Shown one piece after another: positions 1 to 64,000 of a DNA stretch of 64,000 nt. The translations under genes and the position numbers were made by a program. The stretch is taken from contig JBGZSM010000069.1 of the NCBI GenBank assembly GCA_041853585.1, forward strand, positions 867 to 64,866, written 5' to 3'. This stretch comes from Filifactoraceae bacterium (lineage in GTDB: Bacteria > Bacillota > Clostridia > Peptostreptococcales > Filifactoraceae). The notes beneath the pieces were generated by a model, which saw only the letters and a list, made by a program, of their open reading frames with translations, ran no database searches and was not told the origin of the DNA. How positions within the stretch are numbered: the first letter of the stretch is position 1; each line of letters begins with the position of its first letter.

Positions 1-500
1 CGGGAGAGTCCTTCCCGATTTGTAATCGCATCCTGAACGACGGTTTTTTCGGCAATTTTGGCATTGACCTTTTCTTCAATTTCGCCCAGGGTTTCCCAAC
101 TCATTTTCGGAATGTCGATGTCGATAGTCACAAAATCCGCACCCATGTGGAATCCGCGATTGTTACCCCCACATTCTCTGAGAATGATTCCGGACAGCAA
201 ATGCTCGCCCGTATGTTGCTGCATGAAGTCAAATCGTCGCTGCCAATCAATCGACATCTCGGCAATTTCCCCCTGCACTTTGTCCGCCATAATATGATGA
301 ATGATGCCATCCTTCTCCTGCACATCGAGCACCTCGACGCCGTTGATTGTTCCTTTGTCCGATGGTTGTCCTCCGCCTTCGGGATAAAAAATCGTCGCAT
401 CGCATATCAATTCATAATGTTTTCCATCTTCAATCCGCTTGATGATATTCGCGCGATATTGCGTCCGATAAGCATCTTCGTAAAATATTTTTTTCGTCAT
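1..500 (-). CDS. AlaX-like alanyl-tRNA editing protein (N-terminal part; gene runs off the window start)
   Basis: Absent from the ORF track because it is open at the window edge. Reverse translation from the ATG at 500-498 gives MTKKIFYEDAYRTQYRANIIKRIEDGKHYELICDATIFYPEGGGQPSDKG...DWQRRFDFMQQHTGEHLLSG. This matches the AlaX/tRNA_SAD pattern, including the HxxxH zinc motif. Confidence 0.7.
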   Translation of the reverse strand, partial: MTKKIFYEDAYRTQYRANIIKRIEDGKHYELICDATIFYPEGGGQPSDKGTINGVEVLDVQEKDGIIHHIMADKVQGEIAEMSIDWQRRFDFMQQHTGEHLLSGIILRECGGNNRGFHMGADFVTIDIDIPKMSWETLGEIEEKVNAKIAEKTVVQDAITNREGLS

Positions 501-743
501 TTGACTTCTTGCTCCTTTTATTTTTGTTTCCTGATTTCTTCCATGATTTCAAATTACAAAGAGTTTTTTCTTAATATCTATTTTGATTCCTTTATTTCCA
601 TTTTCCGTTTAATATCTTCCGTCAATTATATCATTTTTTATTCTTATTTCCAACTTCTCCCCTTTTCAAATGGTGTGCGCGCATCCGATTTTCATCAAAA
701 ATTTGTATGCAAACAATCCTATATCGTTTGTATGCAGAAAATG

Positions 744-767
744 CTATATAATAGGAAGAGATTTTTT
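744..767 (+). repeat. Copy 1 of a recurrent intergenic motif, ctatataataggaagagatttttt
   Basis: 24-nt exact match to 39204-39227. Related copies lie at 19767-19782(-), 39029-39046(+) and 48997-49021(-). All copies are intergenic. Confidence 0.8.
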
Positions 768-1004
768 AAGTGTCTTTATGAACAAAAAAGTTAAAGTGAA
801 TTTTGTAAAAAATAGCTAAAAATTCTTTTTGTATGTTACAATATAATCAAATCAATCGAATGACATGACACAATAAGAACGGATTTTAGTTGAAAAATTG
901 CAGTAAGGAAAGTGAAATTTGATTGATGCAAGAATGGACCTTTGTAATGTAGGCTTTAGCAGAACAGAAAATTGATTTCCTTTTGCTCAAAACAAGGAGG
1001 ATTT

Positions 1005-2042
1005 ATGACGGCGGATTTTTATAAAAAAGCACTCGACTGCTCTTCCGACGGTATTTTAATTACGGATGAGCAGGGCAATGTTATTTATGTCAACGAGCAA
1101 TATGAAGAAGTCACCGGATTGCAAGCATCCGATTTGCTCGGTCGGAATTTGGCGAAATTGCTGGAAGAAGGAATCATCAGCCGCGCCATATCGCTGGAAG
1201 TCATCGAAACGGGTCAAAGGGTATCGACCATACATAGTTACATCACCGGAAAATCGGCGCTCAGTACGGCAAATCCGATTTATGATAATGAAAACAAGCT
1301 TCGCGGAGTGGTAAACAACACGAGGAATCTCAATACGCTAATCGCTTTGCGTGAAGAGCTCAAGCAAAGTCAAGAGTAAACCAAACATTTTCCCGCAGAG
1401 GTTGTCCATCTGCGCCAGGTTTTGTCCAAGACCAAAAGTTTTATCTATCGCAGCAAACAGATGCAGCGCATCATCGATTTGTCTCAGCGCGTCGCATTGT
1501 ACGACAGCACCGTTTTGATCGAGGGCGAATCCGGAACGGGAAAAGAAGTGATGGCACGGCTCATCCACTACAGCAGTCCGAGGCGGGAAGAACCTTTTAT
1601 CAAGGTCAACTGCGCGGCGATTCCAAGCGAGCTTTTCGAATCCGAATTATTCGGTTATGAAAAAGGAGCTTTCACCGGCGCGAGTGCTATCGGTAAAATC
1701 GGTATGTTTGAATTGGCAAACAAAGGCACGCTTTTGATGGATGAAATCGGAGAGCTTCCTTCCAAAATCGTCGGATTATATCCTCAAAAAGGAGTGCTTC
1801 AAATCGGTTCGGATGCGGATATCGTCGTTTTCAATCCGGATTTTGAAGGTGTTATTACACATGCCGACAGCTATGAGGGAACGGACTATGCAGCCTATGA
1901 AGGCTTCCCGCGAAAAGGAATTGCCGAAAAAGTATTCCTGCGTGGAAAACTGATGACGGAAAACGGAAAACTCGTGGCGGAAAAAGGTAAAGGTCAATAT
2001 ATCAAGCCGAAACCTTATGCCTATGTATATCAGGTAAGATAG
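1005..2042 (+). pseudogene. Decayed PAS / sigma54-interacting AAA+ activator with an in-frame TAA, fused in frame to the C-terminal ~90 aa of a dihydropyrimidinase/D-hydantoinase
   Basis: The PAS-like N-terminus (ORF 972-1379, RBS-supported ATG at 1005) and ORF 1422-2042 are in the same frame, separated by TAA at 1377-1379. The second ORF has the Walker A motif GESGTGKE and Walker B motif [10 protein letters not shown]. It then switches abruptly at about nt 1760 to [26 protein letters not shown]...[23 protein letters not shown], which is a cyclic amidohydrolase C-terminus. Confidence 0.7.
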
Positions 2043-2057
2043 TTGTGAATCAAAAAA

Positions 2058-2079
2058 AGAGTCCAAGGACTCTATTTTT
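2058..2079. terminator. Bidirectional rho-independent terminator
   Basis: Hairpin agagtc-caag-gactct, flanked by an A-run upstream and a T-run downstream. It can serve both the + pseudogene and the minus-strand operon that ends at 2207. Confidence 0.55.
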
Positions 2080-2206
2080 GATTTGAATTTTTATTTTGCT
2101 TTTTGTATTTGAATTTCGATTTTGTTTCGCTCGTAAATTTTAGAATTTTGCTTTGCGTTTTCAAATTCGGATGTTCATTTCTCATTCCTAAATCCGATTT
2201 TGGATT

Positions 2207-2713
2207 TTACGCTGCCGGTTTGCTCATGCTGAATGATTTTTCAATTTCTACGACAATTCTTGTCGCTTTTTCAGCCGACACATTCAGTACGACGGCATGG
2301 ATGACATTTTCCGAATCGGCAAAGACCCAAGCTATCGATTTGTCGTCGTCTGCCACCACGCTCGCTTTTTGTGCGTCATATTCACCGATTTTGATATCTT
2401 TTTCGACTTTAAATTGCTCTCTCGTAACGCTGTTGTTCTCCATCGCAGAATCCATAAAAGCTTCCAGTGCAATATCGGTTGTCGTCTCTTCATCCGCCGG
2501 ACCGAAGTTCAAAAATCCAATCGTTGCGCCCGACATATTGTCCGTAAAAAATGCGCTGTTGTCATCTTTTTTGCCCTCTACCCAATCGCCTTTCACGGAA
2601 GCATATCCCAATCCATCTGCTCCAATCGTCATCAGCTTGGAGTGGGTACATGCCGTAACTAAAACAAGAATCAGCAAGATAGCCGACAGTTTGTAAATTT
2701 TTGTTTTTTTCAT
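2207..2713 (-). CDS. Lipoprotein of unknown function
   Basis: An RBS (aaaggagg) precedes the ATG at 2713. The protein begins MKKTKIYKLSAILLILVLVTAC, a lipobox signal peptide. It lies 45 nt downstream of the radical SAM operon. Confidence 0.65.
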   Translation of the reverse strand: MKKTKIYKLSAILLILVLVTACTHSKLMTIGADGLGYASVKGDWVEGKKDDNSAFFTDNMSGATIGFLNFGPADEETTTDIALEAFMDSAMENNSVTREQFKVEKDIKIGEYDAQKASVVADDDKSIAWVFADSENVIHAVVLNVSAEKATRIVVEIEKSFSMSKPAA

Positions 2714-2757
2714 TTGTTTTTCTCCTCCTTTTGTAATAAACAATTCCGCATAATGCA

Positions 2758-4080
2758 TCAAATAATATTTGGCGTGATGCGTCGTTTGATTTGGTAGCGA
2801 TAGTACAGATTCGCGCCCAAGTAAAACAGATAGCGTGCCGGTTGTTTGAAAAATTCTTTTCGAAGAATCGTCCGCTCCAAAATCGATCTCAGCTCAAACA
2901 CTTTGTTGTAGAGCGCCCAATATTCCTCCGTCAATTCTTCCGGCGTCATATTCTTCGGGATATGCACCGCCTGACTGCCATTGTAGGAATACATATCCTG
3001 AATGTAGATTCGATTCTGCGCCTTCATCTCATCATAGTATTTCGTGCCCGGAATCGGTGTCAAAATATAGAATCTCGGAACCACAATTTTGTTTTTACGA
3101 ATAAAATCCGCCGTTTGCCGAATCGATTCAATCGTATCTCCATCGGCGCCGACGACCATTTCGGTGGAAATGTCGATACCATGCCTTTGAATATTGCAAA
3201 TGAGCTTAGGATAGTCCTGTACCCTCGCCCATGATTTGTTCATGCTGTCCAAGCTCTCCTGCAAAATGCTTTCCAATCCGAAGCTGAGCGTTGTGCATCC
3301 GCTCTTCGCCAATTTTTCCAAAAGTTCATCGTCCTTGCCGATCTCGATGGAGCATTGGCTCATCCACTGCATCCTAAGCGGAATGATATAGTCGAGCAAT
3401 TCCATCATATAGCTGCGGTCGGACATGATATTGTCGTCCAGCAGCATGAATTTGCGAAAGCCGAGCGAGCGAATATGCTCTATATCGCGCACGACATCTT
3501 GAATCGGACGACGAATGTATTTGTTCTTATACAGACAATACACCGAGCAGAAGCTGCAGGACTTCGGGCATCCTCGTCCCGCCTGAACGGGAAGCATGTC
3601 ACCGATTTTTTTGTCGAGCACCAATTCGAATCGCGGCAATGGCGTATTGATTTCGGAAATCGGCATTTGATACTCGGATTTCAAATTGCCTTCTTCAAAA
3701 TCCTTTATCATTTGCGGATAGGAAAACTCGCCGTCGCCGATGATGACGGTATCGCAATATTTTTTTGCTTCCTGTGCCATCAGACTGACCATGTAGCCGC
3801 CCATAAATACGGTCTTGCCGCGCCTTTTAAATTCTTTGGCGATGTCGATGCTTCGAACGACCGCATGCCCCATGCTGCCGATGCCGATGAGGTCCGCATC
3901 GGTGTCGAAGGGAATATCCTCGATGGTTTCAAATATGATTTCAACCGTCCAGTCGGGCGGCGTGAGCGCTGCCAAAAGCGGCATTGCCAAGCCGACAAAG
4001 TATAGTCTCGATTTTTTAATCGGATTCTTGTCATTGTCATAGGGCGACGATTGAATCAACAGGATTTTTTTCTTTCTCAT
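2758..4080 (-). CDS. B12-binding-domain radical SAM protein (paralog 4 of the cluster, most divergent)
   Basis: N-terminal Rossmann-like segment (KKILLIQSSPY...DLIGIGSM), radical SAM motif CPKSCSFC, and a later FYILTPIPGTKYY segment. The ATG at 4080 overlaps the upstream TGA by 1 nt. Confidence 0.8.
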   Translation of the reverse strand: MRKKKILLIQSSPYDNDKNPIKKSRLYFVGLAMPLLAALTPPDWTVEIIFETIEDIPFDTDADLIGIGSMGHAVVRSIDIAKEFKRRGKTVFMGGYMVSLMAQEAKKYCDTVIIGDGEFSYPQMIKDFEEGNLKSEYQMPISEINTPLPRFELVLDKKIGDMLPVQAGRGCPKSCSFCSVYCLYKNKYIRRPIQDVVRDIEHIRSLGFRKFMLLDDNIMSDRSYMMELLDYIIPLRMQWMSQCSIEIGKDDELLEKLAKSGCTTLSFGLESILQESLDSMNKSWARVQDYPKLICNIQRHGIDISTEMVVGADGDTIESIRQTADFIRKNKIVVPRFYILTPIPGTKYYDEMKAQNRIYIQDMYSYNGSQAVHIPKNMTPEELTEEYWALYNKVFELRSILERTILRKEFFKQPARYLFYLGANLYYRYQIKRRITPNII

Positions 4081-5453
4081 CAACAACCTCTTATCATTTT
4101 CATAAAGTATTGTCGGCTGACAAAAGCGCTTCCCCACGACATTTTGAGCACTTCTTTGAGACCGTATTTTTTTATCATCTTAACGATGCTGCGCGGACGC
4201 ATCACAATGCGATAGTAGAGCAAAATGATTTGCCAATAATATGCTCGAATGCTCATATGCGCCGGTTGCAGAACGATATGCGCCAAATCCCACTTCGGAT
4301 AATCTTCGCGCGTGACGATGATGTCGTCGGCATAGCTCTCAAAAATATCCGTCCCCGGCAATGGGGTGAGCGGCTGCAAATTGACAAAGGTGATATCCAT
4401 CTCTTTGATATGTTTCTCCAGCTCGCGAAAATCATTCTTGCTGTAATCCAAATTGAGTATCATCGTCGCATACAGCTCAATCTGATATTTTTTGAGAATA
4501 TCGACCGCTTTGCGATTGGTTTCGACCGTCGTCTTTTTGTTGAAATTCTGCAAATCTTTTTTTCGAACGGATTCGATGCCGACGATGACGGCGCGCAATC
4601 CGTTTTTGGAAAGCCGCTCTATCAGCGCTTCGTTGTTGGCAATAAAATCCGCTCTGCCGTAAACCAAAAATCGCTTATCCAATCCTTCACGCTCGAGCAA
4701 ATCGCAAAATGTATTCAATCGTTTCGGATTGTATAAAAAATCATCATCCACAATGTAAATTTCCTGCTCCGGTATGCTTTTGAGCTCATCGATGACATCG
4801 TGAATGTCTCGCGCAAAATATTTGCCGTCGGTCACCTCTTTGCAGAAACAAAAGCTGCAATCGAAAGGACAGCCGAAGGAAGTTTTGACCAGAGCGCAGG
4901 GATTGTGGAACATATAATAATATCGCGCGCGATACTTCGCCACCTTGTGACGAGCGGGTGGATGATAAGGAAAGCTCGCAAGCTTCTCCTGCTTCATGCC
5001 GGCGCGATAGGTTCCGCGAATATGCTCATCGCTTAAATCATTTTGTTTTTTCTCCATCGCTCTGTCAACGATGCGCGAGAAAGTACCAATCGGGTCCGCG
5101 CAGATAATATAGTCGATATAATCGTCCAAAAAATCTTCGGGCACGACTTCCGCATGCACCCCGCCCGCCACCGTAATCGTTTGAGGCGAAATTTCTTTTA
5201 TAATGCGCGCATATTCTTTGACAACGCCGACATGGGTGATATATCCGGTAATCCCGACCACATCGGGACGGTATTTTTCGATATAAAATTCCAGCGGCTT
5301 TTTCTCCAAAATCATATCCAAGATTGTCACTTCCGCCTTTTTGTCGGAAATGTTGGCAGCCACATACTCGAGCTCCAGCGGCTCGCAAATCATGACATGC
5401 TGCAAACCGATGGTCTCTTTCGGAGGCCTCGGTCTAATCAACAGAATCTGCAT
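4080..5453 (-). CDS. B12-binding-domain radical SAM protein (paralog 3)
   Basis: MQILLIRPRPP...DVVGITGY...GGVHA, followed by TSFGCPFDCSFC (CxxxCxxC). RBS aaaggag. Clearly paralogous to the ORFs at 6078-7448 and 8355-9779. Confidence 0.8.
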   Translation of the reverse strand: MQILLIRPRPPKETIGLQHVMICEPLELEYVAANISDKKAEVTILDMILEKKPLEFYIEKYRPDVVGITGYITHVGVVKEYARIIKEISPQTITVAGGVHAEVVPEDFLDDYIDYIICADPIGTFSRIVDRAMEKKQNDLSDEHIRGTYRAGMKQEKLASFPYHPPARHKVAKYRARYYYMFHNPCALVKTSFGCPFDCSFCFCKEVTDGKYFARDIHDVIDELKSIPEQEIYIVDDDFLYNPKRLNTFCDLLEREGLDKRFLVYGRADFIANNEALIERLSKNGLRAVIVGIESVRKKDLQNFNKKTTVETNRKAVDILKKYQIELYATMILNLDYSKNDFRELEKHIKEMDITFVNLQPLTPLPGTDIFESYADDIIVTREDYPKWDLAHIVLQPAHMSIRAYYWQIILLYYRIVMRPRSIVKMIKKYGLKEVLKMSWGSAFVSRQYFMKMIRGC

Positions 5454-6078
5454 CTTTTCTCCTTTTTCGAAAAACGCTTACCAAAATCGTAGGCATCCAT
5501 CGCCTTACCCGAATCACGAACATATCCTGAATAACCAAATCGGGATTGCAAAGCGATATCACTTCCTGCTTGGAGAGATACTTCGCCATGCCTGTCGTCG
5601 TCTTGGTCAAGGTGAATGCGATTTTGTCATACCAATTGTTAACCGAGCCATGCGCCAGTATGAGCAGCCCGTCCTCTTTCAAAAGCGTCGTCATATCGCG
5701 CACCGCCTTTTGCTGATTCTCATAATAGGGCAAGGAATGTGTGCAGGTGATGATGTCAAATCGCTCCCCGATGCTCAAAAGTTCTCCGACATCCTTGAGC
5801 AAAAATTTGGCAGCGGTATTTTTTTGCGTCGCGACATCAATCATCCCCTGCGAATAGTCGATGCCGAGTAGGGAAACATCCTTTCCGAAGCGCTGCTCAA
5901 TATCCACCAAAAGCTGCCCCGTTCCGCAGCCGATGTCGAGCAGCTTCTTCCATTCCTCTGACCGGTATTTTGCAATCGTTGAGAGCACCGCTTCTCTCGT
6001 TACGGATAAAGAATATTTTTGCATCCACAACCGCTCGTAGCGTCTCGACCAGTAATTCCAAATTTTTTTATTCGACAT
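5434..6078 (-). CDS. Class I SAM-dependent methyltransferase
   Basis: Motif I LLDIGCGTGQL, with a downstream FDIITCTHSLPY segment. It overlaps both neighbours (1 nt and 20 nt). Confidence 0.75.
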   Translation of the reverse strand: MSNKKIWNYWSRRYERLWMQKYSLSVTREAVLSTIAKYRSEEWKKLLDIGCGTGQLLVDIEQRFGKDVSLLGIDYSQGMIDVATQKNTAAKFLLKDVGELLSIGERFDIITCTHSLPYYENQQKAVRDMTTLLKEDGLLILAHGSVNNWYDKIAFTLTKTTTGMAKYLSKQEVISLCNPDLVIQDMFVIRVRRWMPTILVSVFRKRRKDADSVD

Positions 6079-7448
6079 CAGTCCAAATACATCTTTCTCA
6101 GCAAGTATCGCGACAGCATTCTTTTGAAATATTTCAAATCCAAAAAGTCATACAGCCCCGCCTTGCGTGCTCTCTTGTAAAGTTTCATAAACAAATCGTA
6201 ATAATGACGATAGAATTGCTTTTTCGTCAAATTTTTCGGCTCGAGCACGAGATGTAAAAAATCCCAGTCCTCAATATTGTCCGAGATGATTTCATCCTTG
6301 TATTCTTCATACAGCGGCGTGCCCGGAATCGGTGTGAAAATCGAAATCGTGACATGCATCACCTGATTTTGAACAACCCAATCGTAAATTCTGTCAAAAT
6401 CCTCCTTGGTCGCTTCGACACCGACAATCATCAGCGCAATACATTCGCCGCCCGCTTCCCGAATGACGCGCACCGCCTGCTCATTGTTGGTTACGGAAGT
6501 TCGCTTATTGTACGCGAGCAATTCTTTGTCGCTCGTCGCTTCGAGTCCGACCAAAAAATATTTGAATCCGATATCGACAAGCGCTTGGACGATTTCTTTA
6601 TTTTGTGACACGAAATCGGCTCGGGCGTAACAAGTGTAGGTTTTTTGAATTCGATTCTCTTTGACCAGACGAATGAACTCCCACAGTCTTTTTTTATCCA
6701 CCAAAAAATCATCATCGACGATTTGAATATTATCGACCTCTATCCCGCGAAGCTCCTCGATGACCAAATCCAAATCGCGCACCTGATAGCTGCCCTGATT
6801 GAGCAAGGTGCAATAACAGAATTTGCAATCGAAGGGACAGCTGAACGATGTCTTGAGCGTCGCCATCGGCGTCATATCCAAATATCGAAATCGATGCTTA
6901 TGCTCGTAGAAAAAACTTCGCTCGGGAATCGGCAAGCTGTTGATATCGACTCGCTCATACGGATTGACAATCCAATTTCCCGATTTATCCCGATGACAAA
7001 GCCCGTTGATTTCCGATGGAGAAATCGCCGGCTTCACTTTCTTTTTCAGAGATTCAATCATCCTTATCAAGTCAACGAAGCCGTCCACCGATTCGCTGCG
7101 TACGATAAAATCGATGTTTTCATCATAGAAACGCTGATAATTCAGCTGCGCATGGACTCCTCCGACCAGCGTGACGATGCTCCTGCGAAACTTTTTCGCT
7201 TCGGCAAACATTCTCTTCATCACATTTTCATGAGTCAGATAGCCGGTGATGGCGACCACATCGGGATCGTATTTTTTTAATACCTTTCTAAAAGGCTTGT
7301 TCTCACAAATATAGTCAAAGATATAATCTTCGTAGCCTGCCTGCATCAAGCCCGTATGCAAATACTCCAACTCCAAAGGCTCATTGTCAAGCATGCCTGT
7401 AAAACTCAATTTATTCGGTGCCGGTGGTCTTACCAAGAGCACTTTCAT
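6078..7448 (-). CDS. B12-binding-domain radical SAM protein (paralog 2)
   Basis: MKVLLVRPPAPN...DVVAITGY...GGVHA, followed by TSFSCPFDCKFC. The start at 7448 was chosen from the RBS aaaagga. Confidence 0.8.
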   Translation of the reverse strand: MKVLLVRPPAPNKLSFTGMLDNEPLELEYLHTGLMQAGYEDYIFDYICENKPFRKVLKKYDPDVVAITGYLTHENVMKRMFAEAKKFRRSIVTLVGGVHAQLNYQRFYDENIDFIVRSESVDGFVDLIRMIESLKKKVKPAISPSEINGLCHRDKSGNWIVNPYERVDINSLPIPERSFFYEHKHRFRYLDMTPMATLKTSFSCPFDCKFCYCTLLNQGSYQVRDLDLVIEELRGIEVDNIQIVDDDFLVDKKRLWEFIRLVKENRIQKTYTCYARADFVSQNKEIVQALVDIGFKYFLVGLEATSDKELLAYNKRTSVTNNEQAVRVIREAGGECIALMIVGVEATKEDFDRIYDWVVQNQVMHVTISIFTPIPGTPLYEEYKDEIISDNIEDWDFLHLVLEPKNLTKKQFYRHYYDLFMKLYKRARKAGLYDFLDLKYFKRMLSRYLLRKMYLD

Positions 7449-7476
7449 AATATCCATCCTTTTCCAATTGAAGCGA

Positions 7477-8313
7477 CTACCGATGCTCTTCGCTCGGCAC
7501 CAAGTCAATCACCACATATTCCGGACGATTGTAAAAACGCGGAATTCTTGTCGATTCTCTCGCCAATCCGCGACTGACAATCATCTTGTAATTCTCAAAT
7601 TCATACAGCCCGCCCGCATATTTCGGAAACAATCCCTGATTCGGTGCGAGCAATCCGTTGAGCACACCGGGAATTCGCCATTGTCCTCCATGAGCATGCC
7701 CTGCCATCAAGAGATCAAAATCGCGATATTGCTCGTAGCGCTCCGGACGATGAGTCAGCAGAAGCGAATAGATGTCGGGCTCGATTGTTGACTTGGCTTT
7801 TTCCAGTTGATTTTGCCAAGCGGACTCCCCGATATCGACATCATCGATGCCGAACAAATTGACGCGCTCTCCGCGAATGTTCAGTTCCACTTTGTCGCCT
7901 TCAAGCACCGTGATATTGTAATCGAGAATCGCAGATTTTAATCGAAGCAGCTCCTTTGTCCAACATTCATGATTGCCCGACACATAGTAACTCGGATATT
8001 TTTCTCCCGCCCAGCTCAAAAATTCCCATGCCTTGTCCTCTGGCAAATTGTCGTCGATGATATCGCCCGCGAGGAGCAGCACATCGGGTCTGCTCTGCTC
8101 GATGGCTTCGGTCAAAGTATGCTGTTTTTCTCCGTAATTGCAGCTGTGCAAATCCGCAACGAGCGCAATTCGAATCGGTTTTTGAATTCTTGAATCGGCG
8201 ATGGTGTAGTTCACCACCTCAAGTCGTTGGTCCAATCCCATGCCCAGCAGCAAGGCAGCCGCTCCGGCAACCACCAACATTCGTTTATTCTTTCTTCTTT
8301 TGTTCTTCTTCAT
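7477..8313 (-). CDS. Membrane-anchored metallophosphoesterase (calcineurin-like, YkuE/YaeI type)
   Basis: N-terminal basic plus transmembrane segment, then the motifs IALVADLH, AGDIID, SGNHE and GHAHGGQ. Confidence 0.8.
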   Translation of the reverse strand: MKKNKRRKNKRMLVVAGAAALLLGMGLDQRLEVVNYTIADSRIQKPIRIALVADLHSCNYGEKQHTLTEAIEQSRPDVLLLAGDIIDDNLPEDKAWEFLSWAGEKYPSYYVSGNHECWTKELLRLKSAILDYNITVLEGDKVELNIRGERVNLFGIDDVDIGESAWQNQLEKAKSTIEPDIYSLLLTHRPERYEQYRDFDLLMAGHAHGGQWRIPGVLNGLLAPNQGLFPKYAGGLYEFENYKMIVSRGLARESTRIPRFYNRPEYVVIDLVPSEEHR

Positions 8314-8354
8314 CTTGCTCCCACTCTGCTGAATCTCATTTTGCGAAATTCAGC

Positions 8355-9779
8355 TTATTCCATTTCCAAATCGCGCCAATTCGCTTTGATGGCTCTTTCT
8401 CTTTTTCCGGCAGTCCAAAAATTTTTGATATAGACCGAAATCAATGTGTTGAATCCGAAAAGCATGCGCATCGTGTTGCCGATTGGAAATGCTTTGACGG
8501 TATACTTAACGGAATGTAAATTGAGATTAACGCCGAAAGTGAATTTAAGCACTTCCCAATAGTATCTGCGCAAGCTCATTTTGGACGGCATGATAAGCAC
8601 ATCGCCGAAATTCCATTTGTCATAATCCGTTTCGTCGTAGAGCAGTCGGCTCTTGTACTGCTCAAAAAGCGGGGTGAGCGGGTGCGGATTGAGCGGCGAA
8701 AAGGTCAGCAAGTCCGGCTTGAGCAATTTTTTGTACGCATTGAGCTTTTTGAAATCCGATTTATCCCAATCCGGATGCAAAATGAAGGAGCCCCAACATG
8801 CGATATTATGCGCGCGCAAAATTTCGGTCGCCTTCAAATTCTCGTCCACTGTCGCCGATTTATTATATTTTTTAAGCTGCGCATCGTCAAAGCTTTCATA
8901 GCCGACGATGACCGCAGTCAATCCGTTTTTTCTCAGTCTTGTAAAAAGTTCCGGCTTCTCTAAAATCGAATTGACGGAGCCGTAGCAGATATATTCTTTG
9001 CGAATATTTTTTTCTTCGAGCAGCTCGCAAAAACGCTCCAAACGCTTTCGATTGATTAAAAAGTCATTGTCGCAAATCATGATATAGGGCTCTTCCAAAT
9101 CGCCCAGCTGTTTGACGATGTCCTCAATCGGCACCTCGCGAAGCGCTGCTCCTTCAAGTTTCCAGCGCACGCAAAATTCGCAGCGATTTCGACAGCCGAA
9201 GGAAGTTTGAATCACCGCGCAGGGCTGAAATCCGACATAGCGATATTCCTTGCGATAGCGCTTGGTCGATTCGGTGTCCGGCACGATGTATTCGTTGAAA
9301 CAAAATTCCTTTTCATTTATAAAATCAAGCTCTTGACTGAAAATCCCTTCAATTGCTTCCGTCAGTTTTTCTCCCGTTTCAATTTTTTGCATCAATTCCT
9401 TGTAATTGGCTCTGGTCGTTGATTTGAATACATGATCGACCGACTCGTCAAAAAACGAATTCGGATAGACCGTCGCCTGCACGCCGCCGACGATGACCGC
9501 CGTATTCGGATTGTGTTTTTTTACGATTTTTGCAATGCCGAGCACATTTTCCACATCGGTGCATTGCGATGTAATCCCGACCGCATCGGGTAAAAATTTG
9601 TCCAAGTAGGCTTCGACTTTCGCATTCGTCTCCACCATAAAATCGGCGAGCAATACCTCATGCCCCTGCTCTTTCAAAATCGTCGAAACACATTCTATTC
9701 CGAGCGGCTCACCGAACAGAAAGTTTTTAACCGTTGTAATCTTCTTGTTGACCCAAGGTCTTATCAGTAAAATTCTCAT
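8355..9779 (-). CDS. B12-binding-domain radical SAM protein (paralog 1)
   Basis: MRILLIRPWV...DAVGITSQ...GGVQA, followed by TSFGCRNRCEFC. RBS gaggaaggga precedes the ATG at 9779. Confidence 0.8.
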   Translation of the reverse strand: MRILLIRPWVNKKITTVKNFLFGEPLGIECVSTILKEQGHEVLLADFMVETNAKVEAYLDKFLPDAVGITSQCTDVENVLGIAKIVKKHNPNTAVIVGGVQATVYPNSFFDESVDHVFKSTTRANYKELMQKIETGEKLTEAIEGIFSQELDFINEKEFCFNEYIVPDTESTKRYRKEYRYVGFQPCAVIQTSFGCRNRCEFCVRWKLEGAALREVPIEDIVKQLGDLEEPYIMICDNDFLINRKRLERFCELLEEKNIRKEYICYGSVNSILEKPELFTRLRKNGLTAVIVGYESFDDAQLKKYNKSATVDENLKATEILRAHNIACWGSFILHPDWDKSDFKKLNAYKKLLKPDLLTFSPLNPHPLTPLFEQYKSRLLYDETDYDKWNFGDVLIMPSKMSLRRYYWEVLKFTFGVNLNLHSVKYTVKAFPIGNTMRMLFGFNTLISVYIKNFWTAGKRERAIKANWRDLEME

Positions 9780-9837
9780 TCCCTTCCTCACTTTATTCAC
9801 TACTCCCGTTGCATTGTATCATATTTTTGTAGAATTT

Positions 9838-10800
9838 TTATAGTTTCATACAATGAATTTCACTTCTCTCCCCTCGATGCTCCAATCGCCTAGCAAGAAT
9901 ATCCAAAATTTTTCGCGGTAAATACCGGGAAGCGATATGCAGATGCAGCGCCTTCTCCCGCGCACCGACACGCAATTTCGAATATGCCGTCGTCTGCCCG
10001 AGATGAATTTTGTCAAACCCTTCGCCGAGTTTTAAAATCTCCAGCAGAATATTTATATACAAATCATATTTTTTGTTCTGAGCATGTGCAAAGCCGCAAA
10101 AGAGAAAAATCAGCTCCTTGTCGAAGGCTCTGGTTTGGAAAAAACCGATGAGCTCCTTTTTTTCATTTGAGATTCGATACAGATTCGCATCGCATCTTTT
10201 GAAAAAATCGATGCCGAGCTTTTCCAGCTTCCCCTCGGAGCGCTCATAGACTTCTTCATAAAAAGCATAGAGTTTCTCATCGAAATTTGACGGATGAATG
10301 GATTCAAACACAAGATTTTTTCCTCTGTCCATCGCCTTACGAATTCGGTAGCGATAGTGGCTGCGCATCTTGCTCAAATAAATTTCAAAATCGTCCACCA
10401 CCGTGTGAAAACTCGGCAGGGTCTTACCCTTGGCAAGCCGAAGTCCTCCATCGGTGTTAAGCACGAGCAGCAGCGCAAAGCTCGAAAGATATTTTTCCAA
10501 TATCGGCAAATTCTCCCTCGGGCAAGCATACCCGGCGCTCGCGACCGAAAGCGGAATGCCGGCAATTTCTATCGGCAAACGAAGCGATAATGTTTGGCTG
10601 AAGGTCAGAATATCCAATTTCAAACGATAAGTAATGAGCAGGATTTGATATTTTTCATGGAAATGATATCGCTGATGACAGGGATTGACCTCCTCCATAA
10701 AACTCAAAAATTCTCTTTTCAAAAAAGGATTGCTCGAGCATTCATCCCAACGAGCCGGCAAATCCTTCGCGCTGTCAAAAATCACAAATTCCGTCTTCAT
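9838..10800 (-). CDS. FemAB-like / DUF482-type GNAT-fold acyltransferase
   Basis: N-terminal W..C..NPFLKREFLSFMEE signature, and a C-terminal half resembling the BioF2/FemAB-like acyltransferase fold. ATGA overlap with the upstream GNAT gene. Confidence 0.5.
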   Translation of the reverse strand: MKTEFVIFDSAKDLPARWDECSSNPFLKREFLSFMEEVNPCHQRYHFHEKYQILLITYRLKLDILTFSQTLSLRLPIEIAGIPLSVASAGYACPRENLPILEKYLSSFALLLVLNTDGGLRLAKGKTLPSFHTVVDDFEIYLSKMRSHYRYRIRKAMDRGKNLVFESIHPSNFDEKLYAFYEEVYERSEGKLEKLGIDFFKRCDANLYRISNEKKELIGFFQTRAFDKELIFLFCGFAHAQNKKYDLYINILLEILKLGEGFDKIHLGQTTAYSKLRVGAREKALHLHIASRYLPRKILDILARRLEHRGERSEIHCMKL

Positions 10801-11867
10801 AGATTGATTTCAAACACTTTGTAATGCTTGCTTTCTTTTTTTATAAAATGAGTTGTCACATTTTTGGAGCTTGAATTGTCATCCAATATCCAGCCCGACT
10901 CGATGAAACGGTATTTTTCTTTGTTGAGCTCATAGCAATGCTTGAGCAGCGCATAGAGCGCCGCCGAGCGACGGTACTTCGGGATGATGCCGAATTCCGT
11001 AAACTTCAGCGTATCAATCAGCCCCGGCAGGAATCGGCTCTTCAAAAAGGCCATCAATCCCAGTTCCTGTCCTCCGCTGATGAGCTGATTGAAATCGGGA
11101 TACCAAAGAATGAATCCGACCGGCAAATCATCCTTGTAGGCGAAAAGCAAATTTTCCGGTTTCAAAAAGAGTTTGTATTCATTAAACAGCTCGATATCTT
11201 CCGCCTCTCTGCTCTCATAATAATATTCATGCTCGGCGAATGCGAGATTGTTGATTCTCCCGTAAATCTTGGCCGTCTTTTCGATATGTTGAAAATCCGC
11301 ATGGCGAACTTCAAACTGCGCCATTCGTTGCTCCAGCGCGGGCGATGGATTGAGCTTGATGTCCTCAATCAACCCTTTGTAGCTCACGAGATTTTTTGTC
11401 GTCGTCGCCAATTTTTCCAAATGCTCGGTATAATATGCGGGATTGTACGCGCTGCCGATGCTCTGCACTTTGTCAAAATCGCTCGCAAGCAGACCCAAAC
11501 CATAGTTGACATGAAAATTGAGTCCGATGAGAATGCTTCGAATCCGTCGTTCTTTTGCAAATTCCTTGGCGAAATCGACGATGGCTTTGGCAATCTCAAA
11601 ATCATTTCTCATTTCCAAAAAAGCGATTTGCAACTTGTCCGCCATTCTGTCAATCACCGCCAAAAATGCCATGCCTACGATTTGATTATTTTTCTCCGCC
11701 ACAATCGGCACGATTTCGGATTTTTTCTGAATCTCCATCTTTCCGGCGAACAATGCTTTCAGCGTTCTGCTCTGATGGTCCCGATAATTTGAATTGCCTC
11801 GATAGATTTCCTTTTGAAAATGCAGCATCGCTACAAAATCCTCCGGCTTTGCGAATCGTACAATCAT
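10797..11867 (-). CDS. Long (~356 aa) GNAT-family acyltransferase, paralog of 26913-27977
   Basis: Shared architecture and the YNP.YY motif with the second copy. GNAT-like C-terminal half (GIIPKYRRSAALYALL). First gene of the radical SAM operon. Confidence 0.6.
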   Translation of the reverse strand: MIVRFAKPEDFVAMLHFQKEIYRGNSNYRDHQSRTLKALFAGKMEIQKKSEIVPIVAEKNNQIVGMAFLAVIDRMADKLQIAFLEMRNDFEIAKAIVDFAKEFAKERRIRSILIGLNFHVNYGLGLLASDFDKVQSIGSAYNPAYYTEHLEKLATTTKNLVSYKGLIEDIKLNPSPALEQRMAQFEVRHADFQHIEKTAKIYGRINNLAFAEHEYYYESREAEDIELFNEYKLFLKPENLLFAYKDDLPVGFILWYPDFNQLISGGQELGLMAFLKSRFLPGLIDTLKFTEFGIIPKYRRSAALYALLKHCYELNKEKYRFIESGWILDDNSSSKNVTTHFIKKESKHYKVFEINL

Positions 11868-11881
11868 TTTTGCTCCCCTAC

Positions 11882-11912
11882 GAAAAAAGGATAGGGCTGC
11901 TTTCCTATCCTT
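11882..11912 (-). terminator. Terminator/attenuator hairpin immediately upstream of the radical SAM operon
   Basis: On the minus strand, aaggatagg-aaagcagc-cctatcctt is followed by TTTTTT. It lies only about 15 nt before the first start codon at 11867. Confidence 0.55.
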
Positions 11913-11953
11913 AAAAGTTATCTAGCTATGCCCATCGGCATCATTTGTTATTT

Positions 11954-12400
11954 TTATTTTACAGTAAATCCTTGAGCTGTCAACGCCTCTTCAACTTTTT
12001 GCATGCTTGTCACCTGCTCAGGGTCAATTGTCATTCCGCCTGCAATCTCAGAGATTTTTTCCAAATCCACTTTAGAATAATCTACCGATGAAGTCATCAC
12101 GATAGTTTCTCCGTCAATCACATATTCATTAGTAATACCTTCTACCGGCTGAACCGCAGACTTCATTGTCTCGACTGTTTTTTCAGCCTGCTCTTTGTTT
12201 TCAATCATCATCGATGCGAAAGGCATTACCGTTTTCATATCCAACTTTGTGATCTTATCACCTTCATGAGTATAAGTCATCTCTGTTGCTATTCCGTTAT
12301 CTTCATGTGTAAATGTTTTTGTTGCTGATTTTGAACCACATGCTGTAAGGGCAAGCATAAGCACCATCACAGCTACCAAACCTTTCAATAGTTTTTTCAT
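11954..12400 (-). CDS. YehR/DUF1307-like lipoprotein
   Basis: MKKLLKGLVAVMVLMLALTAC lipobox. The mature sequence pattern (TF..E.NG....MTYTH.GDKI.K) is typical of DUF1307. Confidence 0.6.
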   Translation of the reverse strand: MKKLLKGLVAVMVLMLALTACGSKSATKTFTHEDNGIATEMTYTHEGDKITKLDMKTVMPFASMMIENKEQAEKTVETMKSAVQPVEGITNEYVIDGETIVMTSSVDYSKVDLEKISEIAGGMTIDPEQVTSMQKVEEALTAQGFTVK

Positions 12401-12740
12401 TTTGTCCTCCTCATTCATAAATAACAAATCCATCGTGTTGTCAATCCGCACATTGCGCTTGCACTAGATAACCTGAAAGTTCAATCTTCAAAACTCAATG
12501 CTTGTGAAAAATTCTAATGGATTAACAAAATACGATGTCTTGTGCATTATACCCTTTATTACAAATTGATGTCAATAGAAAAGAATTTACAAAACAGTAA
12601 CAAAATCAGTCAATTCGTGACCAAGAATTATTCATTCGGCTCGCATCGAGAGATTTTTAATACAAAAAACTCTTTTCGATTCGCTCTTTATTTTTATCTT
12701 CCCTTGTTTTCATATCCGCACAAAATCCTGTAACGACAAT

Positions 12741-13487
12741 CTATCCGAGCTCTCCATCCGTCATATCTTCGACGAGATGACGCCAATAATATTTCGGCAA
12801 ATTGCTCTGCTGCAATTTTTTATTTTGACGCTCGCGAATCGAAATGCTTTTATGAAAAACATTCCACAAAAATGCGTATTCCAATTCGGCATCGCTCCAC
12901 TTGATTTCGACTTTTTCGGTAAAAAATAAATCGATGCGCTGTCCGTCATAGTATGCGAGCATATTTCTTTTTTTGTCATAGATAGCAAATCGCTCTCGCA
13001 CCAGTCGATTTTTAAAATGGGAAAGCAGTATCGGCAACACATTATTTTTCGGCTCAATGGTCGAAAACAATGTGCCGTCGTGCATTTCTCGAAATCGCAG
13101 AAGTCCCAGATAGCGATGACGCTCACGCAACACATTGCGCACCAACTTGTTCATTTGCAAGGCATATTCGTCCACCGATTCCAAAATCCCTTCTCCACAT
13201 TCCATCGCCCGAAAAATCATCCGCACGATGATTTCGTCTTTGTGCGGCTCGCAGGACAAAAAACAGGCTTGCAAATCCGCAAAAAATTGATACGAAAATT
13301 TTTCGCGCAGATATTTTTCAACGCGCCGCGCTTTTTCAACATCGGTCGCCACATAGATTTCGCTCGTGTCAAAGGCGAGCTGCTCCGGCTCGGCGCTGAT
13401 TCTTCCTAGTTCTTTACGGTGTTTGTAGGATTCAAAGACGACGCTCAACAGACCGTCAAAATCCCCGTCATAGTAATAATGATACAT
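12741..13487 (-). CDS. DUF4130 / TIGR03915-type probable DNA metabolism protein
   Basis: MYHYYYDGDFDGLLSVVFESYK N-terminus and RF.E..DG.L....EP...V C-terminal half. It overlaps the stop of the radical SAM partner gene. Confidence 0.7.
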   Translation of the reverse strand: MYHYYYDGDFDGLLSVVFESYKHRKELGRISAEPEQLAFDTSEIYVATDVEKARRVEKYLREKFSYQFFADLQACFLSCEPHKDEIIVRMIFRAMECGEGILESVDEYALQMNKLVRNVLRERHRYLGLLRFREMHDGTLFSTIEPKNNVLPILLSHFKNRLVRERFAIYDKKRNMLAYYDGQRIDLFFTEKVEIKWSDAELEYAFLWNVFHKSISIRERQNKKLQQSNLPKYYWRHLVEDMTDGELG

Positions 13488-14767
13488 TACTCCCCTCCAT
13501 TTCCCAATAATGAAGCGGCATTTGCTTTGTCAAAAAAACCGATTTGCTGAACCGCAGGCTTTTCTCCTTCGAGCAAAAGATTTCGGATGCTGCTCGGATT
13601 TTCCTTATACAAACCGTAATATTTCCCATCGACCGTAATAAAATACTTCGCGCGTTTGAGCACCACGCCGATTTTCTTCAAATGCTCGTATTGAATTTTA
13701 CTATGCTTTCGCGCTTTGATGATGCGCAGCGCTGAAGTGACACCCAAACCGGGAATGCGTAGCAAATCATTATAGGACGCCGTATTGATCTCCATCGGGA
13801 AGCGATGCCAGTTGTGAATCGCCCAATTCGCCTTCGGGTCGAGCAGCGGGTCGAAAAAAGCATTCTGCTCGCTGAGCAATTCGTCGGCGCGAAATTTATA
13901 AAACCGCAGCAACCAATCCGCTTGATACAGGCGATGCTCACGAAGCATCGGCGCAGCACCGACATGAGCCAGCGCGCCCGTTTTGTTCACCGGAATGTAG
14001 GCGGAATAATACACTCTTTTGAGTCCGAAACCATTGTAAAGTTGCTCGCTCTTGTTTAAAATCGTGTAATCGCTTTCGCCGCTCGCGCCGATAATCATCT
14101 GCGTCGTCTGTCCCGCCGGCACAAAACTCGGCGTGCTCTTAAACAATGCTTTCTCCTGAAAGCGCTGAATCTGATGACTATAAATCCGGCTCATCGATGT
14201 GATGATGTCGCTCACTTTTTTATCCGGTGCAAGCAGCTGCAGTCCCTGATTGTCCGCCATCTCAACATTCACCGAGACTCTGTCGACATACATGCCCAAG
14301 GTCTGTATCAATTCTTGGCTCGCTCCCGGAATCACCTTCATGTGAATGTAGCCGTTGAATTTTTCTTCGACGCGCAATCGTCGGGCAACGGCAATCAATC
14401 TTTCCATCGTGTAATCCGGATTTTTCAAAATGCCGGAGCTTAAAAAAAGTCCTTCGATATAATTTCGACGATAGAAGTTGATGGTCAAATCGACGATTTC
14501 ATCCGGCGAAAGTGTCGCCCGCTCGATATCGTTGCTGCGTCGGTTGACGCAATAAGCGCAATCGTAAGCGCAATGATTGCTCATCAATATTTTGAGCAAT
14601 GAAATGCATCGCCCGTCCGCCGACCATGAATGACAGATGCCGCTCTTTGCCGCGTTTCCGATTCCATCCGTCGTATTTTTTCGCTCGCTGCCGCTGGATG
14701 AGCAAGACACATCGTATTTTGCCGCGTCGCTGAGAATTCTTAACTTGTCCTGTGTCGATTGATTCAT
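13487..14767 (-). CDS. Putative DNA modification/repair radical SAM protein (HhH C-terminus)
   Basis: DAAKYDVSCSSSG...CAYDCAYCVNR radical SAM motif, with a C-terminal LLRIPGLGVTSALRIIKAR helix-hairpin-helix. The start ATG at 14767 is supported by the RBS aaggaggag. Confidence 0.8.
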   Translation of the reverse strand: MNQSTQDKLRILSDAAKYDVSCSSSGSERKNTTDGIGNAAKSGICHSWSADGRCISLLKILMSNHCAYDCAYCVNRRSNDIERATLSPDEIVDLTINFYRRNYIEGLFLSSGILKNPDYTMERLIAVARRLRVEEKFNGYIHMKVIPGASQELIQTLGMYVDRVSVNVEMADNQGLQLLAPDKKVSDIITSMSRIYSHQIQRFQEKALFKSTPSFVPAGQTTQMIIGASGESDYTILNKSEQLYNGFGLKRVYYSAYIPVNKTGALAHVGAAPMLREHRLYQADWLLRFYKFRADELLSEQNAFFDPLLDPKANWAIHNWHRFPMEINTASYNDLLRIPGLGVTSALRIIKARKHSKIQYEHLKKIGVVLKRAKYFITVDGKYYGLYKENPSSIRNLLLEGEKPAVQQIGFFDKANAASLLGNGGE

Positions 14768-15193
14768 TTGCTCCTCCTTGCTCAATTTCCGGATTCGAAT
14801 CGGGATTGCAGACGGACTTTACCGCCTCCGTTGATTTATATATCCAATTAAACTTGATTTCGAATCTCGCTTCTTTTCCATTCCGTATTTACTTTTACAT
14901 TTCACTTGCAATTGTGATTTCGGTTTTCTATTCGATTCTTATTCCGATTTAAAGTGCACTCACTTTTCGAAAAAATTCATCCGCAACTTTTCCCGAAAAT
15001 ACATCATAACTATTCTTTTTAATTTCTTTTTTTCTTATATTTTTCCGTTTACGATATTATATCACGCGAAAAAGAAAAAAACCGGAAATCTTGAAAATTT
15101 TTTCGATAAATTTTTTGAAAGGCTTGCCAAGGATATTTTTTTGCGATACTGTTAAAGAAAGGAATACGAAAAAATTTATAAGGACGGAGAACT

Positions 15194-15697
15194 ATGAAAA
15201 CAGCGCTATGTATTCAAAGGATGATTGACTTTTACAATGGGGATGTACGCGAAATCAATCATTTCTTAAAGGTGTATGCTTTTGCACGAACGATTGGAAG
15301 AGCGCAGGGTCTTGATGAACGAATGCAGGAAATTTTGGAAGTCGCGGCAATCGTTCATGACATCGCCTGCCCTTTGTGCCGAGCAAAATACGGACATGCG
15401 GATGGAAAAATGCAGGAATTGGAAGGACCGCCGCTCGCGAAGGATTTTTTGATATCGCTCGGTTATGAGGATGATTTCATTTCAAGAATTTGTTTTCTGG
15501 TCGGGCATCATCACAGCTACGACGAGGTCGATAACATCGATTATCAAATTTTGCTGGAAGCCGATTTTTTGGTCAATGCTTTTGAGAGTAACTACTCGGC
15601 AAATGCGATTGAAAAGGCGGCGGCAAATATTTTCAAAACCGAAACGGGATTGCAGCTTTTAAAATCCATGTATATTGCCAAATCCGTGGGAATATAG
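15194..15697 (+). CDS. HD-domain phosphohydrolase
   Basis: AAIVHDIA (H-D motif) and a downstream GHHH segment. Complete ORF with an RBS. Confidence 0.6.
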   Translation: MKTALCIQRMIDFYNGDVREINHFLKVYAFARTIGRAQGLDERMQEILEVAAIVHDIACPLCRAKYGHADGKMQELEGPPLAKDFLISLGYEDDFISRICFLVGHHHSYDEVDNIDYQILLEADFLVNAFESNYSANAIEKAAANIFKTETGLQLLKSMYIAKSVGI

Positions 15698-15803
15698 TAT
15701 AAAAGGTATCGCTGCGGTTTTCATCGATTCGCAAACGAACACATCGCAGGATACCTTTTTTACATTCTCTTTTTTACAAGTTACAGCGCGATTTCCGTAC
15801 GGA

Positions 15804-16187
15804 TTATTTCTTGCCGTCGGTTTTCTCTTGGAATTTCCGATTGTTGATAATAAAGCGCTCATGTGTTCCTTCACCAATCAAGCCTTTTTCATCATAGGCT
15901 TTGAGTTCGAATTTGAGTTTGCGCTCATCAATTGCCACCAATTCGCTTTCGCAATACACTTTCATGCCGAGCGGAGTCGCCGCAATATGTTTTACATCGA
16001 GCGAAATGCCGACGGTTCCATCGCCCTCCGGCAAAAATTCGCTCATGCTCATCCATGCCGTTTTTTCCATCAGCGCAATCATCGCCGGTGTCGCAAACAC
16101 ATCCAGCGTTCCGCTGCCCAAGGTTTTTGCCGAATTGTTTTCACTTACCGTAATTTCCTGTCTTCCTTTGATTCCGATTTTCAACAT
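15804..16187 (-). CDS. Hotdog-fold thioesterase (FlK-like family)
   Basis: 127 aa; V...NSA..LGSGTLDVFATPAMIALME...GTHERFII resembles FlK-type acyl-CoA thioesterases. Confidence 0.6.
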   Translation of the reverse strand: MLKIGIKGRQEITVSENNSAKTLGSGTLDVFATPAMIALMEKTAWMSMSEFLPEGDGTVGISLDVKHIAATPLGMKVYCESELVAIDERKLKFELKAYDEKGLIGEGTHERFIINNRKFQEKTDGKK

Positions 16188-16219
16188 AATATTTCCTTTC
16201 CAAGTTTTTTAATACATTT

Positions 16220-16257
16220 TTATTTTCCGTTTCGAATTTTATTTTCCATTTCGAATT
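16220..16257. repeat. Tandem 19-bp direct repeat (ttattttccgtttcgaatt / ttattttccatttcgaatt)
   Basis: Two adjacent units with one mismatch, each carrying a TTCGAA palindrome. They lie between the phaC terminator and the thioesterase start. Confidence 0.8.
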
Positions 16258-16311
16258 TCGTTTTTCAAATCCGATTTTATTTCAACTATATGGTATCAAA
16301 TCCCGGATGGA

Positions 16312-16356
16312 ATGTAAATAAAAATACCTACACTTCATTTGAAATGTAGGTATTTT
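16312..16356 (-). terminator. Rho-independent terminator after phaC
   Basis: On the minus strand, aaatacctaca-loop-tgtaggtattt is followed by TTTTATTT. Confidence 0.7.
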
Positions 16357-16406
16357 AAATTTGAGATGCGCCCGTCCTTGAACAGAGCAGTGCAGCCATC
16401 TTCATT

Positions 16407-17477
16407 TTATTTTGTCTTTGATTTCTCTTTCAGCCATTTGGAAATAAGTGGAGCGACTTCTTTTTTCGCTTTGGAACTCACATACATTCCGATATGTCCC
16501 GTCGGTATTCCGTGAGTCTCAATATCTTTCGTTCCGACATATTTTGCAAGCGGAATACTTGCAGCCGGCGGCACGATATGGTCTTTTTCCGCATATACAT
16601 TGAGTACGGGCATTGTGATATTTTTCAAATCCACCTTCGCATCGCCAATCATCATCTTGCCTTTAATCAATTTGTTTTCTTTGTAAAGGTCATTGATGAA
16701 TTGTCGAATTGTTTCTCCCGCTTGACCCGGACTGTCAAAAATCCAGTTCTCCATACGCAGGAAGTTGTTCATCACTTCCGGTTTGTCAAAGTCATCAATG
16801 AGGTTGAGATATTTTCCAACCATCAGCGAAATCGGCTTCATTGTCAAGAATCCGTTGTTCATAAAATCGCCCGGAATGACTCCGTACGCATCGACCATCT
16901 TGTCAATGTCCAGATATTTTCCCCATCGGAACAACAATCCGTCATCCGTTGAGAAATCCACCGGTGCAACCATCGTTACCAACGCATTGATATTTTGCGG
17001 ATGAAGTGAAGAGTACATTAAAGAGAAAGTTCCGCCCTGACATACGCCGAGCATATTGATTTTCTCTTTTTTGGAATGTGCCTTGACCGCCTCGACCGCA
17101 TTATCGATATAGCCTTGAATATAATCTTCCAAAGTCAGATATCTGTCTTCCGCTGTCGGATATCCCCAGTCGATAATATACAGATCCTGCCCGTCTCTGA
17201 GCATATTCTGCACAAAGCTCGTATCTTCCTGCAAGTCCATCATGGTCTCGCGATTTACCAAAGCATAGACAATCAGAGTCGGTACTTTGTTGATGCTTCG
17301 AACAAGCGGTTTGTATCGATACACTTTCATCTTGTCTTCCGAATAAATCAATGTTTTCTCGGAGAAACCCGGCTCCGGGTCTCCTGCATGAAGCATCGTT
17401 TCAAATCCCTCAAGCAATTTTTTCTGAGTTTGTATGCTTTCCTCAAAGCTTTTCTTCCAATCAAATGTTTTGTCCAT
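16407..17477 (-). CDS. phaC: Class III poly(R)-hydroxyalkanoate synthase catalytic subunit
   Basis: About 355 aa alpha/beta hydrolase with the lipase-box-like GVCQGG (Cys nucleophile) and a conserved C-terminal H (TGHIGMYVS). Confidence 0.8.
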   Translation of the reverse strand: MDKTFDWKKSFEESIQTQKKLLEGFETMLHAGDPEPGFSEKTLIYSEDKMKVYRYKPLVRSINKVPTLIVYALVNRETMMDLQEDTSFVQNMLRDGQDLYIIDWGYPTAEDRYLTLEDYIQGYIDNAVEAVKAHSKKEKINMLGVCQGGTFSLMYSSLHPQNINALVTMVAPVDFSTDDGLLFRWGKYLDIDKMVDAYGVIPGDFMNNGFLTMKPISLMVGKYLNLIDDFDKPEVMNNFLRMENWIFDSPGQAGETIRQFINDLYKENKLIKGKMMIGDAKVDLKNITMPVLNVYAEKDHIVPPAASIPLAKYVGTKDIETHGIPTGHIGMYVSSKAKKEVAPLISKWLKEKSKTK

Positions 17478-17507
17478 TAAAAATTCTCCCTTCAAGATAC
17501 ACATAAT

Positions 17508-18806
17508 CTACTCCTGAGTCTGAACCGGAACAACGGCCTGCGCTTTTTTCATTGCTTTCAGTTCTTTTTTCAATTCGTAAATCGTTTTATACAGGCTGTC
17601 AATCTCACTTCTTGTCACGATTGGTGTATCCGAGAGATATCTTTCAACCAATTTTTGCATCTCGATTTTGTAATCCATCGCCGCAGAAGAAAGTTGACCC
17701 AACATCTTCGCATATTCCGGAGTGGCAAAGTAAGAATCGAAAACCCCTTCCAATTCATTGGACCAGTAAGTGTAGAACTCATTGAAAGTTTTTGGCTGTG
17801 TTCCCTGCTCCGCCATTTCAAGATACTTTTTAATCATATCATCCAGATTCTCATTTTGCACCGCAAAAATTCTGGAAGTGAAATCCGTACTGAGCAATAC
17901 CATATCCACATAGGTGTCAAAAGCCTTGCTCTGTTGCTCAATAAGCTCCTTGTTTATGCCCAGCGAAGGAGAAAGCAAAATCGCTCCGAAAGTTCTGTCA
18001 AACTGTGCTCGCCAAAGCTCAAAGAACTCGCCGAGTTTGGTTTTGTCCGTCAGCACACCTTCAACGAACAAATCACGAAGCTGTTTTGCATTGCTTGTCC
18101 ACGGCTCAAAGAAATTGCCATTTGTTTTTGCATACGCTTTGAACAGCTCAAACGGATCTTTAGCAAAAGATTGGAACTCCTGAGGAAGCATCGGCAATAC
18201 CATATCTTTGAACATCACATCATATTTTTCAGCTAAAGTGGATGCATATTTTTTCACTTCATCGGAAATCGGTTTGATATGCGTATCTTCCAACTCTTTC
18301 CAGAACTTATATACATTCAGATAATATGTGTTCGCCTGCATCATTTTTTCCAGTAAATCTTTCGCCGCCGGGGTAAATGCCTTACCCATCTCCAGCGGAT
18401 TGTAATATCCTCTCAGCTTGTCAAAATATTCGTGGATGCTCTCCTGAGACTCTGCCCATTTGCTCATATCTACAAATGGAAAAGCGCCGGACTTTCCGAA
18501 GTTGGAAAAATCGGCCATATATTTGGACATCTGCTCCATATAATTCTTTTGCATATCCACGAAAAACTCAAATGCTTTCGGGTCAAAAGCCGGATTCTTA
18601 AAGTAATCCGTAAAAATCTTGCTCAACTCCGCCGGATTGTTTGTCCCCATCGTTTCCATAAATTTCTTTTGCATTTCAAAAAAGTCGCTCATAGATTTTG
18701 TATAAGGATTCTCGGAAACATTGGACATCTTTTTATACATATCCTGCCAAGATTCCATCATACTCTTTTGGCTATCCATCATCGTTTTGAAAAAATCATT
18801 GCTCAT
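17508..18806 (-). CDS. phaE: PhaE-like subunit of class III PHA synthase
   Basis: Immediately upstream of phaC. A repetitive F/W/M-rich helical protein with a C-terminal coiled segment (RSEIDSLYKTIYELKKELKAMKK), as in PhaE. Confidence 0.5.
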   Translation of the reverse strand: MSNDFFKTMMDSQKSMMESWQDMYKKMSNVSENPYTKSMSDFFEMQKKFMETMGTNNPAELSKIFTDYFKNPAFDPKAFEFFVDMQKNYMEQMSKYMADFSNFGKSGAFPFVDMSKWAESQESIHEYFDKLRGYYNPLEMGKAFTPAAKDLLEKMMQANTYYLNVYKFWKELEDTHIKPISDEVKKYASTLAEKYDVMFKDMVLPMLPQEFQSFAKDPFELFKAYAKTNGNFFEPWTSNAKQLRDLFVEGVLTDKTKLGEFFELWRAQFDRTFGAILLSPSLGINKELIEQQSKAFDTYVDMVLLSTDFTSRIFAVQNENLDDMIKKYLEMAEQGTQPKTFNEFYTYWSNELEGVFDSYFATPEYAKMLGQLSSAAMDYKIEMQKLVERYLSDTPIVTRSEIDSLYKTIYELKKELKAMKKAQAVVPVQTQE

Positions 18807-18818
18807 AGCTACCTCCCA

Positions 18819-19226
18819 TTAAAGTTTCTTCATTACAGCTTGTCCCGAGATGACCTCCGTCTGTCCATTATTAGTCGTTACTGTCGTCTTCATTACGACA
18901 ATCTGTTTGTCATCCCTTTTCGATAACACCTCTACCTCAGCCGTACATTCTTCACCGATATAAACCGGCTTCAGAAATTTCAGCTCTTGGCTCATATAAA
19001 TTGAGCCCTCTCCCGGAAGCTGCGTTCCAAGTGCGGAAGAAATCAGCGATGATACCAAAATACCATGCACGATATTCTTCTTGAAAAATGTTTTTTCGGC
19101 ATATTCTTTATCCAAGTGAATTGGATTTTTGTCCGTCGAAAGCTCCGCAAAATTTGCTACATCCTCTGCCGAAAAAGCTTTCGTAACCTGCGCCCTGTCA
19201 CCAACTTTAATGTCTACATAATTCAT
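18819..19226 (-). CDS. phaJ: MaoC-like (R)-specific enoyl-CoA hydratase
   Basis: SAEDV..FAELS.D.NPIHLD...A..T.F...IVHG hydratase motif. RBS ggaaggggg precedes the ATG at 19226. Confidence 0.7.
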   Translation of the reverse strand: MNYVDIKVGDRAQVTKAFSAEDVANFAELSTDKNPIHLDKEYAEKTFFKKNIVHGILVSSLISSALGTQLPGEGSIYMSQELKFLKPVYIGEECTAEVEVLSKRDDKQIVVMKTTVTTNNGQTEVISGQAVMKKL

Positions 19227-19766
19227 TAGATTACCCCCTTCCGTTTTTATTTTCAATTCATCTATTTTTTCAAAATGCTACCTACCTGCGTCTTGAATTG
19301 AAATCCCGATAAAAAATTCTATGATATATTTAAAAATATAGCTTGTTCTTGATTTATGTCATCAGCACTTAACGAGTTTATATAAATTTATTATACCCAT
19401 TCCAGCACAATTTTCAAACTAATTCGAAGAAACAATTTTGTTTTTATTCTTCATCAATCAAGTTTTTTAAAGTGATTTTTCATATATGGTTGAAGTATAG
19501 ACCTTATTTTTAAAAAAATCATATACTATGTTTGGTAAAATTGTAGATTTTACATAGATTTTTAATGTTCAATAAAATATTTCGACCGAATCTTATTAAA
19601 GTTTATCTCTTATAGACAAAAAGAGCCCCATCGCTCAGATAGGCTCTCCATTTTCGCTAAGGCGAATAAAAAATGAATTTTTACTCAGATAGAATTTTAA
19701 GTTTCAAACTCTCAGCGCAAACAAAACTCATCCTCAAGGATTTTTTGATTGTTTCTTGAAAGAGTT

Positions 19767-19782
19767 TCTTCCTATTATATAG
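19767..19782 (-). repeat. Partial copy (16 nt) of the ctatataataggaaga motif
   Basis: The plus strand reads tcttcctattatatag, the reverse complement of the motif core. It lies about 540 nt upstream of phaJ. Confidence 0.6.
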
Positions 19783-19927
19783 GCGGCTGAGAATCAAATC
19801 TCCATCTGAAATTTTTTCAAGCATTCTTTGGATTTTATAAATCGAAACATCAACCGCTCAATTTTAAAAGTTTTTCGCAGATGGCGAAACGCTTCTTGAA
19901 ATAAAATTCAAAATCAGCCTCAACCAT

Positions 19928-20716
19928 CTAAAGTAAAAAACGATAGACAAGTCCGATCAACAACAGATGCGCCGGATAGAAAATATAGAATATCCATTTG
20001 GAAAATGCGCTGTCGCTTCCTCGCTCCCCGTTGTAAAAAGAGAGCAGGATGATCGGCAATATCATCCCGAATTGCACAAAATGATATTCAAAAAAACTTT
20101 CCCAAGTGATTGCACCCTCAAACCCGAAATACCATGACTCAATCGGGTCCACAAGCGCATCCCAAAGTCCCTGACCGAAAAACAGCAGCAACAGATAGGC
20201 AAAAGCCTGCTTCTTAAAATCGCCGTAGTAATAATCAAACAACATAATCATCACAAAGCCGACGATTCCCCAGTCCGCCGTGAATGTCAAAAAACACATC
20301 AGCGCAATAATCATCCATTTGAGAATCGGATGCTGCATCTCACGCCGAATATGAATTGCCAACACCCCCATGAAAATCGTGTAGATTACATTCAGGTGCA
20401 GATAATCTCGATAATCGGAGCTTGGAATTTGCTCAAAGCAAAAAATAAACGGAAAGTAGCTGATGAGTGTAAAAATACCCAGCCGCATCAAATATTTTCG
20501 GATATCCCTCGTATGATGATAACCCTCGACCGCCGCGTAAAACATGACCGGCCCGGTGATGCGTCCGATAAAACGCATAACGATATAAAGCATCGTGCCA
20601 TAAGGCAAAAACACATGGGCGATATGGTCCAAAAGCATGGCAAAGATTGCAATATACTTCAGCGTATTCATCGACACCCCTGAATTTTGCGTTTTCAAAA
20701 CTGCATTTTCGCTCAT
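19928..20716 (-). CDS. TraX-family membrane protein
   Basis: LKYIAIFAMLLDHIAHVF...RFIGRITGPVMFY polytopic pattern, typical of TraX. Confidence 0.65.
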   Translation of the reverse strand: MSENAVLKTQNSGVSMNTLKYIAIFAMLLDHIAHVFLPYGTMLYIVMRFIGRITGPVMFYAAVEGYHHTRDIRKYLMRLGIFTLISYFPFIFCFEQIPSSDYRDYLHLNVIYTIFMGVLAIHIRREMQHPILKWMIIALMCFLTFTADWGIVGFVMIMLFDYYYGDFKKQAFAYLLLLFFGQGLWDALVDPIESWYFGFEGAITWESFFEYHFVQFGMILPIILLSFYNGERGSDSAFSKWIFYIFYPAHLLLIGLVYRFLL

Positions 20717-20844
20717 AAATCCTCCAAATGTTGTGCCCAATGTCCGCATCTGAAACGATGCCTACTTAGGAAAAAATCATCCCGAAAATTTTTCTAAATC
20801 TCTGTAACGACATCATAATCCATCGACCTCGACAAATCCAAGCT

Positions 20845-21357
20845 CTATTTCGGCTCCGGTCGCGGAATCGGGGTCGGCAATTTGTAAATCGGGTCGCCCG
20901 GAGGCGTCACATCTTTGTTCGGAACGGTAACATAGTACGCGTTATCTTTCAAATCAATGCTATATCCCATACTCTCTGCCAAAAATCGTACCGGCACATA
21001 GGTTCTTCCGTCAATCACAGTCGTATTGTAATTGGATGTAAGTTGTAAACTCATACCGTTGTGGTGTAAAATGACGGATTGGCTTTTGACATAAAACTCC
21101 AAAACACGCTGTGAAAACTTGTCTCGAAGATGAACAACTTTAGCTTGTCCTTCCGTCGAGAATCCCAATTCAAAACCGAGCGCTTCCGCAAAAGTTCTCA
21201 CTTCCATAAGCGATACGCCGTCATAGATGACGGTATTCACTTTGTTTGCTTTATTCTCATAATACAATACTTTTTCAACAGGCTTTTGCTTTGGTGCAGC
21301 CAAAGAAAGCGTTGGCAATAAAGTAACTAAAAGCATCGTCTTCAATATCTTTTTCAT
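20845..21357 (-). CDS. Secreted protein with copper-amine-oxidase N-terminal (stalk) domain
   Basis: Signal peptide, then two half-repeats (MEVRTFAEALGFEL and TYVPVRFLAESMGYSI) and a Pro-rich tail. Confidence 0.55.
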   Translation of the reverse strand: MKKILKTMLLVTLLPTLSLAAPKQKPVEKVLYYENKANKVNTVIYDGVSLMEVRTFAEALGFELGFSTEGQAKVVHLRDKFSQRVLEFYVKSQSVILHHNGMSLQLTSNYNTTVIDGRTYVPVRFLAESMGYSIDLKDNAYYVTVPNKDVTPPGDPIYKLPTPIPRPEPK

Positions 21358-21641
21358 ATAAACCTCCCTCTTTGTCTCTATCATACCATTCTTTAGATGA
21401 TTTCTCAATCCGCTTTTAAGTTCAGCACCTTGAGAAGCTTTCTAAAAATCAGTAAAACCAGTCTTTCGGTTTGATTTAAAATATAAAATTAAATTTTAAT
21501 GACAAGTTTTTGAAAAAGAAGCTTTCACGCAAAAATTTTTCTAAAAGAAAAACCGACCGCCACTCGCTAGAATTCGTCCAACGGTTGGGGTCGGTATATC
21601 TTTATAATCTCAAGCGATGCCGTCGTTCGCTTAAATTTTAT

Positions 21642-22631
21642 TTATGATTGTGTGCCGGATTTTACTTGCGTTCCTTCCGTTGTCTCCGTCTCTTCTTCCG
21701 GAAGCTCCACGATGCCTGACATCAGGCGGTCAATCAATTCGTATTTTGCCGAATCATCAACTAAGAAATAAGAAACATTCCCGATATATTCCGGCACGCC
21801 CGGCAGCATCACCCGCTCCATTTTGCTCGGGTCAAACTTGCCAAGCATCGCCGATGAAAGCTCCAGCATCTGCTTTTTGCTCATATTGGTTTCAACATTT
21901 TCTTCCAAAATATTGATATAGGTCGGAACATTGCTCACCATCGAAGGCGAAAGCACTTTTTCCATCAACAATTTTACAAAGCCCTGCTGAACATCGATTC
22001 GGCCGAGGTCACCGGTTTTATAACTTCGATATCGAAGATACTTGACTGCCTGCTCGCCATTCAAAGTCTGCACGCCACTTTTGAAATTGATTTGCAAGGC
22101 GCCATAATACATATTTTGCGGAATATCCACTTCAACCCCGCCCACAGCGTCCACAAGCTGAGTGACCGCATTGTAATCCACTTTTACATAATGATGAATC
22201 GGAATGTCCAGCAAGTCTGAAATCGTCTGAATCGCTAAATCCGTTCCACCGTAAGAATGTGCATGATTGATTTTGTCCAAGCCGTGCCCCGGAACATTCA
22301 CACGCGAATCGCGCGGGATGGAAAGCAAAAACGAAGTCTCCGTCTTAGGGTCAAAGCTGAACAACATAATCGTATCCGTTCTCGTTCCGCGCTGACCTTC
22401 CGTTTCACTCAGATGAAGAAAATCCACCCCCATGACCAAGATATTGACGCGCTCCTGCAACTGCGGCTCCGGAGCATTCTCCAAACTCTGAATATTATTA
22501 TCCATATTCTCCTGCATCTTCGCCTGGTGGTCACGCTCCAAATAGTAGCTGATGCCCGCGCCGAACATTACGGAAAAACCAAAAAACAAACCTAAAAATA
22601 AAATAATTCCTTTTCTAAAACTCTTTCTCAT
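21642..22631 (-). CDS. LCP (LytR-CpsA-Psr) family protein
   Basis: N-terminal transmembrane segment, then NILVMGVD...RTDTIMLFS...SIPRDS...KINHAHSYGG. Confidence 0.8.
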   Translation of the reverse strand: MRKSFRKGIILFLGLFFGFSVMFGAGISYYLERDHQAKMQENMDNNIQSLENAPEPQLQERVNILVMGVDFLHLSETEGQRGTRTDTIMLFSFDPKTETSFLLSIPRDSRVNVPGHGLDKINHAHSYGGTDLAIQTISDLLDIPIHHYVKVDYNAVTQLVDAVGGVEVDIPQNMYYGALQINFKSGVQTLNGEQAVKYLRYRSYKTGDLGRIDVQQGFVKLLMEKVLSPSMVSNVPTYINILEENVETNMSKKQMLELSSAMLGKFDPSKMERVMLPGVPEYIGNVSYFLVDDSAKYELIDRLMSGIVELPEEETETTEGTQVKSGTQS

Positions 22632-22761
22632 AAATGCCTCTTTCAATTAGGATTTGTACCCGTCCATTTTATCATAATATCGACCGTTCATACAATAAAA
22701 CTAAAGCGTTTTTCTTTTTGTCATTGAAATTTAACATTTTACAGTTGTCGAAGGATACAAG

Positions 22762-24453
22762 CTAATCAAAAAAACCGGAACGATCCTCACTGATGGTTTT
22801 TGCGACGCTTCGTCCTGCGCTGTCCAAACGAATAAGACCCTTGCTGATGGATGCGCTCAATCTTTCCGAAAAATGCAGCGAGGCGATAATGTCAAATCCC
22901 TTCGAGTTGATGGCGGAATTGGAAACGAAGGAAGGATAGAGCCTTCCCATCTCGGCGCTCACCTCGTCGGCAATCCCGAACAAGCCGGCAAATACCAAAT
23001 ATTCATCCCACAATTCCACTTCTCTTGTCTCGCGCTCTGCCAATAAAGTGAAGTCTTCCAAATATTTTTTGAAACCGAGCGCTTGGATAATCAGCTGCCT
23101 TCCGGTATCCGTCATTCGATATCCTCTCGTGCGCCCGTAGGTCGTATCCTCCCGTTGCACATAATATCCGTTTCGTTTACGAAATCCCAGTTCGCCACGC
23201 GCATCAACCGTTCGATACCAGTATTCCAATTTGTTGGTATTACGAGATGACCAGGCATCCATCTCCTTCGCCACCAAAACATTATCCACGCCCGATGCGC
23301 TCACGATTAAATCGAAAAGCTCCTTGGTCGATTGGTCATGAATCGGTGTATTGCGATTGATGACGAGCGAAATTTTTTCATTGGTTTCCCCTAATGCGCC
23401 GACCTTGATTTCTTTTTTTATTTCAATCGCATTGGCAAGCATCATTCGCAAAATATATGCATTGAGCACATTCTGCGGTGAAATGTATTCTCCGCCATTG
23501 GTCAGCGCAAACAGATTCTGCTCAATCGAGTGGTCCATCGGCACTCGGCGGTTGTAGTTGATATCCTTGTAATCAACTCCCCGATGGCGAAACTGATTCG
23601 CGAGCGGAATGCTCCAGCGACTCGCTGTTTTTTTGAGCAACAAGATGACAACGCAGACGACAATGACCTTGAGAAAAAATTTCACTGCCGGATGTAAACC
23701 GCTCTCTTCTTCCTCATAAATTTCCTCCGACATAAATTCGGAATACAAGGTGGAAAAACTTTTGTCCTCTATATACGACGGGTTGAGCCATCCTTTTTTG
23801 AAGCGGGCTAAAATTTTCATCGAATTCTCTACCGTCATCGGCTTTTCGGTGCTCGCTACAATCAAGCCGTTCTTCAGGCCGATATTTCCTTCAAAGCCAT
23901 CTTTCCACAGAATCGTGTTGGTGTCGAAGAAGCTTTTACCCTCCGCCGCTTTGTCACGAGAAATACTAATCGACGCCTGCTTCACATTGATTTTTTTGCC
24001 GAAGACATCCATCATAAATGCATCGCCATCCTTGTAAGCGCGTACGAAGTTGGTCAATGTATATTTGATTGTATATTGATGTCCCCCATAATTGTCCCTG
24101 CCCCAACGCAGCTTCCAATAATCATCGTCCGAATAAATACCGTTCCTCATCAACTTACTTTCAGCCGATCCATGGTGATCCCAATTTTTCTGAAATGAAT
24201 AGAGCTTTCCTCTTTCATTCTCCACGGTGAAATTTTGAATCTCCATCCCGGGCATTTTTTTAATCGGAATACTATATTCTCCGAATTCCTCAACGCCCAT
24301 TTTCCAAATCTGCGTAACCTCCACCGTTCCGTTATTATGTATCTTCATAAACACTTTGATATTGTCGATGGTTTCAGCGCCAAAAACATTCGTCGTCATC
24401 AGCATCAAAAACAAAAAAATAAAAACCCGAATCAATTTCGTCCATCTTCTCAT
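22762..24453 (-). CDS. DUF2207-like membrane protein
   Basis: Signal peptide, about 240 aa extracellular domain, a central transmembrane segment and a large C-terminal domain. Assigned from overall architecture only. Confidence 0.45.
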   Translation of the reverse strand: MRRWTKLIRVFIFLFLMLMTTNVFGAETIDNIKVFMKIHNNGTVEVTQIWKMGVEEFGEYSIPIKKMPGMEIQNFTVENERGKLYSFQKNWDHHGSAESKLMRNGIYSDDDYWKLRWGRDNYGGHQYTIKYTLTNFVRAYKDGDAFMMDVFGKKINVKQASISISRDKAAEGKSFFDTNTILWKDGFEGNIGLKNGLIVASTEKPMTVENSMKILARFKKGWLNPSYIEDKSFSTLYSEFMSEEIYEEEESGLHPAVKFFLKVIVVCVVILLLKKTASRWSIPLANQFRHRGVDYKDINYNRRVPMDHSIEQNLFALTNGGEYISPQNVLNAYILRMMLANAIEIKKEIKVGALGETNEKISLVINRNTPIHDQSTKELFDLIVSASGVDNVLVAKEMDAWSSRNTNKLEYWYRTVDARGELGFRKRNGYYVQREDTTYGRTRGYRMTDTGRQLIIQALGFKKYLEDFTLLAERETREVELWDEYLVFAGLFGIADEVSAEMGRLYPSFVSNSAINSKGFDIIASLHFSERLSASISKGLIRLDSAGRSVAKTISEDRSGFFD

Positions 24454-24549
24454 TGTTTTCTCCTTGCTCCCTTTTTAAGAATTCCTTCTAATTATACCAA
24501 ATCTCGTATCAAAAATAACATTCTTTTGACAAAATCTCATTTATTTGCA

Positions 24550-24583
24550 CATAAAAAGAGTAAAAAGCGCTGCTTTTTACTCT
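24550..24583 (-). terminator. Rho-independent terminator after the DUF1292 gene
   Basis: Perfect 12-bp stem (agagtaaaaagc / gctttttactct) followed by TTTTTAT on the minus strand. Confidence 0.7.
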
Positions 24584-24594
24584 TTGTTCGCAAT

Positions 24595-24897
24595 TTAAGC
24601 TTCGTCGTCCGGCATAAAATCTTCATCTCCGAAGATATCCCAAAACGCCTCCGTCACTTTGTCAAATTCCACATCGTCTTCAATGTTTTGAAGGTCGATT
24701 TCGTCATTCTCCAACTCCTGATATTTGTAAATCAATACTCTATCGTCATTTTCAGGAAGAAGCGCGATATACTCATTTCCTTCCACTTCAAAAATTCCAA
24801 TCACTTCACTTGGAAGCTCTTCTCCATTTTCCAGCGTGAGATTAAGCACAACCGGCTCATCATCCTCAAAATCTTTTTTAAAATCCTGATCGCTCAT
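24595..24897 (-). CDS. DUF1292 family protein
   Basis: 100 aa acidic protein with the pattern L.DE.G.E..FEV...FEVEG.EY.AL.P. Confidence 0.65.
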   Translation of the reverse strand: MSDQDFKKDFEDDEPVVLNLTLENGEELPSEVIGIFEVEGNEYIALLPENDDRVLIYKYQELENDEIDLQNIEDDVEFDKVTEAFWDIFGDEDFMPDDEA

Positions 24898-25066
24898 AAA
24901 CCCTCCTTATTCTTTTGGTTTTAACTTATTATATCATTACCGAACAATTTATTCAACAATCAGCACTTGGAAAAATCTGTAAATCAATCTATGGCGAATA
25001 TGGCGGATACCATAACGGCGGCTCGATTTCCTCAAGCTCAATTGGCGAAAACCATGCTCCGAGCTT

Positions 25067-25399
25067 TTAGAACGATTGTTTTTTTGTGAATTTTATTACC
25101 GCATACGAAAAAGCCGGATAAATGATTGCCATCATAGCTGCTGCCAAAATCATATATGACTCAGGACTGAAAATATATTTCAGTAATCCGGACCATCCGA
25201 TTGCAAAAGCTGCCGCCTTGGTAATCATATCGTCGTCCTCATAATCAAAATATGAAATAATCAATTTCCCCGCAAAATATCCTGCAGCTGCCATCCCTCC
25301 CCAATTTGCTAAAAGTCCGCTTCTCGTTGCAAGAAAGATGATTTGTCCCAGAATAGTCCTCCCAAAATAACAACCGATAATAAATAATGCCTTTTTCAT
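25067..25399 (-). CDS. Small membrane protein, unknown function
   Basis: 110 aa with three to four hydrophobic helices. Directly downstream of the acyl-AMP ligase gene. Confidence 0.45.
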   Translation of the reverse strand: MKKALFIIGCYFGRTILGQIIFLATRSGLLANWGGMAAAGYFAGKLIISYFDYEDDDMITKAAAFAIGWSGLLKYIFSPESYMILAAAMMAIIYPAFSYAVIKFTKKQSF

Positions 25400-25452
25400 T
25401 TTCTTCTCCTTCTTTAAAAGTTACATTTTCTAAAATTTGACCCTAATGGCTA

Positions 25453-26916
25453 CTATTGTTTCAATCTGTTATCCACCGAATCGACAAAGACTTCAAATTT
25501 TACAATTCGCTCCCGTTTCGGTGAATTGAGATTGTATTCCTCGATGATTTTTTTATAATCCGTCGGAGTTTCTTCCTTTATATATAGATGCGCACACAAA
25601 TCCTCTTTTTCCAAAAACACTTTCACCTTGTTGATGTTTGCACTTTTGGCTTGAATTCGATTTTCGACATCGTCGGGATAGATATTTTCCCCCTTACTCG
25701 TCAGCAAAGTGTTCTTTATTCTGCCCGTCAGATACAGATTGTTCTGTGCATCGATATAGCCGATGTCGCCGGTTTTGAAAAATCCGTCGACAAATGCTTG
25801 TCGGGTCGCCTCCGGATTGTTCATATATCCCAAAAATACATTGTCTCCTTTTACCAACAATTCGCCCTCTCCATTTTCATTCGGATTATCAATTTTGACG
25901 ATGATATCTTCAAAAATTGTGCCCACGCTCGATGGATCTCGACTGCCCGAGTATTCGATAGAAAAAGAAGATGCCGTTTCGGAAAGCGCGTAGGCGACCA
26001 ACAGATTAAGACCCGATTCTCGATAAGCCAGCCGAATCTTTTCGTCCAAATAAGCTCCCCCGGTGAACAAATATTTTGCTCTCTTGCCGAAAGCATTTGC
26101 CAGCTTGTTCAAATCGCCGGCACAAAAATCATAAATCGTTTTAAAAATCAGCGGCACCGCACAAAAAACTGTCGGCTCGACCTCAAGCAGCTCGGCGGCG
26201 ATATTTTCCGTCGCAGAGCTCAAATAAATCTGCATCCCGGAAATCAGCGAATAAATGAAATTATAGATGCCGCCATAGGTATGATGGAGCGGCAGGAACA
26301 GATAGCATACATCGCTCGTATCCATCGGCGCCCGCTTTTTCAAACTCTCCCATCCCGCAAAAATATTCCTCTGCGAAAGCATCACCGCCTTCGGAAAAGA
26401 AGTCGTTCCCGATGTCATCACGACCTTGACACATTCATCCATGCTCTTTTTCGCAAAATCAAAAATCGAATTTTTTCGTTGAGCGAGCTCTTTACCGATG
26501 CCTATCAGATTTTCCCAATCGTCCGTCGAATAATATTTTAAATCGGGAAATCTCTCTCGAATCGGTTCAATCACTTTCTTTTTTCGTGATGAAAAAATAA
26601 TTGCATCCGCTTCGAGTTTTTCAACAATATTTTCAATATCCTCGCACCGATACTCCTTGCTCAGCCCGATGCTGATGCCGACATAGCTCATAATTGCAAT
26701 ATCCGCAATCATCCACTCGATTGAATTTTCCCCATAGACGATGATTTTTTTACCGAGCAATCCATCTTTTATCAGCGTCTCCGCCAAATAAACCGCCTGC
26801 TCGATAAAATCCCCGAAAGTTATCGGGTAATAGATACCTTCTCTCTTTTGAAAAACAAATTCTCGTTCTCTCCACTTTTGATAATCTTCTGCAAGCAACT
26901 GCTCAAATCGCATCAC
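25453..26916 (-). CDS. AMP-dependent synthetase/ligase (fatty-acyl-CoA/AMP ligase-like)
   Basis: MTSGTTSFPKAV (TSGTTG.PK core), YALSETAS and FKTGDIGY motifs. ATGA overlap with the upstream GNAT gene. Confidence 0.8.
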   Translation of the reverse strand: MMRFEQLLAEDYQKWREREFVFQKREGIYYPITFGDFIEQAVYLAETLIKDGLLGKKIIVYGENSIEWMIADIAIMSYVGISIGLSKEYRCEDIENIVEKLEADAIIFSSRKKKVIEPIRERFPDLKYYSTDDWENLIGIGKELAQRKNSIFDFAKKSMDECVKVVMTSGTTSFPKAVMLSQRNIFAGWESLKKRAPMDTSDVCYLFLPLHHTYGGIYNFIYSLISGMQIYLSSATENIAAELLEVEPTVFCAVPLIFKTIYDFCAGDLNKLANAFGKRAKYLFTGGAYLDEKIRLAYRESGLNLLVAYALSETASSFSIEYSGSRDPSSVGTIFEDIIVKIDNPNENGEGELLVKGDNVFLGYMNNPEATRQAFVDGFFKTGDIGYIDAQNNLYLTGRIKNTLLTSKGENIYPDDVENRIQAKSANINKVKVFLEKEDLCAHLYIKEETPTDYKKIIEEYNLNSPKRERIVKFEVFVDSVDNRLKQ

Positions 26917-27977
26917 AACCCCCTTTTCAAAAGCACATATTCATATCTTTTTTCAATCAGCTCATTGACATAGCTCTGCGTAATTTTTCCATCCCGCTGC
27001 AGAGCGCCGATACTCCCCAGTCCTGATTCTTTCAGCTCATTCATAATGCTCTGCACCAACACTTTACCCAAGCCCTGATGCTCCGGCAACACGCCCATGT
27101 AGAGCATCACATACTCTGTGGGATTTTTTCGAAGCCGCAAAATGCGAAGGATGTTCAGCGGATTGCTCGTATGATAGACCGAATTGTTGTAATTCGGAAT
27201 GCTGATGTAAAATCCGACCGCCTTTCCCCGATAATATGCCATCTTCACCATGCGCAAATCGACAATGGATTTGTAGCTTGCAAAATAGGTGCAAAAATCC
27301 TTTTTGGTAATGCTTTTGTAAATCGGAAAATCTTGATAAAGAATCGTTATCAGCTCATGGATTTCCGCCATCGTCTTATCCCAATCCCGCATCGACGGAC
27401 TGACAATCTCATAGCCCTTTTGCACAAATTCATCATAACGGTTTCGGTACTTCTCCAGCTCAAAATCCTTCTCCACTCTTTTATATACCGACGAGATATA
27501 ATGCTCCGCCACCGCAAATCCGTTTTGCAAAAACAATCGCTCATAATACTTCGGATTGTAAGGCTCTCCGGTGTAAGCTCTTTCGTCAAACAGATTTGTT
27601 TTCAATCGGTAGCCAATCCAAAAAGACGCATTTACCGGTCCGAGAATTTGCTTGAATCCGCACGACTTGGCAAAGGCGACCGCCTGCTCGAACAAAAATT
27701 TCGCCACTTCGTCTTCATCGACACATTCAAAGAATCCCAAATAAGCCGTGTCGTCATTCGGATAGACGGTAAAAGCAAAACGCGCCACGATTTCATTTCC
27801 TCGATAGATGCAGAATTTATGTAAGACAAAATATTTGCTCAGCGGATGCTCGCCGAGCAGCAAAGACTTCAGCTCTTTGTCATTCTGCATATTGCCGGAG
27901 CTCTCGTAAATTTTTTTGCTCAAAGAAATAAAATCTCGAATATACTTTTTCTCATCGGTAAACTCAATGCATCTCAT
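26913..27977 (-). CDS. Long (~354 aa) GNAT-family acyltransferase, paralog of 10797-11867
   Basis: Same length class and the same YNPKYY motif. GNAT core MGVLPEHQGLGKVLV. RBS gggaggatggg. Confidence 0.6.
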   Translation of the reverse strand: MRCIEFTDEKKYIRDFISLSKKIYESSGNMQNDKELKSLLLGEHPLSKYFVLHKFCIYRGNEIVARFAFTVYPNDDTAYLGFFECVDEDEVAKFLFEQAVAFAKSCGFKQILGPVNASFWIGYRLKTNLFDERAYTGEPYNPKYYERLFLQNGFAVAEHYISSVYKRVEKDFELEKYRNRYDEFVQKGYEIVSPSMRDWDKTMAEIHELITILYQDFPIYKSITKKDFCTYFASYKSIVDLRMVKMAYYRGKAVGFYISIPNYNNSVYHTSNPLNILRILRLRKNPTEYVMLYMGVLPEHQGLGKVLVQSIMNELKESGLGSIGALQRDGKITQSYVNELIEKRYEYVLLKRGL

Positions 27978-28384
27978 CCCATCCTCCCGGCCCAAAAGCT
28001 CTTAGAGCTTCCGCCACTTTCCAGGCGTTTTTAATTTTTATTCATTGCTTGTGTTGTTCAATTCTATTATGCTGTTATCTTCCCGTTCTGTTCAGTTCCG
28101 CTCTGTTTTATTCTATTTTTTCTTTTCTTTTGTGTTATTCATCTTATCTTTTCAATTCTGTCTTGTTGTGTTGTGTTTAATTCTACTCTACTGTTCTATT
28201 TTCTTTTTTCTTTTTTTACTCTTTCTTTACTATATCACAAAGCAAATTTATTTTTCAAGTTGCAGCATATAAATTGAAACATCGTTTCAAACAACTTTTC
28301 ATTTTTCATTCCTAATCATATAAATCAAGAACGACAACATCCCATCCTGCCTCAAAAATTTTGCCATTAAAAAGCAATTTTGCA

Positions 28385-28421
28385 ATAAAAAACGGAAACT
28401 TCGACTCAACCGAAATTTCCG
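28385..28421 (-). terminator. Rho-independent terminator after rpiB
   Basis: On the minus strand, cggaaatttcg-gttgagt-cgaagtttccg is followed by TTTTTTATT. Confidence 0.65.
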
Positions 28422-28477
28422 CTTTCTAATTATTAAAGAATTCACTTGGGTTTTGCGAATCACAAATGATTTTTGTT

Positions 28478-28924
28478 TTATAACGCCTGTCCTTTGCTGA
28501 GCAAATCAATCTGCTCCACTCGCTTTTGATGTCTGCCGCCTTCGTAGTCCGTCTCAAGCCAAATTTTGACAATCATCTTCGCAAGCTCTTCTCCAATCAC
28601 TCGTGAGCCGAATGCCAAAATATTGGTGTCGTTATGCTCTCTGGAAAGTTTTGCCGAATACGGCTCACTGCAAACCACCGCACGAATGCCGTCTATCTTA
28701 TTGGCGGCGATTGAAATGCCGACCCCTGTTCCGCAAATCAAAATTCCTTTTTCACATTCTCCCGAGGTTACCGCTTTGGCGACCTTCTCAGCGTAAATCG
28801 GATAATCGGTGCGCTCTTCATTATGCGTTCCGAAATCCCGATATGCCACTCCCCATTCTTCAAGCTGCTTTATAATTTTTGATTTCATTTCATAACCGGC
28901 ATGGTCACTTCCTATTGCAATCAT
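28478..28924 (-). CDS. rpiB: Ribose-5-phosphate / allose-6-phosphate isomerase B
   Basis: MIAIGSDHAGYEMK...ILICGTGVGISIAANK...TNILAFG, the RpiB/LacAB pattern. Confidence 0.85.
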   Translation of the reverse strand: MIAIGSDHAGYEMKSKIIKQLEEWGVAYRDFGTHNEERTDYPIYAEKVAKAVTSGECEKGILICGTGVGISIAANKIDGIRAVVCSEPYSAKLSREHNDTNILAFGSRVIGEELAKMIVKIWLETDYEGGRHQKRVEQIDLLSKGQAL

Positions 28925-28932
28925 AACTCCTC

Positions 28933-29841
28933 CTATAATCTGCCGAGCTGTTTATATCCATAGATCCCCGCCCCGATAACACCGCTTTGTTGATTCGCTT
29001 GCGAATAGTTGAACGAAAGGGTATCATGCGGATAAGGCTTGCGTGTGTGCTTGAGCACAAATTTTTCCAAAAGTGCTTTTGGAAAATTTTTCATAGCGAG
29101 CACGCCCCCGCCCAATATGATATGGTCCGGGTCAAAAATATTGATCTCGGATGCAATCGGAGCCGATAAATTCTCGATAAAGGCGATGATTTTTTCATCC
29201 TTCGATTTCAAAGTAAAAATATCATCGATTGCGATGTCCGAAAAATATTTTTTGTGGATTTCCTGCAAATACTTGCCTGACGCATAACCTTCCATGCAGC
29301 CTTGATTTCCACAAGAGCATAATTTGTCATCGCCGAGTACGACGGTATGGCCGAGTTCGCCCGCAACTCCGTTTTTTCCAACGAGCAAGCCGCCGCCAAC
29401 TTGAATCGCATTGCCGAAACCGGTGCCGATATAAAATCCGAGCACGATTTTTTGCTTGTCGAATTTTTTTTCAAACATGTCATATTCAAAAATCAGATTG
29501 ACATCCTTCTCCAAAAAAACGGGTTGCTCAAAATATTTTCCAAGTCCGTCTACGACCGGCATATTGTCCAATCCTGCAATATTGGGTGTCGAAAGTACGA
29601 TTTTGCGCTCTCTGTCAATCGTCGAGGGAAAACCCGCCACAATCGCTTCGATTCGATAGTCCTGATGATGAGCGATGTATTCCCGGATTTGCTCCGCCAA
29701 CGACTGGACGGGATTCTTTCCGAACACTTCGGCACTTTTTTTCATTACAAAATGCTCCAGATTCCCGCCTTCATCGACCATCCCAAATCGAACATTGGTT
29801 CCTCCGATATCAAATCCCAATATTCTCGCGTTATCTTTCAT
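28933..29841 (-). CDS. alsK: ROK-family sugar kinase (allose kinase by context)
   Basis: ILGFDIGGTNVR ATP motif and ROK zinc motif GHTV...CSCGNQGCMEGY. Position within the als operon supports the call. Confidence 0.6.
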   Translation of the reverse strand: MKDNARILGFDIGGTNVRFGMVDEGGNLEHFVMKKSAEVFGKNPVQSLAEQIREYIAHHQDYRIEAIVAGFPSTIDRERKIVLSTPNIAGLDNMPVVDGLGKYFEQPVFLEKDVNLIFEYDMFEKKFDKQKIVLGFYIGTGFGNAIQVGGGLLVGKNGVAGELGHTVVLGDDKLCSCGNQGCMEGYASGKYLQEIHKKYFSDIAIDDIFTLKSKDEKIIAFIENLSAPIASEINIFDPDHIILGGGVLAMKNFPKALLEKFVLKHTRKPYPHDTLSFNYSQANQQSGVIGAGIYGYKQLGRL

Positions 29842-29848
29842 AATTCCT

Positions 29849-30523
29849 CTACATTGTTTCTTTCTTAAAAATTTCTTCCATCTTATCGTATGCTCTGTTC
29901 AAATCTTCATCCAGGCTGAACAATCCCGAGCTTCCTACGATAAAAACTTCCGCTCCCGCTTCATGCAGTCTCTTGAAAGTTCTCTGATTGGCAGAGCCGT
30001 CGATTTCCAATAAGAAATTCAATCCTTTTTCTTCTTTATATCTCTTCGCTTCTTTGATTTTATCCAGCATTTCCGGAATAAAAGGCTGACCGGCAAATCC
30101 CGGATCTACCGTCATAATCGTCAACTTGTCAATCAAATGGATATAATGCTTGATATAGTCCAGCGGCGTCGCCGGATTGATGACGATGCCGACCTTCGCT
30201 CCCGCATTTTTAATCAGATTGATGATTCGAAACGCGTCCTTATTGATGGTTTCCGCATGAGGACAAATATAGCTCGCGCCGGCTTTTGCCAATTCCTCAA
30301 TATAGTCGGACGGATACTCCGTCATCAGATGAACATCGATTGGAATCTTTGTCACCTTGCTGATTGCCTCCACGAACATCGGCGACAGAGTAATATTTTT
30401 TACATAATGTCCGTCCATGATATCGACATGTAGCATATCTGCCCGCTCATTCAAAATTTCAAGTTGCTCCTTGAGTTTGAGCAAATCCATACACATCAGT
30501 GATACGGAAAATTGTGCTTTCAT
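29849..30523 (-). CDS. alsE: D-allulose-6-phosphate 3-epimerase
   Basis: SLMCMDLLKLKEQLE...HVDIMDGHYV.N.TLSP...TVDPGFAGQPFIPEMLDKI matches remembered E. coli AlsE almost motif for motif. Confidence 0.8.
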   Translation of the reverse strand: MKAQFSVSLMCMDLLKLKEQLEILNERADMLHVDIMDGHYVKNITLSPMFVEAISKVTKIPIDVHLMTEYPSDYIEELAKAGASYICPHAETINKDAFRIINLIKNAGAKVGIVINPATPLDYIKHYIHLIDKLTIMTVDPGFAGQPFIPEMLDKIKEAKRYKEEKGLNFLLEIDGSANQRTFKRLHEAGAEVFIVGSSGLFSLDEDLNRAYDKMEEIFKKETM

Positions 30524-30677
30524 TCTTTTCTCCTTTTGAAACTTCTGAAACCGATTCAAAATCAATCGCAGAATATTTTTCTATTATTTTAAGCCGCTCA
30601 ACCGAATCTTCGATTGAGGGCGACTTTACAAAACTGAATCTTGCAATTCGCTGCAAAAATCCGCTCATAATTTCGAT

Positions 30678-31637
30678 TTATTCTTTCACTTTGATTCCCG
30701 CAAACACTCTTTCCAGCGTAACCACTCCGATAATCAGCGAGCCCATGACGATTTGCTGATAATAGGTCGGTACGGAAAGCATATTGAGGCCATTGCTGAT
30801 GGCTCCGATGATAATTCCTCCGACAACCACCTTCATCACGACCCCTTTCCCTCCGAAAAAGCTCGTTCCTCCGATGATGGCGGATGCGATGGCAAAAGTT
30901 TCATATCCCGTTGCCGCGAGCGGTTCCGCAGAACCAAGTCTTGCAGTAAATACGACTCCGGCAATCCCTGCACAAACTCCCGAAATAATAAATACAATCA
31001 GCGTGTGCAAATTTACATTGATTCCGGAATACCAAGCCGCTTCTTTATTGCCGCCCATCGCATAAATATTTCTGCCCAATCGCGTTTTGGTCGTCAAGAA
31101 AGTAAGCACCAATCCGACGAACAGCGCAATCAATACCGGAATGGGAACGGGGCCGAGCCATCCCGCAACCAATTTGCCGAAGGCGGGCGGAAATTTGAAC
31201 ACCGGCGATGCGTTGGAGATGATGAGTGTCAACCCTCGATAAATTGACAGAGTCCCCAGCGTAATGATGAAGGGATGCAGTTTCGTGACATTTACCAAAA
31301 AACCGTTGAACGCTCCCAAAAGTGCCCCGAGCAAAATACCGCCGATCAAAATCGCAACAATCGGATGCCAGCCGAACACCATCAACTTTGCCGTCACCAT
31401 GCCTGTCAGCGCAATGATGGAACCGACGGAAAGATCGATGCCGGCAATGAGGATCGCAAAAAACTCCCCGCAGGCAATCAATATCGTCACCGAACTTTGC
31501 AACAGAATCTGCACAAAATTCCCCTTTGTAAAAAATGTTTCAGGAGAAATCAATCCGAACACGATAACCATCACAATGAGAATAGCAAAAGTTCCGTATT
31601 TCTCCCAAATCTGACTGAACTCGATTTTTTTCTTCAT
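30678..31637 (-). CDS. alsC: Sugar ABC transporter permease (AlsC/RbsC type)
   Basis: 319 aa polytopic protein of the RbsC-family. Operon context supports the call. Confidence 0.7.
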   Translation of the reverse strand: MKKKIEFSQIWEKYGTFAILIVMVIVFGLISPETFFTKGNFVQILLQSSVTILIACGEFFAILIAGIDLSVGSIIALTGMVTAKLMVFGWHPIVAILIGGILLGALLGAFNGFLVNVTKLHPFIITLGTLSIYRGLTLIISNASPVFKFPPAFGKLVAGWLGPVPIPVLIALFVGLVLTFLTTKTRLGRNIYAMGGNKEAAWYSGINVNLHTLIVFIISGVCAGIAGVVFTARLGSAEPLAATGYETFAIASAIIGGTSFFGGKGVVMKVVVGGIIIGAISNGLNMLSVPTYYQQIVMGSLIIGVVTLERVFAGIKVKE

Positions 31638-31645
31638 CTCTCCTC

Positions 31646-33154
31646 CTAACTCGTTGCCAGCTCCATAATTTTTTCTTCCGTAATGCCGTCGCCCGACAAA
31701 GTGCCTTGAATTTTCCCCTTGTTGAAAACAACTACGCGGTCACAGATCGAAAGCAATTCCGGAAGCTCCGACGAAACCATGATGACGACTTTTCCGGAAT
31801 CGGCAAGCTCTCGCATGATGCGATAAATCTCCGACTTGCTTCCGATATCGATTCCTTTTGTCGGCTCATCAAAAATCAGCATTTTCGCATCCGACGCCAT
31901 CCATTTTCCGATGATGACCTTCTGCTGATTGCCGCCCGAAAGTTCGGTAATGTTTTGCTTGACCGATCGCGCCTTCACGCTGAGATTGCTCGTTTGAGCG
32001 CTCGCTATGTCAAAATCATTTTTGCGATTGATAATTCCTCCGATACCGCCCTTCGTCGAATCTTTGATACCGCGAATAAAAGTGATATTTTCCTCAATCG
32101 TAAAATTGTGAAAAAATCCCGTTTCTCGCCGATTTTCCGTCAAAAGTCCGATACCGCTTTTGATAACCTGATACGGATTTTTGTTATTGACCGCCTCCTT
32201 ATATAGAAAGATTTTTCCGGAAGATAGCGGCACCGCTCCGAAAATCGCCTCCATCAATTCGGTTCTTCCCGAGCCGACCAAACCCGCAAATCCGAGAATT
32301 TCTCCTTTTTTAACAAAAAAGCTGACATCCTTTACTTTTTCATCGCGTCTCGTTATATTCTTCGCTTCAAAAATTATTTCACTCTGCTCGAAATCATGAT
32401 CCGACATATAGCGATTTTGAACCTCACGGCCGACCATCATCTTTATCAACTCATTGATTTCGACATTCTCAATTTCACGCGTACCGACATATTTTCCGTC
32501 TTTGAGTACGGAAACTCTCGTGCCGATTTTTTTCAGCTCGTCCATCTTGTGCGAAATATAGACGATGCCATGTCCTTCTTTTTGCAAAGTGCGTATAATT
32601 TCAAATAATTTTTCCACCTCTTCATTCGTAAGCGATGAAGTTGGCTCATCCATAATAATCACTTTGGCGTCGAAGGCAATCGCCTTTGCAATTTCAACCA
32701 CTTGCTTTTCGGAAATGCTGAGCGTTTCGACAAGGGTTTCGGGATTTTTGTTCAGACCGAGCTTTTTCAAAATTTCACTCGCTCTCCTATTCATCCTTTC
32801 CATGTCCACGATTTCGATGCCGAATTTCTTCTTGGTCAATAACTTGCCCATAAAGATATTTTCGGTAATCGAAAGCTGTCCGCATAAGCTTAACTCTTGG
32901 TAGATGATGCTGATTCCATGCTCAAAGGATTCTTTCGGTGTCAATCGGGAATAGTGCTTTCCTTCGATAATGATTTCTCCGCTTGTCGGCTCATAGGCTC
33001 CGCTCAGAATTTTCATCAGCGTGGATTTGCCCGCTCCATTTTCTCCAAGAAGGATATGCACTTCGCCCTGCTCAACCGTAAAACTGATATTTTCAAGTGC
33101 GACGACACCCGGAAATGTTTTGGTAATATTCTTCATCTCAACCAAGGTTTTCAT
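31646..33154 (-). CDS. alsA: Sugar ABC transporter ATP-binding protein, duplicated ATPase (AlsA/RbsA type)
   Basis: Two nucleotide-binding domains: GENGAGKST / LSISEKQ and GLVGSGRT / LSGGNQQK. Confidence 0.75.
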   Translation of the reverse strand: MKTLVEMKNITKTFPGVVALENISFTVEQGEVHILLGENGAGKSTLMKILSGAYEPTSGEIIIEGKHYSRLTPKESFEHGISIIYQELSLCGQLSITENIFMGKLLTKKKFGIEIVDMERMNRRASEILKKLGLNKNPETLVETLSISEKQVVEIAKAIAFDAKVIIMDEPTSSLTNEEVEKLFEIIRTLQKEGHGIVYISHKMDELKKIGTRVSVLKDGKYVGTREIENVEINELIKMMVGREVQNRYMSDHDFEQSEIIFEAKNITRRDEKVKDVSFFVKKGEILGFAGLVGSGRTELMEAIFGAVPLSSGKIFLYKEAVNNKNPYQVIKSGIGLLTENRRETGFFHNFTIEENITFIRGIKDSTKGGIGGIINRKNDFDIASAQTSNLSVKARSVKQNITELSGGNQQKVIIGKWMASDAKMLIFDEPTKGIDIGSKSEIYRIMRELADSGKVVIMVSSELPELLSICDRVVVFNKGKIQGTLSGDGITEEKIMELATS

Positions 33155-33250
33155 AATCCATTCCTCTCATTAACATCAAATTGTGCCATGCACAATCAAG
33201 CTCAATCAAAAGAGGGTTGTCCATCCCAGACAACGGACAACCCTTTGCAG

Positions 33251-34249
33251 TTACTCTTTTGTTATCAAATTTGATTCTACCGGTGTAGCTTCCGGAATCG
33301 CCATCGGATCCATCGCCGGCTTATCTTGCAATGCTTTGTGCAAAAGTCGAAGTGACTCCGCTCCGATTTCCGCCGGATCCTGCGCAACCGTTGCCGCCAT
33401 GCCGTCCGCTTGGATGGATTCGATTGCCTCCGGTGCTCCGTCCGTTCCTACAACCATAATCTGTCCTTTTTTGCCGGCATTTTCAACCGCTTGTTGCGCA
33501 CCGAGCGCCATCGTGTCGTTGCATGCATAGATAGCAACCAAGTCCGGATTTTTTGTAATCATATTGGTTGCAACATCCAATGCCTTCGCTCTGTCCCAAT
33601 CAGCCGGTTGACTATCCACCAATTCAAATTTATCATTCGCTTTGAACACGCCGGTTGCTCCGTCTCTTCTGTCATTTCCGGATGCATTTCCCGCTTTTCC
33701 TTCAATGATGGCAACTTTACCGCCTTCCGGATTCTTCTCCACGATAAAATCCGCAGCCTTTGCACCCACCGCAACATTATCCGTTGTTACAAAGAACAAA
33801 ATGCTTCCGCCAAGTCCCTGAAGCTGCTCCACATCGATTTTTTCATCAATGTTTCCGACATAGATTCCTTTTTTGTTTGCCTCTGCAATCGCATTGTTCA
33901 AGTTTGCCGGTGACAAAGGTGCAATACCGATTGCTTTGTAATTTTTAGAAATTGCCGTTTCAACCAGATTCAACTGACCTTGCAAATCATCTTCTGATTG
34001 TGCGGCGTAAATATCCACTTTGATTCCTAACGCTTCCGCCTCAGCCTCAATGCCTTCCTTCATTTCAACCCAGAACGGATTTGCCAAAGTTTTAAGTACA
34101 ATGGCAATTTCAGCACCCTCTTCTGTTGTTTCAGCCGGCGGTGTCGTATTTCCATTCGTTCCTTCGGATGTCTTCGCTCCGCATCCCGTTAGCACAAGCA
34201 TTCCAGCTAATAGTAAGCTGAAAACTCCTTTTGCAAATTTGCTCTTCAT
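33251..34249 (-). CDS. alsB: D-allose-binding lipoprotein
   Basis: Lipobox LTGC. The mature part (IAIVLKTLANPFWVEMKEGIE...VTTDNVAVGAKAADFI...IIEGKAGNASG...QPADWDR.KALDVATN) is very close to remembered E. coli AlsB. Confidence 0.8.
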   Translation of the reverse strand: MKSKFAKGVFSLLLAGMLVLTGCGAKTSEGTNGNTTPPAETTEEGAEIAIVLKTLANPFWVEMKEGIEAEAEALGIKVDIYAAQSEDDLQGQLNLVETAISKNYKAIGIAPLSPANLNNAIAEANKKGIYVGNIDEKIDVEQLQGLGGSILFFVTTDNVAVGAKAADFIVEKNPEGGKVAIIEGKAGNASGNDRRDGATGVFKANDKFELVDSQPADWDRAKALDVATNMITKNPDLVAIYACNDTMALGAQQAVENAGKKGQIMVVGTDGAPEAIESIQADGMAATVAQDPAEIGAESLRLLHKALQDKPAMDPMAIPEATPVESNLITKE

Positions 34250-34304
34250 AAAGTACCTCCAAAAATTTTTCTATGATAAATTCTTTGAAAAGAATTTCAT
34301 CCGA

Positions 34305-34318
34305 TGTAATCGTTTACG
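34305..34318. promoter_or_regulatory. LacI-family/cre-like operator upstream of alsB
   Basis: tgtaatcgtttacg approximates TGWAANCGNTNWCA. It shares the 12-mer gtaatcgtttac with the site at 35469-35482. Confidence 0.5.
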
Positions 34319-34333
34319 CATCCAAAGAGAAGC

Positions 34334-35332
34334 TTAGCAGCTCTCTCTTCTTATCAAGGTCACCGGTGTGTGATAAGTTTTGATTTCAATATCCTGACCA
34401 TTCATCATCTCCATTAAAAGATGCACCGCTTCCTCCGCCATTTTGTAAAAATCCTGCGAAATCGTCGTAATCGGCAAGGATGAAAATTTGGAAATTGAAA
34501 TATTGTCAAAGCCTACAACCTTGACATCGTCCGGTAATTTTCTTCCGCTCTCTCGAAGTGCATCAATTGCACCAAGCGCCATCCAATCCGTCGTTGCAAA
34601 AACGCCGTCAAATTCGACGCCCTGCGCAATCAACTTTTTCATACCTTCCTTCGCCGATTGATAACTGATAGGATAAACGCGCATCACCAATTTCTCATCG
34701 ACTTCGATTCCCGCTTTCTTGAGTGCAAAACAATATCCTTGGTAACGATCTTGAATGGTCGATATCTGTCTTTCGTCACGAATCAGCACAATTTTTTTGC
34801 AGCCTTTGGCAAGCAGTTCTTCCGTCGCCATAATCCCGCCGCGAAAATTGTCGGATTCGATTACGATATTTTTTTGGTCACTCGGAATCGTACGGTCGAT
34901 GAAAATCGTCGGCACGCGCGCCAAATTATCCGACTTGGAAACTTTTCCCGACAGATAAATCAATCCGTCCACTCCTTTGGAGCATAAATCCCAATAATAT
35001 TTGTTTTCAATTTCCTCCGATTCGTCGGTGTTGCAGATAAATGCGGTATATCCTTTTTGAAACAACAACATCTCCAATTCTCGTACGATGGATGAAAAAA
35101 ATTCATTCGTAATATCCGGAATGATGATGCCGATGCTCTTGCTGACATTGGTACGCAAACCTTTTGCAATCATGTTGGGTTTGTAATTGTACTTTTTTAT
35201 AATGTCCAACACCTTGCGCTCGGTCTCCGCAGAAAATCGACCGTTCCCGTTGATGACGCGAGAAACCGTCGCCACCGAAACGCCCGCCAACTCGGATATC
35301 GTCTTTATCGATAATTTCGTAGAATTTTTCAT
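34334..35332 (-). CDS. LacI-family transcriptional regulator of the als operon
   Basis: Helix-turn-helix IKTISELAGVSVATVSRVINGNG followed by a periplasmic-binding-fold sugar sensor domain. Confidence 0.8.
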   Translation of the reverse strand: MKNSTKLSIKTISELAGVSVATVSRVINGNGRFSAETERKVLDIIKKYNYKPNMIAKGLRTNVSKSIGIIIPDITNEFFSSIVRELEMLLFQKGYTAFICNTDESEEIENKYYWDLCSKGVDGLIYLSGKVSKSDNLARVPTIFIDRTIPSDQKNIVIESDNFRGGIMATEELLAKGCKKIVLIRDERQISTIQDRYQGYCFALKKAGIEVDEKLVMRVYPISYQSAKEGMKKLIAQGVEFDGVFATTDWMALGAIDALRESGRKLPDDVKVVGFDNISISKFSSLPITTISQDFYKMAEEAVHLLMEMMNGQDIEIKTYHTPVTLIRRESC

Positions 35333-35468
35333 CCCCTTTGAGGATTGCTTTTCCAATCTAATCACTCTTTCTATCTTTCTATTGTTGTTTGCCGATTGGG
35401 CAAACAACTCCGGCAAATAAAATCGGTTTGCTGTCCGATTTCATTTTTGCGATTCTCAATTTCGCATG

Positions 35469-35482
35469 AGTAATCGTTTACA
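35469..35482. promoter_or_regulatory. Second LacI-family/cre-like operator, upstream of the regulator gene
   Basis: agtaatcgtttaca lies next to a minus-strand TATAAT (plus 35484-35492). Confidence 0.5.
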
Positions 35483-35600
35483 TGTATTATACAATAGAAA
35501 AGCGTTCTTTGCAATCATTTTTTGACCGCAGAACGCTTTTGCCATTTTGACTGCAATCCCGCGAGGATTACAAGCCGTTCTTATTCAAAAATTTGATGAA

Positions 35601-36539
35601 TTATCCAAGTTCTTCGATGTGATATCGATTCCTCACTTCACGATATAATCTTACAATCGTGACGATGCCGACAACCAAGGACAGACCGCCCCATACGAAG
35701 AAATCAAAATAAAACTCACTTTTTAGGCCATAGTATTCAAGGATATTAAACAAATTTATAAATACTTCCGGGAAAGTTAAGTCCGGCGTTTCCACACGAA
35801 GCTCTCTAAAAGCAGCCCAAGACCAATCGCTCAGAATTGCAACGATGACGCCGATGCTTCCCGCTACAAAAGAAATAATTGTGCCGAGCAGCCCGATTTT
35901 GCCGGCGAATTTTTCATAGCCCTTGAAAGCTAAGAAATACACGACCATCCCTGCAAGCCACGCCCAGATTCCCAGCAGGGAAACCAGAAAATAAATCACC
36001 GCTCCGATGACTGAACCGCCGATTGCACCTAAAATTCCTAAAACGACATTTTCTGAACGCCCGTCGATTTCCTTTTGATATTCCGCCATCTGCCCCGACA
36101 TGTGAACGCGCGCATCCTCGGACAGATAGTGATATTCCATATTTGCCTTTACCAATCTGACTGTCCCGTCATCAACGCCAAGCGCAAAGCATCCCGTTGT
36201 ATATTCATTTCTTGAGAGATACTCGGTCAACTCTTCCAACGCATTGCTCAGGTGCTTCTTCAGTTTACCGGAAAAAAGAGTATTCTTCCCCTCAATAACG
36301 ATGGTATTTACGGATTGATAAGCCTTTCGAATGACTTTTCCATCGACCAGCGATTCCAACTTTGTCTTCAATCGGTTATCATCATACGGGCGGCTCGCCC
36401 CTATACGAACTAAAAAAAATCCGGTTCCTTCATCAAAAAGAAGCGTCGTGTAATAGCCGTTCACCTTGCCATAGTACACATTTTCTTTAAATGCCAAATT
36501 GTAATCTTTCTTCAAAAAACCATAATTGTTCAGTTGCAT
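35601..36539 (-). CDS. Membrane protein, unknown function
   Basis: 312 aa with a soluble N-terminal half followed by about 5 transmembrane helices. No recognisable motif. Confidence 0.5.
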   Translation of the reverse strand: MQLNNYGFLKKDYNLAFKENVYYGKVNGYYTTLLFDEGTGFFLVRIGASRPYDDNRLKTKLESLVDGKVIRKAYQSVNTIVIEGKNTLFSGKLKKHLSNALEELTEYLSRNEYTTGCFALGVDDGTVRLVKANMEYHYLSEDARVHMSGQMAEYQKEIDGRSENVVLGILGAIGGSVIGAVIYFLVSLLGIWAWLAGMVVYFLAFKGYEKFAGKIGLLGTIISFVAGSIGVIVAILSDWSWAAFRELRVETPDLTFPEVFINLFNILEYYGLKSEFYFDFFVWGGLSLVVGIVTIVRLYREVRNRYHIEELG

Positions 36540-36590
36540 TGTAACCCCCTTAAAAATTTATACTTTTCTATTTTAACCGATTAGAAAAAT

Positions 36591-37301
36591 CTAATCAAGC
36601 TCTTTTGCAATTTTTCGCACGACAAAAGATGCCATCATCAGCCCGGCAACCGGCGGTACAAAAGCACAGCTCGCCGGAATTTCTCTTTTGCCCGCCGATG
36701 CAATACTCTGCTTCGGCTTTCTCGGCGGTTCATCCGAAAAGACCACATCCAAGTCAGCGATACCTCTATCCTTTAGCTCCTTGCGCATCACTTTCGCCAA
36801 AGGGTCGGTATGAGTCTTTGCCAATTTTGTAATCTGAATTCTCGTCGGGTCGATTTTGTTTCCCATGCCCATTGAGCTGATGATAGGAATATTTTTCTCC
36901 TTGCAGGTCTTTATCAAAAAGATTTTGGAAGTGATGATATCAATTGCATCAACGACAAAATCAAAATCCGCCGCAAAAAATTCGTCGCTGTTCTCCGGCA
37001 GATATTTCTTATCAAAAATATGCAGTTTGATCTGCGGATTGATTTGCAAAATGCGCTCCGCCATCACCGACACCTTGCTCTTGCCCACAGTTTCCATCAA
37101 CGCGGGAATTTGTCGATTCAAATTGCTGGTATCAATCCGGTCAAAATCCACAATGCTCATCTCGCCCACGCCCGAGCGCGCAATCGCCTCCGCAGCAAAA
37201 CTTCCCACGCCGCCGATGCCGAAAATTGCCACATGCGATAACGACAGTCTTTGCATCGCTTCTTTTCCAATCAATAACTCCGTTCTAAAAAATTGCTCCA
37301 T
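36591..37301 (-). CDS. tcdA: tRNA threonylcarbamoyladenosine dehydratase (ThiF/E1-like)
   Basis: VAIFGIGGVGSFAAEAIARSGVGEMSIVDFDRID.SNLNRQ, plus the TcdA length and C-terminus. Confidence 0.75.
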   Translation of the reverse strand: MEQFFRTELLIGKEAMQRLSLSHVAIFGIGGVGSFAAEAIARSGVGEMSIVDFDRIDTSNLNRQIPALMETVGKSKVSVMAERILQINPQIKLHIFDKKYLPENSDEFFAADFDFVVDAIDIITSKIFLIKTCKEKNIPIISSMGMGNKIDPTRIQITKLAKTHTDPLAKVMRKELKDRGIADLDVVFSDEPPRKPKQSIASAGKREIPASCAFVPPVAGLMMASFVVRKIAKELD

Positions 37302-37514
37302 AAACTCTCCACTTATCTATTATACTTCATGCCATACCGCTCCGATTCAAACAACATGAAATTGCGTTGATTCGTCTGTGATTCTCCGCAAAGAAAGACA
37401 GAAAAATTGCTGTTTTGAATGAAGTTCTGCATTTCATTTCTCATACTTTGTTACTATAAAGCAAAAAATCGAGTTTTGCAAGATAAAATCGCCGGATGCA
37501 TATCAATCATCAAC

Positions 37515-37554
37515 ATAAAAAAGCTGTTGCAGAACGTAAAATCTCTTTCTGCAA
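37515..37554 (-). terminator. Terminator after the orphan gene 37659-38336
   Basis: On the minus strand, ttgcagaa-loop-ttctgcaa is followed by TTTTTTAT. A second hairpin (aggcaat/attgcct) is adjacent at 37561-37584. Confidence 0.5.
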
Positions 37555-37658
37555 TCTCCCGAGGCAATGTTTCTCATTGCCTGAAGAATATTCTTATTTT
37601 ACAACAGATTCCGGACTTGACTAGTATCATTAAAACGGTTGATGCAAAGCCAAAACTT

Positions 37659-38336
37659 CTATCTCCACCAACCGAGGAATTTATAACCGTCAATAACTTC
37701 GATATAAAACCAATCCACCATTTTACTTAGAGCTAAAATATTTTTATCTCTCTTGATTTCTTCAAATGTAAAACCCGAAATTATAATCTGTCTCTCAATG
37801 CAATTTATACTTGGATCTAAATAATATTCAAAAAAAGGATCTCTTCCCATCTTTTCAATCTGCTTAGCAATTTCATCCTCACCCATGTCCACATCGCTTT
37901 TGAATCTAAACTTGCCATATATTATATCCGTATCAATGCAATTCTCTCTAATTTCTCTTAAAGTGAAGTATTCCAACCACTTATTAATGCGCCCTTCTTT
38001 CTTTAATTCTAAAAAAAGATTCATCACACACGGATCCACTCCGATTACATTACAAAATCTCTTTCCATTATACAACTCCGCAAAAGATAATTTATCAAAG
38101 ATTTTTCTAAACATGTCAATTTCTTTCTCAATATCAGCAGTTAAAAAGCATGCTTTTCCTACAAGGCTTTCGTCCGGAGATTGACACCGTTCTTTAAATA
38201 CAAAAAAGTAAGCCAGAGATATTTGTATGTTGATATTTTTTTCGATAATATCTTTCATTTCGTTTTGATCGATTAACTTCTTATCATAACATTTAAAGGT
38301 CTCCAATACTTTAACGCGTTCTCCATTTGGAATCAT
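37659..38336 (-). CDS. Orphan cytoplasmic protein in an AT-rich islet
   Basis: 225 aa clean ORF with no recognisable motif. Flanked by about 900 nt of non-coding DNA. Confidence 0.45.
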   Translation of the reverse strand: MIPNGERVKVLETFKCYDKKLIDQNEMKDIIEKNINIQISLAYFFVFKERCQSPDESLVGKACFLTADIEKEIDMFRKIFDKLSFAELYNGKRFCNVIGVDPCVMNLFLELKKEGRINKWLEYFTLREIRENCIDTDIIYGKFRFKSDVDMGEDEIAKQIEKMGRDPFFEYYLDPSINCIERQIIISGFTFEEIKRDKNILALSKMVDWFYIEVIDGYKFLGWWR

Positions 38337-39028
38337 AGTAATTAACTCCTATCAAATTTTATTATCTAAAATAACCGAACCGAATCGGCGCCATCGAACC
38401 AACCCTTTCATAGTTATCTGCAAAGATTGAATTTGTCAGCAGAAATCGAACTCAATCCGCAACCCGCATACATGCTATTTCCTCATACAAAGTTGTCATT
38501 GCGAATCGTTCGGTCTCTCAAAAATATATAAAACAGGTTTTTGATTCATAGTGGCTTACTCTCCCCGATAATCTCTTTTCCTCCGTCGGGATATCACTTA
38601 TAAATATTCTACGGCACTATGAGTGACCGAAAACTCGGAGCATGAGTTTAAGCGATAGCTCTACGAGTAGCTCTGCCCAAAAATTCTTCCTGTTCTTCTT
38701 TTATCATCGTAAAAAGTCTTTTACTTCCAATTTTTTATTTTTCAACATATCAAAGCTCTTTTCAAACATTTTTACGGTTAATTAGATTGTATTACATGGC
38801 AGTAAATTTTTCAACAACTTCAAAAGCAAAGTAAATAACGACTGATTATAAATATTGCTAAGCGGCACAGAGTTAAAAATCAAGACTTCTTTTCTCTTTT
38901 TATTTGCAAGAAAAAAAGAGCAGTGTGACCGCTCTTTTCAAATTTAAAAATCAATTTTTATAATCACCCTAATTTGAATGACCATTTCGTCTGAATCACT
39001 ATCCCATTTCTCAATCTCATAGCCTAAC

Positions 39029-39046
39029 AATAGGAAGAATTTTTTC
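39029..39046 (+). repeat. Degenerate copy of the aataggaagagatttttt motif (1-nt deletion)
   Basis: aataggaagaattttttc compared with aataggaagagattttttc. Confidence 0.6.
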
Positions 39047-39203
39047 CAAAGAATACAATCACATTCCTTTCTCCATCAGAACTATAAGCCGCTATTTCAG
39101 CTCAGACTACAACTTCATTGAAAATTTCGCCATGCGAATTCTAATGGCGTTTACCATTTGCTATTGAATCTGATTGACGCTCGTCAAAAATCACAATTAC
39201 CCC

Positions 39204-39227
39204 CTATATAATAGGAAGAGATTTTTT
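39204..39227 (+). repeat. Copy of the 24-nt motif ctatataataggaagagatttttt
   Basis: Exact 24/24 match to 744-767. It lies 10 nt beyond the stop of the aspartokinase N-terminal fragment. Confidence 0.8.
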
Positions 39228-39237
39228 CAGAGAATGA

Positions 39238-39561
39238 TTAAGAAGGGATTTTTTCGAGTTCGTACTCGTTAAAACGATTTAGTTTTTCCTGCTGCATATC
39301 ATACAGTTGAATCAATAAATCGGTCACCTTGATGTCATCATCAAATCTTTTGCCCGGTGCGGAAACGACGATACAGCATCGCTCCTCCTGACACTCAACG
39401 ATGGCCTTCACTTTTCGAAATTGAATCGAATCGCACAAAGAAGAGCCGCCGAATTTCGCGACAGTCTTTTTACAAACGACTTGTTCGCTCGTCATCGTTA
39501 CCATGCTCCCCCCGTTATTTGTGTTTTGCAATAATAATCTTTCCATTGGCTCTCCTTTCAT
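39238..39561 (-). pseudogene. Detached N-terminal fragment (about 60 homologous residues) of an aspartate kinase
   Basis: VAKFGGSSLCDSIQFRKVKAIVE...CIVVSAPGKRFDDDIKVTDLLIQL is the AK nucleotide-binding N-terminus. The ORF then ends after about 20 unrelated residues. Confidence 0.7.
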
Positions 39562-39721
39562 TAAAATTTTTTTTGGGTTTTTGTTTTAGTTTTGTCCGTA
39601 ATATAAAGACTGTTGTTTTTTAATTATAGACAATTATAACAAAGCATTTTAAAAAATGCAAGCACTTTTGAATTTTTTTATTCAAAAAATGTCCTTGTGA
39701 GCATTATTGCTGCTCAATTTT

Positions 39722-40684
39722 TTATTTTTGTTTCTGATTTTGAAGCTCTCCTTCCCTTGATGTCGGCAAGACATCCGACGAAATCCGCTCGATGTCAAAT
39801 GGTGTTTCCTGATACACAAAATAGTTGAGCCAGTTGGAAAAAAATAAATTGGCATGCGCTCGCCAGCGCACATGAATTTTCTCCTGCTCGTCTTCAAAAT
39901 AATTGCTCGGCATCGCAGTCGCCAATCCCAAATCCCTGTCGCGCAAATATTCCTGATACAAGGTATCGGCATTGTATTCAAAATGTCCTGATACGAAAAT
40001 TTGGCGATTGTCCTTGGATGTTACGATGGCGGCACCCGTCTTTTCACAGCCGGCTATCAGCGTAAGCGCCGGATGATTCATTATGGAATCCAGCGGATTG
40101 AGCGTATATCTTGACTGCGGAATAAAAAATTCATCATCGAATCCTTTCGTAATCAGCGAAGATGCTCGCAGCTTGTACGGAAAGATGCCGAATATTTTTT
40201 CCGTTCGCTCCTGTTTTCCAATTCCGTAATAATGATAAAGTCCCGCCTGCGACGCCCAACAGATAAACATCGTCGAAAAGACATTGGTTTTGGCAAAATC
40301 AAAAATTTCGCCGAGCTCTTTCCAATAATCTACTTCTTCAAAATCCATTTTTTCAACCGGCGCTCCGGTCACAATCATCGCATCGTATTTGTTGCGCCGA
40401 ATGTCGCCGAAAGTTTTGTAAAATCGTGCCAAATGCGAAGCGCTCGTGTTCTTGGATTGATAGCTGTCCGTTCGTACAAAGTCAACCGACACTTGCAAAG
40501 GCGTGTTGGAAAGCATGCGAAGCAATTGCGTTTCCGTTTCTTCTTTTTTCGGCATCAGATTCAAAATTGCAACGCGCAGCGGTCGAATATCCTGCGTTTT
40601 TGCTCTTTGCGGCGTTATTGTAAAAATTTGTTCCTCTTGTAAAATGCCGTTTGCCGGCAAATCTTGCGGTATGATGAGTGGCAT
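39722..40684 (-). CDS. metA: Homoserine O-acyltransferase
   Basis: LRVAILNLMP.K..TE.Q..R.L..TPLQV...FICWA.QA.L.H.YGI, the MetA pattern. Confidence 0.85.
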   Translation of the reverse strand: MPLIIPQDLPANGILQEEQIFTITPQRAKTQDIRPLRVAILNLMPKKEETETQLLRMLSNTPLQVSVDFVRTDSYQSKNTSASHLARFYKTFGDIRRNKYDAMIVTGAPVEKMDFEEVDYWKELGEIFDFAKTNVFSTMFICWASQAGLYHYYGIGKQERTEKIFGIFPYKLRASSLITKGFDDEFFIPQSRYTLNPLDSIMNHPALTLIAGCEKTGAAIVTSKDNRQIFVSGHFEYNADTLYQEYLRDRDLGLATAMPSNYFEDEQEKIHVRWRAHANLFFSNWLNYFVYQETPFDIERISSDVLPTSREGELQNQKQK

Positions 40685-40695
40685 AGTTCCTCCTA

Positions 40696-41982
40696 CTAAA
40701 TTCGAGCGAGCGCCTGCTCCAAATCTCGAATAATATCCTGCGCGTCTTCAATTCCGCAGGACAATCGCAATCCGTTGGGCTTGATTTGCGCTTTTTTCAA
40801 ATCTTCTTCGGAAAGCTGTCGATGGGTCGAGCTTGCCGGATGTAAAATATGCGTTCGCACATCGCAAACATGTACGACCAAGGTCGCCAGCTCCAATGAA
40901 TCGATAAATTGTTTCGCTTGCTGTGCACCGCCGCAAACTCCAAACATAATGACCCCGCCGCCGCCGCGCAGATATTTTTTTGCATTCTCATAAGTCGGCG
41001 AATTCTCCAGTAAAGGATAATTCACAAAATCGACTTTGGGATGCTTCTGCAAAAACTCGGCAACCGCCAGTCCGTTTTGCGAATGTCTTTCCATACGCAA
41101 AGCCAGCGTTTCGATTCCGAGCGTTGTCAAAAACGCGTTGAACGGACTCATCGTCGCTCCCAAATCTCGCAGAAAAACCACTCTCGCCTTCGTGATAAAG
41201 GCGGCATTGCCGAAGCTTTGTGTGTAGCTGAGTCCGTGATATGCCGAATCCGGCTCGGTGAGATGCGGAAACTTTCCATTCGTCCAATCAAATTTTCCCG
41301 CATCGACAATCAAACCGCCGACGCTGGTCGCATGCCCGTCCAAATACTTCGTCGATGAATGGATGATGACATCCGCTCCCCATTCAACCGGGCGACACAG
41401 ACAAGGTGTCGCGAAAGTATTATCCACAAAAAGCGGCAAGCCGTTGCGATGTGCAATTTCGGCGAGTCGCTCGACATCAAGCACATCGACATTCGGATTT
41501 CCGATAATCTCGGTGTAAATCAGCTTCGTATTCGGACGAATGGCTCGCTCGATTTCTTCATCACTTGAATCAAATCCGACAAAACTGACCTCTATCCCGA
41601 ATTTCTTGAAAGTCGTCCCGAGCAAGGTGAAAGTTCCGCCATACAAATTGTTGAGTGCCACGATATGCTCGCCCGTATTACAAATCGTGAGTATCGAAAG
41701 TAAAATCGCCGCCTGCCCCGACGAGGTTGCCAAAGCGCCGACTCCTCCTTCGAGCGTTGCAATTTTGGATTCCAAACTTGCCACCGTCGGATTGGAAATT
41801 CTGCTATACATGTGACCTTCTTTTTGCAAATCGAACAATGCGGCAACCTCATCCGCGCTGTCGTATTGATAGGTCGTACTTTGAACAATCGGCAATATTC
41901 TCGGCTCTCCGTTTTTCGCTTCATAGCCCGCCTGCACGCATAAAGTATCGGTGCTGAACTTTCCAAATTCAAACTTCGTCAT
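40696..41982 (-). CDS. metY: O-acetylhomoserine sulfhydrylase (PLP-dependent Cys/Met metabolism family)
   Basis: GHMYSRISNPT...SSTKYLDGHATSVGG (PLP lysine). The start at 41982 follows the RBS aaggagga. The longer track ORF runs into the T-box terminator. Confidence 0.8.
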   Translation of the reverse strand: MTKFEFGKFSTDTLCVQAGYEAKNGEPRILPIVQSTTYQYDSADEVAALFDLQKEGHMYSRISNPTVASLESKIATLEGGVGALATSSGQAAILLSILTICNTGEHIVALNNLYGGTFTLLGTTFKKFGIEVSFVGFDSSDEEIERAIRPNTKLIYTEIIGNPNVDVLDVERLAEIAHRNGLPLFVDNTFATPCLCRPVEWGADVIIHSSTKYLDGHATSVGGLIVDAGKFDWTNGKFPHLTEPDSAYHGLSYTQSFGNAAFITKARVVFLRDLGATMSPFNAFLTTLGIETLALRMERHSQNGLAVAEFLQKHPKVDFVNYPLLENSPTYENAKKYLRGGGGVIMFGVCGGAQQAKQFIDSLELATLVVHVCDVRTHILHPASSTHRQLSEEDLKKAQIKPNGLRLSCGIEDAQDIIRDLEQALARI

Positions 41983-42004
41983 AAAATCCTCCTTGCAATT
42001 TCCA

Positions 42005-42285
42005 ATAAAAAAAGCTCCTATCCCAAAAGGACAGAAGCTACTCCGTGATACCACCTTTATTTATTTTTGCCTCGCGACAAAAAACTCCGCGGGTACAATC
42101 ATACCCCGACGCTGTAACAGGCGCACCCGTCCGAGCCTACCTATCGACCCGGCCCACAAAAAGACCATCTTCCACACGATTTTTGTTATCCCCTCACACC
42201 CAACGGGGACTCTCTGAAACATACTTTCGAATGTACTCTTCTTTCTATAAGGTTTATTCGCGATCTCTCGCTTGATTTAATTTCG
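42005..42285 (-). promoter_or_regulatory. T-box leader, probably Met-specific, controlling metY-metA
   Basis: Minus strand reads: gaaagaagagta (S-turn/AGUA), cagagag (AG bulge), ttgggtgtga distal loop, ggaagATGgtc candidate specifier (42166-42168), T-box aaaggtggtatcacgg, then terminator agcttctgtcc-tttt-gggataggagct plus T7. Confidence 0.75.
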
Positions 42286-42288
42286 TTC

Positions 42289-42317
42289 ATTCTAGCAAAG
42301 AACAATAAAATTGTCAA
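42289..42317 (-). promoter_or_regulatory. SigA-type promoter for the T-box leader
   Basis: TTGACA, 17-nt spacer, TAGAAT on the minus strand. Confidence 0.65.
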
Positions 42318-42456
42318 TACATTTTTTAAATTTTAAAATATGATTCTGTTTTCTGATTTTACATTTTGAAATACGATTTTTTTGGATTTCCAATTTGCGA
42401 TTTATATTTTATTTTTCATTTTGTATTATGAATTTCAAATTTCAAATTCGGCTTCA

Positions 42457-43533
42457 TCAATCCAAATAGCCCATCGCCTTAATCATTTCGGCAACCAACA
42501 ATGCCCCGCCCGCCGCGCCGCGCAAAGTATTGTGCGACAATCCGACGAATCGGTAGTCAAAAATCGAATCCTCGCGCAAACGACCCGCCGACACCTGCAT
42601 TCCTTTTTGTGCCTCACGCTCCAACTTGGTCTGCGGTCGGTTGTCCTCTTCAAAATATACGATAAAAGGCTTCGGCGCCGATGGCAAATTCAGCTTGTCG
42701 ATGGCGGTTTCAAAATTTTTCCATCGTGCCAAAATTTCTTCCCTTCTCGGCTTCTTGTCAAATTTGACCGAAACGGTCGCCATATGTCCGTCGCTCACCG
42801 GCACGCGAATACATTGCGCTGAAATAACCGGCTCGCTTGCAGGCAGAATTTCCCGCTCGATTACTTCACCCAAGATTCGAAGCGGCTCCTTCTCGCTTTT
42901 TTCTTCTTCGCCGCCGATAAAAGGAATCACATTGTCCACCATCTCGCTCCAAGTGTCAAAAGTTTTTCCCGCACCCGAAATCGCCTGATAGGTGCTGACG
43001 ACAACCTCCTTCAAACCGAAATCTCTAAGTGCAAAGAGCATCGGCACATAGCTTTGGATGGAGCAATTCGGTTTTACCGCAATAAATCCTTTTTTTGTGC
43101 CCAATCTTTTCTTTTGCGCCTCCACAATTTCGATATGATTTTTATTCAGCTCCGGAATAATCATCGGCACATCCTTGGTCCAACGATTCGCCGAATTGTT
43201 CGATACGACGATGACTTCAGCTTTGGCATATCTTTCCTCCAGCTCGACAATCGCCTGCTTGTCCATATCCAACGCACAGAGCACGAGCTCGACCTGCGGC
43301 ACGATTTTTTCCAAGTTGTGCACATCCTCCACAATCATATCCTTGACATAGTTCGGCATCGGCGATTTCAAATTCCAACGACCGCGCACCGCTTCCTGAT
43401 AGGATTTTCCCTCGGACGATGCACTCGCCGCCAATACTTTGACATCGAAATACGGATGATTTTCAAGCAGTTGGATAAAGCGCTGCCCAACCATTCCGGT
43501 CGCACCCAAAATTGCAATATTTGTCTTTTTCAT
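42457..43533 (-). CDS. asd: Aspartate-semialdehyde dehydrogenase
   Basis: NIAILGATGMVGQRF N-terminus, active-site PNCSIQ region, and a C-terminus with SHNTLRGAAGGA. Confidence 0.85.
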   Translation of the reverse strand: MKKTNIAILGATGMVGQRFIQLLENHPYFDVKVLAASASSEGKSYQEAVRGRWNLKSPMPNYVKDMIVEDVHNLEKIVPQVELVLCALDMDKQAIVELEERYAKAEVIVVSNNSANRWTKDVPMIIPELNKNHIEIVEAQKKRLGTKKGFIAVKPNCSIQSYVPMLFALRDFGLKEVVVSTYQAISGAGKTFDTWSEMVDNVIPFIGGEEEKSEKEPLRILGEVIEREILPASEPVISAQCIRVPVSDGHMATVSVKFDKKPRREEILARWKNFETAIDKLNLPSAPKPFIVYFEEDNRPQTKLEREAQKGMQVSAGRLREDSIFDYRFVGLSHNTLRGAAGGALLVAEMIKAMGYLD

Positions 43534-43565
43534 ATCGACTCCATTCTCTTACAAGCGATTGGTCA

Positions 43566-45248
43566 TCATGATTTGAGCAACATTCTCGCAATATTGATAA
43601 TGTCGCTGACTACTGCGGACGCCGTCGGTCTTGAACCGGCTCCCTGTCCTTGTAAAAATAAGACGCCGGCATTGTCGCAGCTGATTTGAATTGCGTTGCC
43701 CGCCCCATCGACATGCGCCAGCGGCAACTCCTTCGGCACTTCCATCGGCTCTACGGCAACATGCGGCTCTCCGTCTTTCAAAAATGCGCGCCCAATCAAT
43801 TTAACAACGGTATGATTTTGTTTCGCCAACTCGAGTTGCTCCTTGGTCAATTCACAGATTCCCTCGCGCGTGATATGCTCCGGTTTCGGATATTCCCCAA
43901 AGCATTGCTTGCACAAGATACACATTTTATAAACCGAATCGTAACCTTCGACATCCGATGTCGGGTCCGCCTCTGCAAATCCGAGCGCCTGCGCATTTTT
44001 GAGCGCTTCTTCATAATCGGTGCCCTCTTTGGTCATCGAGCTTAAAATATAATTGGTCGTTCCATTGATGATTCCCGACAATTCCAAAATTCGATTGCCT
44101 TCCAGCGATTCGTTGATGGTTCGAATAATCGGAATCGCACCGCCCACCGATGCCTCAAATAAAAATTCCACCTTGTTCTTCTGCGCGATCTCTTCCAATT
44201 CGCCTTTGGCAGCGGCAATCGCCAATTTGTTTGCCGTCACGACATGCTTTTTGTTCTGCATGCTCGCAATCATAAATTCGCGCGCGTCTTCGTCCCCGCC
44301 AATCAACTCGACCACAATATCAATCGAATCGTCTTTTAAAATTTCGTCAAAATTATCCGCCAGCAATTTTTTCGGCACATTGCCATGCTTCTTCCGGTCC
44401 TTGACCAAAATCTTTTTGATAACAATATGCGCATCTTCCCCCGTCGTTTCTTTGAGACGAGAAGAAATCTGCTGCGCATTTTCACGCAGAATCGCCTCGA
44501 CACCTTTTCCTACTGTACCGAAACCAAGCAATGCTACACAAATCATTTTTTTCTTAGTATCTGAAATCATCGTTCCTTCATCCTCCGGTTTGTTTGTATT
44601 TTTGATTTGGATGGGAATGTTCTTTTCCTGCGCCGGCTTGATTGCGTCCTTGTGATACACCTGTGCCCCGTCTTGCGTAATCTTCATCAGTTCTTCATAA
44701 CTCAAATGCTCAATCGTCGTCGCCGATTTGTCTTTTCGCGGATCCGCCGTCATAATCCCCGACACATCCGTCCAATTTTCATACAAATCCGCACTGAGTC
44801 CCCTTGCCATGATAGAGCCCGTAATATCCGAACCGCCACGCTCGAAGGTTTTGATATTGCCTTCTTTGTCAATTCCGTAAAAACCCGGTATCACTACATT
44901 CTTTTTATCGCCGACGCGTTTTTCAATCGCTCGATAAGTTTTTTCCTCATCCAATTTGCCACTGCTATCAAAATAAATCAATTCTTTTGCGTCAATAAAT
45001 TCATACCCTAAATACTCCGCCATTATCTTTGCATTTAAAAATTCTCCGCGGCTCACGATGAAGTCACGCTGGTCACACAATAGCAATTTCTCGATTTCCG
45101 CCTCGATTTCCGAGCGAAAAGCAGGACTCAAATCCAGTGAATTACAAATTTCCGCATATCGCGATTTCAAATGCTCAATCAGCTTTCGAATTTCTTCATC
45201 CGCCTTCATTTCCTCAAAAATATTTTTACTGAAATAGTTTTTGCTCAT
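43566..45248 (-). CDS. Aspartokinase catalytic domain lacking its N-terminal about 60 residues and its ACT domains, fused to homoserine dehydrogenase
   Basis: The AK core (SRGEFLNAKIMAEYLGY...VIPGFYG...ERGGSDITGS...YENWTDVSGIMTADPR) runs directly into HSD (LLGFGTVGKGV...EASVGGAIPII...NGTTNYIL...DP..DVEG.D). There is no KFGGSS motif; that motif is found at 39238-39561. Confidence 0.75.
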   Translation of the reverse strand: MSKNYFSKNIFEEMKADEEIRKLIEHLKSRYAEICNSLDLSPAFRSEIEAEIEKLLLCDQRDFIVSRGEFLNAKIMAEYLGYEFIDAKELIYFDSSGKLDEEKTYRAIEKRVGDKKNVVIPGFYGIDKEGNIKTFERGGSDITGSIMARGLSADLYENWTDVSGIMTADPRKDKSATTIEHLSYEELMKITQDGAQVYHKDAIKPAQEKNIPIQIKNTNKPEDEGTMISDTKKKMICVALLGFGTVGKGVEAILRENAQQISSRLKETTGEDAHIVIKKILVKDRKKHGNVPKKLLADNFDEILKDDSIDIVVELIGGDEDAREFMIASMQNKKHVVTANKLAIAAAKGELEEIAQKNKVEFLFEASVGGAIPIIRTINESLEGNRILELSGIINGTTNYILSSMTKEGTDYEEALKNAQALGFAEADPTSDVEGYDSVYKMCILCKQCFGEYPKPEHITREGICELTKEQLELAKQNHTVVKLIGRAFLKDGEPHVAVEPMEVPKELPLAHVDGAGNAIQISCDNAGVLFLQGQGAGSRPTASAVVSDIINIARMLLKS

Positions 45249-45268
45249 TGATTCCTACCTTTTCTGTA

Positions 45269-45333
45269 TAAAAAAAAGACTGCAAGCAGTCTTTCGCACA
45301 CAAAAACATGAGTTTCCGCTCATAGCGGAACTC
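45269..45333 (-). terminator. Two tandem terminator-like hairpins immediately upstream of the AK-HSD start codon
   Basis: On the minus strand, gagttccgc-tatga-gcggaaactc is followed by atgtttttg, and aagactgc-tt-gcagtctt is followed by T8. The second ends about 20 nt before the ATG at 45248. Confidence 0.6.
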
Positions 45334-45396
45334 TAATACAAAACTAAAACAAAAACTAGCTTTAATATACTACATTTTTTGTCTTTTGTAAATGTT

Positions 45397-45444
45397 TTTT
45401 TTGCGCCGCAAGTTGCATAATTTGTTGTATAGCAGTTCTCATAG
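45397..45444. repeat. 48-nt imperfect direct repeat, copy A
   Basis: ttttttgcgccgcaagttgcataatttgttgtatagcagttctcatag; 38/48 identical to copy B. Nine of the ten differences are transitions. Confidence 0.75.
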
Positions 45445-45522
45445 TTGGTCTTGTATATTAACCTAAGAAAAAGTTCTTAACTCCCAAATGAAGAAATCTA
45501 AATATCACTTAATATTTCGTTC

Positions 45523-45550
45523 ATTGTATCATTGAAAAAAATTCTGTCAA
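45523..45550 (-). promoter_or_regulatory. Strong SigA-type promoter (extended -10) inside the AK-HSD upstream region
   Basis: Minus strand: TTGACA, 16-nt spacer ending in TG-a, then TACAAT. Confidence 0.55.
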
Positions 45551-45573
45551 TAACTTGACACGACCTTTTAGTA

Positions 45574-45621
45574 TTTTTTGTACCACGAGTAGCATAATTT
45601 GTTGTATAATAGTTTCTATAG
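45574..45621. repeat. 48-nt imperfect direct repeat, copy B
   Basis: ttttttgtaccacgagtagcataatttgttgtataatagtttctatag; shares the exact 17-mer gcataatttgttgtata with copy A. Confidence 0.75.
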
Positions 45622-45826
45622 AGATTTCTCCTTTGTAAGATGATTTTTGTGTTCAAATCTATTTTACCACATTGGAGCCAATCTCTATTTCTTTTCTAAA
45701 ACTCCCACAACTATTTTACACTATCGTCGCTTTATGAAAAATTATTTCAGAAATCATCTGTAATATTTTCTTTCTCCATATTAAAATTTCTCCTATTATC
45801 TCCTGCTACAGATTTTGAATCGGTTA

Positions 45827-46732
45827 TCAAATGACTACATTATAAAAAAATATCCATAGACGAGCATAATCCAACAGAGTCATCTCCTCTTTCGATTTAG
45901 AATCCAAACTGGAGATGTCCCGCGAAGATTCCAAATTGTCCTGAGAGTTTTGCTCAATAAGCCCGTTTTCATGATTGGTGTTTTTTATCGGCTTCGGCGG
46001 CGTGACAGTACCACTTCTCAATCCGCCTCTCGAACCGGAATCGGAGCGATCCAAAAGATTCTTGTCTGCACTATATAAGCTTATCAATTTTTGCATCAGA
46101 TCTCTTCCTGACAAATGATTATCTTTCGCTTTCATCAGTATATCAAAAGGTAGGTCCTCGACTGCAGCGCGGAAAGAAAGAACTTCTTTTGTGTTCTCTA
46201 ATTGTAGGATAAGAGATATTTCTTTATTTTTGTTGTCAATCCAAAATCGAACAAAATGAATACCGGAAGAATCTCTCATTTCAGCAAGCAGCAAATTTTC
46301 ATAAGAAAAAAGCGCAGGGTCTCCATCGCTTGAATACATTAGACCGACAGAATTCATCTTGTAAATTGTCTTATTATAGTCCAAAAGCGCTTCAAACAAA
46401 ACTTCGCCTTCCAAAACATCAATTTTCAAATTCAACAACTTCGGCATCTTCGATAAATCCTGCTGATTTAAGGCATGACCTTTTTTCAAATCTTGAATTC
46501 TCGCCGCCTCATTTTCAAACAGCATCACTAAATCATCGCCACGATTTCCTAAAATCTCCGGCACTTCAATCAACGCTTTTTTGGCTTGATTGGAAGCAAC
46601 CTCATTCGACTTGCCGGGGTTCTTCACAAAGATTTTGTTTTGAGCAAATCCGGTTGAAAACTGTAGTGCCGATAATATCAATACAAAGCTGATTACCATG
46701 AGTTTCTTAATCGTTTTTTTCACCGCAATCAT
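45827..46732 (-). CDS. Secreted protein, unknown function
   Basis: Signal peptide MIAVKKTIKKLMVISFVLILSALQFSTGFA. 301 aa with no recognisable domain. Confidence 0.5.
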   Translation of the reverse strand: MIAVKKTIKKLMVISFVLILSALQFSTGFAQNKIFVKNPGKSNEVASNQAKKALIEVPEILGNRGDDLVMLFENEAARIQDLKKGHALNQQDLSKMPKLLNLKIDVLEGEVLFEALLDYNKTIYKMNSVGLMYSSDGDPALFSYENLLLAEMRDSSGIHFVRFWIDNKNKEISLILQLENTKEVLSFRAAVEDLPFDILMKAKDNHLSGRDLMQKLISLYSADKNLLDRSDSGSRGGLRSGTVTPPKPIKNTNHENGLIEQNSQDNLESSRDISSLDSKSKEEMTLLDYARLWIFFYNVVI

Positions 46733-47050
46733 CTCCTTTCAATCGAATCGAAGACTTCAAAAATATCCAAGGGAATATCAACTTTTCTTATACTCAACAT
46801 ATCATCGCAAAAAATAATCGTCAATATCTCGCCGGCTTTTCACTGATTTTCTATCTTGATAAATATAGTTGATAAAGAAATAAGTTCATCGAATTAAAAA
46901 TTTCTCCTTGCGATTCGATTTTATTTTTGAGCGACTTGCTACCAACCCAAAGACGCATAACGAAAAAAATTTTCTTCTATTATTATGAATTCAATGATAT
47001 AATGAGAATAAGTTGGTGTATATTCTCAAAACACACCAAAGGAGGCTAAC

Positions 47051-48739
47051 TTGGAAAGAAATCCCAATTTTACAAAAGAAAAAGCGGATTTTGTTTTCAA
47101 CAAAATCCAAAAGTATTTTGAGCAAAATGCTTACCGACTCGCGCTTTCCGAAATCATTTCAAATCGCGAATTGCTCGGCTCGGTGCTTAATATCGGAAGT
47201 CAGCTCAAGCTCAATAAGATTTTTTCCCAATCCGTTGTTAATTTGATGCTCGATGCGTTTGAAGTAGATGGCGACCTAAGTCGTTTCAACGAACTGTTCT
47301 CGCAAAATCAAACGGTGCTCGAACTACATACCGAGCAAAAAACCTTTGAGCTTCTGAATAAATATTATAACGAAAAGGATAGTAATCCGAATTTTAAATC
47401 GAAAACACAACATTACGATAACAAATCCGTCCCGCCGGATGACAGCATTTTTCCGGAAGAGGGCGCTGTTCAGATTTCTATAAAAAGTTCATCCGCCAAA
47501 TTGCCTGAGGCGATTGATATTGAGCGAGATTTTTTGGACTCGATTGAATCCCCGAGCTTTCATCATTCACCGCTGAGCGAGGATGAAATGAAGGATGACG
47601 GAGAAATCATCAAATCCAATATCGACACCAAGGCGATTCATGCCGATTTCTTCGACTCGATTCGTCCGCCGAACATGTCCAGCTCATCCATTTTGCCAAG
47701 CGATGATTATGAGCAAATCGCTTTTGATGACAAATTGCTGGAACCGACGCAAAAGGAAAAAATTACAAAAGAAAAATCACAAGTCGATGCTTTTGAGCCG
47801 ATTTCGATTGAAAAAACCATCTTAGGCAAAAAAGAGGACGATACGGTACAGGCATTGCGCGCAAAAATTCAGAGCATCGAGGCAAAAGCAAGCGGAAAAA
47901 CGGAAGAACCTCCGCAGCCGAGCTATACCGAGAGCATTGTTAAAGAAAGACGCGAGATTGTCGAAAACGGTGAAGTCCGAACCGAAACCATCAACAAATC
48001 GGGCGGCAAGGTGACGGAAATCACATTGGACAACTACGAGTTCTCGGAATATCATGCGGAAACGGAATCGAACGAGGATAAGAAAAGCAATAAAAAATCC
48101 AAAAAGAAAAAGAAACAGCCTGCCGATGTAGAGGAAATCAAGAAAGAAATCGAATCGCTCAAGGCGGAAAAGCCGCGAAAGAAACAACCTGCCAAGGCTC
48201 AAAAACAAAAGAAAAGCCAGGAGCAAAGACCTCGCCGAAAACGAAAGCGGGAGCTCAACTATCCTTTTATTGCGCTCATCGCCGTCGTAGCATTGCTTCT
48301 GCTGTTCGGCGGTTACAAAGCCGTCTCGTATTTCAGCAACAAAGCGCCGAATACGCAGAGCCAAAAGCAGCCGAGCGAAAACAAACCGAGCGACAAGGAT
48401 AAAGATAAACAAAACCCCGGCAGCCAAGCCGGCAATCAAACCACGACACCGCCGGCGGAAAACAAACCGAAATATATCTTGCCGACCGACGAGCGTGAGA
48501 TAACGGATGCGGATTTTGAAGGAATGACCAAAGCGCAGGTGCGATTGGCACTCAACGAAATGTTTGCACGACATGGTTGGAATTTCGGGAAAAACGGAGA
48601 GCTATACGATTATTTCTCCAAGCAAAGCTGGTACAAACCGGATATGTCGATGACATCCACCGCTGCTGCGGAAAAGAAATTTAATGAATTTGAAAAGAAA
48701 AATCTGCATATCCTGAAAGAGAAATTCAATTCGATGTAA
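47051..48739 (+). CDS. YARHG-domain membrane protein
   Basis: TTG start after the RBS aaaggagg. Long K/E/P-rich linker, one transmembrane segment (FIALIAVVALLLLFGGY), and a C-terminal LNEMFARHGWNF...YF..Q.WYKP (YARHG motif). Confidence 0.65.
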   Translation: MERNPNFTKEKADFVFNKIQKYFEQNAYRLALSEIISNRELLGSVLNIGSQLKLNKIFSQSVVNLMLDAFEVDGDLSRFNELFSQNQTVLELHTEQKTFELLNKYYNEKDSNPNFKSKTQHYDNKSVPPDDSIFPEEGAVQISIKSSSAKLPEAIDIERDFLDSIESPSFHHSPLSEDEMKDDGEIIKSNIDTKAIHADFFDSIRPPNMSSSSILPSDDYEQIAFDDKLLEPTQKEKITKEKSQVDAFEPISIEKTILGKKEDDTVQALRAKIQSIEAKASGKTEEPPQPSYTESIVKERREIVENGEVRTETINKSGGKVTEITLDNYEFSEYHAETESNEDKKSNKKSKKKKKQPADVEEIKKEIESLKAEKPRKKQPAKAQKQKKSQEQRPRRKRKRELNYPFIALIAVVALLLLFGGYKAVSYFSNKAPNTQSQKQPSENKPSDKDKDKQNPGSQAGNQTTTPPAENKPKYILPTDEREITDADFEGMTKAQVRLALNEMFARHGWNFGKNGELYDYFSKQSWYKPDMSMTSTAAAEKKFNEFEKKNLHILKEKFNSM

Positions 48740-48996
48740 TGAATGAAAGATTGCCAAAAGGGCTGAATAATTTCAGCTCTTTTTTGATTGCCAAAATTGA
48801 TTTCGCTTTTACAAAATGTGATTTATACTATTTTAGAAAAGCCGGTTGGCAATATCTTGAATAGCTTGTCGGGAACGAAAATTTATTCTATGATTATTAA
48901 TGGATATTAGTAGTAATTGCAAATCGAAATTTGTAAGTCACGATATGATTTTATATGAAATTTAATTTTAGAAAAGCCGTTTTTAATTTTTATATT

Positions 48997-49021
48997 AAAA
49001 AATTCCTTCCTAATTATATAG
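48997..49021 (-). repeat. Degenerate copy of the 24-nt motif (reverse orientation, 2 mismatches plus a 1-nt insertion)
   Basis: The plus strand reads aaaaaattccttcctaattatatag, compared with the reverse-complement consensus aaaaaatctcttcctattatatag. Confidence 0.6.
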
Positions 49022-49353
49022 CTGAATTTTACACCCGAAATTTTATACTGTTTTCTCGTCTCTCAACTTTTATCTATTGTATTTCGTGTTTTATCTTTCA
49101 GCTTTATTTTGTTTTCGTGTGATTCATCAACTTTTATTCCCGCGCTCAAACTTGCTTAAACTCTCATCCTTCTTCCCAAGGAATCTCACTTCCTTTTGGG
49201 TAATTCTCCATCGTTTTTTGTTTGGCTGTCCCCATCCATCTTGTAATTTCCGATTTTATTTTTATTTTCTTTTTTGGTAAATATTTTTCTTGTTTCAGGG
49301 TATTATTTAATATTGTGAGAAAAAATGAAAGAGAAAGAAAGGAAGTGTTGCTT

Positions 49354-49980
49354 TTGAAACCGGAAATTCCAAACCTAAATTCAAAATTTGAAAAACAAGC
49401 GGCGGACAGATGGAAGGACAGAGCAAAGAATTTCAAAGACAATTCATACGATGAGATTGACGAATTGCTTCATCGTGCAAAAAACGGGGACTTGAGTGCG
49501 GAAGGCGAACTGATTGAAAAGTTCGAGCCGTTGATTATCAAACGATGCCGATATTATTTCGGAAAAGTGGACGACGATTTGCTCCAAATCGGACGAATCA
49601 AATTGCTCGAGCTGATTCGTCAATTCGATTCTTCGAAAACTGAAGTGAAATTTTCCGGTTATCTCTCGAAATTCTTGGGTTATTTCTATTGGGATATGAA
49701 AAAATCGGAAATGAAACATCAGGACAAAGAAATTATTTCAACACATGATAAAGATTTGCCGCCGGAAGCATCCTATGAGGACAGCGGATTCGAAAGAGTG
49801 GAAATTGAGGACTTGCTTGATTCGCTGGATGAAAAACAACGCTTCATCATAGTAAATCATGTAATGTTGGGCGCAACCATTTCCAATGTCGGCAAAAAAC
49901 TCAATCTCACGAATGAGCAGGTCAAATATCTGAAGAAAAAAGCATTGTGGCAACTTCGTGAAGCAAAACTGATTCGATAA
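49354..49980 (+). CDS. Sigma-70 family RNA polymerase sigma factor (start uncertain: GTG 49315 or TTG 49354)
   Basis: Region-2-like segment LLHRAKNGDLSAEGELIEKFEPLIIK and region-4 helix-turn-helix LDEKQRFIIVNHVMLGATISNVGKKLNLTNEQVKYLKKKAL. Confidence 0.55.
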   Translation: MKPEIPNLNSKFEKQAADRWKDRAKNFKDNSYDEIDELLHRAKNGDLSAEGELIEKFEPLIIKRCRYYFGKVDDDLLQIGRIKLLELIRQFDSSKTEVKFSGYLSKFLGYFYWDMKKSEMKHQDKEIISTHDKDLPPEASYEDSGFERVEIEDLLDSLDEKQRFIIVNHVMLGATISNVGKKLNLTNEQVKYLKKKALWQLREAKLIR

Positions 49981-50024
49981 CAAAAGGCAGTTCCAGAAAA
50001 TCTCATTCTGAAACTGCCTCTCTT

Positions 50025-51998
50025 TTACCAAACGCGCAATCTGTCCTGCGGTTTTACATACATCGGGTCACCTTCTTTTACTTGAAAGTCGATATAGAAC
50101 TGATCCATCTGATTGACAATATTGTTCACGCGATATTTTCCCGGCGGATGCTCATCCGACAAATCCGCAATCGCCGCCTCCGGAGTTTTGAGCTCACGCC
50201 ACACTTTGCCATAGGACTCGAAAACTTTTTTAGTGTCATATCCTTTTTCTTTTGAAATGTCGAGCACCACCGTCAATCCGCCGAGGTCCGCCAAGATTTC
50301 ACCGGTTGAAATTTTCCCGTTGACCTTATAGCCCGGTGCCACTTCCAATGCGGAATAAATGTCCGCCGCTTGCTGAACCTTGCTTGAGAATTTTTTGTAG
50401 TCCTCGCTCTTCCACCAGTTGACATGATTTCCTTTTTCGTCAAACTGTGCTCCGCTGTCGTCGAAAGCATGCGAAATTTCATGCCCGATGACCGCACCGA
50501 TGCCGCCCAAGTTTTCTTCTTTGGACGCTTGCGGGTCATAGAACGGTGGCTGCAAAATCCCCGCCGGAAACACGATTTCATTGTTCACCGGATTATAGTA
50601 CGCATTGACGGTCTGCGGATACATTCCCCATTGTATTTTATTCGGCGGAAGATTGAGCTGACCGACCGATTGCAAAATCGAAAGTTGTATAATCGCCTCG
50701 ACATTCGAAACGACGGTTCCGCCCTGCTCACTCGTCTTGATTTTTACACGCTTATAGCTCGACCATTGATCCGGATAACCGATTTTCACATTCATCGTCT
50801 CCAGTTTTTTCAGCGCCTTCGCCTTGGTCTCGCCGGACATCCAATCGAGATTCTCAATTCGCTTCCTGTAAGCGGACTTAATTTCCTTGACCATCGCCAG
50901 AACATCCTGCTTGGTATTTGCGGAAAAATATTTTTTGACATAGACCTTGCCCATCAGCTCGCCGAATATCTGAGTCGTAATCTCAAATGCAATTTCTTCA
51001 TCGGACGGCACGCGATAAGCCCCCGTAAAGGATTGACGAAATTTCATCACGCTTTTGATAACATCCTTGGACAGGTACATCGCATTGTCACGAATGATGC
51101 GAAGTTCCATCTGCGCCTGAATCGCCAAACGGTTTTGCTCATGATACATGCTGTTCAATTTTTGAATCGCCTTGGGCTGACTGACCACGATTTTTTTGGC
51201 ATGATCGACCTTCATCGCTTTGATGGTCGTAACGATAGGAAGCTTCGGACTGATTTTCTCCAGCTCCGAGAGCGTCATCGTATTGTATTGTGACTCGAAA
51301 TTCGAGCTGTCCTCTTTTGACAAAACCGCCGTCGACAATTCCTTTTCAAAATTGAATACCGCATCGGCTTTTCGCTTTGCCTCGTCTTTGGAATTACCGT
51401 TGAGCACAAGCAGCTCGCTCAAATAATTTTTGTATGCCTTCTGAACTTTGAGCGAAAATTCGTCCTTGCCCTCCAAATACACTTTCGGCAAACCGATGCT
51501 CGGCTCTTTCACATACAAAATATTCATCCGATTGTCCTTAATATCCTGGTCGATTGCCAGCGATATGACGGTGCCGTAATTTTTTTGATACAAAGTTACC
51601 ATCGCCTGATTGACCTGCTCCATCGATTGAGCCGAAGTAATCTTGTCCAGCAAATGTTTTATCGGCGTAAGCTTTTGAGCATCTCGCGTTTTGAAATCCA
51701 CAGCCATATTGTAAAAGTCGATGAGCTTTTTCTCATCGCTGCCCTCTTTCAGCTTCGCGTAATTGGCACGCAGCTCCTGAATCATCTCATGCAGATGCTG
51801 CTCCGTCTTTTCATTGATTTGATAAAAATTTCCGGTGGAAGACCTCCCCTCCGGGATTTTCGTTTGTTTAAGCCACTCTTCATTGACATAACTATAAAAA
51901 TCCGTCTGAGGTGTCGCTTTTTCTTCCGCATAGACCACGCTCGACAGCAACAAAACCCAAGCCATCAATAGCGCCAACATTTGCGTTCTTCTCTTCAC
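50025..51998 (-). CDS. pepO: M13 family metallopeptidase (PepO/neprilysin-like)
   Basis: VIGHEISHAFD (HExxH), GEILADLGG (GENIAD-like) and N-terminal NFYQ..N segment. A GTG start at 51998 after the RBS aaggag gives the signal peptide MKRRTQMLALLMAWVLLL. Confidence 0.8.
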   Translation of the reverse strand: MKRRTQMLALLMAWVLLLSSVVYAEEKATPQTDFYSYVNEEWLKQTKIPEGRSSTGNFYQINEKTEQHLHEMIQELRANYAKLKEGSDEKKLIDFYNMAVDFKTRDAQKLTPIKHLLDKITSAQSMEQVNQAMVTLYQKNYGTVISLAIDQDIKDNRMNILYVKEPSIGLPKVYLEGKDEFSLKVQKAYKNYLSELLVLNGNSKDEAKRKADAVFNFEKELSTAVLSKEDSSNFESQYNTMTLSELEKISPKLPIVTTIKAMKVDHAKKIVVSQPKAIQKLNSMYHEQNRLAIQAQMELRIIRDNAMYLSKDVIKSVMKFRQSFTGAYRVPSDEEIAFEITTQIFGELMGKVYVKKYFSANTKQDVLAMVKEIKSAYRKRIENLDWMSGETKAKALKKLETMNVKIGYPDQWSSYKRVKIKTSEQGGTVVSNVEAIIQLSILQSVGQLNLPPNKIQWGMYPQTVNAYYNPVNNEIVFPAGILQPPFYDPQASKEENLGGIGAVIGHEISHAFDDSGAQFDEKGNHVNWWKSEDYKKFSSKVQQAADIYSALEVAPGYKVNGKISTGEILADLGGLTVVLDISKEKGYDTKKVFESYGKVWRELKTPEAAIADLSDEHPPGKYRVNNIVNQMDQFYIDFQVKEGDPMYVKPQDRLRVW

Positions 51999-52062
51999 AT
52001 CTTTCTCCTTCTGCACAAAATAAGATGCAGCCAAGCTGCAATCTCATTTATTCTCTATTCTT

Positions 52063-52575
52063 TTATTCGTTGCGATTTTTCCATTCGCTTTGAAGCATGC
52101 TCATCAAATTGAAATTGTAAAAAGCGCCGTCCTTGTAACCCGCTTCTCTCGCAACTCCTTCAAACGCAAATCCCAACGCTTCGTACATCGCTTGCGCCGG
52201 ATTGCCGTCGAAATAATCCAGCGTAACCCGATTGAGTTCCAATTTTTCAAAACAAAAACGCATGAGCGCAAGCATCATCACACGACCCAGACCCTTGCCG
52301 CGATGCTCCTGCTCGCCGATATAAATTCTTGTGATATCAATCGATTTCGTATTTTTGTCATAGCGACTCAAATACGCTCGCCCAATCATTTCACCGTTAA
52401 GCAAAACGGCAAAATCCATCATCGTATCATCCTGCTCCCGCTTGATAAATTCGCGTACGACTTCTTCATAAGTCTTGCCTTTGGGAATGCTCAAAAACTG
52501 AATGACATTATCGTCACTCTCCCATTTGTGAAAATAGGTGCAGTCATCAAATTTTGCCTTTCGTAATGTAATCAT
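52063..52575 (-). CDS. GNAT N-acetyltransferase (RimJ/RimL-like)
   Basis: 170 aa; IGEQEHRGKGLGRVMM acetyl-CoA motif. Confidence 0.7.
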   Translation of the reverse strand: MITLRKAKFDDCTYFHKWESDDNVIQFLSIPKGKTYEEVVREFIKREQDDTMMDFAVLLNGEMIGRAYLSRYDKNTKSIDITRIYIGEQEHRGKGLGRVMMLALMRFCFEKLELNRVTLDYFDGNPAQAMYEALGFAFEGVAREAGYKDGAFYNFNLMSMLQSEWKNRNE

Positions 52576-52642
52576 AAAAGCTCCTTTCGTCTCAAAACTT
52601 TCTTTCTTTAATATACTATGATTCTACCCAAAAATAAAGACC

Positions 52643-53884
52643 CTATGAACAATAAGGTCTTACATTATCTAAAATATTTTCAGCAACGGCTTGCCAAGAA
52701 AATTTCTCCATCGGAAGAATGATTTTTTCAAAATTCCGCGCTGAAATTCGATTCATCTGCTCCTCAATCGCCTGAGCGAATCTTTTTTCATAATCCGGCA
52801 GCTCGCTCGGAATCGGCTTATCCATTTCAAGCATTCTCGGAAGCGGTACAAAAACAATCGGCGGCTCGGGAATCTTGCTCGTAATCCAAGATTTGAGTCC
52901 CGGCGTATCCGATGCCACAACGGGCAAACCGCAAGCCATCGCCTCGATGCTCACCAAACCCAATCCTTCATAATACGACGGAAAAACGAATAAATCACAG
53001 TTGCGATACAGCTCCGCAAGCTCCGTCTGCGGAATCATCCCCAAAAACTCAATCGGATAATCCGCCCGACTCGCCAGATTTTTGATTTCGGCAAACTCTT
53101 TTTCATCGCCGCCGCCACCCGCCAAATACAGCTCAATATTTTTGCTTTGCAAAAGCGCCAACGCTCGAAGCAAGGACAAAAGACCTTTGTTGACCGCAAT
53201 CTTGCCGGCATAAGCCATTCGAATCGGACGATGAGATTCCTCATTTTTTCTTTTTTCGTCGCCGGGATAAAAAATCGCCGGATTGTATCCGTTGCCGACA
53301 GCGACAATTTGCTCCTTCGGCAGACCGACAATCTGCCGAATTTCCTCCCGCTGCTCCTCCTGAAGTGCAAAAATCGTCGGGATTTTTTGTATCGCGCGCA
53401 GAATACGCTCCCGCTCAAACGAATTGCTCTCCAGTTGCCGTAAACAAGTTCCGTGACAGATGGCCGCGATGGAATGCTGAGGAAAATTTTCCACAACGAG
53501 CGCCGTCAAAAAATACAGATGATGACAAAGTATCAAATCCGGCTGAAACGATTCGACCATCTGTTTGAGCTTCTGCACAAATACATGCTCAAAACGCTTT
53601 GCCATCTCAGCGCTCAAATCCCGATATCTCGTTGACGGATACGGCATCACATCGCTCATCCCAAGCGGCGCGAACGGAAGCTCCTCGTTGCCGAAAATCA
53701 CCGGCTCGATTATAATATCCGAAAAAGTATCGGCGAAATTCGCGAAATACGGCTCCTCTTTGTCGATGCCGCAAATAATTGCCTGCGTGTGATTCATTTT
53801 TTGAAACTCGCGCACCAATTCGCTCAAATACACTCCGCTTCCCGTGGCATAAGGCTTTTGCGCAATGACACTCAAAATTTTCAT
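52643..53884 (-). CDS. Glycosyltransferase family 4 (GT-B)
   Basis: N-terminus MKILSVIAQKPYATGSGVY and C-terminal FVFPSYYEGLGLVSIEAMACGLPVVAS (E-x7-E region). Confidence 0.7.
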   Translation of the reverse strand: MKILSVIAQKPYATGSGVYLSELVREFQKMNHTQAIICGIDKEEPYFANFADTFSDIIIEPVIFGNEELPFAPLGMSDVMPYPSTRYRDLSAEMAKRFEHVFVQKLKQMVESFQPDLILCHHLYFLTALVVENFPQHSIAAICHGTCLRQLESNSFERERILRAIQKIPTIFALQEEQREEIRQIVGLPKEQIVAVGNGYNPAIFYPGDEKRKNEESHRPIRMAYAGKIAVNKGLLSLLRALALLQSKNIELYLAGGGGDEKEFAEIKNLASRADYPIEFLGMIPQTELAELYRNCDLFVFPSYYEGLGLVSIEAMACGLPVVASDTPGLKSWITSKIPEPPIVFVPLPRMLEMDKPIPSELPDYEKRFAQAIEEQMNRISARNFEKIILPMEKFSWQAVAENILDNVRPYCS

Positions 53885-53894
53885 AGCTCCCCCA

Positions 53895-54377
53895 TTATTT
53901 ATGATAGATTTCGTTCGCATTGATTTTGCACGCACGATAAATTTGCTCCAACAACATCACACGAAACAGTTGATGCGGAAAGGTCATTTGGCTGAAACTG
54001 ATTTTCATATCGCCACGCTCCCTCACCGCATCACCCAGTCCGAGACTTCCGCCAATCAACAGCGTCAAATTGCTCACGCCTTGAACCGCTTTTTGCTCAA
54101 ATAGTTCGGCAAAACCCTCCGAAGTCATCGCCTTTCCCTCCGGCGACAACAAAATGACAAATTCATTTTCTTTGATTTTGGAAAGCATGCGTCTCGCTTC
54201 CGCATCCTTGACCTGCTCTTCTTCCTTCGCCGATGCCTTTTCCGACAATTTTTCTTCCGGCAATTCCAAAACACTCAGTTTGGCAAAACGACTCAAACGC
54301 TTTTGATATTCCTCACTCGCCGCCTGCCAAAAACTCTCTTTCAATTTCCCTATCGCTATAATTTTTATGCTCAACAT
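53895..54377 (-). CDS. rlmH: 23S rRNA (pseudouridine1915-N3)-methyltransferase
   Basis: IKIIAIGKLKE...YQKRL...LLIGGSLGL...SFSQMTFPHQL.RVML.EQIYRA. Confidence 0.85.
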   Translation of the reverse strand: MLSIKIIAIGKLKESFWQAASEEYQKRLSRFAKLSVLELPEEKLSEKASAKEEEQVKDAEARRMLSKIKENEFVILLSPEGKAMTSEGFAELFEQKAVQGVSNLTLLIGGSLGLGDAVRERGDMKISFSQMTFPHQLFRVMLLEQIYRACKINANEIYHK

Positions 54378-54766
54378 TATTCGTAATCATCCTCATAAAT
54401 CGGTTCGTAAAAATCTTCTTCATAATCATACTCGAATCGTCGTTGATTTTGCCGATGCTCTTCCTCCCAATACGCTTTGCGCTGAGGATTTCCGGATTGC
54501 TCGAACCGCTCCATAAGCTCAGATTGCTCTTTGAAATACTGCTCCTCTTTCATCTGCTCAATCACTGCATCAATATGACGCTCCAACATCGGATTCGGCT
54601 TCTTGTCCAAATCACTCGCGCCCTCCGGCATTTTTCCCGCCGGATTTGGCAATGCATCCTCTTTTTGATGCCCGCGCATATCCATTGTGTTTTCAGATTC
54701 GTCGACAGCTTTGGCTTGAACTTGCTTCTCTCTATCGACGCCTTCATTTTTCTCTATCTTTTTCAT
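54377..54766 (-). CDS. Acidic hypothetical protein
   Basis: RBS gagaggag precedes the ATG at 54766. 129 aa, E/D/Y-rich C-terminus. Confidence 0.45.
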   Translation of the reverse strand: MKKIEKNEGVDREKQVQAKAVDESENTMDMRGHQKEDALPNPAGKMPEGASDLDKKPNPMLERHIDAVIEQMKEEQYFKEQSELMERFEQSGNPQRKAYWEEEHRQNQRRFEYDYEEDFYEPIYEDDYE

Positions 54767-54911
54767 CACAAACTCCTCTCTCAAGTAGTTGTTCTTACTT
54801 TGATTATACGATTTTTCAGGCGCAATTACAAGCCAAAGCGAACGCAAATAAAAAGTCACTGCTCAAAACTCCTTGGACTGTCATTTCAAATCAGGACTTT
54901 TCAAACAGTGA

Positions 54912-55538
54912 CTATCTTTCGTTAAGTCGAATGGAGAATGTTTTTTCCGCCACCTCAAACGCTTTCTCAACCGGAAGGCAATAAGTGTTTTCCTTATCCT
55001 CCTCCGCAATACCGTTATAATACTCTTCCATGTGTTTCTTTGAACCAAAGAAATTCATGATATTTCAACAATTTGCCGCCCAATTTTCTACTTTTGATAA
55101 ATCAACATGGATGGCACATAATGAGTGTGGCTGATACTCCGTCAATTCCCCATTGCAAATTGAAACTTGGATTTTCTCGCCGGAAACGGGACATACCGAC
55201 TCAATATTGATATCCTGATTGAATACAAATGCCGAACCCATCGCATCAATTGCGCACATTGAATAGAATTCTCTTCCGTCCTTAAGCTTTACATGATGAC
55301 TGGTCGGTAAATTGGACACCGGATATGCAAATAGAATCTCTTCGCCGTCCGTTACAATAGTTTCCTTCTCTATCAGGCTATCGATGATACTGCGATTATC
55401 TCCGCAAAATTTTTCCTCCGTAAGCGGTTTTCGTTTCTCAATCATCGCATTGAGCAATTCGATGCGAAGCTTACTTTCTTTTTCATCTAATTTCGCATCA
55501 ATGTTAATGACCTTTTCTAAATCAATTTTCGTATTCAC
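54912..55538 (-). CDS. MerB-like organometal lyase, candidate selenoprotein (in-frame UGA at 55065-55067, C-U motif)
   Basis: FYSMCAIDAMG aligns with MerB YAWCALDTL (Cys/Asp). The track ORF stops at ...WAANC-TGA, but the same frame continues for 50 codons: NIMNFFGSKKHMEEYY...PVEKAFEVAEK. That matches MerB [9 protein letters not shown]...VHEAFGLGQ. GTG start at 55538 overlaps the ATPase stop. Confidence 0.75.
55035..55053 (-). promoter_or_regulatory. SECIS-like hairpin for the MerB-like UGA
   Basis: Minus strand: tttcttt-GGTTC-aaagaaa, starting 11 nt after the TGA. Confidence 0.6.
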
Positions 55539-56290
55539 ACAATTACTCCCTTTTCTGAAATTTTTTGAACCAGTTTCATGCAATAGTCCTTATATTGCTC
55601 ACAGTAGCGATTGCGTGGTCTCGGAAGATTATTTTCCAATTCATATACAATCTTTCCTGCATTCGTTGACATCAAAATAACTTTATCACTCAAATATACT
55701 GCCTCATCCACATCGTGCGTTACCATGAGTGCGGTAATCTTTTCTTCACGCCAAATATTTTCAATCTCCATCTGGAGCGATTGGCGCATCATCAAATCCA
55801 ATGCTCCAAGCGGTTCATCCATCAATAAAACCTTCGGCTTACTTGCCAAAGCTCGAACCAAAGCCGTTCTCTGTTTCATTCCACCTGATATCTGATGAGA
55901 ATATAATTCTTCATGTCCTTTTAATTTAGAAATCTCCAACAGATATTCCAGCCTTTGCCGTTGTTCATTATCCGGAATCTTCATTTGTTTCATCGGGAAC
56001 AAAATATTGTCTTTGACCGTCATCCAAGGGAACAACGCATAGTTCTGGAATACAAATGCTCTATCGGGATTCGGACCATTTATTATGTCGCCATCCAATT
56101 TCACCATTCCCGAATCGCTTTTTTCAAATCCGGCAATTATTGAAAGCATTGTTGTTTTTCCACATCCGGATGGACCGAGTAATGTTACAAACTGCCCCTC
56201 TTCTAAAGTGAATGAAATATTTTCCAGCACTTTCTTATGTTTGTTTTGATTTTTAAATGTCTTTGATATATTATTTACTTCCAGTTTCAT
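55535..56290 (-). CDS. ABC transporter ATP-binding protein (nitrate/sulfonate/taurine NitT-type)
   Basis: GPSGCGKTT, ISGGMKQR and LLMDEPLGALD motifs. The ATG at 56290 forms an ATGA overlap with the permease stop. Confidence 0.85.
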   Translation of the reverse strand: MKLEVNNISKTFKNQNKHKKVLENISFTLEEGQFVTLLGPSGCGKTTMLSIIAGFEKSDSGMVKLDGDIINGPNPDRAFVFQNYALFPWMTVKDNILFPMKQMKIPDNEQRQRLEYLLEISKLKGHEELYSHQISGGMKQRTALVRALASKPKVLLMDEPLGALDLMMRQSLQMEIENIWREEKITALMVTHDVDEAVYLSDKVILMSTNAGKIVYELENNLPRPRNRYCEQYKDYCMKLVQKISEKGVIV

Positions 56291-57054
56291 GATACAAATC
56301 TCCACTTGGTAAGATATCTATTTGTTATTTGTAAAAGAATATCAATCGCATATCCTATAATAGCTGACATAAACATCAGCGCAATCAGCACATCGGTTTG
56401 CATCATCGATTGTGCTTCCACCATTGAGTAGCCCAGACCGGCACTTGTCGCTATGAACTCCGCTCAGATTACTGACATCCATCCGCTGCCGATTGCCAAT
56501 CTCGCTCCTACTAGAATATCCGGTAACGCTCCGGGTATCACCACATTCCAAAAAATGCTCCATTTCCCGGCGCCCATACTTTTAGCTGCATTATAATAGT
56601 CTTTGGAAATATTTGATACCCCTTGATTCGTATTCAATATTACTTGGAACAGACCATTGATTGCAATCATGAAAAGAGTTGGTCCATCTCCAATTCCCAA
56701 CCAGATAATTGTAAGAGGAACCCATGCCATCATCGGAATTTGACGAAGAGAATTCATCAGGCCACCAAAAACATAATTAAATTTTTTTGATAAGCCCATT
56801 CCGATTCCTAAAGGGATACCGATGATAAGTGCAATTAACCATCCTTTCAATACGCGTACCATAGTAATTCCAACATTGGTCATAATTTTTAAATCAAAGA
56901 TACTTTGAAAAAATGCTTTTGCCGTTGCATACGGCGTCGGTAAAAGTAATGGAATGGCGATTCTTTTTGCCGCAATGTACCATCCAAGCAACAAAATGCA
57001 GTAAAAAGCTAATTTCAAAATAGCATCTTTATAGTTGATTTTTAGATTCTGCAT
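56287..57054 (-). CDS. ABC transporter permease (SsuC/TauC type) interrupted by an in-frame TGA at 56464-56466; Sec-recoded or a pseudogene
   Basis: ...AIGSGWMSVI-TGA-AEFIATSAGLGYSMVEAQSMMQTDVLIALMFMSAIIGYAIDILLQITNRYLTKWRFVS, all in one frame. The gene ends in an ATGA overlap with the ATPase start. Confidence 0.6.
56427..56445 (-). promoter_or_regulatory. SECIS-like hairpin for the permease UGA (weaker)
   Basis: Minus strand: agtgcc-GGTCTG-ggc(t)act, starting 18 nt after the TGA. It overlaps the conserved AGLGY codons, so it may be coincidental. Confidence 0.35.
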
Positions 57055-57818
57055 TATTTTATTGTCAGTAGTTTTACTTTCCAATCTTTTATCCTCTCCT
57101 CCTTTAAGTTCGTATAATTTGCAATTTGTCTTTGCATTTCCAACGAATCTTCATTAAGAATATTCACCGCTTTGTTGTAGGCTTTAACAAAGTTTTTGTA
57201 TTCCTTTGTTCCGATATAGTTTTTATCCGCAACCAATACAAAAGTGTCATTAAGCATCGGATAGTCGGTCTCTCCACTCAAGCTTCCACTCTTGGCAACA
57301 TCTAAAAAAACAGCATCCACTTGACCGCTTTCATAAGCATAGCCCAATGCATTACGACCGGTTTGATGAATTTCTATTGTTTTTTCAAATTTCGCCCTTA
57401 AATATTCTTCATGGAACATTTTATTTTCTTGAATTGCAATGCTCTTTATTTTGTCATTCCTTTTTATAATGACATCCGTATTTTGAAATAGCGGACATAC
57501 AACTACAAGGTCTGAATTCGATTGTGTAAGATTACTTGCCGCATCTTTACATAATATCGCCATGGAATAAATATCTGTGCTCAATGCCCATTGAGCCGTT
57601 TTTGCTCAACAGTCCCGAATGAAGAACGGTTTTACTTTCCCCTCCGTGTAAATTTCGTTGTGAATCATATAATCCACCACAAAACCGGACATATCATCCG
57701 AGACCCCTATTGCTACTTGATTTTCAGTATTGTTTTTTTGATTCAAATTTTGATGGTAAACAAAGAAACTCATGCCTATCAACACAAAAATCAAAAATAC
57801 ACTACGATTCAATTTCAT
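57054..57818 (-). CDS. Membrane-anchored periplasmic-binding-like protein, candidate selenoprotein (in-frame UGA at 57606-57608, C-U motif)
   Basis: Track ORFs 57606-57842 and 57054-57584 are in the same frame: ...KVKPFFIRDC-TGA-AKTAQWALSTDIYSMAILCKDAASNL... The signal anchor is present only in the upstream piece. TAATG overlap with the permease start. Confidence 0.65.
57579..57596 (-). promoter_or_regulatory. SECIS-like hairpin for the binding-protein UGA
   Basis: Minus strand: gctcaat-GGGC-attgagc (perfect 7-bp stem), starting 9 nt after the TGA. Confidence 0.6.
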
Positions 57819-58914
57819 TTGCCTTTTTTTCAAATTCCTCAAAAGTCATTCCTACCGGAAAATCCTTTTCAATTTTCTCTTGAATGTATTTGTCAAAATC
57901 ATCCAGTCCCGCGTCGTTATAGATATCTCTTTCTATAACATCCTCAACCGGCGGTAAAGTCTTCACCAAATTGTATTTTTTATACACCTCATAAGCATGA
58001 TTAAACTGCTTTTCATTTAACTGCCAAGTAAGCGTTCTTCCTTCTTCATTGCATTTTTTATAAATGGTCATCAATGATACTTCGTACGGCACATTATAGT
58101 ATTGTGAAAAAATCTCTGCCGCTTTTTTGGGATGTTCATAGATATATTTAATACTGTCCTGATGCGCCTTCAAAAGTTCGACAGCAAGTTCTCTATGCTC
58201 TTTAATGAAGTTTTTGTTCAATGCAAATCCGCAACAAATCCCCATTTCATCATCCATGTCACGATAAGTTGCCATTATTTTCCCAACCTTTTGATGCTCC
58301 GCCATCGAGCCCCAAGGGTCACAACAGGTATATCCTTTTATCTGGCCGGTACTCAAAGCCAAAAAACTGTCCGAATCCGAGCCGGTATTAACCAATTCAT
58401 AGTCTTCTGCTTTTGTTGAGAGATTAAGAATCTGAGAATATCCCGCAAGCCAATCCTCACTTGTTGAGGGGGCGCCCATCGCAACTTTTTGACCATATAA
58501 ATCTTCCGGTTTTTTAATATCATTGGACACAACCAGATACATTGAGCCGCCGATATGATTGTTTGCCGCATAAACAATCGGAGAACCTTCTCCGTTTGCC
58601 GCAACCAATCCTCGCGCGCCGATATATCCGGCATCCATTTGTCCTGCAGCCATCGCCTGTGGAACTTTGCCGTTTCCGGTCAACTTTACTTTGAGATTAT
58701 GGGCTTTATATATTCCCGCCGCTTCTCCAACCGGTCCTGCAACCATGTGGTCACAATTGTAGTAGCCCAAATTAATCTCATAATCACTGTTCACATCCGT
58801 CTGTTCCGGCGGTGTGCTGCTATTGGAATCTCCGCCTTGATTGCTTTTGCTGCATCCAAAAAATCCCGTTACCAAAATCATGCTCAATAATATAGTTGCT
58901 ATTTTTCTTTTCAT
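57802..58914 (-). CDS. Cys-rich ABC substrate-binding lipoprotein (NMT1/SsuA-like)
   Basis: Lipobox VTGFFGC. NMT1-like fold pattern with unusual Cys clusters: YYNCDHM, GYTCCDPWG, MGICCGFAL. Confidence 0.7.
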   Translation of the reverse strand: MKRKIATILLSMILVTGFFGCSKSNQGGDSNSSTPPEQTDVNSDYEINLGYYNCDHMVAGPVGEAAGIYKAHNLKVKLTGNGKVPQAMAAGQMDAGYIGARGLVAANGEGSPIVYAANNHIGGSMYLVVSNDIKKPEDLYGQKVAMGAPSTSEDWLAGYSQILNLSTKAEDYELVNTGSDSDSFLALSTGQIKGYTCCDPWGSMAEHQKVGKIMATYRDMDDEMGICCGFALNKNFIKEHRELAVELLKAHQDSIKYIYEHPKKAAEIFSQYYNVPYEVSLMTIYKKCNEEGRTLTWQLNEKQFNHAYEVYKKYNLVKTLPPVEDVIERDIYNDAGLDDFDKYIQEKIEKDFPVGMTFEEFEKKANEIES

Positions 58915-58922
58915 ATTGCCTC

Positions 58923-59396
58923 CTAACAACAATTGTCCATATCCTCACTAAACAAATCTCGAACTGTCATATCCGCTTGCATGCGATAAATGGCATATCC
59001 GTAATTTCCATCTTTCGAGCCTGATATTATAAATTCGATAGGCTCTTTTTCATCAATGTTTTTAAACTGAATATCTACATTCTCTCTTGGGGCTAAAAAC
59101 TTTTCCGTCGCTTGATATTGTGTATTATCTTTATTGAGCAGTACTACCGCATAATTTTTTTCTTCTTCTTGAGGATGGTATATGACCAACAAATCTTTTT
59201 TCCCGTCATCATTCACATCTTCACTTTTTGCCATCAGCAAATCATAATTTTTATTTGTTTCTAAAAAATGAATGAGGTAAGGATGGTCTTTTTCTCCAAA
59301 ATCATTATTTTCCTGAATGGATTTGTTTCGACTATAAAGCTGAAAGCCTACCACAAAAATGACGAAAACTGCAATAATTTTTTTCAGTTCTTTCAT
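58923..59396 (-). CDS. Membrane-anchored protein with an FG-GAP-like DxDxDG motif and a C-terminal Cys-Cys
   Basis: N-terminal transmembrane segment, DVNDDGKKDLLV, and a C-terminus ending ...DMDNCC-TAG. ATGA overlap with the upstream permease gene. Confidence 0.5.
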   Translation of the reverse strand: MKELKKIIAVFVIFVVGFQLYSRNKSIQENNDFGEKDHPYLIHFLETNKNYDLLMAKSEDVNDDGKKDLLVIYHPQEEEKNYAVVLLNKDNTQYQATEKFLAPRENVDIQFKNIDEKEPIEFIISGSKDGNYGYAIYRMQADMTVRDLFSEDMDNCC

Positions 59397-60478
59397 TGCA
59401 ATCTCCTTTTCTCTATATAACTCATGATTCTATGATACATTGCCAGCGCAAAGAATATCAGAATAACGGATGAAGCTGCATAACGAAATCCCGTCGGGAA
59501 AATAACTATCAACCGATTGGCACTTTGAATTGAATAGTCGATTGTATCAATACTTATCTGCGGTTTATAACTCGGCATCAAAATTAAATTCGTAATATAG
59601 CCTAGAACAACAGCCATCGCCGTAACAACTCCACCGTAAATGATTGCCGATCGCTTCCCTATCATTCGATAAATACTGATTAGTTCCGCGATATTGGTAG
59701 ATGCGCCCGCAATCAAAAAAGTTACTGCAGAACCCGGTGACGCTCCCGCTGCAATCAGGGCAGCAATAAACGGAATATGACCGACCGCACAAACATACAT
59801 TACCGTTGCCAATATCGCTACATTTAATAATGACAATGCACTTGGATTTCCTAAATATTTCTGAATTACGGATGATGGAAAAGTTACCATAATGAATCCG
59901 GCTACAAACATCCCTGTAACAACATATTTACTTATTACTAAAGCAAAATCGTTCACCATCCAAACAAATCCCGATTTTATTTTTTCAGGTATGCTTCTAG
60001 TATCCATCCGCTCACTCATCTCGATATTTTGAGAATAAGCCTGTGGATAATACAATTCTTTTCCGGCGGTGCTGTTTGCAATCCATCCAATCATCATCGG
60101 AAAAATTAAACCAATTACAAAATATATTGCGGTCAGTTCTTTCCCAAATAATCCGTACGACAAAATCAGCGCAATCGGATTGATAACCGGCGTGGATGTC
60201 ATAAAACAAAGTACCGGACCGATATAAGCGCCGGAATAATACATACTGATTCCCAACGGAACGGTTCCGCAACTGCAAATAGGCAAGACAAATCCCGACA
60301 GTGTAACTTTCATCAAAGCTGAAAAACTCTTATTCCCCAAATGATGATGCAGCTTTTCGACAGGAATTAAATCATGCAGAATCGCTGCGATGAGGTAGCT
60401 GATTACAATCCAAGAAGACGCGGTGTTCAATAAATTAAAAGAAACGCGAAGAATATTCCAAAGATACTCTCTCATCAT
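59393..60478 (-). CDS. ArsP-like / DUF318-type permease
   Basis: Polytopic protein with two homologous halves and an LPICSCGTVPLG motif in the first half, typical of this permease family. ATGA overlap with the thioredoxin-like gene. Confidence 0.65.
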   Translation of the reverse strand: MMREYLWNILRVSFNLLNTASSWIVISYLIAAILHDLIPVEKLHHHLGNKSFSALMKVTLSGFVLPICSCGTVPLGISMYYSGAYIGPVLCFMTSTPVINPIALILSYGLFGKELTAIYFVIGLIFPMMIGWIANSTAGKELYYPQAYSQNIEMSERMDTRSIPEKIKSGFVWMVNDFALVISKYVVTGMFVAGFIMVTFPSSVIQKYLGNPSALSLLNVAILATVMYVCAVGHIPFIAALIAAGASPGSAVTFLIAGASTNIAELISIYRMIGKRSAIIYGGVVTAMAVVLGYITNLILMPSYKPQISIDTIDYSIQSANRLIVIFPTGFRYAASSVILIFFALAMYHRIMSYIEKRRLQ

Positions 60479-60750
60479 CCATCTCCTCCTTCATTCAATT
60501 TTGAAACGGCGTCATCAATAGCTCGGTCAATCATCATTTTGTTGGGATTTTTAATAAATATTTTTTCATCAATTATCAAAGTTCCAACATAAATCATGCC
60601 ATACTTTTTTATGTATTCCATATCCCTTCCTGCATAATACAATTTTAAATCAATTTTTTCTTTGTATCTGGCTGCTGAAGATTGAACCAATCTTCCAATC
60701 GAATCACAGGATGGTCATGTATTCACAAATTCCACTTTTACTTTTTTCAT
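60475..60750 (-). CDS. Small thioredoxin-fold protein (redox-active disulfide protein 2 / Thioredoxin_3 type), candidate selenoprotein with UxxC (UGA at 60715-60717)
   Basis: RBS aagagga precedes the ATG at 60750. Translation: MKKVKVEFVNT-TGA-PSCDSIGRLVQ...KYGMIYVGTLIIDEKIF. The track ORF 60475-60690 is the same frame downstream. The UPSC sits exactly where this family carries CxxC. Confidence 0.7.
60677..60695 (-). promoter_or_regulatory. SECIS-like hairpin for the thioredoxin-like UGA
   Basis: Minus strand: gaagatt-GGTTC-aatcttc (perfect stem), starting 19 nt after the TGA. The loop is identical to that of the MerB-like hairpin. Confidence 0.6.
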
Positions 60751-60975
60751 ATCATCCTCTTAACCTTTAACACTTAATTTTTCCTAATTACAATCTACCA
60801 CAAGAAAATTCAAATTGCTATGTCTATCACAAAATCATCAATCGAAAATTTTTATAAAAAACATAAACTTCATCTATCAATTCGCGTAAAAATTATACAA
60901 AGTTTGCGTCAATCATCTGTACTTTATGACGCTTTTGCGATACAATAGTTTTAATAAAACAATATGGAGGTAATT

Positions 60976-62451
60976 ATGAAGATACAACTACTTGACAATC
61001 TTGAAATCATGCGTGATTACGATTCTTATGTCATTCCATTTAATGCTGATGTGCAATTGGGTGACTTTTTTGATGAAGACTTTAGAGAAATGCTTCAACC
61101 ATATATTGATGCAAAATTGTTTGAAGGAAAAAAAGAGCAGATTTATTCATTCACCAGCTTTTACAAAAATTCGTCCAAACATGTTCACATCGTATTGGTC
61201 GGACTTGGCGCTCATGAAAAATTGAACAATGAAATCGTGATGAATTCTTTTGGAAAAGCGGTAAAGGAGATTCAAAAACTCAAATCCAAAACGCCTATTT
61301 TCATGTTCCAAAATGCGAAAAAAGAACTCAATCATGTCGATAATTTCCTAAAAGCCGTGAAAGCGATGCTTTTGGCGGAATACGGTTTTGAAAAATATCA
61401 AACGAAGGAAGATAAATTGCATGAGCTAGGCGATGTGGCAATTTATACGGAATTTGCGGATGCTCATAAATGCTTGAAGAGAGCGGAAATGCTTGCAGAA
61501 AACATCATCTTGGCGCGTAACTTGGTCAACGAGCCGGCGAATGTTATCAAGCCTGCCAATTTGGCAACTTTGGCGACGGAGGCTCTTGCAGGACTTCCGG
61601 TCGATGTGAAAATTCGCAACAAGTCGGAGATTGAAAAACTCGGCATGAAGGCTTATCTTGCCGTTGCGCAAGGCTCGGATGCGGAGCCGAGATTGATTGT
61701 CATGAACTATCAGGGCAATCCGGGCAGCGACAAAAAATTGGCGCTCGTCGGAAAAGGACTCACTTTCGACAGCGGCGGATATTCCATCAAACCGACGGAC
61801 GGAATGATGAATATGAAAACCGACATGGCGGGCTCGGCTGCAGTTATCGGAGCAATTCGTGCGATTGCACAATCCAAACTCAAAGTCAATGTCGTTGCCA
61901 TCGTCGCTGCAGCGGAAAATATGATTTCCGGTCATTCTTATTTGCCGGGCGACATCATCGGCTCCATGGCGGGCAAAACGATTGAAATCGTCAACACGGA
62001 TGCAGAAGGAAGATTGACTCTCATCGACGCGGTGACTTATGCGATTGAAGAAGAAAAAGCAACAAAAATTGTGGATATTGCAACTTTGACAGGCGCTGTG
62101 CTGGTAGCACTCGGAACGGATTATGCCGGAATTGTGACCAATGATGAAGAATTCTACCAAGTATTCGAAAAAGCGGCAAAGGTTTCGTTTGAAAAAATCT
62201 GGCGTCTTCCACTCGATGATGCGGGCAAAGAGCTCAACAAGTCGAAGATCGCGGATTTGAAAAACTCCGGCGGTCGTTTCGGCGGCTCGCAGGTTGCCGG
62301 TGCTTTTATCGGCGAATTCGTACAGGATATTCCTTGGATTCATGTCGATATCGCAGGCACTTCGGATGTGAGCGAGGACAAACCTTATTGCCGTCGCGGT
62401 GCAACGGGATATGGTGTCGAACTTCTGTTCACCTTAGCGTCCATGCTGTAA
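60976..62451 (+). CDS. pepA: Leucyl aminopeptidase (M17)
   Basis: VGKGLTFDSGGYSIKP, MKTDMAGSAAV and NTDAEGRL motifs. The start at 60976 follows the RBS ggagg. Confidence 0.85.
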   Translation: MKIQLLDNLEIMRDYDSYVIPFNADVQLGDFFDEDFREMLQPYIDAKLFEGKKEQIYSFTSFYKNSSKHVHIVLVGLGAHEKLNNEIVMNSFGKAVKEIQKLKSKTPIFMFQNAKKELNHVDNFLKAVKAMLLAEYGFEKYQTKEDKLHELGDVAIYTEFADAHKCLKRAEMLAENIILARNLVNEPANVIKPANLATLATEALAGLPVDVKIRNKSEIEKLGMKAYLAVAQGSDAEPRLIVMNYQGNPGSDKKLALVGKGLTFDSGGYSIKPTDGMMNMKTDMAGSAAVIGAIRAIAQSKLKVNVVAIVAAAENMISGHSYLPGDIIGSMAGKTIEIVNTDAEGRLTLIDAVTYAIEEEKATKIVDIATLTGAVLVALGTDYAGIVTNDEEFYQVFEKAAKVSFEKIWRLPLDDAGKELNKSKIADLKNSGGRFGGSQVAGAFIGEFVQDIPWIHVDIAGTSDVSEDKPYCRRGATGYGVELLFTLASML

Positions 62452-62462
62452 TTTAAAAAACA

Positions 62463-62510
62463 AAACCGACCTTTCAGACTGTTATCGTCAAGGTCGGTTT
62501 TTTTGTTTTT
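62463..62510 (+). terminator. Rho-independent terminator after pepA
   Basis: aaccgacctt-loop-aaggtcggtt followed by a T-run. Confidence 0.7.
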
Positions 62511-62677
62511 GTTTTTTTTTCGGTTTTTGTTTCAAAATGACGAATCAAAATTTAAAATCTCGATTTTTATTCACTTTTTACTTTCAGAATATATTTTTCT
62601 TCAATCCGCTTCTGATTTCCTGCATTTTTCCGTAAAGAATCGGCTCGGATTTCATCATCTTTAAATTTATTATTCGA

Positions 62678-63109
62678 TTACGCATCAAATTTTTCTCGAT
62701 ATATGTTGAGATGTAATTCAACCGGTGACAGCATTTTTTCGATTGCCGATGCTTCCTCCTCGCTCAAATCGGAAAAACATAACTCACTGCCGTAATGCGT
62801 ACACCATATTTTGCCGACCGAGATGGTAAAAAACTTTCCCCACTCTTTATCCCTTTTATTATTGTCAAAAACCTCTTTTATCATTTCTTCTGTCACAATC
62901 CCCTCAATAACCGTTTCCGTATCGCTTTGCTCAATCATCTTCCCGTAACGCAAGGCGACTTCGACCATTTCTTTATCTTCTTTCCAATGACGGATTTGAA
63001 AAGGCAAACCGACAAGAAGATAAGTTCTTAAAATCTCCCGAAGAAGTAAACGCGTTTGTTCGTCATCCTCGATACAATAAACATGAATGAATACCGGTTT
63101 TTTCTCCAT
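62678..63109 (-). CDS. Hypothetical protein
   Basis: 143 aa clean ORF with no recognisable motif. Confidence 0.4.
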   Translation of the reverse strand: MEKKPVFIHVYCIEDDEQTRLLLREILRTYLLVGLPFQIRHWKEDKEMVEVALRYGKMIEQSDTETVIEGIVTEEMIKEVFDNNKRDKEWGKFFTISVGKIWCTHYGSELCFSDLSEEEASAIEKMLSPVELHLNIYREKFDA

Positions 63110-63266
63110 AAGTCTCCTTTCGCTGCGGCGCTTCTGTCTCTAAGAAACTCCAATTTATAATTTCATCTTTATTGTATCATATTCTTTACGCGAAATATGT
63201 TCTTTCAAAATGATTATTTGCACAAAAAAAGTTGTCTTCGATTCGAAAACAACTTTTGAATTCTTA

Positions 63267-63656
63267 TCAATTTTTTGCGAGCAGCTGCTCGATTTGCTCT
63301 CTGCTTTCGTAAACCTCCGGCTCTGCAAAACGACTCATATAGTAGCTCATCTGCTCCGGTGTGAGCGAGCTTGCACACATTCCGTTGTAATCAAAACCGA
63401 AAATAACAAATGTCCCGAAAATCATATCCTTGTGTCCGTCTCCGTAGTCCAAAAATCGATTCCCTTTGAATCGACTTGCTTTGGAATTTGCATTATGGTA
63501 AAACAATCCGCCGATTTGCTTGGACTCCGGAAATGCGCTGGACTCATACTGTCCACCAACCAATTCCTTCCAAGTTTCCGGTTTGTTCTCCACGCTTTTT
63601 TCGTACGGTGGCTTGCCGGGCTCCACCACCAAAACACGAATTAATCCCTTTTTCAT
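63267..63656 (-). CDS. DUF3846-like protein
   Basis: MKKGLIRVLVVEPGKPPYEKSVENKPETWKELVGG resembles the DUF3846 N-terminus, a domain common on mobile elements. Confidence 0.4.
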   Translation of the reverse strand: MKKGLIRVLVVEPGKPPYEKSVENKPETWKELVGGQYESSAFPESKQIGGLFYHNANSKASRFKGNRFLDYGDGHKDMIFGTFVIFGFDYNGMCASSLTPEQMSYYMSRFAEPEVYESREQIEQLLAKN

Positions 63657-63878
63657 AATCACCAACCCTATCTTTGTTTCAAATTCCGTTTTGAGTTTCA
63701 AAACTTCATTATATATATCGGCCAGTCGGGATTTTTTATAATATCTACAGTAAAAATTTCAGCAAGTTTTTACCCGCTAAAAAATAAATTGAAAGTAAAA
63801 ATCCAAAATCAAAAAAGTGGAAGTCGCTTTTCAAATCGAAAACGAAATCCACTTTCAAGGCTAGTATTGAATTTACTT

Positions 63879-64000
63879 TTAGGAATTGATTTCTTCCGCA
63901 AAATGACAAGCGACGAAATGCTTGCTCATGATTTCGCGAAACTGCGGTCTTTCAAGCTTGCATTGTTCTTTCGCATAGAGGCATCGCGGTGCAAATCGAC
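63879..64000 (-). CDS. Oligopeptide/dipeptide ABC ATP-binding protein, C-terminal end (gene runs off the window end)
   Basis: Reverse translation gives ...APRCLYAKEQCKLERPQFREIMSKHFVACHFAEEINS-stop, the OppD/F C-terminal Cys-rich tail. Confidence 0.55.
   Translation of the reverse strand, partial: RFAPRCLYAKEQCKLERPQFREIMSKHFVACHFAEEINS

Follow-up and report, generated by a model that had tools for sequence, protein, structure and literature searches.

The minus-strand frame at 57818..57054 of the window (the whole stretch of DNA analysed here, 64,000 nt) is almost certainly saoB, and a genuine selenocysteine (Sec) gene. Its product is very probably an exported, Sec-containing type II substrate-binding protein (SBP) that belongs to the SAO (Selenocysteine-Assisted Organometallic) system, in which it would capture a ligand for import. 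Haft and Gwadz described SaoB and the nine-gene SAO system from sequence (bioRxiv 10.1101/2022.07.06.499078; J Bacteriol 2023, 205:e0025922), and the present locus is a rediscovery of a family, a CU motif and a whole operon published in 2022/2023. The earlier note on this DNA had stated "I do not recognise such a selenoprotein class". The class is SaoB, NCBIfam NF040727, and the claim of an unrecognised class fails because Haft and Gwadz had described the family, the CU motif and the third Cys. The features of the locus are collected in Table 1.

Table 1. Features of the sao locus in the window, in operon order.
Feature	Positions	Strand	Details and basis
saoT, thioredoxin-like selenoprotein, 91 aa	60475..60750	-	NF040730, 107.5 bits (cutoff 65)
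In-frame TGA of saoT	60717..60715	-	MKKVKVEFVNT-U-PSC; U-P-S-C motif; TGA conserved in relatives
Hairpin of saoT	60695..60677	-	8-bp stem, GUU loop
saoE, ArsP/SO_0444-like efflux permease, 361 aa, no Sec	59393..60478	-	NF040736, 459 bits (cutoff 325); PF03773
saoC, exported Cys-Cys-COOH protein	58923..59396	-	NF040734, 160 bits (cutoff 80)
saoX, NMT1/SsuA-like substrate-binding lipoprotein	57802..58914	-	NF040735, 485 bits (cutoff 300); PF09084, PF13379
saoB	57054..57818	-	Cys70-Sec71, Cys90; N-terminal hydrophobic segment; translation, NF040727, CC-form alignment
In-frame TGA, Sec71 of SaoB	57606..57608	-	Translation and column in related loci
Candidate SECIS hairpin of saoB, GCUCAAU-GGGC-AUUGAGC	57579..57596	-	7-bp stem, 9 nt after UGA
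saoP, TauC/SsuC-like ABC permease, 255 aa	56287..57054	-	NF040733, 368.5 bits (cutoff 295)
In-frame TGA of saoP	56466..56464	-	...GWMSVI-U-AEFIA...
Weak candidate hairpin of saoP	~56446..56426	-
saoA, ABC transporter ATP-binding subunit	55535..56290	-	NF040729, 397.5 bits (cutoff 360)
saoL, MerB-like organometallic lyase selenoprotein, 208 aa	54912..55538	-	NF040728, 164.8 bits (cutoff 140); PF03243
In-frame TGA of saoL	55067..55065	-	CAID, then ...WAANC-U-NIMNFF
Hairpin of saoL	within 55059..55029	-	UUUCUUUG-GUU-CAAAGAAA; z = -2.32

The saoB frame comprises 254 codons, with the TGA at 57608..57606 as its sole interruption. It opens at ATG 57818, reads MKLNRSVFLIFVLIGMSFFVYHQ...KVKPFFIRDC up to the TGA and continues past it without change of frame as AKTAQWALSTDIYSMAILCKDAASNL..., ending at a TAA (57056..57054); the context of the site is ...FFIRDC-U-AKTAQWALS.... 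The list of open reading frames splits the gene into a piece of 78 aa (57842..57606) and one of 176 aa (57584..57054), the second starting at a TTG, so that a gap of seven codons follows the TGA. The earlier note had placed the two pieces in one frame, separated by the TGA and seven codons and adding up to 254 aa, all of which is borne out by translation. The motif CUxxT is present in the product (RDC-U-AKT), and Cys90, 19 residues after Sec71, occupies an invariant alignment column. In the N-terminus, MKLNRSVFLIFVLIGMSFFVY, some 16 hydrophobic residues come after a basic N-region, by eye a predicted signal or anchor, and a helix spans residues 2-29 in the model of a SaoB homologue (P0011).

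With Sec written as Cys, the read-through product scores 195.1 bits against NF040727 (cutoff 140, E = 1e-57), a model entitled 'ABC transporter substrate-binding (seleno)protein SaoB' and named SBP_SaoB_CU. The match aligns residues 8-252 with positions 5-260 of the 262 in the profile, and it is the full-length product, not the pieces, that passes. No family was found in a Pfam scan of SaoB, and a PDB sequence-profile search with the SaoB alignment returned a chance match only (E = 0.47); the assignment as an SBP therefore rests on fold comparison and on a published PSI-BLAST chain.

The TGA is best read as Sec when the gene is compared with its relatives. It stands at the identical column in eight loci, which represent about seven lineages and have proteins 35-99% identical, with frame and homology continuing on both sides. 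These loci are found in Johnsonella ignava (L001/L009), two metagenome lineages (L004, L011), a near-identical MAG (L008; contig JAUNKE010000041.1, Peptostreptococcaceae MAG S30M_Sa_15, 99.7% identical to the window over 11.5 kb), a Peptoniphilaceae MAG (L010), Clostridiaceae bacterium 35-E11 (L012) and Tissierella creatinophila, which has two copies (L013, L014). Two full-length homologues of 258 aa, P0011 and P0012, carry Cys-Cys at the dyad (FIKDCC[SA]KTSQ), and the locus encoding P0011 (L007) has TGT at the TGA column. Where annotation puts a gap between two ORFs, a stretch of 7-16 codons from the TGA to the annotated second start, the protein sequence is conserved and includes the peptide [AT][KT]T[AS]QWAL[SR]. 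The dyad is CC in two homologues and C-TGA in eight loci, which speaks against a two-gene history, and the earlier claim of one read-through gene agrees both with these homologues and with the full-length NF040727 match. A tRNA scan of the window found none and hence no tRNA-Sec, and no selA, selB or selD was identified among the window ORFs annotated, which lie outside ~14.8-33.2 kb.

Two other readings of the TGA were weighed. Were it a genuine stop, saoB would be a pseudogene or two genes, encoding a membrane peptide of 70-78 aa and a cytosolic protein of 169-176 aa. Database annotation appears to favor such a split: in a search of 5.8 billion proteins the SaoB relatives were mostly C-terminal fragments of 169-176 aa (such as P0001-P0008), automated gene callers having made the same mis-annotation in most entries, and the saoB hairpin is not significant as a single sequence. 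Against this, the same in-frame TGA recurs in about seven lineages with the protein conserved across the gap codons, the Cys-form homologues run continuously through the site, the full-length product passes NF040727 end to end, and a like pattern is found, at sites equivalent to Cys, in three neighboring sao genes. We consider a genuine stop highly improbable, and reject a pseudogene or gene pair on the conservation across the TGA and the gap. A variant code, in which the TGA would be a sense codon for Trp or Gly, could be argued from one metagenomic gene call (P0009) that translates through the saoB TGA as W. However, TGA closes 16 of the 60 long open frames in the window, and only four sao genes contain convincing in-frame TGAs; since TGA is an ordinary terminator here, the genome is not a recoded one. 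In addition, the TGA column is Cys in the aligned SaoB Cys forms and corresponds to a MerB2 Cys in SaoL, Cys-form SaoP members have been published, and relatives in Lachnospiraceae, Tissierellia and Clostridiaceae, which use standard code 11, share the same TGAs. We give the variant code practically no credence and have rejected it, TGA being used as a stop in the window. Sec insertion is thus the reading that we retain.

Downstream of the saoB UGA, the hairpin that the earlier note had described, with its 7-bp stem and GGGC loop, is present and forms the minimum-free-energy structure (-8.1 kcal/mol). Taken alone it does not exceed chance (z = -1.17; 23 of 200 shuffles reach an equally good fold), and single-sequence folding of the four post-UGA regions of the operon gave z values of -1.17, -0.09, -2.32 and +0.37, none of them convincing by itself. 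Comparison between loci is more informative. A 15-nt block, TCAATGGGC(A/C)TTGAG, in which one loop-closing base varies, is otherwise invariant in 8 Sec-form sequences, although the Sec-form proteins are only 35-60% identical. The shared core, CUCAA(U)/(A)UUGAG, comprises 5-6 bp, the perfect 7-bp stem being specific to this lineage. Inside the block the Gln codon is CAA in six of six cases and the six-fold-degenerate Leu codon is TTG, also in six of six; four other invariant Leu columns of saoB each use two to four codons, and free variation is seen in the Ala and Thr codons that separate the UGA from the stem. A covariation test of the hairpin found none, the core pairs never changing, with shuffles scoring equally. 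Support for the hairpin comes from invariance and frozen synonymous sites, not from compensatory changes, and this conservation is not fully separable from that of the peptide SQWALS. The concern that a spacing of 9 nt would bar SelB-dependent decoding finds no support, since both the spacing and the hairpin core are common to every Sec-form orthologue. In a SaoC example of Haft and Gwadz (10.1101/2022.07.06.499078), a spacer of 10 nt leads to a 7-bp stem whose loop is GGU. Scanning the entire window against Rfam at gathering thresholds gave no match.

The fold was approached through the Cys-form homologue P0011, a proxy 33% identical to SaoB, which was modeled by AF2 with the family alignment at moderate confidence (mean pLDDT 65, pTM 0.52). 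A Foldseek comparison of this model with the PDB gave 552 matches at E ≤ 0.001, the top ones (MetQ, TauA, SsuA, PqqT and LAO) all being type II SBPs at probability 1.00 and TM 0.4-0.55. A type II substrate-binding fold for SaoB is supported by this predicted structure, in keeping with the extracytoplasmic, binding-type protein that the earlier note had proposed. In the P0011 model, strand 58-63 is joined to helix 69-76 by a loop that holds the CC dyad, and strand 82-86 terminates in the third Cys. The ligand cleft of the type II SBP fold is lined by the lobe-1 strands at their C-terminal ends and by the helices that follow them at their N-termini. This modeled location, considered as position in the fold rather than as distances, places the dyad in a loop after a lobe-1 strand and agrees with the published AlphaFold model of C. 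difficile SaoB, in which Cys71, Sec72 and Cys91 converge on the probable substrate site (Haft and Gwadz, 10.1101/2022.07.06.499078).

SaoB shares with the type II SBPs MetQ, TauA, SsuA and LAO (PDB 6cva, 6ssy, 2x26 and 6mkx) a predicted two-lobe alternating beta/alpha fold and, like them, is partnered with a TauC/SsuC-like permease and an NrtD/TauB-like ATPase. Unlike SaoB, those proteins have neither Sec nor a vicinal Cys pair in the pocket; their sequences show no detectable similarity to it, and their lipobox is absent from SaoB, whose N-terminus is plainly hydrophobic, a predicted anchor. Between SaoB as published (C. difficile WP_239591066.1) and the present protein we see no substantive difference. 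Both have C-U followed by xxT, a Cys 19 residues on, a position between saoX and saoP, an ORF split at the TGA and a hairpin with a G-rich loop. The published N-terminal signal sequence has a candidate counterpart here in the basic and hydrophobic segment; the present gene comes from an uncultured oral/saliva-type Peptostreptococcaceae MAG. Haft and Gwadz had recognized two C. difficile entries, WP_009897548.1 and WP_009897547.1, as the N- and C-terminal pieces of one selenoprotein, gave the motif as CU, and counted over 60% of the SaoB family as selenoproteins. They knew of no earlier ABC substrate-binding protein with Sec, and stated that the NCBI annotation pipeline now calls these proteins full length via a curated model.

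The gene belongs to a complete SAO locus on the minus strand (60750..54912), in which saoT-E-C-X-B-P-A-L stand in the published gene order and all eight proteins exceed the curated NCBIfam cutoffs. The order around saoB, between saoX and saoP, is the same in three related loci (L001, L004 and L007). An in-frame UGA occurs in four of the genes, T, B, P and L; the earlier note saw that of saoB and missed those of saoT, saoP and saoL. The saoP TGA is kept in every relative, including L007, whose SaoB is the Cys form, and the Sec of SaoL falls on a Cys of MerB2 in an alignment with PDB 5c17. SaoC ends here in ...DNCC (TGT TGT TAG), the Cys form and not the C-U form, and SaoX carries the CC motifs TCCDPW and ICCGF and no Sec. 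Haft and Gwadz placed the Sec of SaoP where MetI has its gating residue, Met163, and reported Cys-form SaoP members; they described SaoL as a MerB-like CU selenoprotein, listed SaoT variants including UPTC, and found that SaoD and SaoL are not universal. One operon here brings together an importer (SaoX/SaoB/SaoP/SaoA), an efflux permease (SaoE), a lyase (SaoL) and the small Cys/Sec proteins SaoT and SaoC.

The locus differs from the published one in that neither saoD (DsrE-like) nor the double-cubane 8Fe-9S genes that are common next to SAO loci were found among the annotated genes beside it. Its membership in SAO still stands, because not every SAO locus has SaoD and the location of the double-cubane genes varies (Haft and Gwadz, 10.1101/2022.07.06.499078). 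The upstream neighbor of saoT is a divergent gene for leucyl aminopeptidase; downstream of saoL come an unassigned acidic ORF and rlmH. The acidic ORF (54380..54769) showed no similarity to the ORF at the same position in the Johnsonella-type locus, and a promoter and terminator scan of the sao operon gave counts no higher than those of shuffles. The closest named relative of the operon is that of Johnsonella ignava ATCC 51276, with DNA ~73% identical over saoB-saoA and a SaoB ~54-61% identical.

A mechanism may be outlined from these features. The UGA of saoB would be decoded as Sec with the help of the downstream hairpin, to give a single exported SBP of ~254 aa. Cys70, Sec71 and Cys90 would lie at the cleft-facing ends of neighboring lobe-1 strands and could ligate a soft (thiophilic) metal which, following Haft and Gwadz, would probably be part of an organometallic substrate. 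SaoB may then pass its substrate to a SaoP dimer with a Sec pair at the gate, with SaoA powering import; in the cytosol, the MerB-like SaoL would cleave the carbon-metal bond and SaoE would export the metal, while SaoT and SaoC may act as thiol/selenol chaperones. The earlier suggestion that the C-U pair captures a thiophilic ligand coincides with the inference of Haft and Gwadz, and we keep it at that strength: SaoB would serve ligand capture and import. Haft and Gwadz call their own SAO model 'highly speculative', a 2026 review that lists SaoB (NF040727, motif CUxxT) among the prokaryotic selenoproteins says that the roles 'require further investigation', and in the literature we found no report of Sec insertion, ligand or transport for any Sao protein.

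As to the ligand itself, we hold the chances to be about even that the C-U-C triad binds a metal or organometallic species. The mercury-resistance Mer proteins offer a partial parallel: in MerP, MerT and MerB a soft metal has thiol(ate) ligands that are vicinal or paired, as it would in SaoB, and SaoL is a MerB homologue (PF03243). SaoB is not a MerP homologue, however; the SAO locus has no merR, merA or merT, and uptake would proceed via an ABC importer and a binding protein. Characterized Mer proteins lack Sec, according to Haft and Gwadz (10.1101/2022.07.06.499078). A less likely reading, which we regard as possible but doubtful, keeps SaoB as a Sec-containing protein and makes the ligand a soft metal or metalloid in inorganic form (Hg, Cu, As, Cd and others) or a reactive sulfur or selenium species; selenide, polysulfide or a thiosulfate-like compound would be captured by selenenylsulfide exchange, and metal use would amount to resistance or homeostasis. 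Several observations are in line with such a non-organometallic ligand. SaoE resembles the SO_0444 Cu/Zn efflux proteins and the ArsP family; the nearest relatives of SaoX, SaoP and SaoA are transporters of taurine, sulfonate and nitrate; the 2026 review files the Sao proteins under heavy-metal or metalloid resistance; SaoL is missing from some SAO loci; and a double-cubane gene was not found next to this one. On the other side, a MerB-like lyase with C-U at the metal site is conserved at the end of this operon and in the related loci examined and points to chemistry at a carbon-metal bond, the neighborhood has no canonical mer or ars regulator, and Haft and Gwadz argue from phylogenetic profiles that metabolism is a likelier role than resistance. 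A further idea, which we rate as improbable, is that the triad may be an extracytoplasmic catalytic or exchange center, forming a covalent Se-metal or Se-S adduct with the substrate, which would move on by ligand exchange to the Sec pair at the SaoP gate in a selenolate relay across the membrane.

Taken together, the case has some value as a check, since a reader with nothing but the raw sequence had rightly inferred that the gene encodes a read-through selenoprotein, and what chemistry it is likely to have. The SAO system as a whole combines Sec in an ABC binding protein and at a permease gate with a Sec-containing MerB homologue. Were the selenolate relay true, it would be a transport mechanism without characterized precedent, and its presence in oral taxa (this MAG and Johnsonella ignava) would raise the question of which soft metal is met in the mouth. 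The locus itself is a compact example of the system, with eight genes and four Sec codons in an uncultured, human-associated Peptostreptococcaceae lineage and, having no saoD and no double-cubane gene found beside it, helps to define the minimal set of SAO components.

Beyond that of saoB, the SAO operon of the window contains three further in-frame TGA (Sec) codons, located in SaoT, SaoP and SaoL (see table), and each of these proteins, when read through, exceeds its NCBIfam cutoff. Directly downstream of saoL lies an acidic, low-complexity ORF that has no family match and no similarity to its positional counterpart in the Johnsonella-type locus; it probably falls outside SAO.

Features of the SAO operon and of other window genes
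Feature	Position	Strand	Detail
SaoT	60475..60750	minus	in-frame TGA 60717..60715, motif U-P-S-C
SaoP, permease	56287..57054	minus	in-frame TGA 56466..56464, VI-U-AE
SaoL, MerB-like	54912..55538	minus	in-frame TGA 55067..55065, NC-U-N
Acidic low-complexity ORF	54380..54769	minus	130 aa
Four paralogous B12-binding radical-SAM ORFs	2758..11867	minus	459, 457, 476, 481 aa
Putative DNA modification/repair radical-SAM protein and partner, gene pair	12741..14785	minus	TIGR03916 (643 bits); TIGR03915

Away from the operon, the four radical-SAM paralogues resemble HpnR/BchE/PhpK, with scores far under the family cutoffs, and are interspersed with four ORFs for which no NCBIfam family match was found. 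This region looks like an uncharacterised biosynthetic cluster.

In L007, a locus encoding a Cys-form (TGT) SaoB (P0011), the saoB gene retains a hairpin in the region 6199..6246 (GUCAAA-UAGC-UUUGAC), positioned as in Sec-form genes. Compared with CUCAAU-GGGC-AUUGAG, both sides of the stem are altered in two pairs and the loop is without GG; the hairpin could be a relic of a Sec-containing ancestor, or it could have arisen by chance. SaoP of this locus retains its in-frame TGA beside the Cys-form SaoB, and its SaoL has been called as a truncated gene, like the SaoL calls of Sec-form loci. Within L010, a Peptoniphilaceae MAG locus, two ORFs (~5178 and ~10499) end in GEGM..C-TGA-TAG, an ending typical of SaoC, and a stem-loop follows each. 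This contig apparently encodes two copies of the C-U-COOH form of SaoC, a form predicted by Haft & Gwadz (bioRxiv 10.1101/2022.07.06.499078; J Bacteriol 2023, 205:e0025922).

The SaoB homologue P0009, an ENA metagenome protein, reads FFIRDCWAKTSQ, the gene caller having placed Trp at the Sec TGA, probably through use of genetic code 4. In protein sets derived from metagenomes, such errors of translation could mask Sec sites.

Follow-up and report, generated by a model that had tools for sequence, protein, structure and literature searches.

A TGA-containing saoT gene, predicted to encode a thioredoxin-like selenoprotein, heads an eight-gene sao operon in an uncultured Peptostreptococcaceae bacterium

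The window analysed here is a stretch of 64,000 nucleotides (64 kb) from the metagenome-assembled genome (MAG) of an uncultured Peptostreptococcaceae bacterium, whose nearest relative, as regards saoT, is Johnsonella ignava. On the minus strand of this window, a ribosome-binding site is followed by an ATG codon that opens a frame reading MKKVKVEFVNT, TGA, PSCDSIGRLVQSSAARYKEK... up to a terminal TGA (60477-60475), which overlaps the ATG of the gene of a 361-aa permease in the form of an ATGA. All these elements had been pointed out in an earlier note on this DNA, together with the fact that the frame is that of a 71-aa ORF starting at a TTG codon (60475-60690), and they were confirmed base for base. 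The 91-codon gene, which replaces the 71-aa ORF and for which the source annotation of the MAG has no gene call, is almost certainly the gene of the selenoprotein SaoT. The features of the locus are collected in Table 1.

Table 1. Features of the sao locus, in the order of transcription (window coordinates)
Feature	Position	Strand	Evidence or remark
Ribosome-binding site AAGAGGA	60755..60761	-	Direct sequence reading; 4-nt spacer, then saoT ATG 60750-60748
saoT, 91 codons, thioredoxin-like selenoprotein SaoT, motif U12-P-S-C15	60475..60750	-	Translation, NF040730, Pfam, homologues
In-frame TGA, predicted Sec codon 12	60715..60717	-	TGA/Cys column, 1FO5 alignment
Predicted bacterial SECIS hairpin GAAGAUU-GGUUC-AAUCUUC	60677..60695	-	Codons 19-25, 19 nt past the UGA
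saoE, ArsP-type efflux permease, CSC motif	59393..60478	-	NF040736 459.2 bits, cutoff 325; Pfam ArsP_1 154 bits
saoC, Cys-Cys-COOH protein ending ...DNCC	58923..59396	-	NF040734 159.8 bits, cutoff 80
saoX, substrate-binding lipoprotein	57802..58932	-	NF040735 484.9 bits, cutoff 300
saoB, substrate-binding selenoprotein (predicted)	57054..57818	-	NF040727 195.1 bits, cutoff 140
saoP, ABC permease selenoprotein (predicted)	56287..57084	-	NF040733 368.4 bits, cutoff 295
saoA, ABC ATPase	55535..56290	-	NF040729 397.5 bits, cutoff 360
saoL, MerB-like lyase selenoprotein (predicted)	54912..55538	-	NF040728 164.4 bits, cutoff 140

The saoT gene is the first of eight genes (saoTECXBPAL; 60750-54912), all members of which score above the cutoffs of their equivalog models. 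Three other genes of this operon possess an in-frame TGA at a known Sec position of their family. First, the CU motif of saoB contains a TGA (57608-57606), which is conserved in the related locus L002 and in Johnsonella ignava, and precedes the hairpin GCUCAAU-GGGC-AUUGAGC by 9-10 nt. Second, saoP has a TGA (56466-56464; GWMSVI-U-AEF) that is conserved in both L002 and the locus L004; its GCC-GGUCUG-GGC hairpin with a bulged U, which resembles the apical GGUC loop of the fdhF element, was read by eye and failed our hairpin scan. Third, the CU motif of saoL contains a TGA (55067-55065), 11-12 nt downstream of which lies the hairpin UUUCUUU-GGUUC-AAAGAAA; the alignment of the MerB model NF009710 with SaoL (residues 52-219) crosses this TGA. 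The three TGAs are conserved in a cultured strain, Johnsonella ignava ATCC 51276, the proteins being 54-79% identical. As for the borders of these genes, saoP starts at TTG 57084 or ATG 57054 and its stop overlaps the saoA ATG (ATGA), while saoL probably starts at GTG 55538, which overlaps the saoA stop (GTGA), the alternative being TTG 55583.

The gene order is that of Clostridioides difficile minus saoD, and comprises eight of the nine genes (A, B, C, D, E, L, P, T and X) of the selenium-dependent SAO locus described by Haft & Gwadz (2022/2023). Unlike the published locus, the neighbourhood in the window is devoid of both saoD and the double-cubane genes, and tblastn yielded no match to SaoD or to double-cubane proteins in the 64-kb window, L002 or L004. 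SaoD may be encoded elsewhere in the genome; according to Haft & Gwadz, not every SAO locus has SaoD, nor does every one have SaoL.

When Sec was written as Cys, the SaoT protein matched the model NF040730 ("thioredoxin-like (seleno)protein SaoT") with 107.5 bits (cutoff 65), in an alignment that crosses the TGA (residues 2-83 of 91; model positions 1-82 of 83). It also scored above the gathering score of the Pfam family PF13192 Thioredoxin_3 (30.4 versus 24.8 bits). SaoT belongs to the same length class as the known SaoT protein of C. difficile (CD2368, WP_240067706.1; Haft & Gwadz 2022/2023), and shares with it a Sec residue in the first position of a CxxC-type motif and a gene located directly upstream of saoE; its motif, which comes after the first beta-strand, is UPSC, while the published SaoT motifs are UPTC, CAUC, CPTC and CPCC. 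The profile of the SaoT family matched the structure of the MJ0307 thioredoxin (1FO5; E = 7e-7), whose CxxC motif aligned with that of SaoT residue for residue, the Sec column falling on the first Cys of CPHC. Like MTH807 (1NHO), MJ0307 belongs to the small archaeal thioredoxins (TIGR00411), which display an 85-residue minimal thioredoxin fold; SaoT itself is not a member of TIGR00411 (21.8 bits for a cutoff of 92.75). The AlphaFold2 model that stands in for the window protein, that of a 72%-identical homologue with a Trp at the Sec position (P0002; pLDDT 91.3), adopts a thioredoxin fold, with elements in the order beta-alpha-beta-alpha-beta-beta-alpha, in which position 12 opens helix 1. It was aligned by Foldseek to thioredoxins with TM scores of 0.7-0.8, the best match being the Trx-ArsC complex 2ipa.

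The earlier note had suggested looking for an alternation of Cys and Sec at the first position of the CxxC motif, and we found it in all distinct homologues: the column occupied by the TGA is either a TGA or a Cys codon in 56 out of 56 (UxxC, CxUC, CxCC and CxxC forms), and positions 12 and 15 are both Cys or Sec in the same 56. The UxxC motifs (UPSC, USGC and UPGC) occur in nine loci, the CxUC motifs in about 35 and the Cys-only motifs in nine, among which the CPSC of the locus L011 is the exact Cys counterpart of UPSC. Together with the Pfam, 1FO5 and AlphaFold2 results, this alternation supports the claim of a thioredoxin-fold protein with a UxxC motif that has been truncated at the UGA. 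Two conclusions are strongly supported, namely that SaoT comprises 91 residues in a thioredoxin fold whose helix 1 carries U12-P-S-C15 at its N-terminus, and that the UGA codon 12 is recoded to Sec, the N-terminus having been lost to annotation because the UGA was read as a stop.

The hairpin downstream of the TGA was also as the earlier note had described it, with a 7-bp stem and a GGUUC loop, which RNAfold draws as eight base pairs and a GUU loop. In Escherichia coli fdhF, the SECIS hairpin lies within the ORF, close to the UGA on its 3' side, with G residues opening its apical loop. Similarly, the saoT hairpin lies inside the coding sequence 3' of the UGA, and its loop begins with G residues. 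It has no match to an Rfam SECIS model: the search of the whole 64-kb window at the gathering threshold gave no match, and that of the region 54500-61000 with E values up to 10 gave three chance-level matches, none of them to a SECIS family. We also scanned the window for hairpins of at least 6 bp with a 4-6 nt loop starting with GG, beginning 5-25 nt downstream. Such hairpins follow 1.7% of the minus-strand positions and 2.1% of the TGA triplets of the 64-kb window, and three of the four in-frame TGAs of the sao operon, for a background of about 2%; beyond saoT, saoB and saoL, the search for an in-frame TGA plus a hairpin returned only out-of-frame noise. Since the 61-nt region folds no better than its shuffles (z = 0.72), the saoT hairpin by itself is weak evidence, and the Sec reading draws its weight from the homology across the TGA and from comparative data, not from the hairpin alone.

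These comparative data are as follows. First, five to seven of the seven stem positions pair in register in the UPSC forms and in most CxUC forms, versus one to four in the Cys forms, which are devoid of the hairpin. Second, the paired cells amount to 81.8%, versus 62.4% in shuffles, and the covariation is 0.519, versus 0.172 in shuffles (0/500) and 0.11-0.26 in slid controls, sequence relatedness partly remaining in these controls. Third, the GAAGAUU/AAUCUUC stem of the window corresponds to GACGAUU/AAUCGUC in Johnsonella, an A-U to C-G swap that results from two synonymous changes (Arg AGA to CGA and Ser TCT to TCG). The picture is not uniform: the close relative L058 has a stem mismatch and an AGUUC loop, and the hairpins of the Tissierella, actinobacterial and UPTC Sec forms are in different registers or indistinct. 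It is worth noting that the hairpin keeps its place although the UGA codon of the CxUC subfamily is shifted by 6 nt relative to that of the UxxC subfamily, which implies a looser spacing than in E. coli, where a tighter distance between the UGA and the SECIS is reported.

Taking these data together, we consider it very likely that the locus encodes a Sec-recoded SaoT, and slightly more likely than not that this protein has a role in metal handling. It is strongly supported that translation starts at ATG 60750 and ends at the TGA overlapping the saoE start, and that the in-CDS hairpin aids the recoding of UGA codon 12. The saoT gene would be coupled translationally to saoE, and the hairpin would be read by SelB and Sec-tRNA(Sec) encoded elsewhere in the genome. 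The selenolate/thiolate pair of SaoT would bind or pass on the soft metal or organometallic species of the operon, a role as disulfide reductase not being its main one, and this species would enter the cell through SaoXBPA, undergo cleavage by the MerB-like SaoL and leave through SaoE.

The strongest rival, which retains an appreciable though minor share of probability, is that the selenoprotein SaoT is a conventional thioredoxin- or glutaredoxin-like redox protein, which binds no metal of its own and whose U12/C15 pair cycles between the selenol/thiol and selenenylsulfide states to re-reduce another Sao protein, such as SaoL or SaoB at its CU site. This view accords with the thioredoxin fold, with the Sec at the place of the nucleophilic Cys of the CxxC motif, with the thioredoxin-like activity reported for the nearest solved relative, MJ0307, and with the best Foldseek match, a thioredoxin in complex with the metalloid-handling enzyme that it reduces. 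Moreover, thioredoxins and glutaredoxins with Sec in place of Cys are known. Several lines of evidence speak against it. First, the cis-proline of thioredoxins is missing in the 56 distinct homologues, which have Gly (22), Ser (34) and never Pro (0) in this column, which precedes the strand 57-60 of the AlphaFold2 model; in the alignment with 1FO5, the Pro of VPT is matched by the G56 residue of SaoT (VGT), MJ0307 having kept this cis-proline while carrying Cys for Sec. Second, the motif that prevails in the family, CxCC or a CxUC bearing a third chalcogen, is very rarely seen among redox-active thioredoxins. Third, there is no thioredoxin reductase gene within the sao operon. The cis-proline is more conserved in the thioredoxin fold class than the CxxC motif itself, and has been said to prevent metal binding at this motif (PMC2757866, citing Su et al. 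2007). Its family-wide replacement by Gly or Ser is in keeping with metal ligation, as is the frequent "cysteine overload" of the CxCC forms. By this motif logic, SaoT would handle a metal rather than act in a purely redox manner, a view to which we give a slight preference.

Haft & Gwadz (2022/2023) recognised SaoT as a selenoprotein, distinguished its UxxC forms from its CxUC forms and proposed an interaction with a metal; they labelled their own model of the SAO system as highly speculative, and inspected the SECIS elements by eye only. Two points are not made in this published description, and we put them forward jointly as a tentative proposal, the odds being rather against it. One is that a single fixed hairpin (codons 19-25) might serve a UGA at codon 12 or 14, which, if true, let Sec shift within the active-site motif during evolution. 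The other is that SaoT might be a selenolate/thiolate metallochaperone, which would pick up the metal freed by SaoL and hand it over to SaoE for export, the family-wide absence of the thioredoxin cis-proline acting as a structural switch that permits metal ligation.

The family proposed in the earlier note was different, namely the "redox-active disulfide protein 2 / glutaredoxin-like" proteins, described there as common neighbours of ArsP/DUF318 permeases. Membership of this family (TIGR00412; MTH895/ArsE) would make SaoT one half of an arsenic-resistance pair with an ArsP permease. The neighbour was rightly recognised, as an ArsP_1 permease adjoins saoT through the ATGA overlap, and the members of the MTH895/ArsE family are, like SaoT, small single-domain thioredoxin-like proteins of the Thioredoxin_3 group with an ArsP-type permease partner. 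The family itself was not, and we regard this assignment as very unlikely: SaoT scores only 17.9 bits with TIGR00412, far under the cutoff of 62, whereas NF040730 lies far above its own cutoff, the permease is SaoE by its equivalog model, and the two genes lie in a complete sao operon, which includes a MerB-like lyase and an ABC importer, rather than in an ars operon.

Less probable still is that the TGA is a true stop, due to a pseudogene, an assembly error or a real 71-aa ORF translated from TTG 60690 without a CxxC motif. The lack of a gene call in the MAG would agree with it, as would the 69-70-aa truncated saoT entries of databases and the fact that no Sec machinery was seen in the window, where ARAGORN found no tRNA of any kind, and neither selA, selB, selD nor tRNA-Sec was found by ARAGORN and Rfam in the whole window or by Pfam on 20 of its larger ORFs. 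It is contradicted by the comparative data. The TGA and its 11 preceding codons are conserved across independent genomes and metagenomes in a column that alternates with Cys, and the NF040730 alignment starts as early as residue 2. All three truncated entries have the same MxKIKVEFINT-TGA-PSCDS upstream in their DNA; homologues thus do not start at the internal TTG, which lies inside the conserved hairpin without an RBS of its own. In addition, three more genes of the operon have conserved TGAs at published Sec sites; it is solely from these four conserved in-frame TGAs that we infer the genome to be capable of Sec decoding.

A reassignment of TGA to Trp (code 4), which the gene callers of metagenomes took for granted in writing W, or to Gly (code 25) in this organism can be dismissed, since TGA is an ordinary stop that closes 10 of the 36 long ORFs of the window (including saoE, saoA and the genes of aspartate-semialdehyde dehydrogenase and homoserine dehydrogenase) as well as saoT itself, and the Cys forms align their active-site Cys, never Trp or Gly, at this position, the W of nine public metagenome protein clusters corresponding to a TGA in the DNA of both clusters checked (P0004 and P0012).

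The SaoT family and its Sec residue are already known from the work of Haft & Gwadz (2022/2023), and a 2026 review includes them. As saoT belongs to this described family and operon, the reading of the earlier note is correct, but the "hidden" selenoprotein is not new knowledge. The locus is a clean example of Sec genes that are lost or corrupted in metagenome data: public catalogues hold saoT as 70-residue stumps or as versions with a Trp at the active site, and the operon would conceal three further selenoproteins (SaoB, SaoP and SaoL). The comparative SECIS data and the missing cis-proline provide two concrete, testable handles on SaoT. It has been proposed that the SAO system of anaerobes, among them C. 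difficile, deals with an organometallic compound, and the compact eight-gene version present in a lineage that is oral or host-associated (Johnsonella and this MAG) widens the range of places where such chemistry may occur.

At saoT, the minus strand reads ...ttaAAGAGGAtgatATGaaaaaagtaaaagtggaatttgtgaatacaTGAccatcctgtgat..., and 60750-60475 translates as MKKVKVEFVNT, an in-frame TGA, PSCDSIGRLVQSSAARYKEK... and a final GGDG before the terminal TGA. Direct reading and translation confirmed every factual statement that the earlier note had made on this gene, i.e., the RBS, the ATG, the in-frame TGA, the frame shared with the mechanically listed 71-aa ORF 60475-60690, the ATGA overlap with the following gene, and the 7-bp hairpin with a GGUUC loop. 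The 71-aa ORF begins at an internal TTG, which has no RBS and sits within the conserved hairpin. In a contig carrying the same DNA (JAUNKE010000041.1; Peptostreptococcaceae MAG GCA_030532905.1), the annotation shows no gene between the M17 aminopeptidase and saoE.

With Sec entered as Cys, the 91-aa protein matched the NCBIfam model NF040730, thioredoxin-like (seleno)protein SaoT (107.5 bits; cutoff 65; residues 2-83), as well as Pfam Thioredoxin_3 (30.4 bits; cutoff 24.8). The 'redox-active disulfide protein 2' family proposed in the earlier note has to be replaced by SaoT, as TIGR00412 (MTH895/ArsE) scored 17.9 bits against a cutoff of 62; TIGR00411 (MJ0307 family) scored 21.8 bits (cutoff 92.75). 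The cultured organism with the nearest SaoT is Johnsonella ignava ATCC 51276 (72% identity). Hence, the finding is real and its interpretation correct, yet it is already known, because Haft & Gwadz have described SaoT as a family of selenoproteins with UxxC and CxUC forms (bioRxiv 10.1101/2022.07.06.499078; J Bacteriol 2023). Our additions to the published work are modest: figures and sequence comparisons in support of the SECIS, a hairpin register common to two Sec positions, the absence of the cis-proline, and a Trp artefact in metagenome catalogues.

Features of the sao operon, with the model scores of its genes
Feature	Position	Strand	Basis or remark
saoT RBS	60761-60755	minus	sequence
saoT start ATG	60750	minus	sequence
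saoT internal TGA, codon 12	60717-60715	minus	sequence, Cys/Sec alternation
saoT hairpin GAAGAUU-GGUUC-AAUCUUC	60695-60677	minus	19 nt past internal TGA, codons 19-25
saoT codon G56	60583-60585	minus	aligned with MJ0307 cis-proline
saoT terminal TGA	60477-60475	minus	ATGA overlap with ATG (60478) of 361-aa ORF (saoE)
saoE	downstream of saoT	minus	NF040736, 459.2 bits (cutoff 325); also Pfam ArsP_1
saoC	59396-58923	minus	NF040734, 159.8 bits, above cutoff
saoX	58932-57802	minus	NF040735, 484.9 bits, above cutoff
saoB	57818-57054	minus	NF040727, 195.1 bits, above cutoff
saoB in-frame TGA (Sec)	57606-57608	minus	after IRDC (CU motif)
saoP	57084-56287	minus	NF040733, 368.4 bits, above cutoff
saoP in-frame TGA (Sec)	56464-56466	minus	after GWMSVI; gating position
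saoA	56290-55535	minus	NF040729, 397.5 bits, above cutoff
saoL	55538-54912	minus	NF040728, 164.4 bits, above cutoff
saoL in-frame TGA (Sec)	55065-55067	minus	after WAANC (CU motif)

The Cys/Sec alternation at the first CxxC position, to which the earlier note had pointed, was found in homologues. A protein search gave 14 SaoT clusters, with W at position 12 in nine, Cys in two (CPCC, CSCC) and three stumps of 69-70 aa. In the DNA fetched for four of these clusters, the W of the two clusters checked (P0004, P0012) is a TGA translated with code 4, and MxKIKVEFINT-TGA-PSCDS stands upstream of each stump. Both kinds of entry, Trp at the Sec site and stumps, occur in public metagenome protein catalogues (clusters P0001-P0008 and P0012; loci L058-L061 and L065-L066). 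A reassignment of TGA to Trp is ruled out: in the window, 10 of the 36 long non-overlapping ORFs end in this triplet, e.g., saoE, saoA and genes for the biosynthesis of amino acids, and therefore the code is standard and the 'W' a gene-caller artefact. Scanning one genome per species yielded 53 SaoT loci, distributed as follows: nine UxxC, namely UPSC (the clade of the window), USGC (Tissierella and related genomes) and UPGC (two actinobacterial MAGs); about 35 CxUC (Lachnospiraceae, Clostridium, Tepidibacter); and nine all-Cys (CPCC, CSCC, CPSC), the CPSC of locus L011 being the exact Cys counterpart of UPSC. Positions 12 and 15 carry Cys or Sec in all 56 distinct sequences.

RNAfold adds one further G-C pair to the saoT hairpin. 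In the clade of the window, changes in the stem compensate for each other. Between the window (GAAGAUU/AAUCUUC) and Johnsonella (GACGAUU/AAUCGUC), an A-U pair is swapped for C-G by two substitutions that are both synonymous, AGA to CGA (Arg) and TCT to TCG (Ser). Two other loci (L062, L067) retain seven pairs through other base combinations, and L002 and L058 have one stem mismatch each. The CxUC hairpins (e.g., GACUU-GGUUC-AAGUC) lie at the same codons 19-25 while their UGA is two codons more 3', so that the UGA-to-stem spacing is 19 nt in UxxC (codon 12) and 13 nt in CxUC (codon 14; L018-L054). Of the seven in-register pairs, 5-7 are present in UPSC and in the majority of CxUC sequences, and 1-4 (mean 1.9) in the nine Cys forms. 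When 29 distinct sequences of the Sec form were aligned without gaps and compared with 500 shuffles, paired cells amounted to 81.8% versus 62.4%, and the covariation score was 0.519 versus 0.172 with 0/500 shuffles as high, the relatedness of the sequences inflating these shuffle statistics. Slid controls scored 0.11-0.26, and double changes occurred in five of the seven pairs. Equally good hairpins in other registers were found in Tissierella (GCUGUAG-AGGCUG-CUGCAGC) and in the actinobacterial forms (CACGCAC-GGACG-GUGCGUG), and UPTC forms likewise use other registers. Haft & Gwadz could check SECIS elements only by eye, the server having failed (bioRxiv 10.1101/2022.07.06.499078). In our analysis, no SECIS model of Rfam matched.

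Translation through three further in-frame TGAs reveals a complete saoTECXBPAL operon, as the six genes beyond saoT and saoE all exceed the curated cutoffs. Junctions overlap in the style of translational coupling (ATGA for saoT/saoE and saoP/saoA; TAATG for saoB/saoP; GTGA for saoA/saoL). The TGAs of saoB, saoP and saoL, at which mechanical ORF calling cuts each gene into two, are the published Sec sites of these families (Haft & Gwadz), and the MerB model alignment on SaoL reaches residue 219, well beyond the TGA. Both L002, one of the two closest relatives, and the isolate Johnsonella ignava keep these TGAs, and identity of 49-79% extends across them, which rules out assembly errors or pseudogenes. 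The saoL TGA is followed by UUUCUUU-GGUUC-AAAGAAA, with the same GGUUC loop as saoT; that of saoB by GCUCAAU-GGGC-AUUGAGC; and that of saoP by a bulged GCC-GGUCUG-GGC. As a background, suitably placed GG-loop hairpins with 6 or more stem pairs follow just some 2% of positions or TGA triplets. A single operon thus has four in-frame TGAs that are conserved, typical of their families and followed by hairpins, from which we infer that the host can decode Sec; selA, selB, selD and tRNA-Sec were not found in the window (ARAGORN and Rfam, whole window; Pfam, 20 larger ORFs). Using tblastn, neither saoD (DsrE-like) nor the double-cubane (2-hydroxyacyl-CoA-dehydratase-like) genes were found in window 1-64000, L002 or L004 (the other of the two closest relatives), which is within the published SAO variation (Haft & Gwadz); saoD lies directly upstream of saoT in Tissierella (L010), and double-cubane genes occur at the actinobacterial locus L015.

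The AF2 model of P0002, a homologue with 72% identity and W in place of Sec (pLDDT 91.3), shows b1 4-10, a1 13-27, b2 33-39, a2 44-50, b3 57-60, b4 64-66 and a3 71-86, and superposes on many thioredoxins (TM 0.7-0.8); helix 1 is capped by position 12, an arrangement also seen in thioredoxins. The SaoT family profile matches the MJ0307 thioredoxin structure 1FO5 (E = 7e-7), the Sec column falling on the first Cys of CPHC. Unlike MJ0307, which has its cis-proline in VPT, SaoT has G56 (VGT) in the aligned column, where 56 homologues have Gly (22), Ser (34) and never Pro. The cis-proline, which is not mentioned in the text of Haft & Gwadz, is described as conserved more widely over the fold class than CxxC itself and as possibly blocking metal binding at CxxC (PMC2757866, the latter citing Su et al. 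2007). Gly or Ser at this place would fit metal binding at the U/CxxC site.

Together, the data strongly support that translation initiates at the ATG at 60750, with a SECIS-dependent Sec insertion at codon 12, to give a thioredoxin-fold protein with a U-P-S-C site; saoT and the exporter gene saoE are probably transcribed together and coupled in translation. After the published SAO model, which its authors declare speculative (Haft & Gwadz), the selenolate/thiolate pair, devoid of cis-proline, might ligate the soft metal or organometal that the operon handles, and might hand it between SaoL, the MerB-like lyase, and the pump SaoE. The main rival proposal is that SaoT would be a conventional redox protein re-reducing the CU site of a partner.

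Over the whole window, hairpins with a GG-starting loop and 6 or more stem pairs number 53 on the minus and 11 on the plus strand (about 5x), an excess for which gene orientation and G-U pairing are the probable reasons. Downstream of saoL, an adjoining ORF (54377-54859, minus) encodes a very acidic 160-aa protein with no NCBIfam match. A minus-strand region (2758-9800 and 13487-14785) holds four paralogous B12-binding radical SAM genes (2758-4137, 4080-5453, 6078-7508, 8355-9800), then two ORFs that match nothing in Pfam (9838-10800, 10797-11867), and one more gene of the radical SAM type. These genes possibly make up an uncharacterised cluster for a modification or a biosynthesis. A class III polyhydroxyalkanoate synthase-like pair (16407-18806, minus), unusual for a Peptostreptococcaceae MAG, comprises a PhaE-type subunit (17508-18806) and a PhaC-like alpha/beta-hydrolase (16407-17504).
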